Shown here: positions 1 through 64,000 of the stretch, piece after piece | How the letters are laid out: the number at the start of each line of letters is the position of its first letter | Position numbering within the stretch: position 1 is the first letter of the stretch | Source: Calditrichia bacterium | GTDB taxonomy: Bacteria; Calditrichota; Calditrichia; RBG-13-44-9; J075 | Assembly (NCBI GenBank): GCA_050633245.1 | Contig: JBOEGD010000007.1 | Location: forward strand, 251,624-315,623 | Length of the DNA: 64,000 nt | Reading direction: 5' to 3' | The notes under the pieces: generated by a model | What the model saw: the letters and a program-made list of their open reading frames with translations, nothing else | The model's database searches: none | What the model was told of the DNA's origin: nothing | Made by a program: the position numbers and the translations under genes

Positions 1-3000
1 TTCGCTCTCGATCCGCATTATACATTGGCTTAAGCGTGCTGGTAATCTTGTATTTTCTGCCGTCGCGCTGCAAAATTTCAATAGGCATATTTTGCTGATA
101 ATCTTCAGAATCTTCGAGAAGCTGAGACATACTACTGCCGTTATTTATTTTGAGATTTTGAGTTAGCGAGCGTAGACCTTTCCCGATAACCTCTCCCGAG
201 TTGCAGTTAAGCAATCTACCGGCAACCTCATTCATCAAAATAACATTGTTCTGCGTGTCTATGGCTACAACGCCGTCACCAATACTTTTCACCGTTACAC
301 TTAACCGTTCTTTCTCTTCAGCCAGCGCTTTCTGAAAACGCATATGATCGGTAACGTTGCGTGCCACGACACGCACTAGAGGTGCCCCCGTGACAGGTAT
401 GCGTAACGAGTTGCGATATTCCAAAACAACGGTTTCACTGTTACGACTCAGAATACTTAAATAACCGGAGTTTTGTTCTTCATCGCGAAGTTTTTGCAGA
501 TACTCTTCAAACGTTTCAACCGACTCTTCAGTAACGAAGTCTGCCAGTGAGGCATTATTTAATGAGTCTGACGCGTCTACAGCAAACAGTTCAACCATTG
601 CGCGATTTACCGAGATCAACTTGCCATTGAAATCATGCGTAAAAATACAGTCCGTACTATTTTCCACGATATCGCGATAACGCTGCTCACTATCCACAAG
701 AGCTGTTATCGCATTATTTCTCTCGGTAACATCCTCTGCCATAAGAATAATAAACTGTGGGTCATCATCAGAGTTTTTCACTAGTGTGGCAGTCAGCTGC
801 ACCGAGATCTCCGGATTATCCCCCTGGCCAAGTCGGCATTCCAACTGATGGCGTCCGCCAGACAAATTCAATTTTTCCAACAGCTCAACATGATCGGGCA
901 CACCCGCATCGGCACTATAGTAGTCTTTAAACAACTTGCCGCGCAAATTATAGTCTTCAACATAAAGCATTTTTTTAAGCGCAACATTCGATTCGAGGAT
1001 ACGACCGTCAAGTCGCAGAAGAAGAATCCCTATTCCTGCATTATCAAAAATTGTGCGGAAGCGCTCCTCACTTTCAGCAAGCGCCGTTTGAACAGTATTA
1101 CGATCTGTAATATCACGCGAGTTCACAACAATGCCGGCAATAATAGGATTATCAATAAGATTACTGGCCATTGCTTCAAGATAGGTCATTTGACCATTGC
1201 TATTTCGAATGCGATACTCCAGTGGCCCGTGAAAATCCGGCTCATCAATCAATCGCTTCACTTCCTGTTGCAATACGTTTAGATCATCCGAATGCACAAA
1301 ATCAAAAATACACGTGTTCAGCATCTCAGGTGCTTGGTACCCGAGTAGCTTTTCGACAGATGGGCTAATGTATTTAATCGTGCCATCCGGCTCCAAAACA
1401 GTAATGATATCGCTGGAATATTGAACAAGTGAACGAAAGCGTTCTTCCTTCTCACGAAGTGCTTTCTCGGTTGCTTTCCGTTCTGAAATATCTCTACCAA
1501 TTGCGAGCACCGTCTCACGACCGTTAAAGTCGAAGATCTGTGAATTTACCTCAAACGGGATGAGTTGTCCGTCTCTGGTCTTGCCATATATTTCGAGAAG
1601 CTGTTTTCTATTCCGCCGCAATTTTCTAAGCTGCAGTGGCAGTCGATGATACTCGTCCTCAGGTAAAAGGTCCTTCAGCCGCAACCCCTTCATTTCATCA
1701 ACAGAGTAACCAAAGATGCTGCACGCTACACTATTTGCCTCAATAATTTGAAAGGCGTTTTCCTCTATAATCGGAAATACCAGAACCACATCGCTCATCC
1801 CGCCAAAGAGCCTCTGATAGCGCGCTTCACTTTGTATTGAAGCAACGGCCAACTGATTGTTCTCGACAGCAACTCCGGCGATATCAGCAGCGATTCCCAT
1901 GAGTTCGATTTGGCGCATCGTAGGAACGATTGGCACATCGCTATATATTGTTAGTGCCCCAACGGCTTTATCATTCTGTAAGAAAACCGGCATTGAGCAG
2001 GAAGACTGAATATTAAACTCTTTAGCAAATTGCTTTACCGCCTCCCAATGCCGATCGTTCTGAACATCCTCACAAATAATCAATTTATTTTCAACAATAG
2101 AACCGACACATGGGCCGTTTCCAAGCTCACAGTTCATCACCGCGCTCAGGCGACGGAATTCTTCAGGCATACCAGGTGCTGCTGCCAAATTTATCGTATT
2201 TCTCTGTTCATCGAGAATTGAAATAGAGCATCGAATACCTGGAATTTGCTCTTCGATGAATTCTGCAACTTCCTTTAGAATTTGATCGAGTGTCGTGCCA
2301 CGAGCCATCGACTCGAGCAGTCGTTTCTGGCCGGTCAAAATGTCTTCTGAAGCCTTGCGTTCGGAATTGTCTCTAATCAGTGTTTGAATACTAATTTTTC
2401 CATCACTCTGAAAAGGCAGACTCGTCATTTCAATTGTCGCAGGCAAACCATTGGCGCGAACAATTCGCTGCTCATATAAATATTCCTGGACGCCATTCTT
2501 AACGATATTCTTGAAACGTCGACGCATATCTGCCACGACTTCCACCGGAAAAAAGGCAAGCAGATCCACACCAATCAGCGTTGTTTCTTCATCTGCGGCA
2601 AGAAGCTTTGCCCCGGCAGGATTAATAAACTCAATCTTACCCATGTCGTGAACAACGATCATTTCCTGGCTATGTTCGAGCAAGCGGCGATAGCGTTCTT
2701 CACTTTTACGCATCAATTTTTCAAAACGGCTACGCTCGGTTATTTCCTGCAGCGTACCTTGGAACACAACACCATCTACCGTGCTTAGTTTATCGCCCAG
2801 GGATTCAATTTGAATTTCACGGCCGCTGCTATGCAGTCCCCGATACTCCATATCCAATGGAGTGGAAGCCGTATTCAGGCAGTCTCGGATAGCTGAGGCA
2901 ACAGAGTCGCGGTCTTCTGAATGGACAAACTCGGAAAAATCTCTGCCATGCAAATAATCTCGTGTAACACCAAAAATTTCTCCAAACCTGGGGTTTGCAT

Positions 3001-3397
3001 AGGTAATTTTTCCATCCTCTACCCGATAAACTCCAACCAGAGACTTTTCAACTAATGTTTCATAGCGCGGACTAAGCTGTTCTTGCAGCGAATTCAGAAG
3101 TTGATAACTACCAAATAGCAAACAGACGAATCCCAGTGGAAGAAAGAGAAAACGAAAAGCGGCACCGAGTGGTACAAGGAGGGAATATTCCTGGATTAGT
3201 TCGGGAGTTAAATTGTGAAATGCGCTGCCAACCATTGAATTTGTCAGAATTAAGCCAATGCCAAGCCAAATCGTCCAGTATCCACGCAAAGGTATTTTTA
3301 TCAGCCTTTTAGTCAAACGATAAAATGCGATGCTGGCAACAACAATAATTGAAATACGCAACAGACTCAACCACAGCATTAGACGATCCTGGTTCAT
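1..3397 (-). CDS. Membrane-anchored multi-PAS/GAF sensor protein (probable histidine kinase), 3' end outside window
   Basis: Not in the ORF track because it runs off the edge. Manual translation from ATG 3397 gives MNQDRLMLWLSLLRISIIVV..., with hydrophobic N-terminal segments, about 7 PAS domains (linkers such as EERYRRLLEHS, GRDISERKATEKALREKEERFRSL, EKERLSVTVKSIGDGVVAID) and one GAF (LTGQKRLLESMARG). The frame was spot-checked, not fully translated. The output domain is not visible. Confidence 0.85.
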   Translation of the reverse strand, partial: MNQDRLMLWLSLLRISIIVVASIAFYRLTKRLIKIPLRGYWTIWLGIGLILTNSMVGSAFHNLTPELIQEYSLLVPLGAAFRFLFLPLGFVCLLFGSYQLLNSLQEQLSPRYETLVEKSLVGVYRVEDGKITYANPRFGEIFGVTRDYLHGRDFSEFVHSEDRDSVASAIRDCLNTASTPLDMEYRGLHSSGREIQIESLGDKLSTVDGVVFQGTLQEITERSRFEKLMRKSEERYRRLLEHSQEMIVVHDMGKIEFINPAGAKLLAADEETTLIGVDLLAFFPVEVVADMRRRFKNIVKNGVQEYLYEQRIVRANGLPATIEMTSLPFQSDGKISIQTLIRDNSERKASEDILTGQKRLLESMARGTTLDQILKEVAEFIEEQIPGIRCSISILDEQRNTINLAAAPGMPEEFRRLSAVMNCELGNGPCVGSIVENKLIICEDVQNDRHWEAVKQFAKEFNIQSSCSMPVFLQNDKAVGALTIYSDVPIVPTMRQIELMGIAADIAGVAVENNQLAVASIQSEARYQRLFGGMSDVVLVFPIIEENAFQIIEANSVACSIFGYSVDEMKGLRLKDLLPEDEYHRLPLQLRKLRRNRKQLLEIYGKTRDGQLIPFEVNSQIFDFNGRETVLAIGRDISERKATEKALREKEERFRSLVQYSSDIITVLEPDGTIKYISPSVEKLLGYQAPEMLNTCIFDFVHSDDLNVLQQEVKRLIDEPDFHGPLEYRIRNSNGQMTYLEAMASNLIDNPIIAGIVVNSRDITDRNTVQTALAESEERFRTIFDNAGIGILLLRLDGRILESNVALKKMLYVEDYNLRGKLFKDYYSADAGVPDHVELLEKLNLSGGRHQLECRLGQGDNPEISVQLTATLVKNSDDDPQFIILMAEDVTERNNAITALVDSEQRYRDIVENSTDCIFTHDFNGKLISVNRAMVELFAVDASDSLNNASLADFVTEESVETFEEYLQKLRDEEQNSGYLSILSRNSETVVLEYRNSLRIPVTGAPLVRVVARNVTDHMRFQKALAEEKERLSVTVKSIGDGVVAIDTQNNVILMNEVAGRLLNCNSGEVIGKGLRSLTQNLKINNGSSMSQLLEDSEDYQQNMPIEILQRDGRKYKITSTLKPMYNADRER

Positions 3398-3559
3398 TTT
3401 TGAGCATGCACAATGGCATTTAGCTCGTTAGGGCAAACTGTATTGGATAGTAGAAGACTGGAATGCAAAATTACCTGCCGGGATGACAATCTCAGCGCTT
3501 ATCTTGCAAGTCATCGTTCTACATTATACAACTGAAAATTGCGAATGTATATATTATTT

Positions 3560-3698
3560 TGCGTAGACCGGAAAAATGTCTACAGGCAGGCGGGAAAGCT
3601 TCGAGGATACAAAAGCCTTCCTGCCTCGAACGTCAAAACCTCTCAACCCTCTCCATTCGAGAGATCAACCAGGACCTTACTATGTTCGAGACAGGAAG
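3560..3698 (-). other. Structured intergenic region downstream of ftsZ (overlapping inverted repeats)
   Basis: On the minus strand CTTCCTGTCTCGAAC pairs with GTTCGAGGCAGGAAG (15 bp, one G-U). There is an alternative stem GGAAGGCTT/AAGCTTTCC and a distal hairpin GTAGAC/GTCTAC. Confidence 0.5.
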
Positions 3699-3711
3699 AT
3701 CTGCTTCTGTC

Positions 3712-4884
3712 TTAGTCCATTTGTTTTCTCAAGAAGGTCGGGATATCCAGATCTTCTATATCATTATCCATACGAACATTATCGGTACCGGTCTTAAGCT
3801 GTTGTCTGTTTGGAACCTCTTCAGGCTTTTTCTTCTCACGCATAAACGTAGGAAGGTCCAACAGCTTCGGACTTGTTTCTGCGGCGACCGTTTCCTGCTT
3901 CGGCGGCTCATTTGCAACGCGCTCTTCGACCATAAACCCGGTAGCAATTACGGTAATAAAAATCTCATCCGTCAGGTTATCATCGAGTACGGCACCAAAA
4001 ATTACGTTAGCATCTTCGCCAGCCTCTTCGTAAATAATCGTTGTGGCTTCACTAACCTCATAAAGAGACATGTCTGGTCCACCGGTAATATTAACCAACA
4101 CGCCACGTGCACCGTTGATGGAAACACCTTCCAATAGCGGACTGGAGATAGCCTGTTGGGCAGCCTGAATGGCCTTACCTTCGCCACGTGCGGCGCCGGT
4201 TCCCATAAGGGCATCACCCATTTCAGCCATAATGGTGCGAACATCTGCAAAGTCCAGATTGATAAGTCCGGGAACGGTGATGAGATCGGAAATACCTTTG
4301 GTTGCATGCAGCAACACATCGTCAGCAACTTTAAATGCGTCAAGTAGCGGAGTAGACTTGTCCACTACGGCAAAAAGACGCTGATTAGGTATAACAATTA
4401 GAGTATCGACAACTTTGCGCATTTCTTTAATACCTTCTTCAGCGCGTTTTAATCTTTTTATTCCTTCGAAATTAAAGGGCTTGGTAACGATACCAACAGT
4501 AAGTGCTCCAAGCTCTTTGGCAATCTCAGCAACCACAGGTGCAGCACCTGTTCCGGTTCCACCACCCATGCCGGCGGTAACAAAAACCATGTCGGCTCCG
4601 GTAAGCAACCGGGCAACTTCTTCACGATCTTCTTCAACCGCACGAGCACCTACATCAGGATTAGCACCGGCGCCGAGTCCCTGGGTCAACATTTGACCAA
4701 TTTGCAGCTTTTGCGGTGCAAGATTTGTCTCGAGTGATTGGGAATCGGTATTTACCGCAATAAAGTCTACACCAAACAACCCCGAATTCATCATCGTATT
4801 AATTGCGTTTCCACCGGCGCCACCAACACCAATAACCTTCAGTTTCGCGTTTCGTTCTGCTCTTTCGTCAAATTCAATGGCCAT
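3712..4884 (-). CDS. ftsZ: Cell division protein FtsZ
   Basis: GVGGAGGNA, tubulin signature GGGTGTG, NLDFADV, C-terminal DIPTFLRK. Confidence 0.99.
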
Positions 4885-4954
4885 AATTTCAGCCTCCTTT
4901 TAATGGTTGATCTCTTTTTGCTATTGATCTCTCGTCAATTTATATGCAATGCGC

Positions 4955-6187
4955 TTAGAAGAAGCGCTTAAAAAACTGGCTAAAGCTAGACATCACGTCT
5001 TCCCAGAGATTCACATCGTCTCCGCGAACAAAGGACGTCTTTTCATTATATTTTGCACCGTAAAGACAAAGCCCTACCGAAGTGCTATAGATTGGACTGC
5101 GAACAGAGTCTGTAAGACCACCAAGATATTTAGGTAATCCAAGTCTTACCGGAACACCCCATATCTTTTCTGCCATATCAGCAGTTCCCTCAAGAAGAGC
5201 ACCGCCACCGGTAATCACCGCTCCGGCAGCCATAAGTTCGAGCAAACCGGACTTATGCATCTTCTGATAGGCCAGGGTCAACAGCTCTTCCATGCGTGGG
5301 GCAACGATATCAACAAGAACCGATTTGGAAATCGTTCTGGCGGGACGCCCACCAACTCCCGGCACCATTATGGTATCGCTTTCGGTGAGGTTTTCGCGCG
5401 TTACGGAACCGTGCTGTAGTTTAATTTCTTCCGCTTGATCTGGCGGAGTACGCAATCCGATTGCGATATCATTCGTTACATGCGTTCCACCCAGCGCAAC
5501 GACAGAAGTATGCTGAATATGTCCATCGAAGAACATTGCAATATCAGCGGTTCCACCACCAAAGTCGACCAGCGTTACACCCAGCGATCGCTCATCATCA
5601 TCCAGAACAGCCAGGCTGGAAGCAAGCGGTTCCAGAATAATGTCTTCAACATCATATCCGGCGCGCTGCACGCTTCGCACTATGTTCTGTGCCGACGTAA
5701 CGGCAGCCGTTACAATGTGAACTTCTACTTCCAAGCGAACACCGGACATACCGATCGGATCCGGAATACCATCCTGATCATCCACTATAAATTCTTGTGG
5801 AATTACATGGATAATCTCACGATCAATTGGAAGAGCAAGTGCCTTGGCAGCATTTATAGCGCGATCGACATCTTCCTGTGTGATCTCATGATCATCGCGG
5901 GAAACACCGACCATGCCTTTGCTATTGAGGCTGCGAATATGGTCTCCGGCAATACCGACATAAACCGTATCGACCTCAACACCAGCCATAATTTGAGCTT
6001 CGTCCAGGGCAGAGCGCACCGATGAGACGGTCTTGTCAATATTGACAACCACCCCTTTGCGCAATCCATGCGAAGGTGAACTTCCGATGCCGACAACATT
6101 CAGTTTTCCGTCGGTATCCTCTTTGACGATAACAGCACATATCTTTGTCGTGCCGATATCCAGTCCGGTTATAATGCGACCTTCCAT
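4955..6187 (-). CDS. ftsA: Cell division protein FtsA
   Basis: GLDIGTTKI, VDFGGGT and ITGGGALL actin-like motifs; directly upstream of ftsZ. Confidence 0.98.
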   Translation of the reverse strand: MEGRIITGLDIGTTKICAVIVKEDTDGKLNVVGIGSSPSHGLRKGVVVNIDKTVSSVRSALDEAQIMAGVEVDTVYVGIAGDHIRSLNSKGMVGVSRDDHEITQEDVDRAINAAKALALPIDREIIHVIPQEFIVDDQDGIPDPIGMSGVRLEVEVHIVTAAVTSAQNIVRSVQRAGYDVEDIILEPLASSLAVLDDDERSLGVTLVDFGGGTADIAMFFDGHIQHTSVVALGGTHVTNDIAIGLRTPPDQAEEIKLQHGSVTRENLTESDTIMVPGVGGRPARTISKSVLVDIVAPRMEELLTLAYQKMHKSGLLELMAAGAVITGGGALLEGTADMAEKIWGVPVRLGLPKYLGGLTDSVRSPIYSTSVGLCLYGAKYNEKTSFVRGDDVNLWEDVMSSFSQFFKRFF

Positions 6188-6207
6188 ATTCAGACTCTCT
6201 GGTTTAG

Positions 6208-6984
6208 TTAGTCTTTCTTTTGCAAAATTATCCGATCCCTGAAGGTCAGGTCGAGACGCTGCACAGTCGGCAACATTTCGGCGATCGGCTTTTTATTCAA
6301 AAATTCACTCAGTAGAAACAAGCGTTCATAATGGCGTTCTTTTCCAAGACGAACCAGTGCCCCACCACGCACCAGATAGAGCTCTGGCCAGCGATCTTTC
6401 TTAATGTTAATCTCCGAAATCAATGAGAGTAGTTTTTCATCCACTTCACGGATTTTCTTGACTAGTTCTATGGCCTGAAAAAGCGGCGTGCGATCTTCTT
6501 CAAGTTCGGCAACACTGAGCCCGGTAACCAGCGGCAGGTTACCAACCGGCATACGTGGCAAACGCTCTAACATAGTTCCTGACTCGTCTACCATATAAAC
6601 AGATTTGTCGATCATATATAGAACAGGAACGCGTTCTTTCACGCTTATCAATACGGTTGCCGGCAGTGCACGAGCGACATTCGCAGCACGGATATATTTG
6701 TTCTCCATTAGATTGCTGGTTATATCCTCAACGCTCATTCGAAACATTGCTTCTTCAATTTCAATGCCGCTAGCCTCGGCAATATCCTCTTGCTCCAAAT
6801 AGTTGTTTCCGCTTATTTCCATGTTTTCAACACGAAAAAAGTCGCTGCGAAAGAACAGCTGCATGCCGATAGAATAGACGATGTAAAAACCAATAAATGC
6901 TACCGCCCAAATCAGAGCTTCCCGTGGAGAGGGATAAAACATCGTTTTTCGCTTTAAGACTTTCCGCTTCATTTCAGTATCCAA
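6208..6984 (-). CDS. ftsQ: Cell division protein FtsQ/DivIB (alternative ATG at 6972)
   Basis: Basic N-terminus, single TM, POTRA-like region (ISGNNYL...VARALPATVLISVKERVP), C-terminal LDLTFRDRII; dcw position. Confidence 0.9.
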   Translation of the reverse strand: MDTEMKRKVLKRKTMFYPSPREALIWAVAFIGFYIVYSIGMQLFFRSDFFRVENMEISGNNYLEQEDIAEASGIEIEEAMFRMSVEDITSNLMENKYIRAANVARALPATVLISVKERVPVLYMIDKSVYMVDESGTMLERLPRMPVGNLPLVTGLSVAELEEDRTPLFQAIELVKKIREVDEKLLSLISEINIKKDRWPELYLVRGGALVRLGKERHYERLFLLSEFLNKKPIAEMLPTVQRLDLTFRDRIILQKKD

Positions 6985-7007
6985 TAACAGGTATAGACCA
7001 TTTTTTC

Positions 7008-8135
7008 TTAACTCGACGCTGCCTTTGGCAGCATGTCCACTATTTCTTCAGCTATTCGGCCAGCAGCACCGGGGCGAGCCAGTGTCTTCCAGGCTCTTCC
7101 CTGCTCTGTTCGCTTTTCTGATGACTCCAGAAGTGTGCTTAAGGCATCGAAAAGATGATCCGCCCATTTTTCACCTTCTTTAACCATTATTGCGGCACCG
7201 GCTTCTTCGACCATTTGGGAATTTAATTCCTGATGATTTCCTGCGGCGTATGGATAAGGCACCAAGATAGTCGACTTTCCGGCAATCGCGAGTTCGGCAA
7301 GGCTGCTTGCCCCTGCTCTGCAAACGATGACGTCTGCTGCAGCAAAAGCAGCTGCCATATTCTCAATATATGGCAGAACTAAAACGCGCTTGTCATTTAC
7401 CGTAAGCTTTGACTTAACCGCCTCGTATTCCCCGCTTCCAGTTTGCCAGATTACTTGAACCGTTTTATCTGCCAAAAGCTGCGGTAGTAAGGCATTAATA
7501 GCATTATTGATTGCACGTGATCCCTGACTGCCGCCAAATACAAACAGCGTGCGTTTATCAGCTTCCAGCTTCCAGTGTGCAATCGCCTCTTCGCGAGTGG
7601 TCTCACCCATTTTGCGAATTGGATTGCCGGTTATTACCAACTTCTGTCGATACGCATCGAAATGCTTCGCAGCCTGCTCGAAAGCAAGACAAATTTTCTG
7701 GGCATAACGCGCCAGAAGGCGCGTTGTTACACCCGGATGAGCATCCTGCTCCTGTATCAGCACCGGCACCCCCGTACGGGAAGCCATGTATAAAATAGGG
7801 CCGGTTACATAGCCGCCCATACCAATGGCAACTTCCGGCTTAAAATCGCGAACAATTTTCCAACTGCTAATCAAACTGCTTACCAGCTTGAATGGAAACA
7901 GCAGGTTCTTCATGGTAAAACTCCGGGTAAAACCGGAAATCCAGATTGTGCGCATCGGAAGATCATGCTTTGGCACAATCTGCGTTTCGATGCCGCCTAT
8001 GCCACCGACATAAAGGAACTGAAAATTGCCACGTTCTTTCAGCGCTTCAATTGTTGCCAGCGCTGGGTAAACGTGTCCACCAGTTCCACCACCGGCGACA
8101 AGAATGCGTCCTGTATGTTCCGTGTTATTCACCAT
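7008..8135 (-). CDS. murG: Lipid I N-acetylglucosaminyltransferase MurG
   Basis: GGGTGGHVYP, GGSQGS, RAGASSLAE and HQELN motifs. Confidence 0.98.
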   Translation of the reverse strand: MVNNTEHTGRILVAGGGTGGHVYPALATIEALKERGNFQFLYVGGIGGIETQIVPKHDLPMRTIWISGFTRSFTMKNLLFPFKLVSSLISSWKIVRDFKPEVAIGMGGYVTGPILYMASRTGVPVLIQEQDAHPGVTTRLLARYAQKICLAFEQAAKHFDAYRQKLVITGNPIRKMGETTREEAIAHWKLEADKRTLFVFGGSQGSRAINNAINALLPQLLADKTVQVIWQTGSGEYEAVKSKLTVNDKRVLVLPYIENMAAAFAAADVIVCRAGASSLAELAIAGKSTILVPYPYAAGNHQELNSQMVEEAGAAIMVKEGEKWADHLFDALSTLLESSEKRTEQGRAWKTLARPGAAGRIAEEIVDMLPKAASS

Positions 8136-8141
8136 AAATCC

Positions 8142-9353
8142 TTAAGCTGTACGACGTTTCTGACTCGTCTTTGCTCTTCCCTTTGTCGTCTTCGCCTTGC
8201 GTAGCGGCGGCTTTGTTGGACGATTCTTTTGCAAATTGTAACCTTTAACCTGTTTTTTGCCCAGCGTATCATTTGCAATGCGCATCAGCAAACCGGCATA
8301 CATGCAGGAGAACAAGAGTGCGGTTCCACCATAACTCACGAAGGGTAACGGTAGTCCGGTCGCTGGTAAAAGCTGCATGGTCACCATCATGTTCACCAGG
8401 GCATAGAGGGTAAAATGAGTTGTTAGACCTACCACCAGATAGAAATCAAATCTATTCTGCGTTCGCGAGGCGGTTTTGATGCCGCGTGCCAGGATAATCA
8501 GGAAGAGCGCAATTACCGCACAGGTTCCTAAAAAGCCAAGCTCTTCGCCGATGATTGCGAAAATAAAGTCTGTGTGTGCTTCAGGCAGAAAAAACATCTT
8601 CTGCGTACTGTGTGCAAAACCAACGCCGTTTATACCGCCGCTTCCAAAACTCACCAGCGATTGATATACCTGATATCCGCTTCCGCTTATATCATCTCCC
8701 GGTGAAAGGAATGACAGCATACGCTGCATTTTATACGGCGATATTATCACCGCGATTATCAGCATTGGTACAAAAGACAATCCTGTAAGTGCCAGATGCG
8801 ATAGTTTAACGGGCGAGACGAACAACATCGTCAGGCAAATAGAGATCAGCATAAATGCACTACTAAAGTCAGGCTGCATCAGCACGAGCAAGGCAAACAT
8901 TGCGATGTAAAACAGGTGCGGAAACAAGCCTTCAGAATAACTGTTCAAATAGCGCTCTTTGCGACTCAGCGAATCAGCAAAGAAGAAAATCAGCGTAAAT
9001 TTTGCCACGTCCACAGCCTGGAAATGAATAAAGCCCCAGTGAATCCAGCGTCCGCGTTCGATAAAAGCTGCGTAAAAAAGCAGTGCAAGGCTCAGCATTA
9101 AGAAATACCAGGTATACCCATAGAACTTGCGATACGGCAGGGCATACATAATTGTCATTCCGGCAAGACCAACGATGAGGTACATCAGATGGCGCTTCAG
9201 GAAAAACAGGTGGTCGCCCCAGTATTGTCGCGCATAGAAAGCACTTGAGCTGTAAACCATAATGATTCCCAGCACAATCAGCAGGAAGAACGATACGACC
9301 AGCCATTTGTCTATATAGTGCTTTTTCACAGATTTTGCTCCAGCTCTAAACAA
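8142..9353 (-). CDS. ftsW: SEDS peptidoglycan polymerase FtsW
   Basis: Polytopic; QPDFSS, LPEAHTDFIFAIIGEELG, TGLPLPFVSYGG. Confidence 0.96.
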   Translation of the reverse strand: MFRAGAKSVKKHYIDKWLVVSFFLLIVLGIIMVYSSSAFYARQYWGDHLFFLKRHLMYLIVGLAGMTIMYALPYRKFYGYTWYFLMLSLALLFYAAFIERGRWIHWGFIHFQAVDVAKFTLIFFFADSLSRKERYLNSYSEGLFPHLFYIAMFALLVLMQPDFSSAFMLISICLTMLFVSPVKLSHLALTGLSFVPMLIIAVIISPYKMQRMLSFLSPGDDISGSGYQVYQSLVSFGSGGINGVGFAHSTQKMFFLPEAHTDFIFAIIGEELGFLGTCAVIALFLIILARGIKTASRTQNRFDFYLVVGLTTHFTLYALVNMMVTMQLLPATGLPLPFVSYGGTALLFSCMYAGLLMRIANDTLGKKQVKGYNLQKNRPTKPPLRKAKTTKGRAKTSQKRRTA

Positions 9354-9390
9354 GAATTAATTAACGTATAAACGTCTATTTCTATTACGA

Positions 9391-10500
9391 TTACCGAACT
9401 TTAAATAGTGCAAGACTGAGAAGCGCTAAAAGCACGCCTACAATCCAAAAGCGCACAACGACCTTCGCTTCCGGCCAGCCTTTTAACTCAAAGTGATGAT
9501 GAAGTGGTGCCATCTTAAATATCCGTCTTCCCTCTCCGAATTTTTTTCGGGTATATTTGAAGTAAGACGTTTGCATAATCACGCTGATTGTCTCGGCGAC
9601 AAAAACTCCGCCAATCAGTATGAGAAATATTTCCTTCTTCACCAGAATGGCGCATGCTCCAAGCGTACTTCCCAAAGCGAGTGAGCCCGTATCTCCCATA
9701 AAAACCTGCGCCGGATAACTGTTATACCAGAGAAACCCCATTGCCGCGCCTACAATTGCCAGACAGTAAACGGCCAGCTCTCCACTTCCCGGTAAAAAAA
9801 CGATATTCAGATAGTCGCTAAACTTATAGTGCCCGGTTACATAACTTATTCCCGCGAAGGCCAACATGGCAATAGCCATCAAACCAGTCGCCAGTCCATC
9901 AAGGCCATCCGTTAGGTTAACCGCATTTGAAGAGGCCGTTAACACAAAAATGACCAGCGGGATATAGAAAATGCCAAATTGAATTTCATAATTTTTCAGA
10001 AAGGGAAGGCTGGTATTCGCGTTCAGCCCCTGAGCAATAAAGGCATCATTAAAGTAAATCGAGCAGCCCAGAATAAGTCCCAAGGTAAACTGACCAACAA
10101 TTTTGTATCGTCCAATAAGGCCACGCTTCATCTTCTTAACAACTTTCAGGTAATCATCGAGAAATCCAACGACGCCCATCCAAAGAGTACAAAGCAACAG
10201 CATCTGTACGTAGAAGTTATCGAGCTTGGCCCACATCATAACAGAAATCGTTACCGAGCCAAGGATAATGAGCCCGCCCATAGTTGGGGTGCCCTTTTTA
10301 GCAAGATGAGATTCAGGACCATCGAGACGGATTGTTTCACCAAGCTGATGTCGCCTTAGCAGATTGATAACACGTGGACCAATAACCAGGCAGAGGAAAA
10401 GCGAGGTAATGGCCGCAAGAGCAGCACGAACGGTGATATAACGAAAAACGTTAAACCCGAAGAAGAAATCCTTAAACTCAAATAAAAAATCTGCCAGCAT
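9391..10500 (-). CDS. mraY: Phospho-N-acetylmuramoyl-pentapeptide transferase MraY
   Basis: KKGTPTMGG, GFLDDYLK, NAVNLTDGLDGLA, FMGDTGS, MAPLHHHFE. Confidence 0.99.
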   Translation of the reverse strand: MLADFLFEFKDFFFGFNVFRYITVRAALAAITSLFLCLVIGPRVINLLRRHQLGETIRLDGPESHLAKKGTPTMGGLIILGSVTISVMMWAKLDNFYVQMLLLCTLWMGVVGFLDDYLKVVKKMKRGLIGRYKIVGQFTLGLILGCSIYFNDAFIAQGLNANTSLPFLKNYEIQFGIFYIPLVIFVLTASSNAVNLTDGLDGLATGLMAIAMLAFAGISYVTGHYKFSDYLNIVFLPGSGELAVYCLAIVGAAMGFLWYNSYPAQVFMGDTGSLALGSTLGACAILVKKEIFLILIGGVFVAETISVIMQTSYFKYTRKKFGEGRRIFKMAPLHHHFELKGWPEAKVVVRFWIVGVLLALLSLALFKVR

Positions 10501-10520
10501 CCTCTAAATCCTTCCGGTTA

Positions 10521-11912
10521 CTACCGCCCGGTTGCCGCAACATCCATGTGGCTTAATACGGTCTCCATACGCATCCCGCGTGACCCTTTTAGTAACACAA
10601 TGTCGCCTTTCTGCAGATAGTCTTGCAGGTGATCGGCTATTGCTTCATGTGAACTATACCAGTTGCATTCAGTCTGATCCGCGTTTCCGCGAATCTCACT
10701 CAGCGCGGCTTTGCTTGCCGGGCCATACAACAAGACTAAATCTAACTGTTCATCAACAGCAAGCCGTCCCATGGCCTGATGTTCTTCCATCTCAAAATCT
10801 CCAAGTTCCAGCATATCTCCCATTACCAGAACTGCCCGACCACCCTTTTCCTTCATTGCAGCGAGATACCGTATTGCCGCTGCCATCGAGTCGGGATTCG
10901 CGTTATAAGCATCATTTAAATAAAGAATGCCATCGCGGCGAAAGTATTCCATACGCTTTCCCGTTGGGCGAAACGCTTCCAAAGCTTTTTTAATCTGTTC
11001 TACCGACAAACCGGCATTTAAACCCACCGCAGCAGCAAACAGCGCATTCATCAATTGGTGCTCACCGGGAATTGCCAGCTTAATATTCGTTTCACCGTTT
11101 AGAAGGAACGTTGCACAACCAAGATCATCCAGTTCTGCCAACATGCCCCATACCTCACAGTCTGCCGTTAAACCAACACGGATAGACCTGGCAGCTTTTC
11201 CCTTATAATTGCGTAACCGTTCATCTTCCATATTTATGAAGATGGTTCCGGATTCAACGGCGTCTAAAAGCGCCGTTTTTTCTTCATAAATTGCATCAAG
11301 ACCATCAAAGAAGCCGACATGACCTTTACCAACGTTCGTGACTAATGCATCATCCGGTTTCGCCAATGAGGCTAAGAGACCTATCTCACCCGGATGATTG
11401 GTTCCCATTTCCAAAATTGCAAATTTTGAATCAAAATCGAGATCCAACAGCATCAGAGGCAGACCGATATGATTATTTTTATTCCCCTCGCTACGAAAAA
11501 CAGAAAACCCTTCTGCCAAAACGGCCGCAATCATTTCACGAGTGGTTGTCTTTCCGTTTGAGCCGGTAACACCGATCACCTGTCCACCATAAAAACCGCG
11601 GTGCCAGGCCGCCAACTGCTGCAAAAAGTCCAGCGTATTATCTACTGCAACAACATCCCCCTCGAGTGGATGAGCGGCCAGCCAATCATGCTGAACAACC
11701 ACTGCACCTGCCTCTTTTTCCAGAGCAGTAGCGGCATAATCATGTCCATCATGATTCTCACCTTTTATTGCGATAAACAAGTCACCAGCCGCAATCGTCC
11801 GGCTGTCTATCGACAGCGGAAGATAGCCCGTTTCAGGGCTGCTCAGCTTTGCCTGACAGGGATAACCGTTCAGGAAATCGATCAGTGCGCGATGGTGACT
11901 ATTTGTTTTCAC
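10521..11912 (-). CDS. murF: UDP-MurNAc-tripeptide--D-Ala-D-Ala ligase MurF
   Basis: IDSRT, P-loop TGSNGKTTT, NNHIGLP, LEMGTNHPGEI, DAYNANPDSM, GDMLELG, KGSRGM. Confidence 0.96.
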   Translation of the reverse strand: MKTNSHHRALIDFLNGYPCQAKLSSPETGYLPLSIDSRTIAAGDLFIAIKGENHDGHDYAATALEKEAGAVVVQHDWLAAHPLEGDVVAVDNTLDFLQQLAAWHRGFYGGQVIGVTGSNGKTTTREMIAAVLAEGFSVFRSEGNKNNHIGLPLMLLDLDFDSKFAILEMGTNHPGEIGLLASLAKPDDALVTNVGKGHVGFFDGLDAIYEEKTALLDAVESGTIFINMEDERLRNYKGKAARSIRVGLTADCEVWGMLAELDDLGCATFLLNGETNIKLAIPGEHQLMNALFAAAVGLNAGLSVEQIKKALEAFRPTGKRMEYFRRDGILYLNDAYNANPDSMAAAIRYLAAMKEKGGRAVLVMGDMLELGDFEMEEHQAMGRLAVDEQLDLVLLYGPASKAALSEIRGNADQTECNWYSSHEAIADHLQDYLQKGDIVLLKGSRGMRMETVLSHMDVAATGR

Positions 11913-11939
11913 TAAATTCTCTCTACTTAAAAACTCTTG

Positions 11940-14069
11940 TTATGGTTTACAAAACAACATGACTTCAGCATTTCCGGCCAGCTTGCGACCAGGAGCCGGC
12001 GTTTGCTTCTGAACAATTCCATTTCCTTCAACGGAAACAGATACATCCCATTGTCCCAGCACCTGCAATGCTTCCTTCAAACTCAGGCCGGTCAGCTTCG
12101 GCATATTTTCCTCTGCATGCAGACGTTCCGTCCAAAGCTGCACATCCTCAACTTCTGTCAAATCGGTATAGGCTGCCGGGTGCTGTCTTACAACCATATC
12201 CCCTTCCCCAACTACCTGATATGATAGCCCCTTCAATGCAATAGAATGACCGGCATCAGTAACGCTTAGCCCTTCTACAGCAGGCAAATAATTCTTGATT
12301 CGCGGCAGATCTGTGCTCGCCAGTTGCGTTTGAAATGGTCTGAGGTCTTCACCGGGCAAACCGGCAATACGACGAGCTATTCGTTTGAATGCTGGTGCAG
12401 CAACCTGACTTCCATAGTAGCCATTACGTGGGTTATTGATCACTATCATCATAACAAACCGCGGCTCTTCTGCGGGAAAGAAGCCGACAAATGAGCCGAC
12501 ATGACTGCTGGACGAGTACGTTTTTGTAAGCGAGCTAATTTTCTGAGCCGTTCCGGTTTTACCTGCGATCGAAAAGTCTGCCAGCTTGGCTGTTTGACCG
12601 GTTCCGCGCTCAACAGCGCGCGTTAGAACCTTTCTGACACGTCCGGCAGTTTCGCTCGAAATAACCTGACGCAAAACCTGAGGGCTATTAGCAGCAACAA
12701 CCTCACCACGTTCGTTCAACACGCGTTTCATTACATAAGGCTGAAGCAGCATTCCACCATTTGCAATGGCCGCATACGCGGAGACAACCTGTAGCGGTGT
12801 AACCGCAACTTCGTAACCAATACTCATATAATAAATAGAGCCTTTTGAGTAATTTCCCGGCTGATGCAGGATTCCCGGAGACTCTGCGGGTAGATCGATA
12901 CCGCTGCGCGCGCCGAAACCGAAGTCACGGGAATAGCGATAGAAATCCTGCTTATCAAATTTGTCTGCCAGCTTTATCACACCGATATTACTTGATTGCT
13001 CGAACACCTGACTGGCAGAGAGATACTTAAATTTCTTGTGATCGCGAATCACCTTGTTTACCAGCTTAAAGCTACCGTTCTCACAATAAACCAGCTCGTT
13101 GTCAATATCGAGCTCCAGCTGCTCGAGCAGAAGCGTCATGGCAACCATCTTATAGGTAGAGCCTGGCTCATATGGGTCGGTAATCACGCGATTGCGGAAG
13201 TTAGCCAGCTTATAGTTGCCGTATTGGTTCGGGTTAAATCCAGGATAATTCGCCATACCAAGCACTTCACCGGTATGAGGATTAAGCAGCACGGCCGTGC
13301 CGTTTTTCGCTTTGTGTTCCTTAACAGCGTTCTGCAATTCTTCTTCAAGAATTCCCTGATAAACCATATCAATAGTCGTTTCGACGGTCAGACCATTTTG
13401 CGGCTCCACGGTAGGGAAATTGATATTCGGGAATTGATTCCCGAGTGCATCACGTAAATAAATGGACCAGCCAGACTGTCCGGATAGCAGCTTGTCATAC
13501 TGTAGCTCCAAGCCGCCTTTGGCATAGTTTTCATAGTCGCAATAACCAACCAGCTGCGCAGCTTGCTGTCCGTACGGGTAATAGCGGCTGAACTTTTTCT
13601 CCAGCTGAAGCCCCGGCAGTTTCAATGACCGGAGCTTTTCTGCCTGCTCCAGACTAACGCGTTTGTTTAAATAGACAAAGGGTTTACCGGCCGGCATCTT
13701 TTTAAGGAGGGATCGGGTTGGGACCTTTAATATCTCGGCAATACGTTTAGCTGCAGCCTGGCGATCATCCAACTGACCGGGACGAACAGCTAAAGTAAAC
13801 TGCACTAAATCAACAGCAATTGGTTGATTATTGCGATCAACAATAGAACCACGCATACCGGGCAGTTCGCGTCGATTTTCCAAATGCCCACGCGCGATAC
13901 TGCGATAGTGATCATGACGTACGATCTGTACGTAGATTAACCGCCCAATTATGGCGGCGAATCCCAGCAACCAGATTAGAGTCAGAATACCGAGTCTATT
14001 CTGAATACCCTGCTCTAAGGGGTTCTTGCTGAAGATCTTGCTTTTTTTCTTGCTGGTCTTTCTGAACAT
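11940..14069 (-). CDS. ftsI: Class B penicillin-binding protein FtsI with C-terminal PASTA domains
   Basis: RGSIVDRN, SxxK (PGSTYK), SSN, KTGT and two PASTA-like repeats. ATG 14069 is preferred over TTG 14078. Confidence 0.95.
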   Translation of the reverse strand: MFRKTSKKKSKIFSKNPLEQGIQNRLGILTLIWLLGFAAIIGRLIYVQIVRHDHYRSIARGHLENRRELPGMRGSIVDRNNQPIAVDLVQFTLAVRPGQLDDRQAAAKRIAEILKVPTRSLLKKMPAGKPFVYLNKRVSLEQAEKLRSLKLPGLQLEKKFSRYYPYGQQAAQLVGYCDYENYAKGGLELQYDKLLSGQSGWSIYLRDALGNQFPNINFPTVEPQNGLTVETTIDMVYQGILEEELQNAVKEHKAKNGTAVLLNPHTGEVLGMANYPGFNPNQYGNYKLANFRNRVITDPYEPGSTYKMVAMTLLLEQLELDIDNELVYCENGSFKLVNKVIRDHKKFKYLSASQVFEQSSNIGVIKLADKFDKQDFYRYSRDFGFGARSGIDLPAESPGILHQPGNYSKGSIYYMSIGYEVAVTPLQVVSAYAAIANGGMLLQPYVMKRVLNERGEVVAANSPQVLRQVISSETAGRVRKVLTRAVERGTGQTAKLADFSIAGKTGTAQKISSLTKTYSSSSHVGSFVGFFPAEEPRFVMMIVINNPRNGYYGSQVAAPAFKRIARRIAGLPGEDLRPFQTQLASTDLPRIKNYLPAVEGLSVTDAGHSIALKGLSYQVVGEGDMVVRQHPAAYTDLTEVEDVQLWTERLHAEENMPKLTGLSLKEALQVLGQWDVSVSVEGNGIVQKQTPAPGRKLAGNAEVMLFCKP

Positions 14070-14556
14070 AATAGTCAAACGCCTTCTGGTCTACCCTGAG
14101 CACGGAACGATTTCTTGCGGCATCCAGCCCGAGCCGCTCACGTGTCACCTTCAGGATGCGTTGATTGTTCTTCAACCTGGTATTAATATTGGCTTTCAGT
14201 CTACTATTCTCGCTTTGAAGGCGAAGAATTTTATCCTGAAGCACCTTGGTTTCTTTTACTGTTTCGGTAACCTTATACTCTTTCCATTGGTAGACCAGAA
14301 ATAATCCGGCCACTACCATAATTGCGGCAAAAATGGTTGTTATAACAGTCGCACCATAAAGCGTATTGCGCACGCCTTTGCGGAACTGTAGCTTGGCAAC
14401 TTCTGCCCGGGTTTGCTTTTTCTTGCGTTTCCGGGAAGCAGCTCTTGCTTTCGTCGTCGCAGAAGCAGCCTTGGAAGGATTGCCCTTCGCCGCGCTTTTA
14501 CGCTTAGCGGGCGCCTTCTTTGCCGTTTTTTTTCTGTTCTGATGCTGCAGAGCCAT
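13996..14556 (-). CDS. ftsL: FtsL-like cell division protein with a long Lys/Ala/Arg-rich N-terminus
   Basis: Lies between rsmH and ftsI; one TM followed by a coiled coil (LQDKILRLQSENSRLKA...RILKVTRERLGL). Confidence 0.75.
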   Translation of the reverse strand: MALQHQNRKKTAKKAPAKRKSAAKGNPSKAASATTKARAASRKRKKKQTRAEVAKLQFRKGVRNTLYGATVITTIFAAIMVVAGLFLVYQWKEYKVTETVKETKVLQDKILRLQSENSRLKANINTRLKNNQRILKVTRERLGLDAARNRSVLRVDQKAFDYYVQKDQQEKKQDLQQEPLRAGYSE

Positions 14557-15503
14557 TAGTAATCCAGTTCTTTATATGCCGTCAACTTCTTTGCAACCCG
14601 CATTCGGGCACTTCGGGAACGCGGGTTTTCTGCTACCTCTGCCTCACTGGCAACAACACCGCGTTCGAGTATCTTTACTTCTTTTTCCTTGTCGCAGCGA
14701 CACACAGGAAACTCTTGTGGACAAATACAGTCGCGCTGTTTTTCCTGCAAAAATCGTTTTACAATTCTATCTTCTAATGAATGGTAGCTTATTACAACCA
14801 ATCGCCCATCCTGCTTCAAAGAATCAAACGCCTGCTGTAGCGCTTTTTCCAATCTTTCCAGCTCACGGTTCACTTCAATTCGAAGCGCCTGAAAAACACG
14901 AGCAAGTGACTTATTCAAAAAGCGCTCGCCGGTAATTCGCCTTACCACATCGACAAGCTGTGAACTACGCGTAAAGGCCTCAACCTGACGCACAGCAACA
15001 ATATCTCGTGCAATCGCCCGCCAGTGACGTTCTTCTCCGTAACTGCGTATGATCCGCGCCAGCTCATCCTGCGAATAGTCATTCAGAATGTCTTCTGCCG
15101 TTAGACGTTGCCGCTGATCGAAGCGCATATCGAGCGGCCCATCTACGCGAAACGTAAAACCGCGTGAGGCCTCATCGATTTGGTACGACGATATCCCGAG
15201 ATCGAAGAACACACCGTCGACCGGGATCTGCATAAGCTCGTAGAGCACAACGTCCAGTTGATCGTAGAAGACCTGTCTGGCGTCAAAATTATCAAAGCGC
15301 TTTAACCGTTCGGTGGCGTAGGCTATTGCGTCTGCATCTGCATCGATGCCTATAACCCGGCCGCTGGTCCCCAGCGCGTCTAAAAATCGTTCGGTATGTC
15401 CGCCACCGCCAAGGGTGCAGTCGACATAGATACCTGATTCATTTTTTAAAAGGTGTGCAACACTCTCTTCCGGTAATACCGGGGCATGGTATTGACTGCT
15501 CAT
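14556..15503 (-). CDS. rsmH: 16S rRNA m4C1402 methyltransferase RsmH
   Basis: HAPVL, DCTLGGGGH, DLGISSYQ, FQALRIEVN, SYHSLEDR, NPRSRSA. Confidence 0.98.
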   Translation of the reverse strand: MSSQYHAPVLPEESVAHLLKNESGIYVDCTLGGGGHTERFLDALGTSGRVIGIDADADAIAYATERLKRFDNFDARQVFYDQLDVVLYELMQIPVDGVFFDLGISSYQIDEASRGFTFRVDGPLDMRFDQRQRLTAEDILNDYSQDELARIIRSYGEERHWRAIARDIVAVRQVEAFTRSSQLVDVVRRITGERFLNKSLARVFQALRIEVNRELERLEKALQQAFDSLKQDGRLVVISYHSLEDRIVKRFLQEKQRDCICPQEFPVCRCDKEKEVKILERGVVASEAEVAENPRSRSARMRVAKKLTAYKELDY

Positions 15504-15539
15504 GGCCTGTTCCTTTCAACTGACTCCGGCGCATGCGCG

Positions 15540-15980
15540 CTAGATATCCAGATCCAGGGAGATGCGCTGAAACTCTGCTTCTGTTTTGCGCACATAGTCC
15601 TCATAGCGTGCCGGCTGCCAAAGCTCAATCTTTTGCTCGTAACCAACAACAAGAACTTCTCCTTCGAGCCCGGCGTAATCGATAAGATTGGTCGTAAGGT
15701 TCAATCGTCCCTGCTTATCGATTCGTTGCTCAGAGGCCTGATACATTAAGCGGCGAGAAATGACGGCAAACTCACGGTCACTCGTCAAGCGCGATTTAAT
15801 CGCGGCAACCGTATCTTGCCAGGATTGCAGGGGATACATTGCGATACAGGTTTCGGATGCACGAACGAGAATAAGCGTATCCTCGTCTTCTTCCCGAAGA
15901 TTCTTGCGAAACTTCGCCGGGAAGTTGATCCGTCCTTTCGTATCCAATGTGCTTTTAAAACTGCCCCAGAACCCACTCAT
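15540..15980 (-). CDS. mraZ: Transcriptional regulator MraZ
   Basis: Two DxxGR repeats (LDTKGRINFP, IDKQGRL); first gene of dcw. ATG 15980 is preferred over GTG 15995. Confidence 0.95.
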   Translation of the reverse strand: MSGFWGSFKSTLDTKGRINFPAKFRKNLREEDEDTLILVRASETCIAMYPLQSWQDTVAAIKSRLTSDREFAVISRRLMYQASEQRIDKQGRLNLTTNLIDYAGLEGEVLVVGYEQKIELWQPARYEDYVRKTEAEFQRISLDLDI

Positions 15981-16002
15981 TAGGCCTCTTTTCACCCTTT
16001 AG

Positions 16003-16038
16003 ATGGAATAAAGTGGAATTTTCTCCACTCAACACCAC
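16003..16038. promoter_or_regulatory. Putative MraZ operator (GTGG-type boxes at 10-bp period)
   Basis: Minus strand reads GTGGTG-N4-GTGGAG-N4-TTCCAC-N4-TTCCAT directly upstream of mraZ. MraZ is known to bind (G)TGG-type repeats spaced 10 bp apart. Confidence 0.65.
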
Positions 16039-16233
16039 CAATATCACAGCTTTTTATTTATAAATCAAGAAGAAAAGTAAAAATTGAGGAATAACAATAC
16101 TTCTCAGCTGCTGTCAGGGTTCGCTTAAACTTATCCCTGAAAATGAGACAAAATTCCGGTATATCTACTTAAATCTCCGGCTGAAGTCTGAAAAGCCAAC
16201 AATTTTGGAAGGGTAATATGAGCGATGGAGGAC

Positions 16234-16272
16234 AAAAAAAGCCCGCCGGAATGAATTCCGGCGGGCAAAAAA
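16234..16272 (-). terminator. Intrinsic terminator after queA
   Basis: GCCCGCCGGAAT/ATTCCGGCGGGC inverted repeat followed by T7 on the minus strand. Confidence 0.85.
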
Positions 16273-16309
16273 CATTAGAGAGCCAGGCGCGAAATGAAAA
16301 ATCACATCG

Positions 16310-17338
16310 CTACAGAATGAGCATCGAGTCGCCATAGGAATAGAAACGATACTTTTCTTTAACCGCCTGTTTGTAAGAATGCATAACAAACTCATGTCCA
16401 CCAAAGGCTGACGTCAGCATTAGCAGTGTGGACTGCGGCAGATGAAAATTCGTTATTAAGCGATCAACTGCACGAAACTGATGCGGAGGAAAGATAAAGC
16501 GGTCCGTCCAGCCAGTTCCCTGTCTGACAAATCCGGAACGGTCTGCAACCGTCTCAAGAACGCGAACAGATGTCGTTCCAACTGCAATCACGGAATTACC
16601 ATCATCGCGTGCCTCATTAATAGCACGTGCGGTTTCCTTGGTAATCTCATAGAACTCAGAGTGCATCTGGTGGCGAGAGATATCATCTACCTGCACCGGC
16701 TTAAATGTGCCAAGTCCGACGTGCAGCGTTACAGTCACGACATTCACTCCCTTGGCCTTCAACGCATCCATCAGCTCGGTTGTAAAGTGCAGACCGGCAG
16801 TCGGCGCTGCTACAGCTCCACGCCTGGTCGCGTAAACCGTCTGGTAATATTCACGATCACGCGGTTCCGGATCACGCTTGATATAGGGCGGCAGTGGTGT
16901 TTGACCCACTTCTTCCAATATTTCAAAGAAGTCGCCATCACAGTGCACTTCAATAATGCGTCCACCTGAGACCGTATTATCAATGATATCGCAGGAAAAG
17001 CGCTCATCAAATACAATCTTATTTCCAAGGCGCACTTTTCGAGCCGGTTTTACCATCACTTCCCAAATCCCGTTTTCGAGATTGCGAAGCAGAAACACCT
17101 CTACCTTGGCACCCGTTTTATCCTTCATCCCGATAAGACGGGCAGGAAAAACAGACGTGTCATTTACAACCAGACAGTCGCCGGGCTTAAAGTATTCGAG
17201 TATTTCATCGAATTTGCGATGTACGATTTCGTGTGTCCTGCGGTTCAAGACCATCATTCGACACTGATCGCGTTCTTCAAGTGGGTATTGTGAAACTAGC
17301 TTATCAGGAAGATTATATTCGAAATCTGCCAGTTTCAA
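16310..17338 (-). CDS. queA: S-adenosylmethionine:tRNA ribosyltransferase-isomerase QueA
   Basis: TTG 17338 gives the typical start MKLADFEYNLP; PLPPYIKR, AVAAPTAGLHF, LHVGLGTF, TNFHLP, YRFYSYGDSM. Confidence 0.97.
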   Translation of the reverse strand: MKLADFEYNLPDKLVSQYPLEERDQCRMMVLNRRTHEIVHRKFDEILEYFKPGDCLVVNDTSVFPARLIGMKDKTGAKVEVFLLRNLENGIWEVMVKPARKVRLGNKIVFDERFSCDIIDNTVSGGRIIEVHCDGDFFEILEEVGQTPLPPYIKRDPEPRDREYYQTVYATRRGAVAAPTAGLHFTTELMDALKAKGVNVVTVTLHVGLGTFKPVQVDDISRHQMHSEFYEITKETARAINEARDDGNSVIAVGTTSVRVLETVADRSGFVRQGTGWTDRFIFPPHQFRAVDRLITNFHLPQSTLLMLTSAFGGHEFVMHSYKQAVKEKYRFYSYGDSMLIL

Positions 17339-17357
17339 CTTAATGCTATTATCATCT

Positions 17358-18398
17358 TCAAAAAAGTTCTTGCTGGAATCCATATCCCCTCTGCTCATAG
17401 TTAAAATGTTCGTAGGCAAATTTTGTAGCTACTCTGCCACGCGGTGTCCGCTTTATGAATCCTTCCTGGATTAGATAGGGTTCATAGATTTCTTCTATTG
17501 TGTCACCTTCTTCTCCAACAGCGACCGCCAGTGTACTGAGTCCGACCGGCCCGCCATTGTATTTTTCAACTATCGTTGCAATAATGCGCTTATCCATTTC
17601 GTCGAGTCCCATGGCATCGACTTCGAGCATCTTAAGCGCCATATCGGCTACTTCTTTGGTGATAACGCCATCGGCCTTCACCTGAGCGAAATCACGCGTT
17701 CGCCTCAAGAGGCGATTTGCCACTCGCGGTGTTCCGCGCGAGCGTCGTGCTATCTCCATTGCGCCTTCTGCTTCTATCTCAACATTCAACAAATCTGCAG
17801 AACGTCGCACAATATGATATAAATCTTCGGCCTGGTAGTAATCCAACCTTAAAACAACGCCAAAGCGGGCACGCATGGGCGCTGTCAGCAAGCCGGCACG
17901 CGTCGTTGCTCCTACCAGTGTAAACCGCGGCAGGTCAATTTGTATCGTACGGGCATTGGCTCCGCGATCAATCATGATATCGAGTTTAAAATCCTCCATC
18001 GCGGAATACAGATATTCTTCTACGACATGGTTGAGACGATGTATCTCATCAATAAAGAGCACATCATTGTCCTGCAAATTTGTCAACAGTCCGGCCAAAT
18101 CTCCGGCCTTATCCAGAACAGGGCCAGACGTCGTGGTGATGTTGACCTTCAGTTCATTCGAGATAATATACGCCAGCGTCGTTTTGCCCAGCCCCGGAGG
18201 CCCGTATAAAAGCACATGATCTAATGCATCCTCACGCTGCAACGTTGCTTCGATAAACACTTTCAGATTATCGGTTTGCTTTTGCTGGCCGACAAAATCG
18301 TCGAAGGCACTGGGACGCAATGCAGCATCAATCGCCTGCTCATCTCCACGCAGGAAAGGATCAATGGCATCTCTGTCCGGGCTGTGTTCGTCGTTCAT
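17358..18398 (-). CDS. ruvB: Holliday junction helicase RuvB
   Basis: [38 protein letters not shown]. Confidence 0.99.
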
Positions 18399-18399
18399 C

Positions 18400-19014
18400 T
18401 CAGGCTACCTTTAGTGCACGTTTAACCAATTCCTGTAGCGTCAATTCTTCGGGCGCAGCCTTTATCACCGCGTCCACTTTACGTCGAGCATCCGCATCTT
18501 TAAACCCGAGTGCCAGAAGCGCCTGTAGCGCCTCATACGCTATTCCGCCGGGTGCCGCAACCGGTTGCCCGCTTGCTGTACCGGTTTTCCCCAGAAGTTC
18601 TGTAGCGCCCTGGGTATAGATTTTTTCCTTCAATTCTAAAATTAAACGCTGCGCTGTCTTTTTACCAACACCGGGGATGCGAGTCAACATCGCTACATTT
18701 TCATTGGCTATCGCATTCCGTAAATCATCACTATTGCCTCCGGAAAGAATTGCCAGAGCCAACTTCGGCCCCACTCCGGAAATAGTAATCAGCAATCGAA
18801 AAATCTCTCTTTCCGCCAAATCGGCAAATCCATAAAGCTGCAATATATCTTCACGCACGTGTAGATGTGTGAACAGCTGCACGGCATCGCCACCACGCTC
18901 AATTATCTGGAAGGAATTCAGCGAAATATGAACGCCGACACCAAGTCCATGACAATCCAGCACGCAGAAGGATGGAGTTTTTTCAATGATTTGTCCGCTA
19001 ATGCGTTCAATCAT
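18400..19014 (-). CDS. ruvA: Holliday junction binding protein RuvA
   Basis: Start MIERISG overlaps the ruvC stop (ATGA); [27 protein letters not shown]. Confidence 0.97.
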
Positions 19015-19517
19015 CCCTGTCGTCTCGCAGTTTTCATTAGCAAAAATCGAATGCGGTGAAAATGACAAATTGCAGCGGCAAGTGCATCGGCAGCATCCTG
19101 GGGCTTAGGAGGCTTCTCTGTATTTAGTATTCTGGTGACCATAGCCTGAACCTGTTGTTTCGAGGCGGCACCCGATCCCACGGTAGACATTTTTACTTCG
19201 CGGGCAGAATACTCATAAACTTCTACACCTGATTGCTGAGCGGCTAACATCGCTATTCCACGAGCATGTCCCATTACAATTGCGGTGCGGACATTCTCGT
19301 GGTAAAATACTTCTTCAACAGCACAGTGTTTCGGCTGATATTTTTCTACAACTTCACAAAGACCGTCATAAATAACCCCGAGTCGTTCCGCCAGTGGTGC
19401 ATCCTTGGCGCGATTTCGAATTCCGCCAAAACCGAGACAGCGAGGTTTGTTTTTTATAATCTCTATAACACCAAAACCGGTAATACTTATCCCCGGATCG
19501 ATTCCCAAGATAATCAC
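19011..19517 (-). CDS. ruvC: Crossover junction endodeoxyribonuclease RuvC
   Basis: ILGIDPG, AVEEVF, HARG, KQQV, DAADALAAAICH. Confidence 0.98.
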   Translation of the reverse strand: MIILGIDPGISITGFGVIEIIKNKPRCLGFGGIRNRAKDAPLAERLGVIYDGLCEVVEKYQPKHCAVEEVFYHENVRTAIVMGHARGIAMLAAQQSGVEVYEYSAREVKMSTVGSGAASKQQVQAMVTRILNTEKPPKPQDAADALAAAICHFHRIRFLLMKTARRQG

Positions 19518-19562
19518 ATAAGTCTCATTTCTATAAGACGTTGTCTGGAAATGCCCGGGAGG

Positions 19563-20312
19563 TTAACCGCCCAGGCTTTCCATGACGGCATCATCTATTT
19601 CGAAGTTCGCGTACACATCCTGAACATCGTCATTGTCTTCCAGAGCATCCAGCAGCTTTAAGGTCTGCTCAGCTTTTTTTCCTTCCAGAGGAACGGTATT
19701 TTGCGGAATAAATGTCGGCTTTACAGACTCCATTTCAATTCCGGCTTTTTCCAGATTACCTCGAACGACATCCAGCTGTTCGAAAGGGGTATAAACTTCG
19801 AACATACCTTCTTCAGAGACAATATCATCTGCACCGGCATCAATTGCCGTCATCATCAATTCTTCTTCATCGTGCTCGCCCGCTGGAATAAGAATCAATC
19901 CCTTGCGTTCAAACATAAAGCTTACGCAGCCGCTTTCGCCAAGATTACCACCATGCTTGCTTAGCAGATAGCGCACTTCACCAACGGTTCGATTCTTATT
20001 ATCCGTGGTGCAAATAATATAAACTGCCACGCCACCGGGTCCATAACCTTCATAGGTAATCTCTTCATACACAACGCCGGGAATCTCACCGGTTCCCTTT
20101 TTAATGGCGTTATCAATGTTCTTATTCGGCATATTCGCACCACGTGCAGCCTGGATTGCTGAACGCAGCCTTGGATTCGCCTCAACATCGCCACCACCAA
20201 TTCGAGCAGCAATCGTAATCTCTTTAATTAGCTTGGTAAAAACTTTGCCTCTTTTGGCGTCCTGCCGTTCCTTGCGAAACTTAATGTTCGCCCACTTGGA
20301 ATGTCCTGCCAT
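19563..20312 (-). CDS. yebC: YebC/PmpR family protein
   Basis: [35 protein letters not shown]; upstream of ruvC. Confidence 0.97.
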
Positions 20313-20349
20313 TTATCCTCCAATTTCGATCTGCCGGTTGAGATCCTTG

Positions 20350-20871
20350 CTAGTTACGCCCGGCCCGGGCTGCACTTACCTTTGCTTTTACAATCCACGA
20401 TGTTGGATAACCGCGCTTGCGTGCCATTTCACGTAGGTTTTCCGCCACATCTCTGGAAGCGCAATCACCGATGCGAACTTTATACATTGGTGAATCGAAT
20501 TCAATATAAACGCCGATTCCGTCGCCGTTAAATACAAATTCCGCTTCTTTCTTTTCCTGAGTCGCTTTGTCGATCTCTTTCGATGCAAACAGCTGAACAC
20601 GGTAGCCATCAATTCTTCTTGGTTTGGATTCTGTTTTTACTTCCGTTGCAGTCGTCGTGCTGGAATTGACTGAGCTGTCTTTATCCGGAAAGCTCAGATC
20701 TTCATCATTCAACGTTACCGGGTCAAAAGATTCATCTGCTCCCACATGAGGTCGATCGTTCGGTACTGTTATAGTAGTAGCGGGCTTGGTAGAACCACAC
20801 CCGACCAGTAATATTACCGCAACGAACATAAGCGTATATTTTATATAGGTAAAAAGCTTGCTCATCTTCAT
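20350..20871 (-). CDS. SPOR-domain lipoprotein
   Basis: Lipobox LVGC; C-terminal GYRVQLFA...YKVRIGD...ARKRGYPTSWIV is typical of SPOR. Confidence 0.85.
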   Translation of the reverse strand: MKMSKLFTYIKYTLMFVAVILLVGCGSTKPATTITVPNDRPHVGADESFDPVTLNDEDLSFPDKDSSVNSSTTTATEVKTESKPRRIDGYRVQLFASKEIDKATQEKKEAEFVFNGDGIGVYIEFDSPMYKVRIGDCASRDVAENLREMARKRGYPTSWIVKAKVSAARAGRN

Positions 20872-21272
20872 AGTTTCCTTTCATTGCCACCTTAAAAAAG
20901 TTGTCAAAAAATAACCTAAAATCGACGCCGATTCAAGCAAATTATTTTAGCGTCATTACCCTGTTTTTTTTTGTTTTCGATCCAGCCGAAATTTTAGTAA
21001 ATTTGCTCACTTCCAATCGAAAAATTATCAGGTTTTTAGAGATTTCTCACGCTCCTTGTGCATCTAATTATAATAGGTGGCTAATTTTTTACAGAGCAAT
21101 ACCAATTTTGAACCGCCCCGGGACGATAAATACTGCAAAGGTTATGCAATTCCGTTACCTTAACTAAATATACCGAATATACGGCTTTGATAATCATCAC
21201 AATAAATTTCACAAATTGTCGTTTTTTTATGCTGCATCTACTGAACTATCAATCATGACAGGAGCGCTGTTG

Positions 21273-21953
21273 ATGAAACAACGTAAACTAAAAACTGCAT
21301 TACTAATTACCGGATTAGCCGCGATGGCGGTTATTAATGGCTGCCTGCCATCCCCTGACTATGAACCACCGGTTGTAACAATACTAAATCCTGCTCCGGA
21401 AGAAGTTGTTGCCGCGAATGATAGGATTCCGATCCTCGCTGTTGCTTCAGACGACTTCGAGCTGAAAGAAATCGTTATTCTCATTGAGGGAGTACAAGTT
21501 TTATCTACATCTGATAACCCTGCAAAACACGATTGGACTGTGGTCGCCGGAGCCGTTGGCACAGACAATCAATATCATATTGCAGCTTATGCCGTAGATG
21601 CCGAAGACCATATCGGACCTTCTGCTGTTATCGCATGTAATTTACAGGCTGCTCCCGGTGCTCCGGCCGTTGAACCGCCAACCGCCGAGATTATCGCACC
21701 AGACAATGGCGCAGTGCTGAAACGTAGCGGCGAAAGTTATCGTATCGCAGTAGACGCTTTTGACAATACCGCTGTCGAACGCGTTGAGTTTTATGCTAAC
21801 GGTCAGTTAATTGGAGAAAGCACGGAAGCTCCTTATGAGCTGAACTGGAACGTAAAGAACTCTGGAATTTCCGGCCGCGCAAATATCTTTGTGAAGGCGT
21901 TTGACAATGAAGGCTTTAGCGGATCTCATGTTACAGCAGTAACGATTCGTTAA
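21273..21953 (+). CDS. Lipoprotein with two bacterial Ig-like domains
   Basis: SD AGGAG before ATG 21273; lipobox INGC; repeats PPVVTILNP...ASDD and PPTAEIIAP...AFDN...VERVEFYANG...APYELNW. Confidence 0.8.
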   Translation: MKQRKLKTALLITGLAAMAVINGCLPSPDYEPPVVTILNPAPEEVVAANDRIPILAVASDDFELKEIVILIEGVQVLSTSDNPAKHDWTVVAGAVGTDNQYHIAAYAVDAEDHIGPSAVIACNLQAAPGAPAVEPPTAEIIAPDNGAVLKRSGESYRIAVDAFDNTAVERVEFYANGQLIGESTEAPYELNWNVKNSGISGRANIFVKAFDNEGFSGSHVTAVTIR

Positions 21954-21986
21954 GATCCTATTCTTCATTTCAATTCTTTTTATATT

Positions 21987-22020
21987 AAAAAAGCCTGCGA
22001 CACATGTCGCAGGCTTTTTT
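21987..22020. terminator. Bidirectional intrinsic terminator between convergent genes
   Basis: A6-GCCTGCGAC-ACAT-GTCGCAGGC-T6. Confidence 0.9.
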
Positions 22021-22795
22021 AATTCGCAATAATTCCAAGGCTCCTCGCCCTCATCCATCCGGACTTCCCATCGGGCAGTTCAATGCGAACCCAATCTCCA
22101 CGCTGTTCGGTTCGCCAGACCTTTACACCTTCATGCAAAAGAAACACCTCACTCCCCTGCTCACCAGGTGCACTCAGAATGTTTACCTTTGGCGTAAGCA
22201 CAATAGCATCTCGCTGATTATTCAGACGATTTGCCGTACTAATCAGCAGGATCGTTGAAAAGAATGTCATCACTGCCAGAGCAGCTAATGCGTATGCCGT
22301 TAAGCGCTCCGGAAGTTTTTCACGATAAAGCAGCCAACCAACAAGTGCAATAATGGTAAGTATATAAAGTATAGCCGTTAGCCAGGTCAACTGCGCCAAA
22401 CTAAAGGCCTTGGCCAAGCTATCCCACCAGCGATAAAAGAAAAGACGCGGCGGCTGCTGAATTCGGTCAATCACTCTGCTATTTGCCAGGTCGAGGTTAA
22501 ACTGAATTTCAGCATCACTCGGATCCAAGCGTAGCGCTTTCTCATAATAAAGCACTGCCGAACCAATTTCATCGAGCTTAAAGTAACAATTTCCAATATT
22601 ATAAAGCACTGCGCTGCCAGAATAACCGGTATCAAGAATTTTGGTATACCACTCCAGCGCTTTTTCATAATCGTTTGACCGGTAGGCGTTGTTGCCCTGC
22701 TCATAGAAGTAGTCACTACCGCTTTGTGCAAACAATCCGGCGCAAAAGATCTGTAGCAAAAGAAGAACTGCAGCTATAGTTTTTTTTATCGTCAT
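22019..22795 (-). CDS. batE: BatE-like TPR + 2TM + SH3 protein
   Basis: Signal peptide, TPRs (YNIGNCYFK...YEKALRLDP), two TMs, SH3-like LHEGVKV...WVRIELPDGKSGW; last gene of the bat operon. Confidence 0.85.
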   Translation of the reverse strand: MTIKKTIAAVLLLLQIFCAGLFAQSGSDYFYEQGNNAYRSNDYEKALEWYTKILDTGYSGSAVLYNIGNCYFKLDEIGSAVLYYEKALRLDPSDAEIQFNLDLANSRVIDRIQQPPRLFFYRWWDSLAKAFSLAQLTWLTAILYILTIIALVGWLLYREKLPERLTAYALAALAVMTFFSTILLISTANRLNNQRDAIVLTPKVNILSAPGEQGSEVFLLHEGVKVWRTEQRGDWVRIELPDGKSGWMRARSLGIIAN

Positions 22796-22796
22796 A

Positions 22797-24632
22797 TTAA
22801 AAATGCTTACCCAATTTTTCCAATAGTTCTTCTGCGCGAGAATAAAAAGCTTCTGCGCCATCTGCGCCGTCTTTGCCCGGGGCAAATCGCTTAAAATCTG
22901 CCTCATCGAGATAGGTTAGACAATCGCGAACCAACTCATCTTCTACCTTCTGTTCTCGCAACTGTCGATCGACATCATCGCGCAACAAACCCGTGGCAGA
23001 AACATTACACTTGTCGGCAACATAGCCGATAACGCCTCGCGAAGCTTCGGCGTAAAACTCCTCAAACTTCTTTTCTTCCAATAGTTGCCGGGCACCTTTT
23101 AAACGCTGACTCGCCTGCTTTAGCGCCATCTTGCGGCGTGCATACCCCACATTGGAACTCATCTTATCCTGGTGACGGCGATAGCCAAACGCACCGACAA
23201 GGCCAACAAGCGGAAGAACCAGTGCCAGCAGAAACCAAGCAGATGTATACGGTCGATGAGACTGTGGAGTCAGCGAAAGGGAACCTTCCTTAATAAAATG
23301 GATGTCTTTTCCTAATAGCCGAACTTCGGATTTCGGTACGTAGGCTGCAACACTTCCGTCAGCATTTTTTCCACGTAAAACCGAGATATCGTAAGCCGGT
23401 GTCTGTAATGACTTATAGCGTTTCTGAATTGGATCGAAGTAGCTGATGTCGAAAGATTTTATTTGATAATCTCCCGCACTTCGCGGAATAAGCACATATT
23501 CAAGTTCGCGGGCGGCGAAAAGAGTACGACCGCTGCGATTGACGACTTCTTTTACCTTGGGATCATATTCTTCAAACCCGGCCGGAAAGTCGATTGGTAA
23601 ATCAGCAGCAGACTTCAGATTTCCAGAGCCTGAAATCTTCAATTTAAGTGAAATGGCTTCATTTGCCTCAACTTCGGTCTTGTCTAATTCAGAGGTAATG
23701 CTAAACGATCCTACCAACCCGGTAAAGCTCTCCGGCTTGTTGGCTGAGGGAAGCGATTTCACATTGATTTTCACTGAGCGCGTTGTCAGCACCTTTCGAA
23801 CGGCTTTTCCAAAGGGATCGTCGAAAAAATTATCGAAAAGATCGAATGGGTCTCTGCGTTTACGTCGATTAATTACATTTACCTGCAGCTGCATGGGAGA
23901 GATCGCAAGTTCACCGGCCTTAGTTGGAAAGATCGCCATTCTCTTTAGCTCTGCAACATTATACTGAACGCCATCAATGGTTTCCTGGCTTACCGGCACT
24001 TCCTTGGGAGAATCGAATTCCTCAACCCAAAAACCTACCGTCTCAGGCAATTTAAGAAATTCAGGGCTACGAACCGGGGAGCGGAAGTAGAGTTTATAGC
24101 TCAACGTCACCTGCTCATTTACATAGGCAGTTCGCTTCGAAGGAATGGCGCGCAAAAACACGCTGTTTGCAGGTTGAGATGTTCTCCCGCTGGTATTCGG
24201 CGTAGCGCCAGCCTGAGGCGGCGCGCCAACAGACTCTTTTACGGTTACGGTCAGAGGCTTACTGCTAAATTTTTTACCCTGATAAACAGCTGACACTGCC
24301 GGTATAGTGAACGTCCCGAGATTTTTCGGCATCAGCGTAAAGGAATAGCTCTTACTGGCGCTCATTGCACCATTTAAGATGCGATAATTTGTAGACGTTG
24401 ACGGTCCGGCGAGAATGCGGAAATCTTCCCAAACCGGCAGTTGTGGAGACGGTAAGTTCTGAGTGTTTCCACTAACCTCCACGCGTAAGTTGAACTGATC
24501 GTTTAATCCAATGGGATTGCGATCGACGGTCAGCTTAACGTTTATAGTTTGCCCTGCCAGAAGTATCGGCATGAACAAAACGCCACACATTAACACTGTT
24601 GATATAAACTTCAAGTTCACTATGTTTTTCAT
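22797..24632 (-). CDS. batD: BatD family protein
   Basis: Signal peptide, three Ig-like BatD repeats (AYVNEQVTLSYKLY, AIFPTKAGEL, FTGLVGSF), C-terminal TM and helical domain. Confidence 0.88.
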   Translation of the reverse strand: MKNIVNLKFISTVLMCGVLFMPILLAGQTINVKLTVDRNPIGLNDQFNLRVEVSGNTQNLPSPQLPVWEDFRILAGPSTSTNYRILNGAMSASKSYSFTLMPKNLGTFTIPAVSAVYQGKKFSSKPLTVTVKESVGAPPQAGATPNTSGRTSQPANSVFLRAIPSKRTAYVNEQVTLSYKLYFRSPVRSPEFLKLPETVGFWVEEFDSPKEVPVSQETIDGVQYNVAELKRMAIFPTKAGELAISPMQLQVNVINRRKRRDPFDLFDNFFDDPFGKAVRKVLTTRSVKINVKSLPSANKPESFTGLVGSFSITSELDKTEVEANEAISLKLKISGSGNLKSAADLPIDFPAGFEEYDPKVKEVVNRSGRTLFAARELEYVLIPRSAGDYQIKSFDISYFDPIQKRYKSLQTPAYDISVLRGKNADGSVAAYVPKSEVRLLGKDIHFIKEGSLSLTPQSHRPYTSAWFLLALVLPLVGLVGAFGYRRHQDKMSSNVGYARRKMALKQASQRLKGARQLLEEKKFEEFYAEASRGVIGYVADKCNVSATGLLRDDVDRQLREQKVEDELVRDCLTYLDEADFKRFAPGKDGADGAEAFYSRAEELLEKLGKHF

Positions 24633-24636
24633 TCTA

Positions 24637-25191
24637 TTACCAGTCTTTTGCAACTTTTCCCTTAGCACGACCTTTTGGCTTGCGAAGGTTTTTGTTCTCT
24701 TTCTCTTTGCTGCGAAGCGCTTGCAAGATGCGTTCAGCTTCTTCTTTTGAGATTTCCTTCTTCTCTTCTTCCGCAGGTTGAGGCTTAGGCTGCTGCTCTT
24801 TATCCTGCTTTTCTTTATCCTGCTGCTCCTGATCTTGTTGCTCTTGCTCTTTTTGTTCCTGTTCTTTTTGCTCTTGTTCCTGCTGTTCCTGATCCTGCTG
24901 TTCCTGATCTTGCTGTTCCTGTTTTTCTTGTTTTTCTTGTTCCTGCTGCTCCTGATTTTGTTGTTGCTGCTGTTTTTCCTGCTCTTCTTTCAGCTTCTCA
25001 TAAAGAGTTCGCAGTTCAGGATGTTCCGGTTCGAGAGCTAATCCAAGCTCAACCGAAGTTAGAGCATCAGCAATATTGCCACCAATATAAGCCTGTGCCC
25101 CGGTATGATAAAGCGTATTCGCATCTTCTGCTATAAGCGATAGAGGAAAGGCAAGGAGCAATACAAAGAAAAAAGTTATCAATTTTTTCAT
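24637..25191 (-). CDS. Secreted Gln/Glu-rich protein resembling the C-terminal half of BatC
   Basis: Signal peptide, one TPR-like hairpin, QEQQD/QEQKE pentapeptide repeats, ISKEEAERILQAL and terminal KDW. Confidence 0.75.
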   Translation of the reverse strand: MKKLITFFFVLLLAFPLSLIAEDANTLYHTGAQAYIGGNIADALTSVELGLALEPEHPELRTLYEKLKEEQEKQQQQQNQEQQEQEKQEKQEQQDQEQQDQEQQEQEQKEQEQKEQEQQDQEQQDKEKQDKEQQPKPQPAEEEKKEISKEEAERILQALRSKEKENKNLRKPKGRAKGKVAKDW

Positions 25192-25868
25192 AGTGGATTC
25201 CCTATATCTACAACCGTTTTTATGCGATCGATAAACTGTTGATATGCCGAAACGGTCTGATCTTTTTCGAGTCCTTTAGACATTAAGTCATGAGCCTGTG
25301 GATACATGCGCATGGTAACAAGATTTTCTGCCTGTGCTTTGAGTTGCTTTGCATACTCAGAAGGCTTTACCTTCTCTTCATCCTTATTCTTATCCTGCTG
25401 CTGTTCTTTATCAGACTTTTCTTTCAGCTTGGCGCGGATTAATTCCAGATTATACTTTGCATCGACATCATCGGGGTTAAGTTCCAGGGCTTTTTTATAG
25501 GCATCAATGGATTCCTTGTACTTTTCCATTTTTGCCTGAACGTTCCCAATATTGTAATACGTATGCTGCTGTAATTCAATATCATCCGTAACCAGTGCCT
25601 TTTTAAGGGACTCAAGTGATTGCTCATAATTATCCTGCTTAAAAAATGTTGCGCCTAAATTATAGTGAATTTGCGGATTCTCAGGATCCGTCTTCAGCGC
25701 TTCCTGAAAGTTTGCCTGGGCTTGTGCCCAGTTTTGGCTTTTGTAGGCAGCGAGACCACGTTCAACCGCTTCTCTGTCTGCCAAAGCGCTACTCAGCATT
25801 CCACTTATCAATAGAAGGCCTAAAACAAGCTGCGGCATTCTGCACAGGCTCAATAGTCTTTTAGTCAT
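25188..25868 (-). CDS. TPR protein resembling the N-terminal half of BatC
   Basis: Signal peptide; TPRs HYNLGATFFK, YYNIGNV, YKKALELNPDDVDAKYNLE. Confidence 0.85.
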   Translation of the reverse strand: MTKRLLSLCRMPQLVLGLLLISGMLSSALADREAVERGLAAYKSQNWAQAQANFQEALKTDPENPQIHYNLGATFFKQDNYEQSLESLKKALVTDDIELQQHTYYNIGNVQAKMEKYKESIDAYKKALELNPDDVDAKYNLELIRAKLKEKSDKEQQQDKNKDEEKVKPSEYAKQLKAQAENLVTMRMYPQAHDLMSKGLEKDQTVSAYQQFIDRIKTVVDIGNPL

Positions 25869-26887
25869 GATTTTACGCTCCGCTTTTGACGTCTGCGCTC
25901 GGTAAAAACAGCTTCAATCAGCAGTATGAGAAGCGCAATAGCCAGAACAATCTGAAATCGATCCTCGAACTGTGTGAACTCCCTGGAAGACAGTTCCTTT
26001 TTTTCCATACCTGCAATTTCATTAAAGATTCGAGCAAGCTCGGTGTTTCCAGTGCTCGCAACAAAAAATTGTCCACCGGTAGCAAAAGCAATTTTTTCCA
26101 GCGTTTCCACATCAAGCCGAGTTGTTACAATTTGTCCGGTATTATCCTTCAGATAGCCAATTCGTCTGCCACGGCGGTCATATTCTGGAATCGGTGCACC
26201 CTGGGGAGAGCCAATTCCGATAGTATAGATTACCATTCCAGCCTGAGCCGCCTCTTCTGCAATGGCAACCGGATCACCTTCGTGGTCTTCACCATCGGTT
26301 ATTAAAACGAGCACCTTGTGCTTCAGTTCCTTTTTCACAAAAGCTTCTGAGGCCGTGTTGATCGCTTCGGAAACCGCTGTTCCAGGCTGGGGAATGTCCC
26401 CTACTTCCACATCACTCAAAAAGAGCTTTGCAGCGCTATAATCAAGCGTTAATGGGCATTGTACAAACGCCAACCCGGAGAACGTAATCAATCCCACACG
26501 ATCCCCGGCGAGTTTATCAATAAATCGGGATATTTCATGTTTGGCCTTTTCAAAACGATTCGGGGCAATGTCCTCTGCGAGCATGCTTTTGGATATATCC
26601 AGCGCAATGAACACATCAATGCCTTCGCGCTTCACCTCTTCAAACCGCGTCCCAACCTGGGGATTAATCAGAGCTAAGATTAATAGGCCAATTGCCAGAA
26701 ACAGCAAGATTTGTTTCCAGATTTGACGCGTTTGGCTTACGCCGTTCATCAATCGCTCAACGAGTTCAGCGTCACCAAGTCTGGCAATCAGACTCTTTTT
26801 ATAGCGCCACGCCCAAACCAGAAAGACGCCGAGCAGTGGCAGCAGCCAGTAGAGGTGAAGGAAAAATGGATTTGCTATTCGTAACAT
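25865..26887 (-). CDS. batB: VWA-domain membrane protein BatB
   Basis: BatA-type N-terminal TMs, MIDAS DISKS, ITDGEDHE, PLTLDY. Confidence 0.9.
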   Translation of the reverse strand: MLRIANPFFLHLYWLLPLLGVFLVWAWRYKKSLIARLGDAELVERLMNGVSQTRQIWKQILLFLAIGLLILALINPQVGTRFEEVKREGIDVFIALDISKSMLAEDIAPNRFEKAKHEISRFIDKLAGDRVGLITFSGLAFVQCPLTLDYSAAKLFLSDVEVGDIPQPGTAVSEAINTASEAFVKKELKHKVLVLITDGEDHEGDPVAIAEEAAQAGMVIYTIGIGSPQGAPIPEYDRRGRRIGYLKDNTGQIVTTRLDVETLEKIAFATGGQFFVASTGNTELARIFNEIAGMEKKELSSREFTQFEDRFQIVLAIALLILLIEAVFTERRRQKRSVKS

Positions 26888-26941
26888 TGAACTATCAATT
26901 TATGATTTATTAGCGGTTCATTTACTATTTAGCTACAGACC

Positions 26942-27075
26942 GTGATCGGTGATCGGTGATCGGTGATCGGTGATCGGTGATCGGAATTTATTGTTTGGCA
27001 AGAGCATGCACCAGTTTAAGATTTTTCATTGCCCATTGCCCATTGCCCATTGCCCATTGCCCATTGCCCGTTACA
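26942..27075 (+). repeat. Two opposed heptamer arrays: (GTGATCG)x6 at 26942-26983 and (CATTGCC)x6 at 27027-27068 plus a degenerate unit
   Basis: Read directly from the batA-batB intergenic sequence. Confidence 0.97.
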
Positions 27076-27081
27076 CGTTGT

Positions 27082-28071
27082 CTAGGGTATCTTACGCAAC
27101 CAGGTGTTTGCCAAAATCAGCTCCAGCAGGAGCAACCCCAAAGCAGCAAGGATAAAATTAACAAACAGCTCTTCGTAGCGCGTGAATTCTTTTACTTCGA
27201 TCTTTGTTTTCTCCAGCTCGCCAATTTGATCATAAATATCGCGCAGAGCCGTAGTATTGGTCGCACGAAAATACTGCCCGCCGGTAATGGTCGCAATCCG
27301 CGTTAACAATTCTTCATCAATCTCTACTTTTACCGGAACATAGCGCTTGCCAAAAAATGGATCATCAACCGGGACCATTGCCGTGCCTTTTGTTCCGGCA
27401 CCAATCGTATAGACTCGAATATTGTAGGTATTAGCGACCTGAGCAGCAGTAACCGGATCAATTTCACCCGCATTGTTTTCGCCGTCGGTCAGCATAATAA
27501 CCACTTTGCTGGTGGCCTTACTATCCTTCAAGCGTGCAACGGCTGTGGCCAAGCCATTTCCGATAGCTGTGCCATCCCACTCACGTGGTGCAGTTTCCGT
27601 CTTATCTAATATTTCCTGCAACACACCATAGTCGAGCGTTAATGGACACTGGCTGAATGCCTCGCCGGCAAAAATAACAAGCCCAATCGGATCGTCTCGG
27701 CGCCCGGCAATAAACTCACCTGCGACTGTTCTGGCAGCAGCCAATCGATTCTTCGGCTTAAAATCTTCTGCAAGCATCGATGTGCTCACGTCAATCACCA
27801 TCATAATATCTATGCCTTCTGTCAACACCTCTTCCTGCTTGCTGCCAGACTGTGGACGTGCAATGCCCAAAATCACCAGCGTAACTGCCGCCAGCCTCAG
27901 CAATGGAAGGTATCGCCGGAGAATTTGGCGCAGGGATGCGGGTATCTGCTTAAGATGCCGTAAGGTAGAGAACTTCATTTGTCCACCCGGGCGACGACGC
28001 CAGTAATAAACGACCAGCAAAGGCAGCAGTGCCAGTAGCGCAAGATACTCGGGATTTGCAAATCTAAACAT
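27082..28071 (-). CDS. batA: VWA-domain membrane protein BatA
   Basis: MFRFANP, MIDAS DVSTS, GTAIGNGL, LTDGENNAGEIDP, TGGQYFRAT. Confidence 0.92.
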   Translation of the reverse strand: MFRFANPEYLALLALLPLLVVYYWRRRPGGQMKFSTLRHLKQIPASLRQILRRYLPLLRLAAVTLVILGIARPQSGSKQEEVLTEGIDIMMVIDVSTSMLAEDFKPKNRLAAARTVAGEFIAGRRDDPIGLVIFAGEAFSQCPLTLDYGVLQEILDKTETAPREWDGTAIGNGLATAVARLKDSKATSKVVIMLTDGENNAGEIDPVTAAQVANTYNIRVYTIGAGTKGTAMVPVDDPFFGKRYVPVKVEIDEELLTRIATITGGQYFRATNTTALRDIYDQIGELEKTKIEVKEFTRYEELFVNFILAALGLLLLELILANTWLRKIP

Positions 28072-28201
28072 AGCGCATTATGAATTTATGATTTATTAAT
28101 GATGATTTATTAGTAACTACTCAGAAAAGGACAGTAAGAACTTGCCCTATTCACGTTTAGAACACACAAACCTTCGACAATAACCAGTTCGCACATTCTG
28201 T

Positions 28202-28223
28202 CTTCGACTGCGCTCAGCCTGAC
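28202..28223. repeat. Single REP-like element CTTCGACTGCGCTCAGCCTGAC
   Basis: From memory, resembles the GTCA..CTGAGCG.AGTCGAAG repeat family of Bacteroidota-like genomes. Only one copy is in the window. Confidence 0.45.
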
Positions 28224-28244
28224 GCGGAATAATGTCTTGCCTTC

Positions 28245-29228
28245 TTACCTCTCGCTACTTGCCTCGGCTTCGCCCTCTGAATCTTCAACAACTTCCATAC
28301 GCTCAACTGCCTCAAATTCCAGCATTGTTCTTTCAATAAAGGCGCGCACCAATTTCACGGTGTCTTGCGTTTGCGGTTCCGATGGAACAAATTTGGCAAA
28401 CTTAACCAGATCGCAATTTGTAAGTGACTTTTGCAGATATTCGATATCATCTGCTGAAAGGTCGGCATCATTCATCGAGTTCAACAGTTCGCCCGTCGTT
28501 TCTTCCATCGCTTTGATGTAATAGCGTCCTTCAACATAACGTCGTAGAATATCAGACAGCATGGTAAAGAAACTTTTATGCTGCATATTTTCCAGCAGAT
28601 CGCTCTGTATAAGCGTATCTAACTCTTCCAGTGCAATCTCATGCGCCGGACGAATAACTTCTTTGCGAAATACGGGACCTTCGCCATTTTGCTTTCGATA
28701 ATACCACCAATTACCAAATGCTAGTCCGGCAATTAGCAGCAGACCGCCGACTATAAGCAGCCACTTTAGCCAATCACCGGGCAAATTAAACGGTGGTTTA
28801 ATGTCTCGGAGCTCAATATCGCCTTCTTTCAGAATACTCTCTACATAAATTTCCAGCGGCTCGGAGGTGATAAATTGTTGCTGGCTATCAGGGGACATAA
28901 ATGCAATAGGAAATGGAGGAATAACGTATGTGCCGGTATCAAAAACAGAAATGGTATAAGTAAACATTTCTCTTACCCGACCATCTTTGACCAACGGCTC
29001 TGCTACGGAATAGTCTTTAATCTCGAACGAGCCAAGATTTGCAGCATCACCCGGTGTTCGAATATCGAGGTTCTCGGCACGGTCGATCACCAGAGAATAG
29101 ACGATGCGATCACCAATCGTAATTCGATTGCGGTCGACCGCGGCATCTACCTCAATCAGCGACTGTCCTACCAGAGGAAGAATGCTGATAATGGCGAGCA
29201 GCAAAAGATGTAGCCGTTTTAAATTCAT
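28245..29228 (-). CDS. Bat-operon membrane protein (BatD-like Ig domain + TM + helical C-domain)
   Basis: Signal peptide, VDRNRITIGDRI, FDTGTYVIPP, LRDIKPP, TM, PAHEIAL...DLVKFAK. Confidence 0.8.
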   Translation of the reverse strand: MNLKRLHLLLLAIISILPLVGQSLIEVDAAVDRNRITIGDRIVYSLVIDRAENLDIRTPGDAANLGSFEIKDYSVAEPLVKDGRVREMFTYTISVFDTGTYVIPPFPIAFMSPDSQQQFITSEPLEIYVESILKEGDIELRDIKPPFNLPGDWLKWLLIVGGLLLIAGLAFGNWWYYRKQNGEGPVFRKEVIRPAHEIALEELDTLIQSDLLENMQHKSFFTMLSDILRRYVEGRYYIKAMEETTGELLNSMNDADLSADDIEYLQKSLTNCDLVKFAKFVPSEPQTQDTVKLVRAFIERTMLEFEAVERMEVVEDSEGEAEASSER

Positions 29229-29241
29229 TCTTTTAAGCAGC

Positions 29242-30135
29242 CTAACGCACTCGTTTCGAACGCATTTTAAAAAAATGCGTCAATGGCTTCACATAGGATT
29301 TATCTGTATAGATGTCAATATAGTCCATACCTATTGAGCGAAAGAACTTCTCAAGGCGCATTTTCTCACGCGATGTATTTTGGGCAATCCCGTCACGCAC
29401 CGAACGCACAGACGTGTCTATCAGGCGAATTTCGCCCGTCTCCAAGTCTTCCAATTCCAGCAATCCGACCGATGGAAGTGCTTCCTCCAGCGGATCAATG
29501 ATGTGTACGCCGACCAAATCGTGTCGCTTATTGGCGATTTGCAGATCCTTTTCAAACGCGTCATCCAAAAAGTCGCTAATCAGAAAAACCGTGGCGCGAC
29601 GCTTTTGAATTTGGTTCAAATATTCCAAGGCAACAGCAATATCGGTTTTGGTCGCGCGCTTATGTGCTTCATCGTATTCCACAAAAAGCAGTTCACGAAT
29701 AACGCGCAGCACGTGTTGGCGTCCTTTTCGCGGAGGAACAAATTTATCAATGGTGTCGCTGAATATAATCAGCCCAACCTTGTCATTATTCTTTATCGCA
29801 GAAGATGCCAGAAGAGCGGCAATTTCCGTAGCAATTAGACCTTTCATATTGCCGCGACTGCCAAAGACTTCCGAAGAGCTGCTATCAAACAGAATCATTA
29901 CCGTTAACTCGCGTTCCTCCTCGAAAATTTTCACGAACGGATGATTCATGCGCGCCGATACGTTCCAGTCTATCGTACGCACGTCATCTCCAGCCTGATA
30001 CTCCCGCACCTCGGAAAACTCCATACCACGCCCTTTGAAGACGGAATGATATTCTCCGGCAAACACCTCGTTCACAACGCCACGAATGCTCAGCTCAATC
30101 TGACGGACTTTTTTTAGAAGCTCTTTGGTTTCCAT
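29242..30135 (-). CDS. DUF58 domain protein
   Basis: GEYHSVFKGRGMEFSEVREYQAGDDVRTIDWNVSAR, FEEEREL, ISDFLD. Confidence 0.95.
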   Translation of the reverse strand: METKELLKKVRQIELSIRGVVNEVFAGEYHSVFKGRGMEFSEVREYQAGDDVRTIDWNVSARMNHPFVKIFEEERELTVMILFDSSSSEVFGSRGNMKGLIATEIAALLASSAIKNNDKVGLIIFSDTIDKFVPPRKGRQHVLRVIRELLFVEYDEAHKRATKTDIAVALEYLNQIQKRRATVFLISDFLDDAFEKDLQIANKRHDLVGVHIIDPLEEALPSVGLLELEDLETGEIRLIDTSVRSVRDGIAQNTSREKMRLEKFFRSIGMDYIDIYTDKSYVKPLTHFFKMRSKRVR

Positions 30136-30139
30136 ATAC

Positions 30140-30208
30140 CATTGATGATTGATGATTGATGATTGATGATTTAGTAATTCATAACTAATAATTCATAATT
30201 CATCAATG
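30140..30208 (+). repeat. Opposed heptamer arrays (ATTGATG)x4 and (AATTCAT-like)x4
   Basis: Fills the MoxR-DUF58 intergenic space; the termini CATTGATGA/TCATCAATG are a perfect inverted repeat. Confidence 0.93.
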
Positions 30209-30209
30209 T

Positions 30210-31199
30210 TTATGGCACTTCAACGTGATTCAATACTCGGCGAACGATGTCTTCCGAGGTTACTTCTTCCGCTTCAGCTTCGTAGGTCAATAACACGCGA
30301 TGACGCAAGACATCAAGTCCTATTGCCTTAATGTCTTCAGGCGTAACATAGCCGCGGCGGCGCAGGAAGGCATGTGCTTTAGCAGCAGCCTTCAGGCTTA
30401 ATGAAGCACGTGGAGACGCGCCAAATGCCAACAACGGCTTTAAATCGCGCAGACCATAGCTTTCAGGGTCACGGGTAGCAAAGACCAAATCCACAATATA
30501 GCGTTCGATCTTTTCATCCATATACACTTGGTTGACCAACTTCCGCGCAGCAACAATTTCTTTCGGCTTAACAACCGCCTTTGTCTCGAGAGCAGCCCCA
30601 TCGCCCATTTGGCGAATAATCTTAAGTTCTTCATCCTTGGTAGGATAACTGACGCGCAACTTCAGCATAAATCGGTCTACCTGGGCTTCGGGCAGCGGAT
30701 AGGTTCCTTCCTGCTCGATTGGGTTTTGCGTCGCCATAACCAGGAAGGGGTCTTCCAGCTTATAGGTTTCGTCGCCAATGGTAACCTGGCGTTCCTGCAT
30801 CGCTTCAAGAAGCGCGCTCTGAACCTTGGCTGGAGAACGGTTTATCTCATCTGCTAATATGAGGTTGGCAAATATCGGGCCTTTATGAGTCGTAAAGGTG
30901 CCGTTTTTCTGATTGTAGATAAGAGTTCCCAACAGGTCTGCCGGTAGAAGGTCCGGCGTAAACTGAATGCGATTAAACTTGCCATCGATGACCTTGGCAA
31001 CGGTGTTTACCGTAAGCGTTTTCGCCAGACCGGGTACACCTTCCAGCAGAACATGCCCATTGGCAAGCAGGCCAATAACCAAGCGCTCAACCATATACTT
31101 CTGGCCGATGATAACTCGTCCCACCTCGCTGAGAATTTTTTCAACGAACGCACTTTCCTGCTGTATTTTTTCGTTTATCGCTTGAATATCGATTTCCAT
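30210..31199 (-). CDS. MoxR family AAA+ ATPase
   Basis: LLEGVPGLAKT, RIQFTPDLLPAD, LADEINR, ATQNPIEQEGTYPLPEAQVDRF, GASPRA. Confidence 0.97.
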   Translation of the reverse strand: MEIDIQAINEKIQQESAFVEKILSEVGRVIIGQKYMVERLVIGLLANGHVLLEGVPGLAKTLTVNTVAKVIDGKFNRIQFTPDLLPADLLGTLIYNQKNGTFTTHKGPIFANLILADEINRSPAKVQSALLEAMQERQVTIGDETYKLEDPFLVMATQNPIEQEGTYPLPEAQVDRFMLKLRVSYPTKDEELKIIRQMGDGAALETKAVVKPKEIVAARKLVNQVYMDEKIERYIVDLVFATRDPESYGLRDLKPLLAFGASPRASLSLKAAAKAHAFLRRRGYVTPEDIKAIGLDVLRHRVLLTYEAEAEEVTSEDIVRRVLNHVEVP

Positions 31200-31208
31200 G
31201 ATGCCTCC

Positions 31209-32138
31209 TTAGGACGGACTGTTTTGTTCAAGCAAAAAGGATTCAATTGCATTGTATATGCTGCTAAACTCTTCAGGTTGCAGCTTCTTACCGGCAAAAC
31301 GCACCAGGTCGACTGTGGCCAGCGCATTTCCCAGCTTATCAGATTGCGAATTTTTTAAATCAGATGCGTTTACTGCAGCAAGCAAGTCTGTTGCTGTTTC
31401 CGTTCCACGCACGCTTTCTATCTTCGATGATAAATATCCAATAAACAATTTGGCAAGCTTCAGCACCATTTCATTTAGATTCGTACCCTTAGGGTCTATA
31501 TCTTGTGCAATTTGCTTCAAAAGCACTTCTTCTTCGGTCGCATTCTCAGCAGCAGAATCGGACTCTCTGGCTCTTCTCTTCTTCAAAAAGATCAAAATAA
31601 AATAACCAATCGTAAGCAGAAAAATACCGAGCAATACCATGTAAATCAGTGAAGAGACTGCATCGCTGCCTTCTGAAACCGGCGCAACAATTTCAACCAT
31701 TACGCGCTGTGAAACCAGCTTATCGGAAGCGCCGGTTTGGGTATCACGATAGTTAACCTCAAGGCCATCGATATAGGCCATTCCCTGTTCTACCGCTCGT
31801 AATTTGTAGGTAATCATTTTAGTCGAACGCAGACCACCGCTTTCAACCGGATCGAGTCGATTGGTTGAGCCACTGCCTTCCATTAAGAGATTGGTGAGCA
31901 CAGGTTGTGGGATCCCTGAAATTTGATAGCGGCTCATATCGCCGCTCCAGGAAAGCTCTAAATGGAAAAGAACATTTTGATTCAATGGAATCTGACCAGA
32001 GTCGACATAAGCCCGAAGTGCAATAGAGCTGGTCTGCTGGGCGACAGCCAGTGAATCTGCGCGTAGCGGGTACGCACTAATCAGAAGAAATGCGACGGCA
32101 AGGAGTCGTTGTAAAATAGTAAATGCGTTGCGTGTCAT
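31209..32138 (-). CDS. BatD-like Ig domain + TM protein, architectural paralog of 28245..29228
   Basis: Signal peptide, beta-rich domain, TM followed by KKRR, C-terminal DLVRFAG (compare DLVKFAK). Confidence 0.7.
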   Translation of the reverse strand: MTRNAFTILQRLLAVAFLLISAYPLRADSLAVAQQTSSIALRAYVDSGQIPLNQNVLFHLELSWSGDMSRYQISGIPQPVLTNLLMEGSGSTNRLDPVESGGLRSTKMITYKLRAVEQGMAYIDGLEVNYRDTQTGASDKLVSQRVMVEIVAPVSEGSDAVSSLIYMVLLGIFLLTIGYFILIFLKKRRARESDSAAENATEEEVLLKQIAQDIDPKGTNLNEMVLKLAKLFIGYLSSKIESVRGTETATDLLAAVNASDLKNSQSDKLGNALATVDLVRFAGKKLQPEEFSSIYNAIESFLLEQNSPS

Positions 32139-32322
32139 TATAGTCTCAACCGTAGCGGGTATCCGTCAGTCTCTAATTACCATCTCCGGGTAGTTGACGA
32201 CAATGTGCTTAAAAAAGTTTTATCCGGAAGATTTTAACAGGAACCTGAAGCGCATAGGCAGCCTTCAGATTCCTGAATACTGTTGTGGCAACAGCAAGCC
32301 CGACCTATTGGTCTGAAGAACA

Positions 32323-32721
32323 TTAATTTGCCGAGGGCTTATCGCCAGCTGGCTGTTCCCCGCCCAGGAAGGGTAGTTCCTCAACCGGCTTACCCAAATT
32401 GGTAAGCTCATATTGAGCGTCGTCTGCCAAATCGTGTTCGGGAAACTTCTCAATGAACTTCGAGTAGTATTCTTTTGCGCGATCAAAATCTTTAAGATGG
32501 TTTGCATTGATATACCCAACCATAAACAGCGACTTTGCGGCATAAACCCCTTCGGGGAAGTCGGTAGTAATACGAGCAAAGTTCTCTTCAGCCTTCTGCC
32601 AATTTTCCTGTCCCATATACTGCTGAGCCTGATCAAAATAGTCTTTTTCACTCAGCTTATCTTCGCAGGCAGTAAATAGCAATCCAAAGAGCGCTACCAG
32701 TAAAAGCCAACGTGATGTCAT
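32323..32721 (-). CDS. TPR lipoprotein (BamD/YbgF-like)
   Basis: SD GGAGG before ATG 32721; lipobox FTAC; TPRs ITTDFPEG and FIEKFPEHDLADDA. Confidence 0.8.
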   Translation of the reverse strand: MTSRWLLLVALFGLLFTACEDKLSEKDYFDQAQQYMGQENWQKAEENFARITTDFPEGVYAAKSLFMVGYINANHLKDFDRAKEYYSKFIEKFPEHDLADDAQYELTNLGKPVEELPFLGGEQPAGDKPSAN

Positions 32722-32762
32722 ATCGCCTCCTAAAGCAGATTTAAATGTTGACATAGGCGCTA

Positions 32763-32791
32763 AATATATCGGCTAGGCGTCAATAAAGCAA
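32763..32791 (-). promoter_or_regulatory. Putative sigma70 promoter for the TPR/MoxR-bat operon
   Basis: TTGCTT-17 nt-TATATT on the minus strand. Confidence 0.45.
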
Positions 32792-32847
32792 GTATAAAAG
32801 GCAGGTTTTGAAGGGCGGTGGGTAACAGATGATGTGAACGAATAGGA

Positions 32848-32875
32848 AACGGGTCGACACACGGGTCGACCCGTT
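32848..32875. terminator. Hairpin (terminator or REP-like) after the secreted protein gene
   Basis: AACGGGTCGAC-ACACGG-GTCGACCCGTT, an 11-bp perfect stem with only a short U tail. Confidence 0.6.
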
Positions 32876-32890
32876 AAAAGATCCGGGCTT

Positions 32891-33976
32891 TTATTTCAAA
32901 AGCACCATCTGTTTAATCTGCTGAGAGCCACCGGCAGACAAACGATAGAAATATATCCCGGCAGGTAAGTTTGCGGCATCAAAGGCCACACGATGCTGCC
33001 CGGATGTATGAAGTCCGCTGGCAAGTGTAGCAATTGCCTGACCGGCAACATTGTATACTGTCAACTCAGCCTCCATTGCGCGCGTCAGCTCATAGGCAAT
33101 TTCCGTAGTTGGGTTAAACGGGTTCGGATAGTTCTGATTTAACTGAAATCCCTTAACAGCCCTTTCTCTGTCCTCTCCAATTCCGGTCAGAGAATTTACT
33201 CGAAAATTAACAAACTCTGCCTGAGTAAAGTTCGGATTTGATTCATTATCCTGGCTGGTAACAATTGCCAGCGGACCAAACTCCTTGGTCACCCACTCAT
33301 ATTGAATATAGGTTCGCATGCTGGAAGAGATCGGCACACCGTTCACCACAACGGAAGTAAACTCTTGAACATCGCGGCGGATTCGTATTACATCAAAACT
33401 ACCAGCAGGGATTTCCATCGTGCCATAAGCATCATAGTTTCCATTAACGATACTGGAGTCGATACTCAGGAAAATACCGGGAATGCCAAAACGCATGACG
33501 TGAGTACTGGCAAATCCGTTACCCAATTGAATTGGAAAAGCTGCCAGCACTTCCTCGGGATCAAGCTTCAATGTAAACGTTGTATCAAGAGAGGAACCGC
33601 CTCCGCCATAGTAGCGAATATCGGCCGGGTTTATAGAAAAGAAAAAGTCGATGTTAATTGAATCTTCTACAAAGCTATAAGCGAAATTTGCATCAGGGAA
33701 TTCGCTGCTGAATGGACTGGTGGCGGGATCAACAATATTAAAGTCAAAGACCGTTCCATTTGGATACATCGTCTCATTAAATGTCCAGGTTTGCGGCCCG
33801 CCAGCCATACCAACATTAACGGCTTGCAAACCACCCTCAGATACTTCATAGTTACTATATGTATCACCAAAGTTTGGTGTAAAGTCACTTGAGTTAATCA
33901 CGATCTGACCAGATGCAAGCTGTGAAGCAAAAAGCAAAGTCGTAATTAGGGTAATAACGGTAGAGAATTTTTTCAT
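32891..33976 (-). CDS. Secreted protein with a C-terminal sorting (T9SS type A-like) domain
   Basis: Signal peptide; C-terminal LNQNYPNPFNPTTEIAY...LTVYNVAGQ...LPAGIYFYRL...MVLLK; SD AAGGAG. Confidence 0.85.
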   Translation of the reverse strand: MKKFSTVITLITTLLFASQLASGQIVINSSDFTPNFGDTYSNYEVSEGGLQAVNVGMAGGPQTWTFNETMYPNGTVFDFNIVDPATSPFSSEFPDANFAYSFVEDSINIDFFFSINPADIRYYGGGGSSLDTTFTLKLDPEEVLAAFPIQLGNGFASTHVMRFGIPGIFLSIDSSIVNGNYDAYGTMEIPAGSFDVIRIRRDVQEFTSVVVNGVPISSSMRTYIQYEWVTKEFGPLAIVTSQDNESNPNFTQAEFVNFRVNSLTGIGEDRERAVKGFQLNQNYPNPFNPTTEIAYELTRAMEAELTVYNVAGQAIATLASGLHTSGQHRVAFDAANLPAGIYFYRLSAGGSQQIKQMVLLK

Positions 33977-34127
33977 CAAGGAGCTCCTTTGTAGGTGTTT
34001 GTATTCGCAAATAATCTATAAGGACGAAATATAGCCCTATCTGACTCAAAATAAATTATTGCGTTTCCACCTATTAGGAGTAGTAGACGTTAGTATTTCT
34101 CTCATGAAAGGTAAAACCGACAGTCTG

Positions 34128-34169
34128 CAATGAATAATGAACAATTGACAATGAACAATTGACAATGTT
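34128..34169 (+). repeat. Degenerate heptamer array CAATGAA/CAATTGA x6
   Basis: CAATGAA TAATGAA CAATTGA CAATGAA CAATTGA CAATGTT, 12 nt past the GT2 fusion stop. Confidence 0.9.
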
Positions 34170-34181
34170 AATAACGTATTC

Positions 34182-36272
34182 TTATTGGGATTGGAAAAGC
34201 CCGAGGATGGCACGGAAGATAATCTGAATATCCAAAAAAACCGATTGATTGCGAATATAGAAGAGATCGAACTGCTCGGCATCTTCCGGAGATTGGATGC
34301 GGTTTTTATTCAGCTGCACCAAACCAGTAATGCCCGGTTGATACCAATAGTCTGTATGTTCCACAGCGTTATTTGATTCCTGAATAACCGAACCAACCAG
34401 CGATAGCCTCCCACGCACCACTTCCCAAAGTTGTAACCAGCGATTCAGTAGCGCTGATCGAGACAGACCTTCTACTTGAAGAATGTTCAACTCCGGCTCC
34501 GTTCGACTGTAGATATCCAGCCGGTGCAAGCGTTTAACAAACAGTAATAAACCCGGCAAACAAAATATGCCAAGAAGTATCAAGCTAATCAAGCCGACTC
34601 CCATATCCATAACGCGTTTGCTAAGCCGATTAAATGGCTTACCGATGGCATAATCAACTTCAAGAAGTGGATAATCGTCCAGTCGTTCGATGGTCGACTT
34701 TCCAATTAAAAACTCCAGGTTTGCCGGGACAATTTTATATTCCAGCTGCGGCAGATCAATTTGGCTCATCGTCTGCAATATCTGTTCATAACTAAGCACA
34801 TCCGAGGCAAAAATCACCTGTTGAGCGCGATGAATGCGAATGAGTTGATCCAAATTTTCCAACCTACCCAAAACCGGAATGTCTGCATCGAGCAACTCGC
34901 GGTTCTCATCAGACGGAGTTACTGCACCAATCATATTGTAGCTGATATCGCGCAGGTCGCGGATTTTCTGCCAGAGCATTACCAGTCCGGCTCCACTTCC
35001 TACGAGCAAGGTAGGTCGAATAAAAATATCTTTACCCCATGCCGAGCGATCACCCTTAAAGAAATTTCGCAACACCTGACGCCAACCAATCATAAGTAAG
35101 GGAGTTGCAATTGCAGCCAGCAATACAACGCTTCGAGAGAAGGCGAATTGCTTTAAGAAAAAGGTTAGACAACCCAAAATGGTAAACGTAAGCAGAGTAT
35201 TTTTAATTATCCCCTGAATGGAAAGACGCTGTCGCGGATACACTTCCAGATAGGTTCCGCCCAAGACAAAGATGAACGAAGAAAGCGCATTAATCACCCA
35301 GTATTGCGAGAAGAAGTCTGCCCATAGGAAACCATCTTTAAACTGAAGTCGAATAATAAACGACACCAGAAGAACGATGTTAAGGATAAATAAATCCAGG
35401 ATTAGCGGAAAGTGTTCACGCAGAAAATTGCGGGTGTAAATAAACACCCCCCGTAGCACAATACCGATGACGATTAACCAGCGAAATAAAAAGATGCTGC
35501 CCTGCGCATAATATTTATCGAAAAATTGATAGAGAGCTTTGTTGAAGGTAACCACATAATCCACGTTGTTCTTCTTGGTACTCTCGCCCTTGTAGTGGAT
35601 AATCTGCGTCGTAGGAACATAATAGATGGTATGTCCGGCCTCGTTTATTCGATGACATAGATCGATGTCTTCGCAGTACATAAAGAATCGCTCATCAAAA
35701 TATCCGATTTCATCCAGCACGGCCTTTTTTACCATCATAAACGAACCAGAGATTGCCGGAACCGGATAGGTTTCATCCGGGTCGAGATAGGTAAGGTTAT
35801 AGCGAGCAAACAATTTGCTTTTAGGGAAAAGCTTACTTAAACCGGTCACCTTCCAGAAGGCAATCATTGGTGTCGGAATGCTATGGCGGCAATCGACAGC
35901 AAATGAACCATCCGGGTTAATGATTTTACAGGTAGCAGCATCAGCTTTAGGCTCCGACTCAAAAAATGCCAATAGTTTCGAGAACGTATCTTCCTGAACA
36001 ACGGTGTCCGGATTTATCATCACGACGTATTCACCGCGAACCTGTTCTAGGGCAAGATTGTTTGCTCTGCCAAACCCGAGATTTGTTTCGCTTGCAATCA
36101 TTTTCACATCTGGAAAGCGATTGCGAATATGCGCTACGCTATCGTCTACAGAGGCGTTATCTACTACAATTATTTCATTGCTGATATTCTCCAACGAGCG
36201 TTCCAGAGATAGCAATAGCTGCTCTAAATACTCTTTCACATTATAGTTGACGATAACAAAGGAAAGCTTCAA
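34182..36272 (-). CDS. GT2 glycosyltransferase fused to a degenerate WcaJ/WbaP-like module
   Basis: IVNYN, VVDNASVD, NLGFGRANN, INPDT, FDERFFMYCEDID; then TMs, Rossmann-like LLVGSG, KRVMD and PGITGLVQ. The DELPQ and GPRP motifs are degenerate. Confidence 0.88.
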   Translation of the reverse strand: MKLSFVIVNYNVKEYLEQLLLSLERSLENISNEIIVVDNASVDDSVAHIRNRFPDVKMIASETNLGFGRANNLALEQVRGEYVVMINPDTVVQEDTFSKLLAFFESEPKADAATCKIINPDGSFAVDCRHSIPTPMIAFWKVTGLSKLFPKSKLFARYNLTYLDPDETYPVPAISGSFMMVKKAVLDEIGYFDERFFMYCEDIDLCHRINEAGHTIYYVPTTQIIHYKGESTKKNNVDYVVTFNKALYQFFDKYYAQGSIFLFRWLIVIGIVLRGVFIYTRNFLREHFPLILDLFILNIVLLVSFIIRLQFKDGFLWADFFSQYWVINALSSFIFVLGGTYLEVYPRQRLSIQGIIKNTLLTFTILGCLTFFLKQFAFSRSVVLLAAIATPLLMIGWRQVLRNFFKGDRSAWGKDIFIRPTLLVGSGAGLVMLWQKIRDLRDISYNMIGAVTPSDENRELLDADIPVLGRLENLDQLIRIHRAQQVIFASDVLSYEQILQTMSQIDLPQLEYKIVPANLEFLIGKSTIERLDDYPLLEVDYAIGKPFNRLSKRVMDMGVGLISLILLGIFCLPGLLLFVKRLHRLDIYSRTEPELNILQVEGLSRSALLNRWLQLWEVVRGRLSLVGSVIQESNNAVEHTDYWYQPGITGLVQLNKNRIQSPEDAEQFDLFYIRNQSVFLDIQIIFRAILGLFQSQ

Positions 36273-38791
36273 GACTTTCCTCCTTCCCTTTTGCCCGGCT
36301 TATGGACAATTAGCAACAGACTGCGAAGCATGACGCGCACATCAAGCATCAGAGAGATATTCTCAGCATAAAAGATATCTACCTTTAAGCGTTCCTTCAG
36401 AACCTTCTGAGATTCATTGAAACGATAGCGTACTTGTGCAAGGCCTGTCACCCCGGGCCGCACCATCAAGCGACGATGCAGGAACTGTAGCTTATGTTGA
36501 TTGGTACGGTACCAATCAAGTGATTCCGGACGAGGTCCAACCAAACTCATATCTCCGCGAAGCACATTGTAGAGCTGCGGAATACGATAGAGTTGGGATA
36601 GGTATAGTCGACTACCGAATTTTGTCAGTTTAGTCGAATTTGCTTCCCCCTGATAGACAGTTTCAGTAATGCGATTCGGCTTACCCAGGCGAAACAACAC
36701 CATGTTAAATATCCGGCCATTTCTGCCAAGAATTGGAATGCGAACCAACACCCCTTTTCCAAAACGACCGCGAATTAGAAAACCAACTGGCAACCAAATC
36801 GGCAGTAGTATCAGGATTGCCATAGCAGACAAGAATATATCCATTAGCCGTTTTACCACCCACTGACCCAACACCATGTTTTCTGGAAAGACACGCACTA
36901 AGCCATGCCCGGCAAGTCCTGGTGTTTTGCCGGAAACTATTTCCCCCAGAGCCGGCAGCGTTTTAACAACCACCTGCAGACGGTCGCAGATTCCAATAAT
37001 CTGGAGTAGATCCTGTCGGGAGCGGCCGCTGATCGTCACAATAATTTCCTGAATACGATGTTGTTGAATGAGATTAGGCAAATCCTCGTAGCTGCCCAAA
37101 ACCGGATAGTCACCAAACTCACCGCCATTCGCTTTGCGATCGACAACACCGACAATTCGGTACAGAAGATGATCATTTTTTTCGATATCACGAATGATAT
37201 TGCGCGTCTTCCGGGTGGTTCCAATCAGCAGCGTATTTTTGAACGTATACTCCCAGAGATGCAGGCGCTTCTGAAATTCGATGATTAATAAACGCAGTCC
37301 GTTTACACAGACAATCATTACCAAACAATAAAAGCCAAGAGTATAAATTTGATTGCGATTGAGTGGCGACTTATCTGCCTGACCGAGGAGCAAATCCAAG
37401 TTCATTAACAGCAGAAAGAAGAGTGTGCCATAGCCGATTACTTTGGAGACACGTAACAACTTATCGAAACGACTGACATCCCAGCCCATGCGATACAGCC
37501 CGTTCATCCAAAAAAGCAGCAGCCAAAACCCGGTAAGAAATAAAAACGCCGGATTTTCCAGGTATTCCCAGAGGGCTTTATTTTCTTCTGCGAACTGCAT
37601 TCCAGATTGAAAGCGAAACCAAAAGGTAAGATACAGTGCCAGGAACATCCCCACGATATCGGATGTAAAGATAGCTATCTGATGCCAAATGCGATCCAGG
37701 TTTATCGGCGGACGTAGAGCAGCCGGCGTTTTGGTTTCATCTAATCCAAAGCTGACAATCTGCCGCGTTTCCACATAGCCAAGTCGCCATGCCCAAAATA
37801 ATGAGCAAGTAAGCGCTATTAAAAACAGAAAGGCGCCGGCAAGCTCCTGATAAAACACCATTAGCACACCAAGGATCGTATATAGCAGCGTTAGATAATA
37901 CATTAACCAAACGGTATCAATATGTGTCAATCCCAACTTTAGCAGGCGATGATGAATATGTTCTTTATCAGGCTTGAAGGGATGATCACCCCGGCCCATT
38001 CGTCGCAGGAAGGAAATGAGGGTATCAGTTATCGGCATACCCAAAAGCACGAGAGAAGCAAGAAAGTACACCTGATGACTTCCGGCGACTTTTAGCCCTT
38101 CGATTGACAAGCAGGCTAACAGATAGCCCAGCATCAGACTGCCAGTATCTCCCATAAATATGGATGCCGGGTGATAATTATGTTTGAGGAAACCAATTAT
38201 TCCACCAATAATTGCAACCGAGAGCACCGCGAGAAAGACGTTTCCTTTGATGAGTGCAATAGCCATAAATCCACTGCTGATAATCAAACTAATGCCACCG
38301 GCAAGGCCATCGAGACCATCTAATAGATTCACGGCATTGATGATAAACATAATCCACAGGATGGTAAATGGATAGCTAAACCAACCCAGAGCTAACGTTC
38401 CCTGCTCCGGGCCATAAAAAGCACCTATCAAACAACCGCCGCTGGCAGCAATAAATGCGGCGGCAAACTGTCCGCCAAACTTCTGCAGAGCAGATACGCC
38501 CTGAATATCATCTACAAATCCGGTCACCAGAATAATTATTAAACCAACCCAGAAATGCCAGGTTTGCAGCCAGGTATCGGTTGGCAATACACCAATTAAT
38601 GTAGCGACACCTACGCTTATCAGGAGACCGACAAAAATGCCGAATCCTCCCATAATAGGCTTAAAGTCTGTATGGATTTTTCGGGCACTGGGCAGCGCAC
38701 CGATGCGGAATTTCAGAGCCATCTTCCGGATGGCACCAACCGCCAGCAGTGAAGTAAAGACAGATGTTAAAAAAACTGCAATCGTCGCCAT
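36269..38791 (-). CDS. WecA/TagO-like polytopic phosphoglycosyl transferase fused to a WcaJ/WbaP-like module
   Basis: PIMGG, GFVDD, NAVNLLDGLDGLA, IFMGDTGS, HIHHRLL; then TMs, LLIGT, KRLMD, GDMSLVGPRP, RPGVTGLAQV. Confidence 0.9.
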   Translation of the reverse strand: MATIAVFLTSVFTSLLAVGAIRKMALKFRIGALPSARKIHTDFKPIMGGFGIFVGLLISVGVATLIGVLPTDTWLQTWHFWVGLIIILVTGFVDDIQGVSALQKFGGQFAAAFIAASGGCLIGAFYGPEQGTLALGWFSYPFTILWIMFIINAVNLLDGLDGLAGGISLIISSGFMAIALIKGNVFLAVLSVAIIGGIIGFLKHNYHPASIFMGDTGSLMLGYLLACLSIEGLKVAGSHQVYFLASLVLLGMPITDTLISFLRRMGRGDHPFKPDKEHIHHRLLKLGLTHIDTVWLMYYLTLLYTILGVLMVFYQELAGAFLFLIALTCSLFWAWRLGYVETRQIVSFGLDETKTPAALRPPINLDRIWHQIAIFTSDIVGMFLALYLTFWFRFQSGMQFAEENKALWEYLENPAFLFLTGFWLLLFWMNGLYRMGWDVSRFDKLLRVSKVIGYGTLFFLLLMNLDLLLGQADKSPLNRNQIYTLGFYCLVMIVCVNGLRLLIIEFQKRLHLWEYTFKNTLLIGTTRKTRNIIRDIEKNDHLLYRIVGVVDRKANGGEFGDYPVLGSYEDLPNLIQQHRIQEIIVTISGRSRQDLLQIIGICDRLQVVVKTLPALGEIVSGKTPGLAGHGLVRVFPENMVLGQWVVKRLMDIFLSAMAILILLPIWLPVGFLIRGRFGKGVLVRIPILGRNGRIFNMVLFRLGKPNRITETVYQGEANSTKLTKFGSRLYLSQLYRIPQLYNVLRGDMSLVGPRPESLDWYRTNQHKLQFLHRRLMVRPGVTGLAQVRYRFNESQKVLKERLKVDIFYAENISLMLDVRVMLRSLLLIVHKPGKREGGKS

Positions 38792-38870
38792 ATCATCCCT
38801 GGCTTTGTGAAAAAGCACTAATCAAGGTAATCTAAAGTACCGGCTGGATTTGCACAAGGGAAATAGAAGG

Positions 38871-38896
38871 GACGGGGTGACGGGGTGACGGGGTGA
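38871..38896 (+). repeat. Octamer array (GACGGGGT)x3 upstream of the four-helix-bundle gene
   Basis: Read directly. A complementary arm GTCACCTTGTCA lies at 39353-39364. Confidence 0.9.
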
Positions 38897-38962
38897 TTAT
38901 CCAAAATTTTAGCTGTCTTCCAGAATATATAGTAGGCAACCAAGAGTAAAGGTGGAACAGAT

Positions 38963-39340
38963 ATGAGGAAAATCAGAAGTCACAAACGGCTTCTTGTGTA
39001 CCAAAATGCTTTTGAGGCGGCAATGTTAATTCTTGAATTATCCAAAACTTTCCCAATCTCAGAACGCTTTGAGCTCACAAACCAAATCAGAAGATCGTCA
39101 CGCTCGGTATGTGCAAACCTTGCTGAGGCCTGGAGAAAGAGGCGATATAAAGCAGCCTTCATTGCTAAACTAAGCGATTGTGAATCAGAGGCTTGCGAGA
39201 CACAGGTTCATTTAGAATTCTCTGTACGGTGCGGTTATCTGAATGAGGACACTTCTGTAGAATTAAATAAACAATACGATCATATTATTGCTCAATTAAT
39301 TACAATGATTAGAAGTTCAGACAAGTGGGTTACTGGCTAA
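38963..39340 (+). CDS. Four-helix-bundle protein (23S rRNA intervening-sequence protein family)
   Basis: HKRLLVYQ, FPISERFELTNQIRRSSRSVCANLAEAW, F...L....SEACET.....F...CGYL; 125 aa; antisense to both neighbours. Confidence 0.93.
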   Translation: MRKIRSHKRLLVYQNAFEAAMLILELSKTFPISERFELTNQIRRSSRSVCANLAEAWRKRRYKAAFIAKLSDCESEACETQVHLEFSVRCGYLNEDTSVELNKQYDHIIAQLITMIRSSDKWVTG

Positions 39341-39368
39341 CCTTTTTTCTTAGTCACCTTGTCAATTT

Positions 39369-41036
39369 CTACCTTCCATAATTCAGAGTTATGTTAAAAC
39401 GATTGGCTGAAAGATCGGCGGTATCTTCATCTGCTGCAATGCGAGCAAGATTACTTTTTTCAAAGCATCCGGTTAAAAACAGCAAATGTGCGATTTCGTA
39501 GCTGGCCTCAATCCCCCACTCCGTGAGTTTGTTGTAACGAAATAAATCGTCGGACAAAAAACCTGGTCTCGGCAACTGATACTGCTGAACGGTTGTTCCT
39601 TCATCGCCGTTGCGAACGCGTCTTCCCCAAATGGAAGCCTGTACGCCGCGGCGAATGCGATAGTTTAACTTGCCATACCAGGAATCACTGTTATTACCAA
39701 TCCAGTGTCCCAAGCGATAATTACTGCTGGTATAGGTGGTAGACGGGATAAAGTGTTGATATACGAATGGATTAATCCGGCTGTATTCCCCGCTGATAGT
39801 CAGATTGTCAATTCCCGGATCGGTGGTTGATGCACCAATAGTCCATGCAAAACTATTGATCTGCTTCTCTGCGTTAAAGATATCGCCTACCGCAACGTCG
39901 TCCATAAAGAAGTCGAGGAACAGGTGCGTATTAGGGACGTGATCTCGTGAACTGAAGGCTACGAAAAACTGAGCATTATCTCCTGCACTATTATCGCGAT
40001 TGGAAACTAAGTGGTCAGTAAGTCGATAAAAGTTCAGCGGCATTAGATAAGCCAGCTCCAATCGATCGCTGTAAACCATGGATTCACCGATGGCAAAGCG
40101 AAAGCCTCTAAATGGACGAAGTGTTAGCGTATGCGAGGCAATATATTTGTCGCGGAATACTTTGCGCAAGCGACCGTCTTCCAACAGATAGCTTCGGGAA
40201 GAATCAACTTGAACGCTCTCGAGCCACCCGTGAAAATAGTTAAAACTAATCCACTCGGCAGGCTGCAAATCTAATCTTAAGAATGGAAATGAAGGCGCTT
40301 TAGTAGAGAGTACCACATTACCGTCCTGCGCATATCCCCAGGTCATAACATCTTTACCAATAGCAAAGCTACCCCAGTCCCAGCCTGTGGCGATATAGTT
40401 ATTTGTCTCACTGTATTCGATCGACTCGTTCTCATCTTGCGCATCGAGAATTACACCCGTCTCGCGCGAGAATGCTTTGGTACGATCAATGTTATCGCCT
40501 TTTTCAAGATTATCACGAAAGTCGAAGCTGTAGGCGAGATAGTCCGTCAAATATCCTTCCAGTCGGATACCATTCCAGCGATGGCTTTCACTCTCGCCAT
40601 CGTTTTGCCCAATTTCCTGACCATAGATTGGATCGCCATTCAGTGTAAATCGTTCGTCATGATACGAAAAAAAACGCCAGCGATCTGCCTTATCTTTACG
40701 AAGAAGTCCAAATTCATAGCCATCAGGTTTCTTCTTTGCAATACGCTCCACTTCGGGGTTAAACTCACGCATCAAAAAGTTAAGTTCATCGCGATCAACA
40801 GCGGTAAGTTCGTCGCTTTTCTCCTGCGCTTCTAATAGCTTGCGAGCAATATAATCTCGTCCTACTGGCTTAACCACATCGTTAAACTCGACAATGCCCT
40901 TCTGGCTCAGCCGTTCCATAAACGTATACACTTCGCGGTGCAGCGGCTCGAATACGGGCTGGCTGAAAGAATAGCTGGAAGCCAGAAGTAAGAAGGCAAG
41001 AGCTGATAATTGATTATTGATAAATGATAATTTCAA
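39369..41036 (-). CDS. Outer-membrane protein, capsule assembly Wzi-like
   Basis: Signal peptide, alternating beta strands, GKD.MTWG...VVLSTKAPSFP, LGHWIGNNSD; lies in the polysaccharide locus. Confidence 0.7.
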   Translation of the reverse strand: MKLSFINNQLSALAFLLLASSYSFSQPVFEPLHREVYTFMERLSQKGIVEFNDVVKPVGRDYIARKLLEAQEKSDELTAVDRDELNFLMREFNPEVERIAKKKPDGYEFGLLRKDKADRWRFFSYHDERFTLNGDPIYGQEIGQNDGESESHRWNGIRLEGYLTDYLAYSFDFRDNLEKGDNIDRTKAFSRETGVILDAQDENESIEYSETNNYIATGWDWGSFAIGKDVMTWGYAQDGNVVLSTKAPSFPFLRLDLQPAEWISFNYFHGWLESVQVDSSRSYLLEDGRLRKVFRDKYIASHTLTLRPFRGFRFAIGESMVYSDRLELAYLMPLNFYRLTDHLVSNRDNSAGDNAQFFVAFSSRDHVPNTHLFLDFFMDDVAVGDIFNAEKQINSFAWTIGASTTDPGIDNLTISGEYSRINPFVYQHFIPSTTYTSSNYRLGHWIGNNSDSWYGKLNYRIRRGVQASIWGRRVRNGDEGTTVQQYQLPRPGFLSDDLFRYNKLTEWGIEASYEIAHLLFLTGCFEKSNLARIAADEDTADLSANRFNITLNYGR

Positions 41037-41136
41037 GATATATCTCTGTTCTGAGTTCGGAGTTCTGAGTCAGGTAATCTCTGACCATCTCTCACTGTTT
41101 CTGACCGACCCTCACTGTATCTCACTATTTCCGCCT
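41004..41136 (+). repeat. Three adjacent short-unit arrays (7, 7 and 10 nt)
   Basis: TGATAAT-like x4 (41004-41031); GTTCTGA/GTTCGGA x3 (41048-41068); ATCTCTCACT-like x5-6 (41077-41136). Confidence 0.8.
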
Positions 41137-42374
41137 CCGTTCACTGCCGCTTGCAAAACCTCAAGGTAATCTAATGCCAGCTGATCGCGATTAAAGTAAT
41201 CTTCTACAAACCGTCTGCCATTCTTACCAAGCTCTTGACATGTTTCCGGATTATTATATAGCTTTAATATGCCGTCACGCATTGCGTTAGGATCTTCCGG
41301 TGCAACAAAATGTCCGGCCTTGGCAGAATGAACAACAATTTGACGTGCCTCACCGTCTACACTGATGAGAATAGGCTTTGCAACCGCCATAATCTCAAAC
41401 ATTTTTGACGGAATCACGCAGCGAAACAGATCCAGATCCCGCAGTGTTATTAGCACGATATCACACATATTATAATAATCCGGCAACTCCTGCTTATCAA
41501 TTTGACTGAGCATTGTTACATTGCCCAGCTGTAGTTCTTCTTTCATTCGCAGCAGCTTTTCTTTTTCTGCTCCCTCGCCAACCAACAGAAAATGAATGTC
41601 TTCATTTTCTTGCATCAGGGCGGCAGTTTCCAGCACTTTATCTAATGCGTGAGACAAACCATGTGTTCCAATATATGAAATAACAAATTTATCCTTTAAA
41701 CCAAGTTTTTTGCGTAAATCAGCTTTAGCTTCGGCTGGATGGAATAGCTCCAGGTCAACACCATTTTTAATGATATGGAGCTTCTCACGGTTAATTCCCT
41801 TTTGCTCAATTATCGAAACGGATGATTCAGTAACTACCACGACATCCTTCGCCTTCCGATACAGAAACACCTCCATTGCCTCCAGAACGCGGATAATGGT
41901 GCGGTTCTTTAGCTGCCCAAGCTGTACAATAGACTCCGGCCAGAGATCGCGCACTTCAAAGATAAATGGCTTCCACTTAATGATACTCATCAGATATCCG
42001 GCAACAGCAACAAAAAACTGTGGGCTGGTTGCAATGATAATATCTACCGGACCGGTTCGCCAGGGTCCCAAAATTACAGAACTGAACATAAAGGATAGAT
42101 AGCTAAGAATACGCTTAAAAAAGCCCTTGTTAGCAACCGGATAAATGTAGGTACGGATAACGTCAATTTCGCCGTTCTTTTCGCGCTTATACAAGTGTTG
42201 CGGATAATCCGGTGGAATAATACCGGTCGGGTGATTTGGAAAGGCCGTTACAATTGTTACTGAGTGCCCCTCATGCGTCCACTTACGCGCCAGTTCGAAC
42301 GTACGTGCAGAGGGCGCGCCCATTTCCGGCGGAAAATATTGTGAAATGAAAAGGATGCGCAGTTTCGATTGCAT
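41112..42374 (-). CDS. GT4 glycosyltransferase (WbuB/WcaI-like)
   Basis: ISQYFPPEMGA, TAFPNHPTG, EVRDLWPES, NGVD, IPSKMFEIMA. Confidence 0.9.
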   Translation of the reverse strand: MQSKLRILFISQYFPPEMGAPSARTFELARKWTHEGHSVTIVTAFPNHPTGIIPPDYPQHLYKREKNGEIDVIRTYIYPVANKGFFKRILSYLSFMFSSVILGPWRTGPVDIIIATSPQFFVAVAGYLMSIIKWKPFIFEVRDLWPESIVQLGQLKNRTIIRVLEAMEVFLYRKAKDVVVVTESSVSIIEQKGINREKLHIIKNGVDLELFHPAEAKADLRKKLGLKDKFVISYIGTHGLSHALDKVLETAALMQENEDIHFLLVGEGAEKEKLLRMKEELQLGNVTMLSQIDKQELPDYYNMCDIVLITLRDLDLFRCVIPSKMFEIMAVAKPILISVDGEARQIVVHSAKAGHFVAPEDPNAMRDGILKLYNNPETCQELGKNGRRFVEDYFNRDQLALDYLEVLQAAVNGGGNSEIQ

Positions 42375-42509
42375 CGTGCAAACAAGCTCCGGTTTATCTG
42401 AGGACAGCGATTCCGGTAACTTGAGCCGGAATGGAGCCATAACATAACACAATACACAGCCTTTCGCAAGGCCGTGAAAACAGCGTTTTATGCCGCGGCA
42501 GCTACCAAA

Positions 42510-43322
42510 TCAACTATTCGGCAAGCAGCTGGCGATCCTGGTTGAGCTGTTCTTCTGGAGAACCCAGGTTACGTTCATTTTCATCCGTGTAAAATATTCG
42601 CCAAGTAGCGTCAACTGCCCTTTTCCGATATAGGTTTCCTCAATTTCTTGCCTTAACTCCCGGTAATCAAACCCCAAATGCGGTCCATACCCGGGAAGAC
42701 CGGCCTTGCGGTAAACAGAAATCGGCTTGTCTAGCAATAAGCTTTGCAAATAGCGAATTCGACTCTCGCCATCGAAAAAATCACCATATGCATTCGACCG
42801 CAACAGTGAACGCCCCCAATATTTAACAATCCCGGGTAAGCGAACTTCGTTGGGAACCGATATAAGCAACAAGCCACCGGGCTCTGTAGCGTTTACCAAG
42901 TTTTTTAACGCATTTTGGAGATTTCCAACATGTTCCAGTGTTTCAAAGCAGGTTACCACGGAAAATAACTTTTCATCAAAACAGTGGATTTCATTCAAAT
43001 TAAGCAGGTGAAATTGCGAAGCCGCAATCTTCTTTTTTTGGGCCAGTGCCAGCAAATCGGCATTGTTATCGTACCCACAGATTGTATTAAATGTTACTTT
43101 TTCAGATCGTAGAAACTGCTCAATAATGAATCCATTTGAACACCCGAAATCGGCCCAACGCGACGCCTGGGGCGGTTGATAACGAATAAATAGCTCTCGA
43201 AGAACTGCTAAACGGCCTTGATGAATTTTTGAAACTAAACCTTGTTGGTAGGAGCTCTCGTGAACGAATGTTTCTGAACATTTTGGCTTTGCAGAAAAAA
43301 GCAGCATCTTCCCCCCATTCAT
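42510..43322 (-). CDS. Class I SAM-dependent methyltransferase
   Basis: ADFGCSNG, CFETLEHV, PGGLLLISVPN. Confidence 0.85.
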   Translation of the reverse strand: MNGGKMLLFSAKPKCSETFVHESSYQQGLVSKIHQGRLAVLRELFIRYQPPQASRWADFGCSNGFIIEQFLRSEKVTFNTICGYDNNADLLALAQKKKIAASQFHLLNLNEIHCFDEKLFSVVTCFETLEHVGNLQNALKNLVNATEPGGLLLISVPNEVRLPGIVKYWGRSLLRSNAYGDFFDGESRIRYLQSLLLDKPISVYRKAGLPGYGPHLGFDYRELRQEIEETYIGKGQLTLLGEYFTRMKMNVTWVLQKNSSTRIASCLPNS

Positions 43323-43531
43323 GAATTTTTCGGATACTACTCGGCCAGACTTAACGACAGCAGAATACGATTCGAATACGAAAAAACTTTCGCACTCGAT
43401 TTTATACTGCCAAGCCGTTTCCGACCGGTAGAGAATTATGAATGAGGGTTCTATACACTACAATTTCAATCTGCTGTTAGCAAGTAGAAACTTTTTGCAA
43501 TGGTTTGGAGGGGGAATGTTTGAACCGAGTT

Positions 43532-44674
43532 CTAGGAATAGATTTGTTTCAGGCTGAGAACAATCGCCTCTCTGGAAAACAACTTCTTACCGGCATTCAA
43601 TACTTTTTCCGTAGATGGCTGGTACTCTTCACTACTCAAGAATGTACGCAGAGTCTCAGCCAGCTTGTCGGCATTTACTTCAGACACCAGATACCCATTT
43701 TCACCTTCGAGAACCATTTCCGGAATACCGCCGACCGCCGTTGCAATAACGGGAATACCGAGGGTGTTGACCAATGGAATAACACCGCTCTGCGAACTAC
43801 GACGATAGGGCAAAACCCCGATTTTAGATGCTTTTATTTCACGGATTAAGTCCTCTGTAGAGATAAAATCCGGATTATAGTCGGTCTTATTTGCTACTCC
43901 CGTTTCATGAATCTGTTTCTCGTACGTTGCAAAATGTCCATAAGCATTTCCCAAAATGCAAAGGCGGTATTGGGGGTACTCGGGGCTGACTTGGGCAAAT
44001 GCATCTATCAAAACATCCAGGCCTTTATAGGGCAGGATTGCGCCAAAGAAAAGAATTCGGTTTTCTTGTTGAATCGCATTCAGCATATCTTGCGAGTACC
44101 CTGCTGCTGACACGATTTCCGAAAAGTCTGGGTGTGGTATAACAGAAATCTGCTGTTCAGGTATGGCGGTATGGGCCAAGATTTCCTTTCTAACAAATTC
44201 TGTTAACACAACTATCTGGTCAGCGCTCTCATATAACTTCACAAAGGAGCGTTTATGTCGCTCACCGGAGTCGTGAGGAAGAAAGTTATGTGCGGTGAGA
44301 ATAACCTGTGTGCCGCGTCTTTTCAGATATTGAATGAGAACTAAATCCAGTGCAGGAAGACGAGACCAATTAAAATGAACAGTCCCGACATGCTGCCTGC
44401 CTGCCAGTCTGGCAAGCCGAATCAAATCCAGCGGATATTCCAAGGCCCTTAGTATCTGTCGCGCAGAGCGTGGTAGTGAGAACTTTTCGCAGAGCCAGGT
44501 AGAGCAGCGAAAGAAAAAGATTTTCGTGTTGGGCGGTAGAGGAAACGACTCCCAGGCAAACTTTGAGGTCAGAAATGATATCTTTACTCCGTCGGCATTC
44601 AAGATATTCAACAGACAGAAGTTGTACTGGGTGGAGGCATTGATGGCATCTATATACAGAATTTCTTTTTTCAT
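43532..44674 (-). CDS. GT4 glycosyltransferase
   Basis: TAHNFLPHD, FFGAILPYKGLDVL, LPYRRSSQSGV, PVIATAVGGIPE. Confidence 0.9.
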   Translation of the reverse strand: MKKEILYIDAINASTQYNFCLLNILNADGVKISFLTSKFAWESFPLPPNTKIFFFRCSTWLCEKFSLPRSARQILRALEYPLDLIRLARLAGRQHVGTVHFNWSRLPALDLVLIQYLKRRGTQVILTAHNFLPHDSGERHKRSFVKLYESADQIVVLTEFVRKEILAHTAIPEQQISVIPHPDFSEIVSAAGYSQDMLNAIQQENRILFFGAILPYKGLDVLIDAFAQVSPEYPQYRLCILGNAYGHFATYEKQIHETGVANKTDYNPDFISTEDLIREIKASKIGVLPYRRSSQSGVIPLVNTLGIPVIATAVGGIPEMVLEGENGYLVSEVNADKLAETLRTFLSSEEYQPSTEKVLNAGKKLFSREAIVLSLKQIYS

Positions 44675-44690
44675 TAAAATCGCTTTAGTA

Positions 44691-45338
44691 TCATTCAGCC
44701 TTATTATTTTGCACAACAAGGCGCATACCAAACTGCAAGTAATTTACATCCTTTCCAAAAACCATTGAAGCAAATAGCCCGGCTCCTCGCTTTGCAAAGC
44801 TATTGCCACGGTAAGGATTAATTCCTTCAAACTTGTCGATTCCAAATTGATGATCCGCAATGGTCTTCAGCAAACTTTTTTGCGTAAAAAAGCGCAGGTG
44901 TGTTCTATCCAAAGTACCCTGGTCTTTGTATTGCCAGTCGCGCTTCACCAGTAATTCGAAAAGATTCAGCAAATATCGTACGTTTGGTATTGAAGCGATA
45001 ATATGAGCGCCATCTTGCAAATGCTTCTTAATCGATCGAAAGAAAGCGTCATGGTCAATCATATGTTCAATAACGTCGTTGCAAATTACCAGATCAAAAT
45101 AATTTTCCGGGAGTTTTGGCCGCGCCGATTCATACGTCCCGAGAATCACGTTATCCAGAACAGATTTTGAAACATCATAAGCCTCTTGTACAGGCTCAAT
45201 ACCCCAATATTCATGCGTTTTTTTTAGATGTTGACGAAAAGTCCCTTCACCACAACCAACTTCCAGTACTTTTGAGTATGAATCCGGTAAAAAGGTGGAC
45301 ATCTCGGAACGAACATTATCATAGTAAATAGCTTGCAT
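44691..45338 (-). CDS. Class I SAM-dependent methyltransferase
   Basis: VLEVGCGEG, NDVIEH, SIPNVR, GTLDRTHLRFFT. Confidence 0.9.
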   Translation of the reverse strand: MQAIYYDNVRSEMSTFLPDSYSKVLEVGCGEGTFRQHLKKTHEYWGIEPVQEAYDVSKSVLDNVILGTYESARPKLPENYFDLVICNDVIEHMIDHDAFFRSIKKHLQDGAHIIASIPNVRYLLNLFELLVKRDWQYKDQGTLDRTHLRFFTQKSLLKTIADHQFGIDKFEGINPYRGNSFAKRGAGLFASMVFGKDVNYLQFGMRLVVQNNKAE

Positions 45339-45589
45339 TGTGAGATCTCTCCGATCAAGTCGAAATAGTCCTAGACAAGAACACGTGAATACGATAAACG
45401 AAAAAAATCGATTTGCCTGCTTTTCAGTTGAATAACATAATATAATCTAACTCATTATGCAAGGTCGGCAAAAGAGCCCGGAGTTTAGTAAAATATGACG
45501 TGGGCTTGGTGAAGAATTCGCGATAGACACGGGTTTTTTCTGTGTCAAAAATACTAGTGCCTGGAACAAGAAAAGGAGGCCGGCTTATA

Positions 45590-46570
45590 TTATGGTCGCT
45601 TGGAAAAGTGAGAGTTTTTTGGGGATAAATTTGTGATAGGGATACCAAGGAGCCAAAGTGTCGACAAAAAGTACACCTTGGCCTTCTCCCACGACGGTTG
45701 TCTTAACAAAAAAACTCCCATCGCCGTGTTCAAAACACCGCGATTAAGTGCTGAAAACCCAAGCGCGACTCGAAGCCCCAGAGCATTTAAGAAACCATAG
45801 TGTTTGCGCGCAAATAGAATTTTGGTCTTATATAACTCAATCCAGGTTTTTAAGCGATTGAGATTCATGCTTTGCCCCTCAAGATGAATAATACTTGTTT
45901 TCGGAAAATGATAAATCTTCACTCCGGCTTGGGAGGCCCTATAGCATAAATCCGTTTCTTCAGTATAAATAAAAAAGTCTTCGTCAAAGCCTTCGAGCTC
46001 ATTGAATAGAGCAGTCTCCATAAACATGAATGCTCCCCGGATACTCTCTACTTGTGAACACGCATCTTCATCCTGCCATCGATAATATTGTCGATCAAAA
46101 ACCGGGGATTTTTTAAACAGGCTGTCTAAAAAAAACGCCTGCATCAGTGTGTCAGTAATCCGGGGATAAGTTTGCTTGCTTATCTGCCACGAACCATCCG
46201 CATTCACCAGTTTTACACCAATAATTGCTCTATGATCACTCAGTTCTCTCCGCAATTGCAATACTTTGTCTATAGAGTTTTCAGTTAAAAGCGTATCCGG
46301 GTTAATGAGTGCAAGGTATTTTCCTGATGCTTTTTCAACTGCTTTATTATTCGCTCCCCCAAACCCCAGGTTCTCTTCAGAAGAGATGACCATGTGCTTA
46401 TCGCCATTCAGGCTTTCGCGCAACAGCTCTAATTGGTCAGGATGGGAAGCATTATCTACAATGATCACCTCATAACTGAAACCGTAGCAGTGTTTCTCGA
46501 ACGACTCCAGCAAATCGACAACCAAGGCCGAGGAATTGTAGTTAACTATGATAAAAGAAACATCTAGCAC
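45590..46570 (-). CDS. GT2 glycosyltransferase
   Basis: IIVNYN, VDNAS, NLGFGGANN, INPDT, GFDEDFFIYTEETD. Confidence 0.92.
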   Translation of the reverse strand: MLDVSFIIVNYNSSALVVDLLESFEKHCYGFSYEVIIVDNASHPDQLELLRESLNGDKHMVISSEENLGFGGANNKAVEKASGKYLALINPDTLLTENSIDKVLQLRRELSDHRAIIGVKLVNADGSWQISKQTYPRITDTLMQAFFLDSLFKKSPVFDRQYYRWQDEDACSQVESIRGAFMFMETALFNELEGFDEDFFIYTEETDLCYRASQAGVKIYHFPKTSIIHLEGQSMNLNRLKTWIELYKTKILFARKHYGFLNALGLRVALGFSALNRGVLNTAMGVFLLRQPSWEKAKVYFLSTLWLLGIPITNLSPKNSHFSKRP

Positions 46571-46599
46571 AGAATCGAGTTCCTTAGCGGGATAAGTAA

Positions 46600-48015
46600 T
46601 TATTTTAAAAGAATCTGCCGCATTTCAGCAAGATCCGAGCGATTATAGGTGCGAAACAAAAACAAACCGGCAACATAACAAACTGCGCCAATAGCGATTT
46701 CCAACAGCACCTGCAGGTCTAGAGAGTGGATCGCTAAGGCCATAATTACAGTGGGCACTATTAGAGTGGCAAGAGACGACAGAATTTTCTTCAGTGCGCC
46801 AACCCGAGCAAAATACATTATAAGTCCCAGGACCGTTATTTCACAGATAATCGTGGCAAACGCGGCTCCCATCATTCCATACCTTGGGATGAGAAACAAA
46901 TTCAGAATTATATTGATCAGAGCACCGGTACTTGCCGCATACATGTACTGCTTCTGTCTATTATCGGCAATCAACGTAAGAGCAAATGGCAAGTTTCCGA
47001 ACACGGTAAACACCGACAATATCAAAACAGCAAAAACAGGTGCCGCCGATGCGTATTCAGTACCGAAGAGAAAAATCACCAAGTCATCTGCAACTAAAAC
47101 TCCGCCAGCCACGATCGGCATTGCCACGGTTAATAGATATTTAGTCACCAGTTTAAGGGTATTGTTATATTTGTCCCGCTGAGTAATAAGTCTTGAAAAT
47201 ACCGGAAGTAAGACGCGAGACAGGATATGGGCCGTGCTGAGTATTACCATCACAATTTGATATGCGGCCTGATAATACCCAACAACCCGGCTATTCATCA
47301 TAAAACCAAGCAAAATATAATCAAAGTTATAAAAAATTTGCGTAACGATTATTGCGATTCCCAAGGGAAATGCACTTAGGTAGATTGCCTTTAAGTTCCG
47401 GACAGCCGTATTATCCGGTGCCTCATTCCGCAGTAAGCGCCCGGCATGATACCAGGAAAAACCTGCATTCACCAACACTCCTCCAAACAAGCAAACAGGA
47501 ACCCAGACAACATCTGCAGGATTATGAACTACCAACAATACCAGTGAAGCATAAAATGCCCTTTCCAGAAACTTACCTATAGCCTGGTAGACAAGTTTCT
47601 CTTTGCCCTGAAAAATAAATTGAGCAGAAAAAAGAGTTGAAAATAAAAACAACCCTTGCAAAAGAATCAATTTTCTAAGAAGTGAATCAAAGTTCACAAA
47701 GAGGTAAATCAGAACAATCAGGGTAACGGCAATTGAAAACAACAAAACACGAATGGTGAGAATTGAATAGGTTATCGAGCGTAGATTGACTTTTTTGGCG
47801 ATCTCTCTGGTACCGTAAATATCGAGTCCAGAATTTACAAACAGAGAAAAATAGATTATGATTGCTGCAGCAATTCCCCAATCCCCGAAGGCTTCCACAC
47901 CGAGGCTTCGGGCCAAGTAAATCATCAGGCCAGCTGTTATCAACTTCTCAAATAGCTGAGCAATTATCATTGAGGATAAATTTACAAACAAACCTGACAA
48001 CCGCTTCAAGAGCAA
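46600..48015 (-). CDS. wzx: Polysaccharide flippase Wzx
   Basis: About 12-14 TMs; YLARSLG, VGYYQAAY, NIILNLFLIPRYGMMGAA. Confidence 0.88.
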   Translation of the reverse strand: MLLKRLSGLFVNLSSMIIAQLFEKLITAGLMIYLARSLGVEAFGDWGIAAAIIIYFSLFVNSGLDIYGTREIAKKVNLRSITYSILTIRVLLFSIAVTLIVLIYLFVNFDSLLRKLILLQGLFLFSTLFSAQFIFQGKEKLVYQAIGKFLERAFYASLVLLVVHNPADVVWVPVCLFGGVLVNAGFSWYHAGRLLRNEAPDNTAVRNLKAIYLSAFPLGIAIIVTQIFYNFDYILLGFMMNSRVVGYYQAAYQIVMVILSTAHILSRVLLPVFSRLITQRDKYNNTLKLVTKYLLTVAMPIVAGGVLVADDLVIFLFGTEYASAAPVFAVLILSVFTVFGNLPFALTLIADNRQKQYMYAASTGALINIILNLFLIPRYGMMGAAFATIICEITVLGLIMYFARVGALKKILSSLATLIVPTVIMALAIHSLDLQVLLEIAIGAVCYVAGLFLFRTYNRSDLAEMRQILLK

Positions 48016-48070
48016 ATCCTTTTTCTGGATAAAAGAGCAGGCACTGTGTTATGACTACCAATCAGAATTG

Positions 48071-49465
48071 TTACCGGACATCCGTTCCGGAGTTGCTTGT
48101 ATTGTCAGGGGCAGTATTATAAAAATAGCTGATAATAGAAAGCATAATGGTAATCAACAAGATAGAGTTCTTTTGTGTTAACTGTGGCGACGATATTGAT
48201 AACGGAATGATAGCAACCAATAGTGCAAATATAATAACCAAAAGAATCCAATCACGACGATTGTTTAGCGACATTAATGTTATGTAGGCGACGCGTAACA
48301 TCCCCAAATAGAAAATCAGGTAAGAAATCAAGCCAATAAGTCCAAATTTGAACACCAGCGATAAGTAGGCATTATGTACGTAGGGACCGGTTATTCTCTG
48401 TCTGTTGATAACGCTATCGTAGCTGAATTCCGCCCCAATTCCATGTCCGACAACCGGACTTTGTACAATCTGTTCCCAAACTGCAACGGTTTCAGCAATG
48501 CGTTCCTGAACGGATCCATCTTTGCGTGTTTGTCCTAATGAAGAAAAGCGACTACCTACCTGAAGGATTATCGACTCAGCAAAGTTCCCAAATAAGATAG
48601 AGGCTAATAAGCCGGCGAATAAAACGCCGATTATAGAGTAACTTGCCATTCTCATCTTTAATTGTGGTTTAACAAGAACAAATATAATAAACAGTGCAAG
48701 CAGTGCGGTAACCCAATAACCACGGGAGAATGTAACAACCAGCGTAACGAGGAAAAAGGCGGTTAAAATGCCGAAAGCCAGCCTTCTTTTCAGATCGGAA
48801 TAATAAATAAACAGGGTTGCAAAAGACACACTACCGACAAAGAAATAAGGTTCGTTACCCGTTTTTCTGGAAGCAAGGACTTCCCAGAGTTTTGTTACAG
48901 ACTCGAGCGCTGCTTTATATCGCAGCAAGGTATTAATTCCGGTTAATATCATTACAACTACAATGCAGAGCAGCAGAATATTCAAGCGTTTTCGACTATT
49001 CAACTCCTGCACCAGCGGAAAGAAGAGCAGATAAGTCAGAAACGGGATCAGCTGTCGGAACCAAAAAAGCGGCGGAACACCATGCATAATGGAGATAGGA
49101 AGGGAGGCAAAGCATATTAACAGAAATAATGCGAGAGCCCCCTCAGGAATGGAATGTACCTGCTTTTTTTGTCGATAAAATATTGACTGGATTAACCAGC
49201 CGGCAATCGTTGCAACATAGGATGCACCAAAATAAAGCTCAAGCGGATTAACAGTTTCAGTTGAATGAAGAAAGGCATGAACGAGGATTGTCAGGCAAAT
49301 GCCAAAAAAAGTATTGTGAAATGCATAAAGTAACATACCGGCTGCAACTAACCCGGCAGGAATGATGACACCATACTGAATAGTTAATAGCGCAATAACA
49401 AGTTGAAGAACAACAAGCACTGCTGTAACAGCAGGTGAAAAAAACAGGTTTTGTTGTGTCATCAC
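48071..49465 (-). CDS. O-antigen polymerase/ligase family protein
   Basis: Polytopic; TFSRGYW, ERIAE...SPVVGHGIG, HNAYL...GLIG. Confidence 0.85.
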   Translation of the reverse strand: MMTQQNLFFSPAVTAVLVVLQLVIALLTIQYGVIIPAGLVAAGMLLYAFHNTFFGICLTILVHAFLHSTETVNPLELYFGASYVATIAGWLIQSIFYRQKKQVHSIPEGALALFLLICFASLPISIMHGVPPLFWFRQLIPFLTYLLFFPLVQELNSRKRLNILLLCIVVVMILTGINTLLRYKAALESVTKLWEVLASRKTGNEPYFFVGSVSFATLFIYYSDLKRRLAFGILTAFFLVTLVVTFSRGYWVTALLALFIIFVLVKPQLKMRMASYSIIGVLFAGLLASILFGNFAESIILQVGSRFSSLGQTRKDGSVQERIAETVAVWEQIVQSPVVGHGIGAEFSYDSVINRQRITGPYVHNAYLSLVFKFGLIGLISYLIFYLGMLRVAYITLMSLNNRRDWILLVIIFALLVAIIPLSISSPQLTQKNSILLITIMLSIISYFYNTAPDNTSNSGTDVR

Positions 49466-49507
49466 GTTTGTTATCAGCAGTTAGGTTTAGTATATAAAAC
49501 TGAGTCG

Positions 49508-51382
49508 TTATTCTGCAAGCCAAGTCATTATAGTATTCATTATTCCTGAATAATCACTGGTAAGATATTGCTGCGGATGCGGTGTCAGGCTCGTTAGAAC
49601 CAGCTTTTGATTTCCAGATTCACGAACTGCAATTACCGGCTTACCGGCCATTGTGGCAACAACTTTCCAGCCGGATTTCATATTCATCATCGTTTCGAAG
49701 TATCTGTCGGATTTAGCAATTTTTGTTTTACTGCCAAATAGCGACGTCAATCTGCTACCCAGCTCGGTATTACCACCTTGTAGCCGTATTTCCATGTCCT
49801 TGGCTGTACCTTTAGTACCGTAGAACTGTTGAAAATATTGGTTCGGGTTAATAACAAGCAGATTAATCTTACTATCCATCAACTTTTTTAACTGCTGTTG
49901 TTCGGAGCGAGTGAAATTATAAGGCCGGATAAAGACAACTATGCTCTTTTTTGATTTCGAGATAGTTTCGGTTGAAATACCGGTAATAGCATCCTTTAAT
50001 CCGACAAACTGAACATTCACTCCCGATTTCAATGCCTTTTGCAAGACCGAGAAATTTGAAGTTCCCCATCTCTGCCCCTCCAGGCTCACCATATCCGACT
50101 CTGATATAATAACAAAAAGCTGTCCGCGTGCAACAGTCGGTGCAGTAGGTACCGACTGTTTAGTAATGGAATTCAGGACGTTTAATTCATCCACTTCAAG
50201 ATAAGTATCTTCATACAGCACCACTTTATCGCAGATAGCCAACTGATGCTGTAGTGCACTTCGAAATGTATTTTGATCCATTGGGAATCGACCATCATCT
50301 ACAGATAATGCTCCCCAGACCTTGAAGCCATAAGGCATGAATGCGGTTGTTTGGTATCTCGAAAGCTCCGGTTGAGTGTTGTAGGACATTGGAATTAACA
50401 CATCTATTCCGGCACGACGTAACATTTCTGGATTAAACTGCCCGTAGTTGTGCGCAACTTCTCTTAAATGATACTCTTGCGGAGCAACCAGAAAGATTCC
50501 AACCATTAATTTCGAATCAGATGCGTTCTTTGCTACATCTACAACTTCTTTTATCAGTGAGGTAACAGAAACTTCGCGAAAGCGCACCCAACGTTCAAAC
50601 ATATCGGAATCTGTCGACTTGGTTGCATTTACAAGGCTGGAAAAGTTTAATGAAGCCTTGTTCCACTTGGAAAATTCATTGATAAAGTCAGGTGCAAATC
50701 CCCAATTGCGCTGTTGAAATCGAAAATGATCCAGAATAATGCCATCAGGTTGAAACGATGCAACGAAATCCTGTGTAAACTCCAGCAAAACCTGTCTATT
50801 TTTTTCATCATAAATTGACGGCTTACTCTTCGAATACTCTCCCCGGTCGTTTCTTTGCATCATTGGTTTTTCCGGGTGAAGGTAATTCAACCAGTTAATA
50901 CAAATATAAAATCTGATTCCGAGCTCTCTGGCCGCGTCAACTGCATTTTCAAACTTCTTTTTTGCTGCTCCACTCACTTGCCGCGGAGCCATCACATAAA
51001 TCACATCTGTAATACCTGGATAGCGGGTTTGCAAAAAACGCTTCCAGTTACGTGCTCCGTTGACAGGGTCTCCAAGGTCGACTTCTCCACGTGGATTACC
51101 GTCATAATTGCTTTTAGTAATGTGAAAAGTGGGAACAATCGCCGGAGAAACAGAGCCGGGAGAGGCCGGACGTGGTGATCTACTCGCGGAAGGCATGGAC
51201 GCTGCCGCAGGAACAGTGGTTGCCGCTGAACTCCTGACAGATGTCGGGGTATCGGGTGTTGCAACAACTTCTGTATCAGCTGCTTTGGCGGGTTTATCTG
51301 CAGCATTGATTTCGGTTTTGGTAACTTTTTGATCGCATGCTCCAAGCAACAGAAAAGCTGCGAGAAAGATACTTTTATTCAT
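49508..51382 (-). CDS. Lipoprotein with a putative GHL10/DUF187-like glycoside-hydrolase barrel
   Basis: Lipobox LGAC, Pro/Ser/Ala/Thr linker, PDGIILDHFRF, WVRFR, IDVLIPMSY. Confidence 0.6.
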   Translation of the reverse strand: MNKSIFLAAFLLLGACDQKVTKTEINAADKPAKAADTEVVATPDTPTSVRSSAATTVPAAASMPSASRSPRPASPGSVSPAIVPTFHITKSNYDGNPRGEVDLGDPVNGARNWKRFLQTRYPGITDVIYVMAPRQVSGAAKKKFENAVDAARELGIRFYICINWLNYLHPEKPMMQRNDRGEYSKSKPSIYDEKNRQVLLEFTQDFVASFQPDGIILDHFRFQQRNWGFAPDFINEFSKWNKASLNFSSLVNATKSTDSDMFERWVRFREVSVTSLIKEVVDVAKNASDSKLMVGIFLVAPQEYHLREVAHNYGQFNPEMLRRAGIDVLIPMSYNTQPELSRYQTTAFMPYGFKVWGALSVDDGRFPMDQNTFRSALQHQLAICDKVVLYEDTYLEVDELNVLNSITKQSVPTAPTVARGQLFVIISESDMVSLEGQRWGTSNFSVLQKALKSGVNVQFVGLKDAITGISTETISKSKKSIVVFIRPYNFTRSEQQQLKKLMDSKINLLVINPNQYFQQFYGTKGTAKDMEIRLQGGNTELGSRLTSLFGSKTKIAKSDRYFETMMNMKSGWKVVATMAGKPVIAVRESGNQKLVLTSLTPHPQQYLTSDYSGIMNTIMTWLAE

Positions 51383-51459
51383 GATATGACTGTATAGTTT
51401 TTTTTCCATAGTCTGTTACTCGCTTATAGTTAACAGGAAGTGCAAACATCAGCACAATA

Positions 51460-52659
51460 CTAGGCACGATCATCCACGGCAGTAAGCATCTTTTTTCCCC
51501 TTGCCAAAATACTTAGCAGCGGGTCTGCAATAAGCGCCAGAAAACAGCCGATAACGAAGGCAGTAGCGGCAGCAAGAATTACAATCAAGCCACGCTTCGG
51601 AGAACTCTTTTTTATCGGAGGCACTGCTACATCAAGCACCTGCAGTGTCGGAGTATCGTTCATCTCCTGTAGCTTTATCTGCTCGTATTGTTTGGCAAAA
51701 AACTCGTATAACAGATTTTGTACTTCTACATTTCTTCGCAGGCGAAGATAGTCAAGCCCCAGCTCCGGAAGCCGTTTAAAAGCCGGCAATGCAGGAGCTG
51801 CGCCCTTTGCATGAGGAGTGCCCTGTTGCAGGTCTTTCAGCTTTATTCGAAGTGCCTGAACCTCAAGTTTCTTTTGACGAATCTGAGAGTTTTCGTTTTG
51901 AAAAAGTTGTCTCAATGTATTAAGCTCAACTTCTTTTATAACAACCTGGGTTTCCAGTTCGGCAATTCGCGCAATTGAAGCTTCCACCTGTTCCGGGAGA
52001 GAGAAGATTCCGTAATCTTCACTGAACTTGCGCAGGCTGTCTTCTGCAGCAGCAAGCTCTACTTTGTTAAGATCAAACCGCTTTTCGATAAGAAGACGAT
52101 TATAGGTTGCCTTCTGTGTCTCAAGAGAAACGTTGTACTCATTCAGTTTATTGACAATGAAGTTCGTAACTTCAGAACTTAACTGTTTTGCCTCGGCTTC
52201 TTCGTCGTCCGGGTGAAGCATTGAAGTTTCAACGGAAAAGGCGATATGCAGCATCTCTTCCTCATCCATAAAATAGTCTAAAGATCCATAGTAGCCCTCC
52301 ATGGCTTCTTCGATATCGCTGGATTCGTAGAGAGTCATCAGATCGAAGTTTTCGATGACAGATTCAGCCATTTTTCGGCTTTTAACAATGGCAATAAATT
52401 TGTTCATGGATCCCGACGCATCACCAATACCGCCCAAAATACCTGCCACCGGCAGGTTTAGAGACAGGCTACCGAAAAGTCCGCCTTCATCAACAGGCGG
52501 TAAAATAGTTGCTTGGGAAGTAAATGTTTTAGGCAAGACCAAAACCAGAATGACGGCAAGAACCGAAACGAGTATGGTGTTTACTATAATTGCCCGGAAT
52601 CGCTTGCGTAGCGCAACATAGTATAGAACAGGATCAAAGGATGCGTTATCATTGTTCAT
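51460..52659 (-). CDS. Wzz/GNVR polysaccharide chain-length regulator (no kinase domain)
   Basis: N- and C-terminal TMs, coiled coil, VLDVAVPPIKKSSPKR. Confidence 0.88.
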   Translation of the reverse strand: MNNDNASFDPVLYYVALRKRFRAIIVNTILVSVLAVILVLVLPKTFTSQATILPPVDEGGLFGSLSLNLPVAGILGGIGDASGSMNKFIAIVKSRKMAESVIENFDLMTLYESSDIEEAMEGYYGSLDYFMDEEEMLHIAFSVETSMLHPDDEEAEAKQLSSEVTNFIVNKLNEYNVSLETQKATYNRLLIEKRFDLNKVELAAAEDSLRKFSEDYGIFSLPEQVEASIARIAELETQVVIKEVELNTLRQLFQNENSQIRQKKLEVQALRIKLKDLQQGTPHAKGAAPALPAFKRLPELGLDYLRLRRNVEVQNLLYEFFAKQYEQIKLQEMNDTPTLQVLDVAVPPIKKSSPKRGLIVILAAATAFVIGCFLALIADPLLSILARGKKMLTAVDDRA

Positions 52660-52688
52660 GACGAGGCAGGTACTCCGATAGAATAAGT

Positions 52689-53933
52689 TTAGTTCGATGC
52701 ACGAATTAGAGCAAATGCGCTTATTCCGATGCTCACAATCGGCGTAAGTATGGTCAGGTAATCTTTAAATGTTTCTCGTCTTTTTCGCGGAACAACGACA
52801 ATATCACCGTTCCCGACAATCACATTGCTGCCGTTGAGCTTCTCTTTACCACCACTTTTGAGGACATAAATATCATCCAAAGACTTGGCGGTTTCAAGAA
52901 GCCCTGCAAAAGCGGCATAATCTGCAGAAGTATAATTGGCAAGGTAAGGAAGCGCTCCGGGCTGTAAAACTTCTCCCTGGACATAGACTTTGTCCTGCGT
53001 GGAAGGGACAGTTACCCGGTCACCCGTTTGCAGAAGCTCAGTTCTCGCTCCTGAAGAAGGGTCGAGTAAGTTAAAATAAATACGTTCAGGGCCACGGTTC
53101 AGAACAACACTTTCAATATTAGATTTTCGGTTTATCGTTCGAAGTCGAGTCAGAAAAGCGAACAACGTTTCCTTTTTTCTAATTTGGTAAATTCCTTGAG
53201 AGCCAACATTTCCCTCAATAATAGCATAGTTCTTAGAAAGGTCTATAGGGGGCACATAGATCAAGTCTCCACCTCTGAGCAAGAAATTCAGAGTGACATC
53301 TCCCCTTAAATAAAAATCACTAATATTAGCTATTTTCTCCTCTCCGGAGATCGTATTTCTAATGGTTATACGAGTATCATCTCCCCAACCTGCTAACCCG
53401 CCTGCCAGCTCAACAGCATTGCTAATTCTATCTACAGAGCGCAGGTAATACGAACCAGGATTACTGACTTCGCCTGTTACGTGAACCCGGAATTTACGCA
53501 ATCGAACCAAACGGACGGAGAACTTCGAATTTCGAAATGCCTTTTTAAGCTCTGCTTTCAGCAGTGAGGCTCCTTCGGCAAGAGTTTTATCTGCAACGTG
53601 AACTTCTGCCACTTCGGGCAAAATAATATACCCTTCCGGTGAAATAGGAACGGTAAATTGATTATCCAATGTTCCCCAGACTTTAACCAAAAGCTGATCA
53701 CCCGGCCCAAGAATATATTGATCGGGGTCAATTGTTTTTTCGAAACTGGTTTCCAGAAGTTGAGCCTGTGGAAGCACTTGCCCACTGGATCGTTGCAACT
53801 GGTTCACATCCACATCTATTCGCGGAACAGAACTACCGCTGCCTTCGCCTTGAGAACTTTGAGATCTGAGAGGAAGAAAAATGCCGCTTATTACAATTAA
53901 CAGCACCATGATTAAACGGGGGGAACAGAACAT
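52689..53933 (-). CDS. Polysaccharide export protein with SLBB domains (Wza/KpsD-like)
   Basis: YILGPGDQL, VTGEVSNPG, VQGEVLQPG, GDIVVVP. Confidence 0.88.
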   Translation of the reverse strand: MFCSPRLIMVLLIVISGIFLPLRSQSSQGEGSGSSVPRIDVDVNQLQRSSGQVLPQAQLLETSFEKTIDPDQYILGPGDQLLVKVWGTLDNQFTVPISPEGYIILPEVAEVHVADKTLAEGASLLKAELKKAFRNSKFSVRLVRLRKFRVHVTGEVSNPGSYYLRSVDRISNAVELAGGLAGWGDDTRITIRNTISGEEKIANISDFYLRGDVTLNFLLRGGDLIYVPPIDLSKNYAIIEGNVGSQGIYQIRKKETLFAFLTRLRTINRKSNIESVVLNRGPERIYFNLLDPSSGARTELLQTGDRVTVPSTQDKVYVQGEVLQPGALPYLANYTSADYAAFAGLLETAKSLDDIYVLKSGGKEKLNGSNVIVGNGDIVVVPRKRRETFKDYLTILTPIVSIGISAFALIRASN

Positions 53934-54088
53934 ATTGTACTCTTTAAATTACAATTGCCAAGTTAAAGAAATTACAGCAAATTAGAAAAAAAACACCCTA
54001 TTGAAATAGCGCTCAAATATAGACCCTTTATACAGGTGAAGCAAATTATTTTAGGACTATTTTCGGGGCAAACAATCGAGCTAAATCG

Positions 54089-54877
54089 TTAACCTACACC
54101 AATTTTCAGCTTCTCAACTGCTTCGCGTGCAGCATCTTGCTCAGCGCGTTTCTTGCTCTTTCCTTCTCCAGTGCCCAAGGCTTCGTTGTTCACCCATACT
54201 TCGATGACAAACTGCTTGGCGTGGTCAGGGCCGGTCTCGCGTACTACGCGGTAATTCGGCAGTGAATACCCTTCCCCCTGAGCATATTCTAACAGGATGC
54301 TTTTATAGTTTCGATACATGCCTTTTTGCAGGGTCTTTCCATGATCGTCGAGCAGGTAGGTATGAATAAATTCGTCAGCCATTTGTAATCCCATATCCAA
54401 ATAAATGGCTCCAACGATCGCTTCAAAGGCATCGGCAATAATCGATTTGCGGGTGCGGCCGCCGGTCTTCTCTTCACCACGGTTCATCAAGACCAAATCA
54501 CCGAGATTCATCAGATTTGCCTTGTCGGCAATAACCGGTTTGCTAACTAGCACCGACTTGGCTTTGGACAATTGTCCTTCGCTTTTACCGGGAAAGGTTT
54601 CGTACAAGAATTGGGTAACAACTAAATCCAGAACGGCATCGCCTAAGAATTCCAGCCTTTCGTTGGACTTGATGCGTTTTTCATTGGTGGCATTCAGGTA
54701 GGAACGATGTTTAAGAGCCGTTAAAATTAACGACTCATCGGAAAACGTCAGTTGAAATTGCTTTTGGAAGGCGGCAACAACCGCTTCTTCCGAACGCATT
54801 CCCTCGCGCTTCACCTGCTGTCTATTACCGGCGGGGCTACCGGTAAATCTCGCTTTCAGCCTACGCAGAAACTCCAC
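54089..54877 (-). CDS. rnc: Ribonuclease III
   Basis: NERLEFLGDAVL, ADAFEAIVGAIYLD, dsRBD GPDH...GKSKKRAEQ. Confidence 0.98.
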   Translation of the reverse strand: MEFLRRLKARFTGSPAGNRQQVKREGMRSEEAVVAAFQKQFQLTFSDESLILTALKHRSYLNATNEKRIKSNERLEFLGDAVLDLVVTQFLYETFPGKSEGQLSKAKSVLVSKPVIADKANLMNLGDLVLMNRGEEKTGGRTRKSIIADAFEAIVGAIYLDMGLQMADEFIHTYLLDDHGKTLQKGMYRNYKSILLEYAQGEGYSLPNYRVVRETGPDHAKQFVIEVWVNNEALGTGEGKSKKRAEQDAAREAVEKLKIGVG

Positions 54878-54895
54878 AGAATTAGCCCTATTGCA

Positions 54896-56131
54896 TTAGA
54901 ATTTACTCAAGGAGACACAGGCATTATGCCCACCAAATCCAAAAGTATTTGAAACGACCGCCCGCACTTCGCGCTGATGCGCTTCGTTTGGCGTATAGTT
55001 TAAATCGCATTCCGGATCGGGTGTCTCGTAGTTTATTGTCGGCGGAATCACGTTATTCATTATTGCCAGTGCACTGGCAACAACTTCAACGCCGCCTGCA
55101 GCTCCAAGTAAATGACCGGTCATCGACTTTGTTGAACTGACGTTCAAGCTATCAGCATGATCGCCAAACACAGTGCGAATTGCAGCAGATTCATTTCTAT
55201 CATTAAACGGTGTCGACGTACCGTGGGCATTAACATAATCGATTTCATCCAGATTCAGTCCACCATCCTCAATGCAACGATGCATTGCCCGAACGGCGCC
55301 TTCTCCACCGGGAGCAGGAGCGGTTAAATGATGAGCATCCGCCGTAAACCCTATTCCGCGCAACTCGGCATAGATTTTCGCGCCGCGCTTTTGCGCGTGC
55401 TCAAGCTCTTCGATTACCAGAATACCGGCACCTTCGCCCATCACAAAACCATCGCGGTCACGGTCGAACGGACGGCTTGCGGATTCCGGGCTATCGTTGC
55501 GTGTAGACATCGCTTTCATATTATTGAAGCCAGCTACGCCCATCGGGCAAACGGTTGCTTCCGAACCACCACAGACCATAATATCGGCATCACCATACTT
55601 AACCAGTCGCATTGCATCACCAATTGCATGCGTTCCGGTAGCGCAGGCAGAAACGGTGGCGTAGTTTGGTCCTTTCATGCCGTATTTCATTGAGATCTGT
55701 CCGGCTGCAATATCAGAGATCATCATCGGCACAAAGAAGGGGCTTACTCGTCTTGGTCCACGCTCGATCAATTTACGATGTTCAGCTTCGAAGGTGCTCA
55801 TTCCACCAATTCCCGAGCCAACGACCACACCGGTTCGATACAGATCAATTTTCTCGAGGTCGATTCCCGAGTCAGCTACTGCCTCGTGCGCAGCCATCAT
55901 TGCGAAGATTGTATAGCGATCCATTTTTCGCAGCTCTTTATGGTCAAAATGTGCTTCTGGCTCAAGGCCTTTTACTTCGCAGGCAAATTTGGTTTTGTAG
56001 TCTGTTGTATCAAATAGTGTGATTGGTCCGGCACCACTTTTTCCACTGGTCAGCCCCTGCCAAAACTCGGCTACGGAATTTCCAATAGCGGTAATGGCAC
56101 CCATTCCGGTAATAACAACACGTCTGCTCAT
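54896..56131 (-). CDS. fabF: 3-oxoacyl-ACP synthase II
   Basis: RRVVITGMG, SACATG, NAHGTST, TGHLLGAAG, SNTFGFGGHN. Confidence 0.98.
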   Translation of the reverse strand: MSRRVVITGMGAITAIGNSVAEFWQGLTSGKSGAGPITLFDTTDYKTKFACEVKGLEPEAHFDHKELRKMDRYTIFAMMAAHEAVADSGIDLEKIDLYRTGVVVGSGIGGMSTFEAEHRKLIERGPRRVSPFFVPMMISDIAAGQISMKYGMKGPNYATVSACATGTHAIGDAMRLVKYGDADIMVCGGSEATVCPMGVAGFNNMKAMSTRNDSPESASRPFDRDRDGFVMGEGAGILVIEELEHAQKRGAKIYAELRGIGFTADAHHLTAPAPGGEGAVRAMHRCIEDGGLNLDEIDYVNAHGTSTPFNDRNESAAIRTVFGDHADSLNVSSTKSMTGHLLGAAGGVEVVASALAIMNNVIPPTINYETPDPECDLNYTPNEAHQREVRAVVSNTFGFGGHNACVSLSKF

Positions 56132-56159
56132 GTATGATCCTCTAAACTGGTAAACTTGG

Positions 56160-56197
56160 CAAAAAAAAGGCGCCGCCGACACAGGGGTCGGCGGCGC
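56160..56197 (-). terminator. Intrinsic terminator between acpP and fabF
   Basis: An 11-bp GC-rich stem GCGCCGCCGAC/GTCGGCGGCGC followed by a long T run on the minus strand. Confidence 0.8.
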
Positions 56198-56215
56198 AGA
56201 AAAAATCAGGCGGGA

Positions 56216-56458
56216 TTACTCACCATCTTTGATTTTACCGCTCAGATATGTAACCGCACTGCGTACAGTTGCAATCTTTTGGGCATCATCATCCGGAATT
56301 TCTACTTCAAACTCTTCTTCGAAAGCCATTACCAGCTCTACAGTGTCTAAAGAGTCTGCGCCAAGATCATCAATGAAATGTGCATCTTCTTTTACTTTTT
56401 CCGGGGCTACGCCCAGCTTATCGATAATAATGTCGCGTACTTTGTCTTCTAAGGACAT
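56216..56458 (-). CDS. acpP: Acyl carrier protein
   Basis: [19 protein letters not shown] phosphopantetheine site; SD AAGGAGG. Confidence 0.99.
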
Positions 56459-56579
56459 AATTGCCTCCTTGTGTTTTAACCAGGCAGATACTTACTGCTC
56501 CGCCGACTCAGTTAATTTTCGAATATATTAATCATTTACTTGTTGTGCACTCGAAACTCCGAACCGACGGTAGCTATAT

Positions 56580-56608
56580 ATTATACCGACTTTTTATCGC
56601 GGAGTCAC
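56580..56608 (-). promoter_or_regulatory. Putative internal sigma70 promoter for acpP
   Basis: GTGACT-17 nt-TATAAT. Confidence 0.55.
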
Positions 56609-56624
56609 TACTTTCATAAAATAA

Positions 56625-57368
56625 TCAGGACATTACCATTCCACCGTCCACATTCATTACCTGACCGGTGATGTAGCTTGAGGCGTCACTCGACAGAAAA
56701 GCAACCATTTGAGCCACCTCTTCAGGTGTGCCAAATCGGCCTAATGGAATTTGCCCCATCATGGTGTCGCGTACCTTGTCGTCAAGCACATCTGTCATAT
56801 CGGTTTCAATAAACCCCGGTGCCACGGCGTTACATGTAATGCCACGGGAAGACAGCTCCCGAGCCACAGACTTGGTCATACCAATCATACCAGCTTTAGA
56901 CGCAGCATAGTTTACCTGCCCGGCATTTCCGATTAACCCAACCACAGATGTAATATTCACAATGCGCCCGGAACGTTGTTTCATCATTTGACGCGTAACG
57001 GATTTGATGGTATTGAATGCGCCCTTAAGATTAATATTAATGACGGCATCCCAATCTTCTTCTTTCATGCGCATCATCAGATTATCACGCGTCACTCCGG
57101 CGTTATTTACCAACACATCAACCCGCTCGTGAGTCTCAACCGTGGCGCGAATAAGCTCTGCGGCGTCTGCCATTACAGAGACATCCCCAATAACTGCCGA
57201 AGCGGCTCCACCGGCTGCTTCAATCTCTTTACGTACGCCTTCGGCACGTTCCGCATTGCGACCGGAAACAACTACCGTTGCCCCCTGTCCGGCAAGGTGC
57301 AAGGCGATGCTTCGACCAATTCCGCGCGTCGACCCCGTAACGATGGCAACCTTATTTGACAAATTCAA
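56625..57368 (-). CDS. fabG: 3-oxoacyl-ACP reductase
   Basis: TGSTRGIG, NNAGVTRD, YAASK, VAPGFIETDM. Confidence 0.98.
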   Translation of the reverse strand: MNLSNKVAIVTGSTRGIGRSIALHLAGQGATVVVSGRNAERAEGVRKEIEAAGGAASAVIGDVSVMADAAELIRATVETHERVDVLVNNAGVTRDNLMMRMKEEDWDAVININLKGAFNTIKSVTRQMMKQRSGRIVNITSVVGLIGNAGQVNYAASKAGMIGMTKSVARELSSRGITCNAVAPGFIETDMTDVLDDKVRDTMMGQIPLGRFGTPEEVAQMVAFLSSDASSYITGQVMNVDGGMVMS

Positions 57369-57478
57369 TTTGCTTCCCCTTTACACATTAATTGAAGCTG
57401 AATTTCAAGCAAAACAATCTATTGATCAGCGTGCAAATTCGCAACTTAAAAATACAGCTCTGCCTCGCGTTGACGGCG

Positions 57479-58399
57479 TTAGTTAGGCAAATCTTCGAGC
57501 GTTCCGGCAGGTTTACATACATACTCACGGTTGGTGCGTTTTAGCAAACCCTGTAGCACTTTGCCCGGACCAACTTCATAAAAGTCACCATATCCATCGG
57601 CAATCATATTATTCAAAATGCTCTCCCAGCGCACCGGAGACATAAGCTGACGTTTTAAGAGCTCTCGAATCTTTTCGGGATCGGTTGTCGCAGTCGCTTC
57701 CACATTACTGTAAACCGCAACAGTTGGTGTTTCGACAGTCACATTTTGCAGTGCCTCTTCCAATCCCCGGAGTGCATCGCCCATAAGCGGCGAATGAAAT
57801 GCCCCGCTCACAACAAGCTCTTTAGCCATACGCGCACCTTTTTCTTTTGCAAGTGCCATCGCGCGATGAACCGCGGGCACATGACCTGAAATAACAACCT
57901 GCCCCGGCGAGTTAAAGTTCGCCGGTTGCACCAGATCGCTTTCGGACTCGCTGGCTTCCTTACAAATCGCTTCAATGTCATCCGGCTGCATGCCGATTAT
58001 AGCAGCCATTGTGCCGGGATTCTTTTCACCAGCAACTTGCATGAGCTCACCGCGAATCTTTACCAGCTTTACCCCATCTTCAAAGTTAATCGCCCCTGCA
58101 CTAACCAACGCGGAATATTCGCCAAGGCTATGACCGGCAGTCGCCGTTGGGCTTATCCCCTTCTCTTTCATCAGGCGATCCATCACAACGCTATGCACAA
58201 AAATTGCGGGCTGAGTATACTGCGTTTGTTTGAGTGTCTCTTCCGGACCTTCAAAACTATAGTCCCGAAGGGGAAAGTCCAAAATTTCTTCTGCTCGCTT
58301 GAACATTTCCTTTGCCGGGGCCGAATTGGCATACACATCTTTAGCCATGCCAACAAACTGCGATCCCTGTCCGGGAAACAAAAAGACTGTTTTACTCAT
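57479..58399 (-). CDS. fabD: Malonyl-CoA:ACP transacylase
   Basis: FPGQGSQ, GHSLGE, SGAFHS, EVGPGKVL. Confidence 0.98.
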   Translation of the reverse strand: MSKTVFLFPGQGSQFVGMAKDVYANSAPAKEMFKRAEEILDFPLRDYSFEGPEETLKQTQYTQPAIFVHSVVMDRLMKEKGISPTATAGHSLGEYSALVSAGAINFEDGVKLVKIRGELMQVAGEKNPGTMAAIIGMQPDDIEAICKEASESESDLVQPANFNSPGQVVISGHVPAVHRAMALAKEKGARMAKELVVSGAFHSPLMGDALRGLEEALQNVTVETPTVAVYSNVEATATTDPEKIRELLKRQLMSPVRWESILNNMIADGYGDFYEVGPGKVLQGLLKRTNREYVCKPAGTLEDLPN

Positions 58400-58520
58400 A
58401 ACGATTTCATTCTCCTGCAATACCACATGCGGTGGCGGGAAATTTCCCGGCCATCGCAGTGAATAAGTCGTATCAAATTATTTTAGAGCTGCCGTTGGCA
58501 GCATTTTCGACGGGTATAGA

Positions 58521-59513
58521 TTAGAGTGCCCAGCGAAGCAAACAACTTCCCCAGGTAAATCCTGCTCCAAAAGCGGCCATTACAATATTGTCGCCCTTTT
58601 TAAGTTTGTTTTCGCGGTAAATCTCAGAGAGCGCAATTGGAATGGTTCCGGCAGTGGTATTACCATATCGGTCAATATTTATCACGACCTGATCTTCACG
58701 AAGTCCCATACGCTTTGCTGCAGCATCAATAATGCGCTTGTTGGCCTGATGCGGGATAAAGAAGTTTACATCTTCACCGGTCAGTCCGTTTTTTTCAAGA
58801 ATTTCAGCTGAGACATCAGCCATTCGAGAAACGGCAAACTTATACACGGTGCGACCATCCTGATAGATGTAGTGTAATTTATCCTCGACGGTCTTGTGCG
58901 TTGCAGGGTGCAAACTGCCGCCGCCCATCATATACAGATAGTCTTTTCCGGATCCATCGCTACGTAAAATAGAATCCTGCAAACCCAGCGTCTCATCATC
59001 AGAGGGTTCGAGAAGCACAGCGCCACCACCGTCTCCGAAAAGAATACAGGTAGAACGATTGGTATAATCCAGGATCGCAGACATTTTATCGGCACCGACA
59101 ACTAAAACCTTCTTGTGCATACCGCTTTCAATAAATTGGGCTCCGGTGGTAAGCGCATATAAAAAGCCGCTACAGGCGCCATTTAGATCCATTCCCCAGG
59201 CATTTGTAGCACCAACTTGCTCTTGCAAACGACAGGAGCTGCTGGGAAAGAGTGTATCTGGTGTAACGGTTGCAAAAATAATCAGATCAACATCATCCGG
59301 GGAATCGCTTCGATCTGCAAAGAGCATCTCGGTCGCCTTTACACCCATATAAGAAGCCCCTAAAGATGCTTCAAGAATACGACGTTCGCGGATGCCTGTT
59401 CTCGAGACAATCCACTCATCATCTGTCTCAACAATCTTCTCTAATTCTTTATTGGTTAACACCTTTGGAGGAACATAATGTCCTACGCCGGTGATGACTG
59501 CTTTTCGTCCCAT
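58521..59513 (-). CDS. fabH: 3-oxoacyl-ACP synthase III
   Basis: GACSGF, PHQAN, YGNT, AFGAGFTWG. Confidence 0.98.
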   Translation of the reverse strand: MGRKAVITGVGHYVPPKVLTNKELEKIVETDDEWIVSRTGIRERRILEASLGASYMGVKATEMLFADRSDSPDDVDLIIFATVTPDTLFPSSSCRLQEQVGATNAWGMDLNGACSGFLYALTTGAQFIESGMHKKVLVVGADKMSAILDYTNRSTCILFGDGGGAVLLEPSDDETLGLQDSILRSDGSGKDYLYMMGGGSLHPATHKTVEDKLHYIYQDGRTVYKFAVSRMADVSAEILEKNGLTGEDVNFFIPHQANKRIIDAAAKRMGLREDQVVINIDRYGNTTAGTIPIALSEIYRENKLKKGDNIVMAAFGAGFTWGSCLLRWAL

Positions 59514-60520
59514 TCGGCTTCCCTTTCACCAAGTGCGTCTTCAATATGTTTATTAATCTGATTATCACCCATTCTACGCGCGACGCGGATTGCGTTCTTT
59601 AATGCTTTTGGAGATGAACTTCCGTGGCAAATAATAGAAATCCCATCAACACCTAAAAGTGGAATGCCGCCGTATTCCTCGTAGTCGAATCCCTGTTTCA
59701 ATTTACGCAATGCGGGCCGCAATAACAGGCCACCAATTTTGGAGGTAAAATTTTCTGAAATGGACTGCTTGAGTGAGTTTTGGAAGTGGCCAGCAATTCC
59801 CTCAGCAAACTTGAGAACAACATTCCCGGTAAAGCCGTCGGTTACAACGACATTTACGTCGCCGTTTAGCACGTCTCGTCCCTCGACATTGCCGGTAAAA
59901 TTGGGTAGACTTTTACTGAGGAGTTCATAAGAGGCGGCTGCGAGTTCATTGCCTTTAGATTTTTCAGCGCCGATATTCAGCAAACCAACCTTCGGAGAAT
60001 CGATTCCATAGGTCATTCCCATGTAAATCGAGCCCATCAAACCAAATTGAAGAAGATGGAGTGGTTTGCAATCTGAATTTGCGCCCACGTCTATCAGCAG
60101 CGTTACGCCCCCTTTTTCGGAAGGAATAAATGCACCAAGCGACGGCCTGCTTACACCTTTTACACGCCCTAGAGTGAATAGGCTGGAAGCCATCTGAGCT
60201 CCGGTGCTGCCTGCACTTACGAAGGCATCTGCTTCACCGTCCTTTTGAAGACGGGTTCCCTTAACCATTGAAGAATCTTTTTTCTGCCGCACCGCAGTAG
60301 TGGGCTGATCATTCATATCAATAACTTCGGAGGCGTGAATAATTTTGATGCGGGGTGAGGGCTTTTGACGGGAATCAGCAATAGCCTTCTCTATCGCGGC
60401 TTTATCACCAACGAGAAGAAGCTCATCATTTGTATTCGATTCCTTATCATACAAAAGCGCCCCTTGAACAGGGGCGTTTGGTGCATGATCGCCACCCATG
60501 GCGTCAATTACAATTCGCAC
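59483..60520 (-). CDS. plsX: Phosphate acyltransferase PlsX
   Basis: IDAMGGDHAP, SAGSTGA, DGFTGNVVLK, HGSS. Confidence 0.98.
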   Translation of the reverse strand: MRIVIDAMGGDHAPNAPVQGALLYDKESNTNDELLLVGDKAAIEKAIADSRQKPSPRIKIIHASEVIDMNDQPTTAVRQKKDSSMVKGTRLQKDGEADAFVSAGSTGAQMASSLFTLGRVKGVSRPSLGAFIPSEKGGVTLLIDVGANSDCKPLHLLQFGLMGSIYMGMTYGIDSPKVGLLNIGAEKSKGNELAAASYELLSKSLPNFTGNVEGRDVLNGDVNVVVTDGFTGNVVLKFAEGIAGHFQNSLKQSISENFTSKIGGLLLRPALRKLKQGFDYEEYGGIPLLGVDGISIICHGSSSPKALKNAIRVARRMGDNQINKHIEDALGEREAEWDEKQSSPA

Positions 60521-60545
60521 GTATCAGGTTTCCTTTAGCGTAAGA

Positions 60546-60731
60546 TTATTCTTCGCCTGCAGTTACCTTTTGACCTTTATAGTAGCCACAGTGCGGGCAA
60601 GCATGATGCGGCAAGCGTTGCTCATTACAGTTCGGGCATTCGCTCAACGAACGGGCGCTTAGTGCTCCCAACCATTGTGCTTTACGTTTATCACGCTTCG
60701 ATTTCGACGTTTTACGTTTTGGATTTGCCAT
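60546..60731 (-). CDS. rpmF: 50S ribosomal protein L32 (zinc-binding form)
   Basis: MANPKRKTSKSKRDKR, CPNC...PHHACPHCGYY. Confidence 0.97.
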   Translation of the reverse strand: MANPKRKTSKSKRDKRKAQWLGALSARSLSECPNCNEQRLPHHACPHCGYYKGQKVTAGEE

Positions 60732-60765
60732 CGATTCATCTCCTGATTCAATACTTACTATCTTT

Positions 60766-61260
60766 TTATTTTAGCAGTTCTTTTAATTTTTCCCAACGTG
60801 GGTCAATCTTCACCTCACCGCAGCCACATTCTTCCGGTTGTGAGTTCAAATTCGAACCACATTCTGCACAGAGGCCGCGGCAATCGTCCTTACATACCAA
60901 CTTCATGGGACGACTTAACAATAGCTGTTCAAAAATGCGATCGGAAAAATCGAACTCCACGGTTTCATTGGGGACATTGATAACGTCCTCTTCATTGGTT
61001 CCGATAAGATCTTCACCCACCTGTAACATCTGATGAAAAGACTCTTTCAGCGGTTGTTCAAATGGCTCTACGCAGCGATCACAGGTAAAATGAGCCGTGG
61101 TTTCGATTTCAACATCGCAACCTAAAGTAGCTCCGGATCGATTGACGCGCGCGCCGATCTGAATAGGATGGGGGTAATTCTCCGCTTCTCCACCTACAGC
61201 GCTCATTTCACTCTCAAAGTGATGTTCGCCGTCTTTTAAATGTAACACAGGTATTTTCAT
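60766..61260 (-). CDS. DUF177/YceD family protein
   Basis: CDRC, CKDDCRGLCAECG, IDPRWEKL; upstream of rpmF. Confidence 0.93.
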   Translation of the reverse strand: MKIPVLHLKDGEHHFESEMSAVGGEAENYPHPIQIGARVNRSGATLGCDVEIETTAHFTCDRCVEPFEQPLKESFHQMLQVGEDLIGTNEEDVINVPNETVEFDFSDRIFEQLLLSRPMKLVCKDDCRGLCAECGSNLNSQPEECGCGEVKIDPRWEKLKELLK

Positions 61261-61271
61261 AACAATCGAGT

Positions 61272-61300
61272 AAGTTAGAGCAAAGTGCTTATTTTGTCAA
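61272..61300 (-). promoter_or_regulatory. Putative sigma70 promoter of the DUF177-rpmF-plsX-fab operon
   Basis: TTGACA-17 nt-TAACTT, with the -10 box 11 nt from the ATG. Confidence 0.6.
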
Positions 61301-61312
61301 GCGCTTTATCAA

Positions 61313-62227
61313 TCAATCCGCCTGATTTTCCGGCACATAGGGCGTCTTCCAACGCTTGTGCATCCAAAGGTATTGCGTCGGATATTTTCGCACGTATCTT
61401 TCCAAACTGGCAATAGCTGCCGCGGTAACTGCGGTCAGGTTTTTTTGATTTACCTCACCATCAGTCTCTACAACTATTTCCTCCATGTCCATCAGGTATT
61501 TCATGGGGCCTGTTCTAACGCAGGAGTAGAAATAGATCGGCTTATTGCTGCGCAAATGGAGCAGTGCACTGCCAATGGGAGTAGACGCCATTTTTCCGAA
61601 GAAAGGCACGAAGACGCCCCGTTTTCCACCATCCTGATCACACAACAGCGCCAGCGCATGCCCGCGCTTTAATTCGGCCAAACCCTGACGCATAGCTCCA
61701 CGAGAATAAATTAGGCCGGCACCAAGGCGCTCACGAAAACGCACCATTGCTGCATCGACAAATGGATTACTCTGACGTTGCTGTATAGCATATGGCTCAT
61801 GCCAAAACTGATGTGTTACCCTTGATGTACCCAACTCCCAATTACCGAAATGACCGGTCATCACTACTGCCCCGTTCCCCTTTGCACCAATTTCCTTTAG
61901 CCATGCGGGACGGGTAAGCTCTACAACCGTATCAATTCGGTCGCGCCGCCAGCCCAGAGACTTCACAACTTCCAGTATCATTAAAATAAAATGATGATAC
62001 GAGCCATAGGCTATTTTTTTCTGCTCGTCTACAGACAATTCAGGAAAAGCGACTGACACATTATCAAGCGCAGTTTCCCGACGAAACTTCAGCACGTTAA
62101 ACACCAGCGATGCCAATAGATTCGCAATGCGATTCAATGCAAATTCCGGTATCATTCGAAAGAACCCGATTACAAGCAAAAAACCACTGTATTCAGCTAA
62201 ATATTTAAGACGTTTTGACCAGCTCAA
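61313..62227 (-). CDS. Lipid A biosynthesis acyltransferase (LpxL/LpxP family)
   Basis: GHFGNWE, LCDQD, VPFFG, YPTQYLWMHKRWK. Confidence 0.9.
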   Translation of the reverse strand: MSWSKRLKYLAEYSGFLLVIGFFRMIPEFALNRIANLLASLVFNVLKFRRETALDNVSVAFPELSVDEQKKIAYGSYHHFILMILEVVKSLGWRRDRIDTVVELTRPAWLKEIGAKGNGAVVMTGHFGNWELGTSRVTHQFWHEPYAIQQRQSNPFVDAAMVRFRERLGAGLIYSRGAMRQGLAELKRGHALALLCDQDGGKRGVFVPFFGKMASTPIGSALLHLRSNKPIYFYSCVRTGPMKYLMDMEEIVVETDGEVNQKNLTAVTAAAIASLERYVRKYPTQYLWMHKRWKTPYVPENQAD

Positions 62228-62424
62228 GAAAAACTCTCTCTAAGTTTTTTGCCCTGTTTGAGGGCAGAATTATGCGACAAGACATTAATTTGCCGGAAAA
62301 TGGCTAATTAATCGTGCAAAATCAATTTGCAATTGAATTATTTTATTTGATTTCTCGCCCATGCTTCCTTATTTTTTGTGTCTGTTTGAATATAACACGT
62401 TTTCCTAGAGGAGAAGTTTGCACT

Positions 62425-64000
62425 ATGATGGGACAATTGAGAAACATGACCAAGTGGGTTCTGTATATCCTTATTTTCGCTTTTCTGGCTCTAATGGTCT
62501 TTGAATGGGGTGCTGATGGCTCCATGTTTACCGGCGGTCAGTATGTAGGCGAAATCGAAGGTGAAGACATCGCACTTAAAGATTATCAAGAAGCCGTTCG
62601 TGAAGCGTATAATAACGAGCTCTATCGCACTGGTCAGCAGCCGCAGCAGGAACGCGCCACGGCACTGCGCAATCAGGTTTGGGAACAGCTTGTTCGCTCC
62701 CGCGTGCTTACACCTGTTGTAGAGGAAATGGGTATTGATGTAACCAGCGCAGATATTACGAACTTTATTATTAACAATCCGCCACCTGACTTGCGTCAAA
62801 GTGAGCAGCTGCAAACGAATGGCGTTTTTGATATTGAAAAATATAAGCAGCTGTTAGCCGTTCCGGAAAATCGCTCCAGCCTGGTTATTCAGGAAAATCT
62901 GCTAAGACGTGAACTACCCTTTATTAAGCTCGAAGAGATAATCAGCGCTTCCGCAGTGATCACTGAAGCCGAGATTCGCGATGAATTTATGGCCCAGAGC
63001 ATGAAATCCAAAATCGACTTCATGCTGGTGCCTCTCTCCTCCTTCCGCGATAAGCCGGTTGAAGTAACTGATACCGATATTGCCGGATACTATAACGAGA
63101 ATCGCAAAGAGTACAAGGTTGATGAAAAGCGCAAGTTGAACTACGTCTTCTTTTCCTCCGCCGCAACAAAGGCAGATACCGCTCAGGTATTTAACACAGC
63201 GCGCGGATTAATCCAGCAGGCAAATGAAGGCAAAGATTTTGCCGAACTGGCTCGCCTCTACTCGATCGATACAAGCAACAAAGATAAGGGTGGCGATTTA
63301 GGCTATTTTGATCGTTCTCGTATGGTAAAGCCCTTCTCAGACGCCGCATTTGATGCAGAAGTTGGCAGCATCGTTGGTCCCATCGAAACGCGTTTCGGTA
63401 TCCACATCATTAAGGTTACCGACCGCCGTACAACAGATGGCAAAGAAGAAACGCAGGCTTCACACATTCTGCTGGAAATCGGCCCGAGCACCGATACTAT
63501 TGACCTGGCCAATGGCAAGGCTAATGATTTTCTGGATGCACTGGTAGACAGAGACTTCTCTGTTGCCGCCGATGAAATGGGCTTCGAGATTAAACAAACA
63601 CCAGACTTTACAAACAACAATAATGGGACAATCCCGGGTGTTGGCCGCGCTGGTCAGGGTGCGGTGGCATGGGCCTTCAATGAGCCGATTGGCGAACATT
63701 CCCGCATTTATGAAACCGGCACCGGCTATGCGATTCTGGAAGTGGCAGATATTACACCGGAAGGCGTTCGCCCACTGAAGGATGTAACCGCAACCATCAA
63801 GAACCAACTTGAGGCTATAAATCGCCGCGCAATGACGATGGAATATGCCAAGACCATTGCAGGTCAGATTAATAAGTCGACCGACTTCCTGCAGTTCCGC
63901 GACAATAGCGATTTAACGCTTGTTGCCGATACTACCGGTTGGTTTGCCATGCAGGCATCTGTTCCGAAAGTCGGACGTGCACCAAGCGTAGCCGCAGCAG
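62425..64000 (+). CDS. PpiD-like membrane-anchored foldase (SurA-N + parvulin PPIase), 3' end outside window
   Basis: Not in the ORF track. SD GAGGAG, then MMGQLRNMTKWVLYILIFAFLALMVFEWG; parvulin motif FAELARLYSID...GGDLGYF...MVKPFSDAAF...GPIETRFGIHIIKV. Confidence 0.9.
   Translation, partial: MMGQLRNMTKWVLYILIFAFLALMVFEWGADGSMFTGGQYVGEIEGEDIALKDYQEAVREAYNNELYRTGQQPQQERATALRNQVWEQLVRSRVLTPVVEEMGIDVTSADITNFIINNPPPDLRQSEQLQTNGVFDIEKYKQLLAVPENRSSLVIQENLLRRELPFIKLEEIISASAVITEAEIRDEFMAQSMKSKIDFMLVPLSSFRDKPVEVTDTDIAGYYNENRKEYKVDEKRKLNYVFFSSAATKADTAQVFNTARGLIQQANEGKDFAELARLYSIDTSNKDKGGDLGYFDRSRMVKPFSDAAFDAEVGSIVGPIETRFGIHIIKVTDRRTTDGKEETQASHILLEIGPSTDTIDLANGKANDFLDALVDRDFSVAADEMGFEIKQTPDFTNNNNGTIPGVGRAGQGAVAWAFNEPIGEHSRIYETGTGYAILEVADITPEGVRPLKDVTATIKNQLEAINRRAMTMEYAKTIAGQINKSTDFLQFRDNSDLTLVADTTGWFAMQASVPKVGRAPSVAAA

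Follow-up and report, generated by a model that had tools for sequence, protein, structure and literature searches.

Positions 38869-39379 of the analysed window, a 64,000-nucleotide stretch of Calditrichia bacterium contig JBOEGD010000007.1, are probably one copy of a widespread, insertable PF05635 cassette with inverted arms built of tandem units. The 5' arm (38869-38896, + strand), defined by TRF, sequence and stem alignment, consists of G-rich tandem 8-nt units, GACGGGGT ×3.2, for which TRF gives the array coordinates 38871-38896; because four G-runs are present, it fits a G-quadruplex motif. The 3' arm (39349-39379, + strand), defined by stem alignment, consists of pyrimidine-rich, decayed 8-nt units, GTCACCTT and GTCAATTT, complementary to the 5' arm. 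Between the arms, at 38963-39340 on the + strand, lies a gene for a 125-amino-acid protein, assigned by profile searches to PF05635 (E = 1e-27, 96.9 bits, cut-off 33.8) and TIGR02436 (95.4 bits, cut-off 24), which bears out an earlier note that had placed a + strand four-helix-bundle ORF here. The protein resembles in sequence both PDB 2gsc, the solved XCC0516 (E = 2e-11), and 2rld, and is predicted to be a four-helix bundle of the S23p (23S rRNA IVS protein) family. Its gene is the sole ORF of the cassette, in which no transposase was found, and runs antisense to the sugar-pathway genes on either side, one wzi-like and one wecA-like. Capsule and glycosyltransferase genes neighbour the cassette. 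The spacer from the 5' arm to the start codon (38897-38962, + strand) may possibly act as the cassette's own promoter: it carries a variant, ATCCAAAATTTT, identified by eye, of a TTTTCAAAA-type motif. The pattern TT[CT]AAAA is found 40-75 nt before the start in 8 of the 9 other PF05635 copies of the genome; in the copy on contig C1 it matches only at -15, and among 31 upstream regions of relatives it occurs in two (-23 and -16), never at a distance of 40-75 nt. No Rfam 15 covariance model matched window positions 26000-42000 at E up to 0.1.

The stem enclosing the ORF is marginal for the window copy and clear for the PF05635 cassette family. In the window copy the arms align with a local score of 30, also reached by 7.5% of control small ORFs (n = 147), from 19 Watson-Crick pairs, 5 mismatches and, on the + strand, 7 G-U pairs; the arm duplex has -33.9 kcal/mol on the + strand and -24.3 on the - strand (z about -2.2 and -2.6). 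Among the 10 PF05635 genes of the genome, 6 score at least 41, as against 3 of the 147 controls, and across 26 related genomes 18 of 27 PF05635 genes score at least 32. The profile search and co-location check suggested in the earlier note found 9 of the 10 resident genes flanked by purine-rich, then pyrimidine-rich tandem-unit arms, and placed the window copy in a stem-enclosed, non-rRNA family. The resident copies are old paralogs (10-51% identity), and their arm sequences differ from one another.

The window protein has relatives, at 57-68% identity, in Cyanobacteria, Acidobacteria, Chloroflexi, Planctomycetes and other groups. Of 80 loci gathered 75 were usable; 60 of these were armed, and in all 60 the purine (G)-rich arm came first. 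Some of the arm units are identical to the window's 8-mer and others are of the classical cyanobacterial STRR1 type. The comparison shows that each protein subfamily has arm units of its own and that these are kept from phylum to phylum, contrary to the earlier view that architecture is conserved rather than sequence. Strong purifying selection on the four-helix-bundle protein is indicated by dN/dS values of 0.02-0.08 in seven orthologue pairs of the window protein's subfamily. The lengths of the two arms correlate weakly (Spearman 0.21, p = 0.09, 68 loci). Placement antisense to the host genes, which had been taken for a rule, is seen in 5 of 6 cases in this genome, yet 44 copies elsewhere lie in sense and 13 in antisense orientation.

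Filled and empty versions of the same junctions were compared. One Nostoc junction is filled in two genomes, empty in four (spacers of 22-32 nt without arrays), array-only in one and occupied by other inserts in two. A Scytonema junction is filled in L105, the gene being found in none of 14 relatives, and in the closest empty site 9 nt stand in place of the cassette. At the window's own junction the gene is absent from all four syntenic genera. The cassette occupies very short spacers adjoining a start or stop codon. Arms are missing from the empty sites; therefore arms and gene form one insertable unit, and the comparisons indicate that they are inherited and transferred as such. Target-site duplication was not evident in two filled/empty comparisons, in which the species compared have diverged, and no movement was seen, the locus being stable among strains. 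A strain approximately 93% identical carries the cassette with extra units in both arms, namely at least one more in the 5' arm, inside which its contigs end, and one additional GTCACCTT unit after 39352; past 41052 it has GTGAAA-type units in place of the window's sequence. Arm-unit number thus varies from strain to strain.

The remaining arrays of the window, like the cassette, are positioned between ORFs of minus-strand operons. TRF recovered arrays at all six junctions listed in the earlier note. A perfect, gene-less heptamer pair lies between two BatA/VWA genes (26942-27069), with purine-rich GTGATCG ×6.1 (26942-26984) followed after 42 nt by pyrimidine-rich CATTGCC ×6.1 (27027-27069), both with 100% matches; GTGATCG is absent from the arms of all resident cassettes. 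Immediately before the start codon of the DUF58 gene, TRF delimits a further gene-less pair (30141-30203), ATTGATG ×4.4 (30141-30171) and TAATTCA ×4.1 (30175-30203), where a weak hairpin forms on both strands (30136-30212); ATTGATG is the unit in the 5' arm of the contig C1 cassette. The array that precedes a BatA start codon (28078-28110; TRF, 73-81% matches) is weak and AT-rich, overlaps an AT-rich leader motif also present at 26901-26916, and is partly this shared motif rather than a repeat arm. Past the stop codon of the glycosyltransferase gene, a single purine-rich array (34128-34167; period 7 ×5.7 or period 14 ×2.3) has no partner arm. Between the GT1 and wzi-like genes (41004-41122) three dissimilar arrays follow in order from purine to pyrimidine, TGATAAT ×4.1 (41004-41032), GTTCTGA ×3.3 (41048-41070) and one of period 20 with 10-nt sub-units, ×2.2 (41080-41122), which are not complementary to one another. 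Folding gave no hairpin at 28072, 34120 or 41000. Outside 24.8-41.1 kb the window contains only repeat rows of at most 2.4 copies, so the statement that the dcw, ruv and fab regions lack arrays stands. Complementary pairs do have the purine-richer arm before the pyrimidine-richer one, but this order cannot be antisense to the operon, as had been claimed, because it is identical on both strands and carries no orientation.

These other arrays of 26.9-41.1 kb are members of a large class of intergenic 7/8-nt arrays. The genome has 359 strong arrays, 212 of them of period 7, an excess far above chance; 262 of 312 tested strong arrays fall in the approximately 10% of the genome that crude ORF calls leave non-coding, and 174 of the 212 with period 7 are mostly non-coding. 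Neighbouring arrays are ordered purine-then-pyrimidine in 49 cases and the reverse in 2. Most neighbouring stand-alone arrays nevertheless have unrelated units and are not complementary (mean 3.78 of 7 positions in 72 period-7 pairs vs 3.61 of 7 for random pairs). At least half of the 7-mers are shared with resident cassette arms in 51 of 341 strong arrays, and few in the other 290. The units ATTGATG, TCAGAAC, AAAAGTG and GGCAATAG are common in stand-alone arrays and also form cassette arms here or in relatives; the window protein's own GACGGGGT is found nowhere in the genome but in its own arm, a single occurrence, and no resident cassette has the commonest 8-mer (21 arrays) as its unit. Array density was related to PF05635 count with a Spearman coefficient of 0.46 (p = 0.057) over 18 related, not independent, genomes. 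Two genomes with a single PF05635 gene had 7.5 arrays per 100 kb, and in 387 kb from the four PF05635-free genomes sampled there was no array with a period of 7, 8 or 14. Some arrays, such as that at 30141 with its resident cassette's unit, are gene-less relatives of cassettes; most are unassignable. The earlier reading of the arrays as full, empty and half copies is supported in part by that unit match and by the array-only and empty states in other genomes; the reading of all of them as copies of one element fails on the unrelated units of neighbours and the small share matching resident arms.

Several known systems resemble the cassette in part. ORF-bearing 23S rRNA intervening sequences (IVS) of Coxiella burnetii, Leptospira, Brucella and Xanthomonas are held to be selfish and of unknown origin, and the same account describes for Coxiella a 28-bp terminal stem cleaved by RNase III, tandem heptamers of strain-variable number before the S23p ORF, and decay of that ORF (PMC4990558). 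They share with the window cassette a PF05635/S23p ORF within terminal inverted repeats. However, rRNA IVS lie in 23S helix 25 or 45, whereas the window cassette lies between protein-coding genes; unlike theirs, each of its arms is a tandem array in its own right, the cassette runs antisense to the host genes, and its gene is intact and of a subfamily under purifying selection, in contrast to the decaying Coxiella ORF. Classification as a 23S rRNA IVS was rejected: a stem encloses the ORF, but the insertion is not in a 23S gene, none being present in the assembly, and the flanking genes are Wzi-like and WecA/sugar-transferase-like. Intergenic heptamers are described as GGGAATC and GGGGA(C/T)T in Xanthomonas and Nostoc, with the same convergent pair rule in Xanthomonas and with STRR of Calothrix cited as intergenic heptamer repeats (PMC4692102), and as TAACTGA in Beggiatoaceae, Cyanobacteria and Bacteroidetes (PMC4679880); in the accessible text, neither of these two papers ties such repeats to an IVS or to a gene for a four-helix bundle. 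The published repeats agree with the arrays here in being tandem 7-nt units at hundreds of intergenic loci that vary in length between relatives, and the 212 strong period-7 arrays place this genome in the STRR/heptamer class. Around cyanobacterial relatives of the window gene the G-rich units belong to these same published types, the window units differ from the named cyanobacterial STRR units (e.g. CCCCAGT), and here a subset of arrays demonstrably forms the arms of four-helix-bundle genes. We found no published account of a repeat-armed PF05635 cassette.

Eukaryotic Foldback-type transposons have long terminal inverted repeats made of short tandem repeats, with arms of variable length that can seed tandem arrays. 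Some copies contain an internal coding part and others lack it, and the elements use a transposase of the P or MULE superfamily. The window cassette, about ten times smaller and without transposase, is like them in architecture only, with no homology to the comparators Drosophila FB, Galileo and Tetris (PMC3573991, PMC4079207). It was not accepted as a classical transposon or MITE either: PF05635 is its only ORF, arms differ between copies and no target-site duplication is evident in the two filled/empty comparisons of diverged species. Avd, of the same fold family as the window protein, is small and basic, forms a pentameric four-helix bundle and acts together with nucleic acid. A relative of PF05635, it is the accessory protein of diversity-generating retroelements (DGR; PMC10053308). 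A DGR Avd was rejected here, since the 97%-complete assembly gave no RVT_1 match, there is no template/variable repeat pair, and the neighbours are capsule and glycosyltransferase genes.

We propose that the cassette would be a selfish, foldback-like element that encodes no enzyme. The long palindromic arms would act in cis as its ends, in the form of hairpin or cruciform DNA; a host transcript across the cassette might fold into the arm stem and be cut by RNase III, by analogy with the rRNA form; the protein, predicted to be pentameric and nucleic-acid-binding, could bind the arm repeats cognate to it to the element's benefit; and slippage would expand, shrink and strand the arm arrays, giving array-only junctions. 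Several findings weigh against this proposal: the lack of observed movement and of an evident target-site duplication, the weak correlation of arm lengths, the marginal stem of the window copy, the missing sign of a selected RNA stem, the many stand-alone arrays that neither pair with neighbours nor match resident arms, and the weak link of array density to PF05635 count. A broader form of this proposal, which we put forward tentatively, is that PF05635 cassettes are enzyme-less, foldback-like mobile elements across phyla, their arms the source of the bacterial excess of intergenic heptamers (STRR, GGGAATC and TAACTGA types) and rRNA IVS copies that landed in 23S genes; the protein, as sole factor, would recognise cognate units and, by exploiting the replication, repair or RNase III of the host, spread, expand the arms and leave array-only footprints.

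It seems unlikely that the arrays are simply slippage-prone simple-sequence repeats of any spacer, with PF05635 genes merely present and their arms unrelated to stand-alone arrays. The bacterial heptamer excess is indeed known, general and ascribed to polymerase slippage (Mrazek 2007, cited in PMC4692102), and the near-random complementarity of neighbours, the 290 arrays without match to resident arms and the weak link of array density to gene count agree with this. But slippage alone predicts no polarity such as the 49 to 2 observed, and against it stand the tracking of protein subfamily by arm units across phyla, the absence of arms from empty sites and of arrays from the four PF05635-free genomes sampled, and the recurrence of four stand-alone units as cassette arms. 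Rather improbable is an RNA device, in which arms pair through G-U in the cassette's sense transcript and the stem is processed or bound, controlling the gene. The stems of rRNA IVS are RNase III substrates (PMC4990558), and the + strand stem is the better one in the window copy and at 26935-27075 (-39.7 vs -31.7 kcal/mol). The earlier note had confined this pairing to the + strand: at 26942 the periodic stem does form there only, but folds no better than dinucleotide shuffles (z -0.63), and at 38871 the + strand pairing is stronger, but the - strand pairs too. As a general rule, one-strand G-U pairing breaks down, the arm mismatches of 60 loci comprising 223 G·T vs 228 A·C, with 25 loci favouring one and 24 the other; resident copies are mixed (two strongly favour the sense strand, two the antisense), and splitting the mismatches by orientation gave no significant difference. 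The sequences thus give no sign of selection for an RNA stem. Moreover, because a promoter-like motif lies inside the 5' arm in resident copies, the cassette's own mRNA would be without that arm.

Still less probable is a regulon, with the four-helix-bundle proteins as sequence-specific regulators and the dispersed arrays as their operators (insulators, terminators or G-quadruplex switches) at operon junctions. G-rich heptamers form quadruplexes in vitro (PMC4692102). Strong purifying selection on the proteins and the frequent abutment of start codons by arrays speak for such a system, and purine-to-pyrimidine order would yield a hairpin and then a U-rich tract in either direction. The co-variation of arm units with protein subfamily fits as well, but descent of entire cassettes from a common ancestor would account for it equally. 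Against regulation, the window protein's unit is single in the genome, the commonest 8-mer is without a resident cassette, and we know of no DNA-binding domain in PF05635.

The mobile-cassette reading, if true, would give two old puzzles one answer: the hundreds of intergenic heptamer arrays in cyanobacteria, xanthomonads, Beggiatoaceae and this FCB-group lineage, and the large, conserved, function-less S23p or 'four helix bundle' family with its ORF-bearing rRNA intervening sequences. The repeat class shared by the nearby arrays links these two long-unexplained features of bacterial genomes. For annotation, the cassette explains why operon junctions hold small antisense genes and blocks of repeats, and why assemblies break there, as in the related strain whose contigs end inside an arm. 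A gene with dN/dS of 0.02-0.08 that crosses phyla with its own repeat arms and encodes no recombinase points to a mode of DNA movement or maintenance that has not yet been recognised.

Short-unit arrays were claimed in the earlier note for six junctions of the window, and Tandem Repeats Finder reported them at each: perfect heptamer arrays of six copies at 26942 and at 27027, a perfect 8-mer array of 3.2 copies at 38871, and a weak array at 28078 among them. Every window array is flanked by minus-strand genes, which belong to the Bat/MoxR/DUF58 operon and to a capsule/glycosyltransferase block. The sole plus-strand gene there, ORF 38963-39340, matches PF05635 (E 1e-27) and also TIGR02436, and its product is similar to the solved Xanthomonas S23p (2gsc). 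Together with the inverted tandem arrays that enclose it, the 5' arm (38869-38896) and the 3' arm (39349-39379), this gene is referred to below as the window copy of the cassette. Comparable arrays were not reported by Tandem Repeats Finder in the rest of the window beyond 24.8-41.1 kb, and the array region gave no match in Rfam. Part of the weak 28078 array is accounted for by an AT-rich motif of ~14 nt (TTTATGATTTATTA), which occurs at 26901-26916 and 28085-28100, immediately 5' of two neighbouring VWA/BatA start codons, and may be a shared translation leader of these two genes. A long imperfect tandem repeat at 24794-24983 (periods 9-75, CT-rich on the plus strand) lies within the minus-strand ORF 24637-25191 and, unlike the intergenic arrays, is a low-complexity repeat of coding sequence.

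The window's genome (6.35 Mb, 59 contigs, 45% G+C) contains ten PF05635 genes, one of them broken; in nine of the ten, a purine-rich arm of tandem units precedes the gene and a complementary pyrimidine-rich arm follows it. The T9SS and Bat genes of this genome, and a small sample of 56 genomes of the phylum, are in keeping with an assignment to an uncultured Calditrichia. RNAduplex on 260/220-nt flanks was swamped by long-range noise, and a local stem score was therefore adopted. Scores of at least 41 were obtained for 6/10 PF05635 copies versus 3/147 control small ORFs; the window copy scored 30, a value attained by 7.5% of the controls. Among 27 usable genes from 26 related genomes, 18 scored at least 32 and 13 at least 41, with unit periods of 6-16. 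The broken gene (contig C20, 99736-100044; one TGA, one TAA) still has well-paired arms with a stem score of 49, so that arms can outlive the gene. The pattern TT[CT]AAAA was found 40-75 nt 5' of the start in eight of the ten copies, and the window copy is a ninth, with the variant ATCCAAAATTTT spotted by eye. Upstream regions of relatives showed the pattern in 2 of 31 cases (at -23 and -16) and never 40-75 nt from the start; in these relatives the arm often lies directly against the start codon.

The ten resident paralogs are mutually 10-51% identical, which excludes recent spread within the genome. The window copy shares 21-27% identity with them and 62% with a copy from another family of the phylum. 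Scanning species genomes yielded 553 relatives of the window protein, the best 80 of which (57-68% identity) originate from Cyanobacteria, Nitrospirae, Desulfobacterota, Planctomycetes, Acidobacteria, Chloroflexi and others. In these best 80, G-rich arm units of the GGGGAGAC, GGGGACAA and GGGTGAC types precede the ORF and their C-rich complements follow it. The relatives' units include exact matches to the 8-mer of the window and to its 3' unit, as well as units of the classical STRR1 type and of the Nostoc GGGGA(C/T)T type. Both flanks carried arrays in 58 of the 68 loci for which they were complete; the weak correlation between left and right arm lengths lends little support to a concerted arm length. 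Across seven orthologue pairs, dN/dS was 0.02-0.08.

The order of a purine arm before a pyrimidine arm, as proposed in the earlier note, held for all nine armed copies of this genome and for 60/60 armed loci of the window's subfamily. Neighbouring arrays genome-wide were arranged purine-then-pyrimidine in 49 cases and in reverse in 2, with 37 in direct order. Whichever side is read, the 5' to 3' direction of the purine- or G-rich strand points to the centre; convergent pairs are also described for Xanthomonas heptamers (PMC4692102). This order is its own reverse complement and is therefore silent on orientation to the operon, so that orientation cannot be read from it. Two further proposals stood in part. 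G-U wobbles that pair on one strand only do occur locally in the window, but the copies of its genome are split both ways, and mismatches over 60 loci comprised 223 G·T versus 228 A·C (65/59 and 29/40 when split by orientation to flanking genes, not significant); mixed resident copies and mismatch parity rule out sense-strand G-U selection as a rule. Likewise, antisense placement applies to five of the six copies here that lie between co-directional genes, but elsewhere 44 sense and 13 antisense loci were counted with crude ORF calls, 38 loci being unclassified.

Next we compared filled and empty junctions. The gene at the window's own junction is missing from 4/4 syntenic genera (~50-60% amino-acid identity), which have a plain hairpin (n = 2), a 14-nt-periodic hairpin (n = 1) or nothing (n = 1) there. 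In a strain ~93% identical in the flanking genes, contigs contain the cassette at the position of the window copy, with one additional 8-nt unit in the 3' arm and at least one more unit in the 5' arm, inside which these contigs break off. In runs X1 and X2 of this strain, the GT1-wzi junction (41052 onward) holds a different repeat family with GTGAAA-type units; arrays at this junction turn over faster than the genes. A Nostoc junction is filled in two species, empty in four (22-32 nt AT-rich spacer without arrays), occupied by arrays only, of another G-rich unit, in one, and by unrelated inserts in two. These inserts, of ~3.1 kb and ~1.1 kb (loci L182 and L183), lie at the 25-nt spacer that carries the cassette in N. 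calcicola (L158); this spacer is an insertion hotspot. In Scytonema the cassette starts at the neighbour's stop codon; the gene was found in 0/14 relatives at this junction, the closest empty site has 9 nt in the cassette's position, and two other species carry solo arrays further along the spacer. A target-site duplication was not evident in the filled/empty comparison for Nostoc or Scytonema. Beside the Scytonema cassette (locus L105, 3480-3600), AACAGTG and TAACTGA/TAACTGG heptamer arrays stand right before the downstream gene's start, the TAACTGA-type repeats being of the type described for Beggiatoaceae and cyanobacteria (PMC4679880).

Strong arrays (at least 3 copies and a score of at least 40) numbered 359 in the window's genome (period 7, n = 212; period 8, n = 55; period 14, n = 29), exceeding chance. 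They are mostly non-coding (262/312 for periods 7, 8, 10, 14 or 21), the non-coding fraction being ~10% of the genome by crude greedy ORF calls. Their 65 canonical heptamers are diverse yet related to one another, and TGA occurs on the purine-rich strand in 133/272 units versus ~11% expected.

Stand-alone arrays, i.e. intergenic arrays without a PF05635 gene, could be remnants of cassettes: they obey the same polarity, and their common units reappear as arms here or in relatives. On the other hand, neighbouring arrays are barely more complementary than random pairs, their units are usually unrelated, and half or more of the 7-mers are common to resident arms in 51/341 arrays. A remnant origin is again favoured by array-only states at sites filled in other genomes, and by 0 arrays of period 7, 8 or 14 in 387 kb from four sampled PF05635-free genomes; the relation of density to gene count, which is weak (Spearman 0.46, p 0.057, 18 related genomes), argues against it. 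Density was 2.4 arrays per 100 kb with at most one PF05635 gene and 6.5 with four or more, a group in which one genome supplied 34 of 52 arrays. As the family was found in 54 of 56 sampled genomes of the phylum, there are few contrasts between presence and absence, and they are not independent. A simple gene-dose rule has an exception in two genomes (G021, G147) with a single PF05635 match each, in which strong arrays, for the most part with periods of 9-18, nevertheless reach ~7.5 per 100 kb. In another genome, of the same phylum (G039), five 20-kb samples gave a density of 34 strong short-unit arrays per 100 kb, ~7 times that of the window's genome; it would be the most suitable genome for array dynamics.

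An empty hairpin was rejected as the general array form, partners within 700 nt being ~1.5-2 times the null; partner scores of at least 36 were found for 44/341 arrays (either side) versus 14/334 in the null (one side). A motif common to the loops was not seen (0/49). The sole candidate for other cargo between arms (contig C11, 553558-553890) proved to be an unremarkable small ORF with dissimilar arrays on its two sides: at 553403-554016, ten copies of GGGAATC, a unit famous from Xanthomonas, are followed by a 110-aa ORF with a hydrophobic N-terminus and by a CCTGTCT array, which is not a cassette.

Together, these data show that arms and gene form one unit, inserted into tiny spacers, with dynamic arms and a selected protein. 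Neither a transposase nor an RVT_1 reverse transcriptase was found (RVT_1 profile, genome contigs), and arms made by a reverse transcriptase were rejected for want of an RVT_1 match; a 23S gene, the place of a possible rRNA copy, was not found in the 59-contig assembly. Heptamer repeats (PMC4692102, PMC4679880), the ORF-bearing IVS (PMC4990558) and the protein family are already known. A link between heptamer repeats and the PF05635/S23/TIGR02436 family or IVS was not found in the openly accessible literature. For the rRNA form, PMC4990558 describes a stem of 28 bp, cleavage by RNase III and, ahead of the ORF, heptamers that vary between strains. We infer that the cassette may be a foldback-like selfish element whose palindromic arms would act as cis-acting ends: the arms would allow transcripts crossing it to fold and to be cut in the way known for the rRNA form, and the four-helix-bundle protein would bind the cognate arm repeats.
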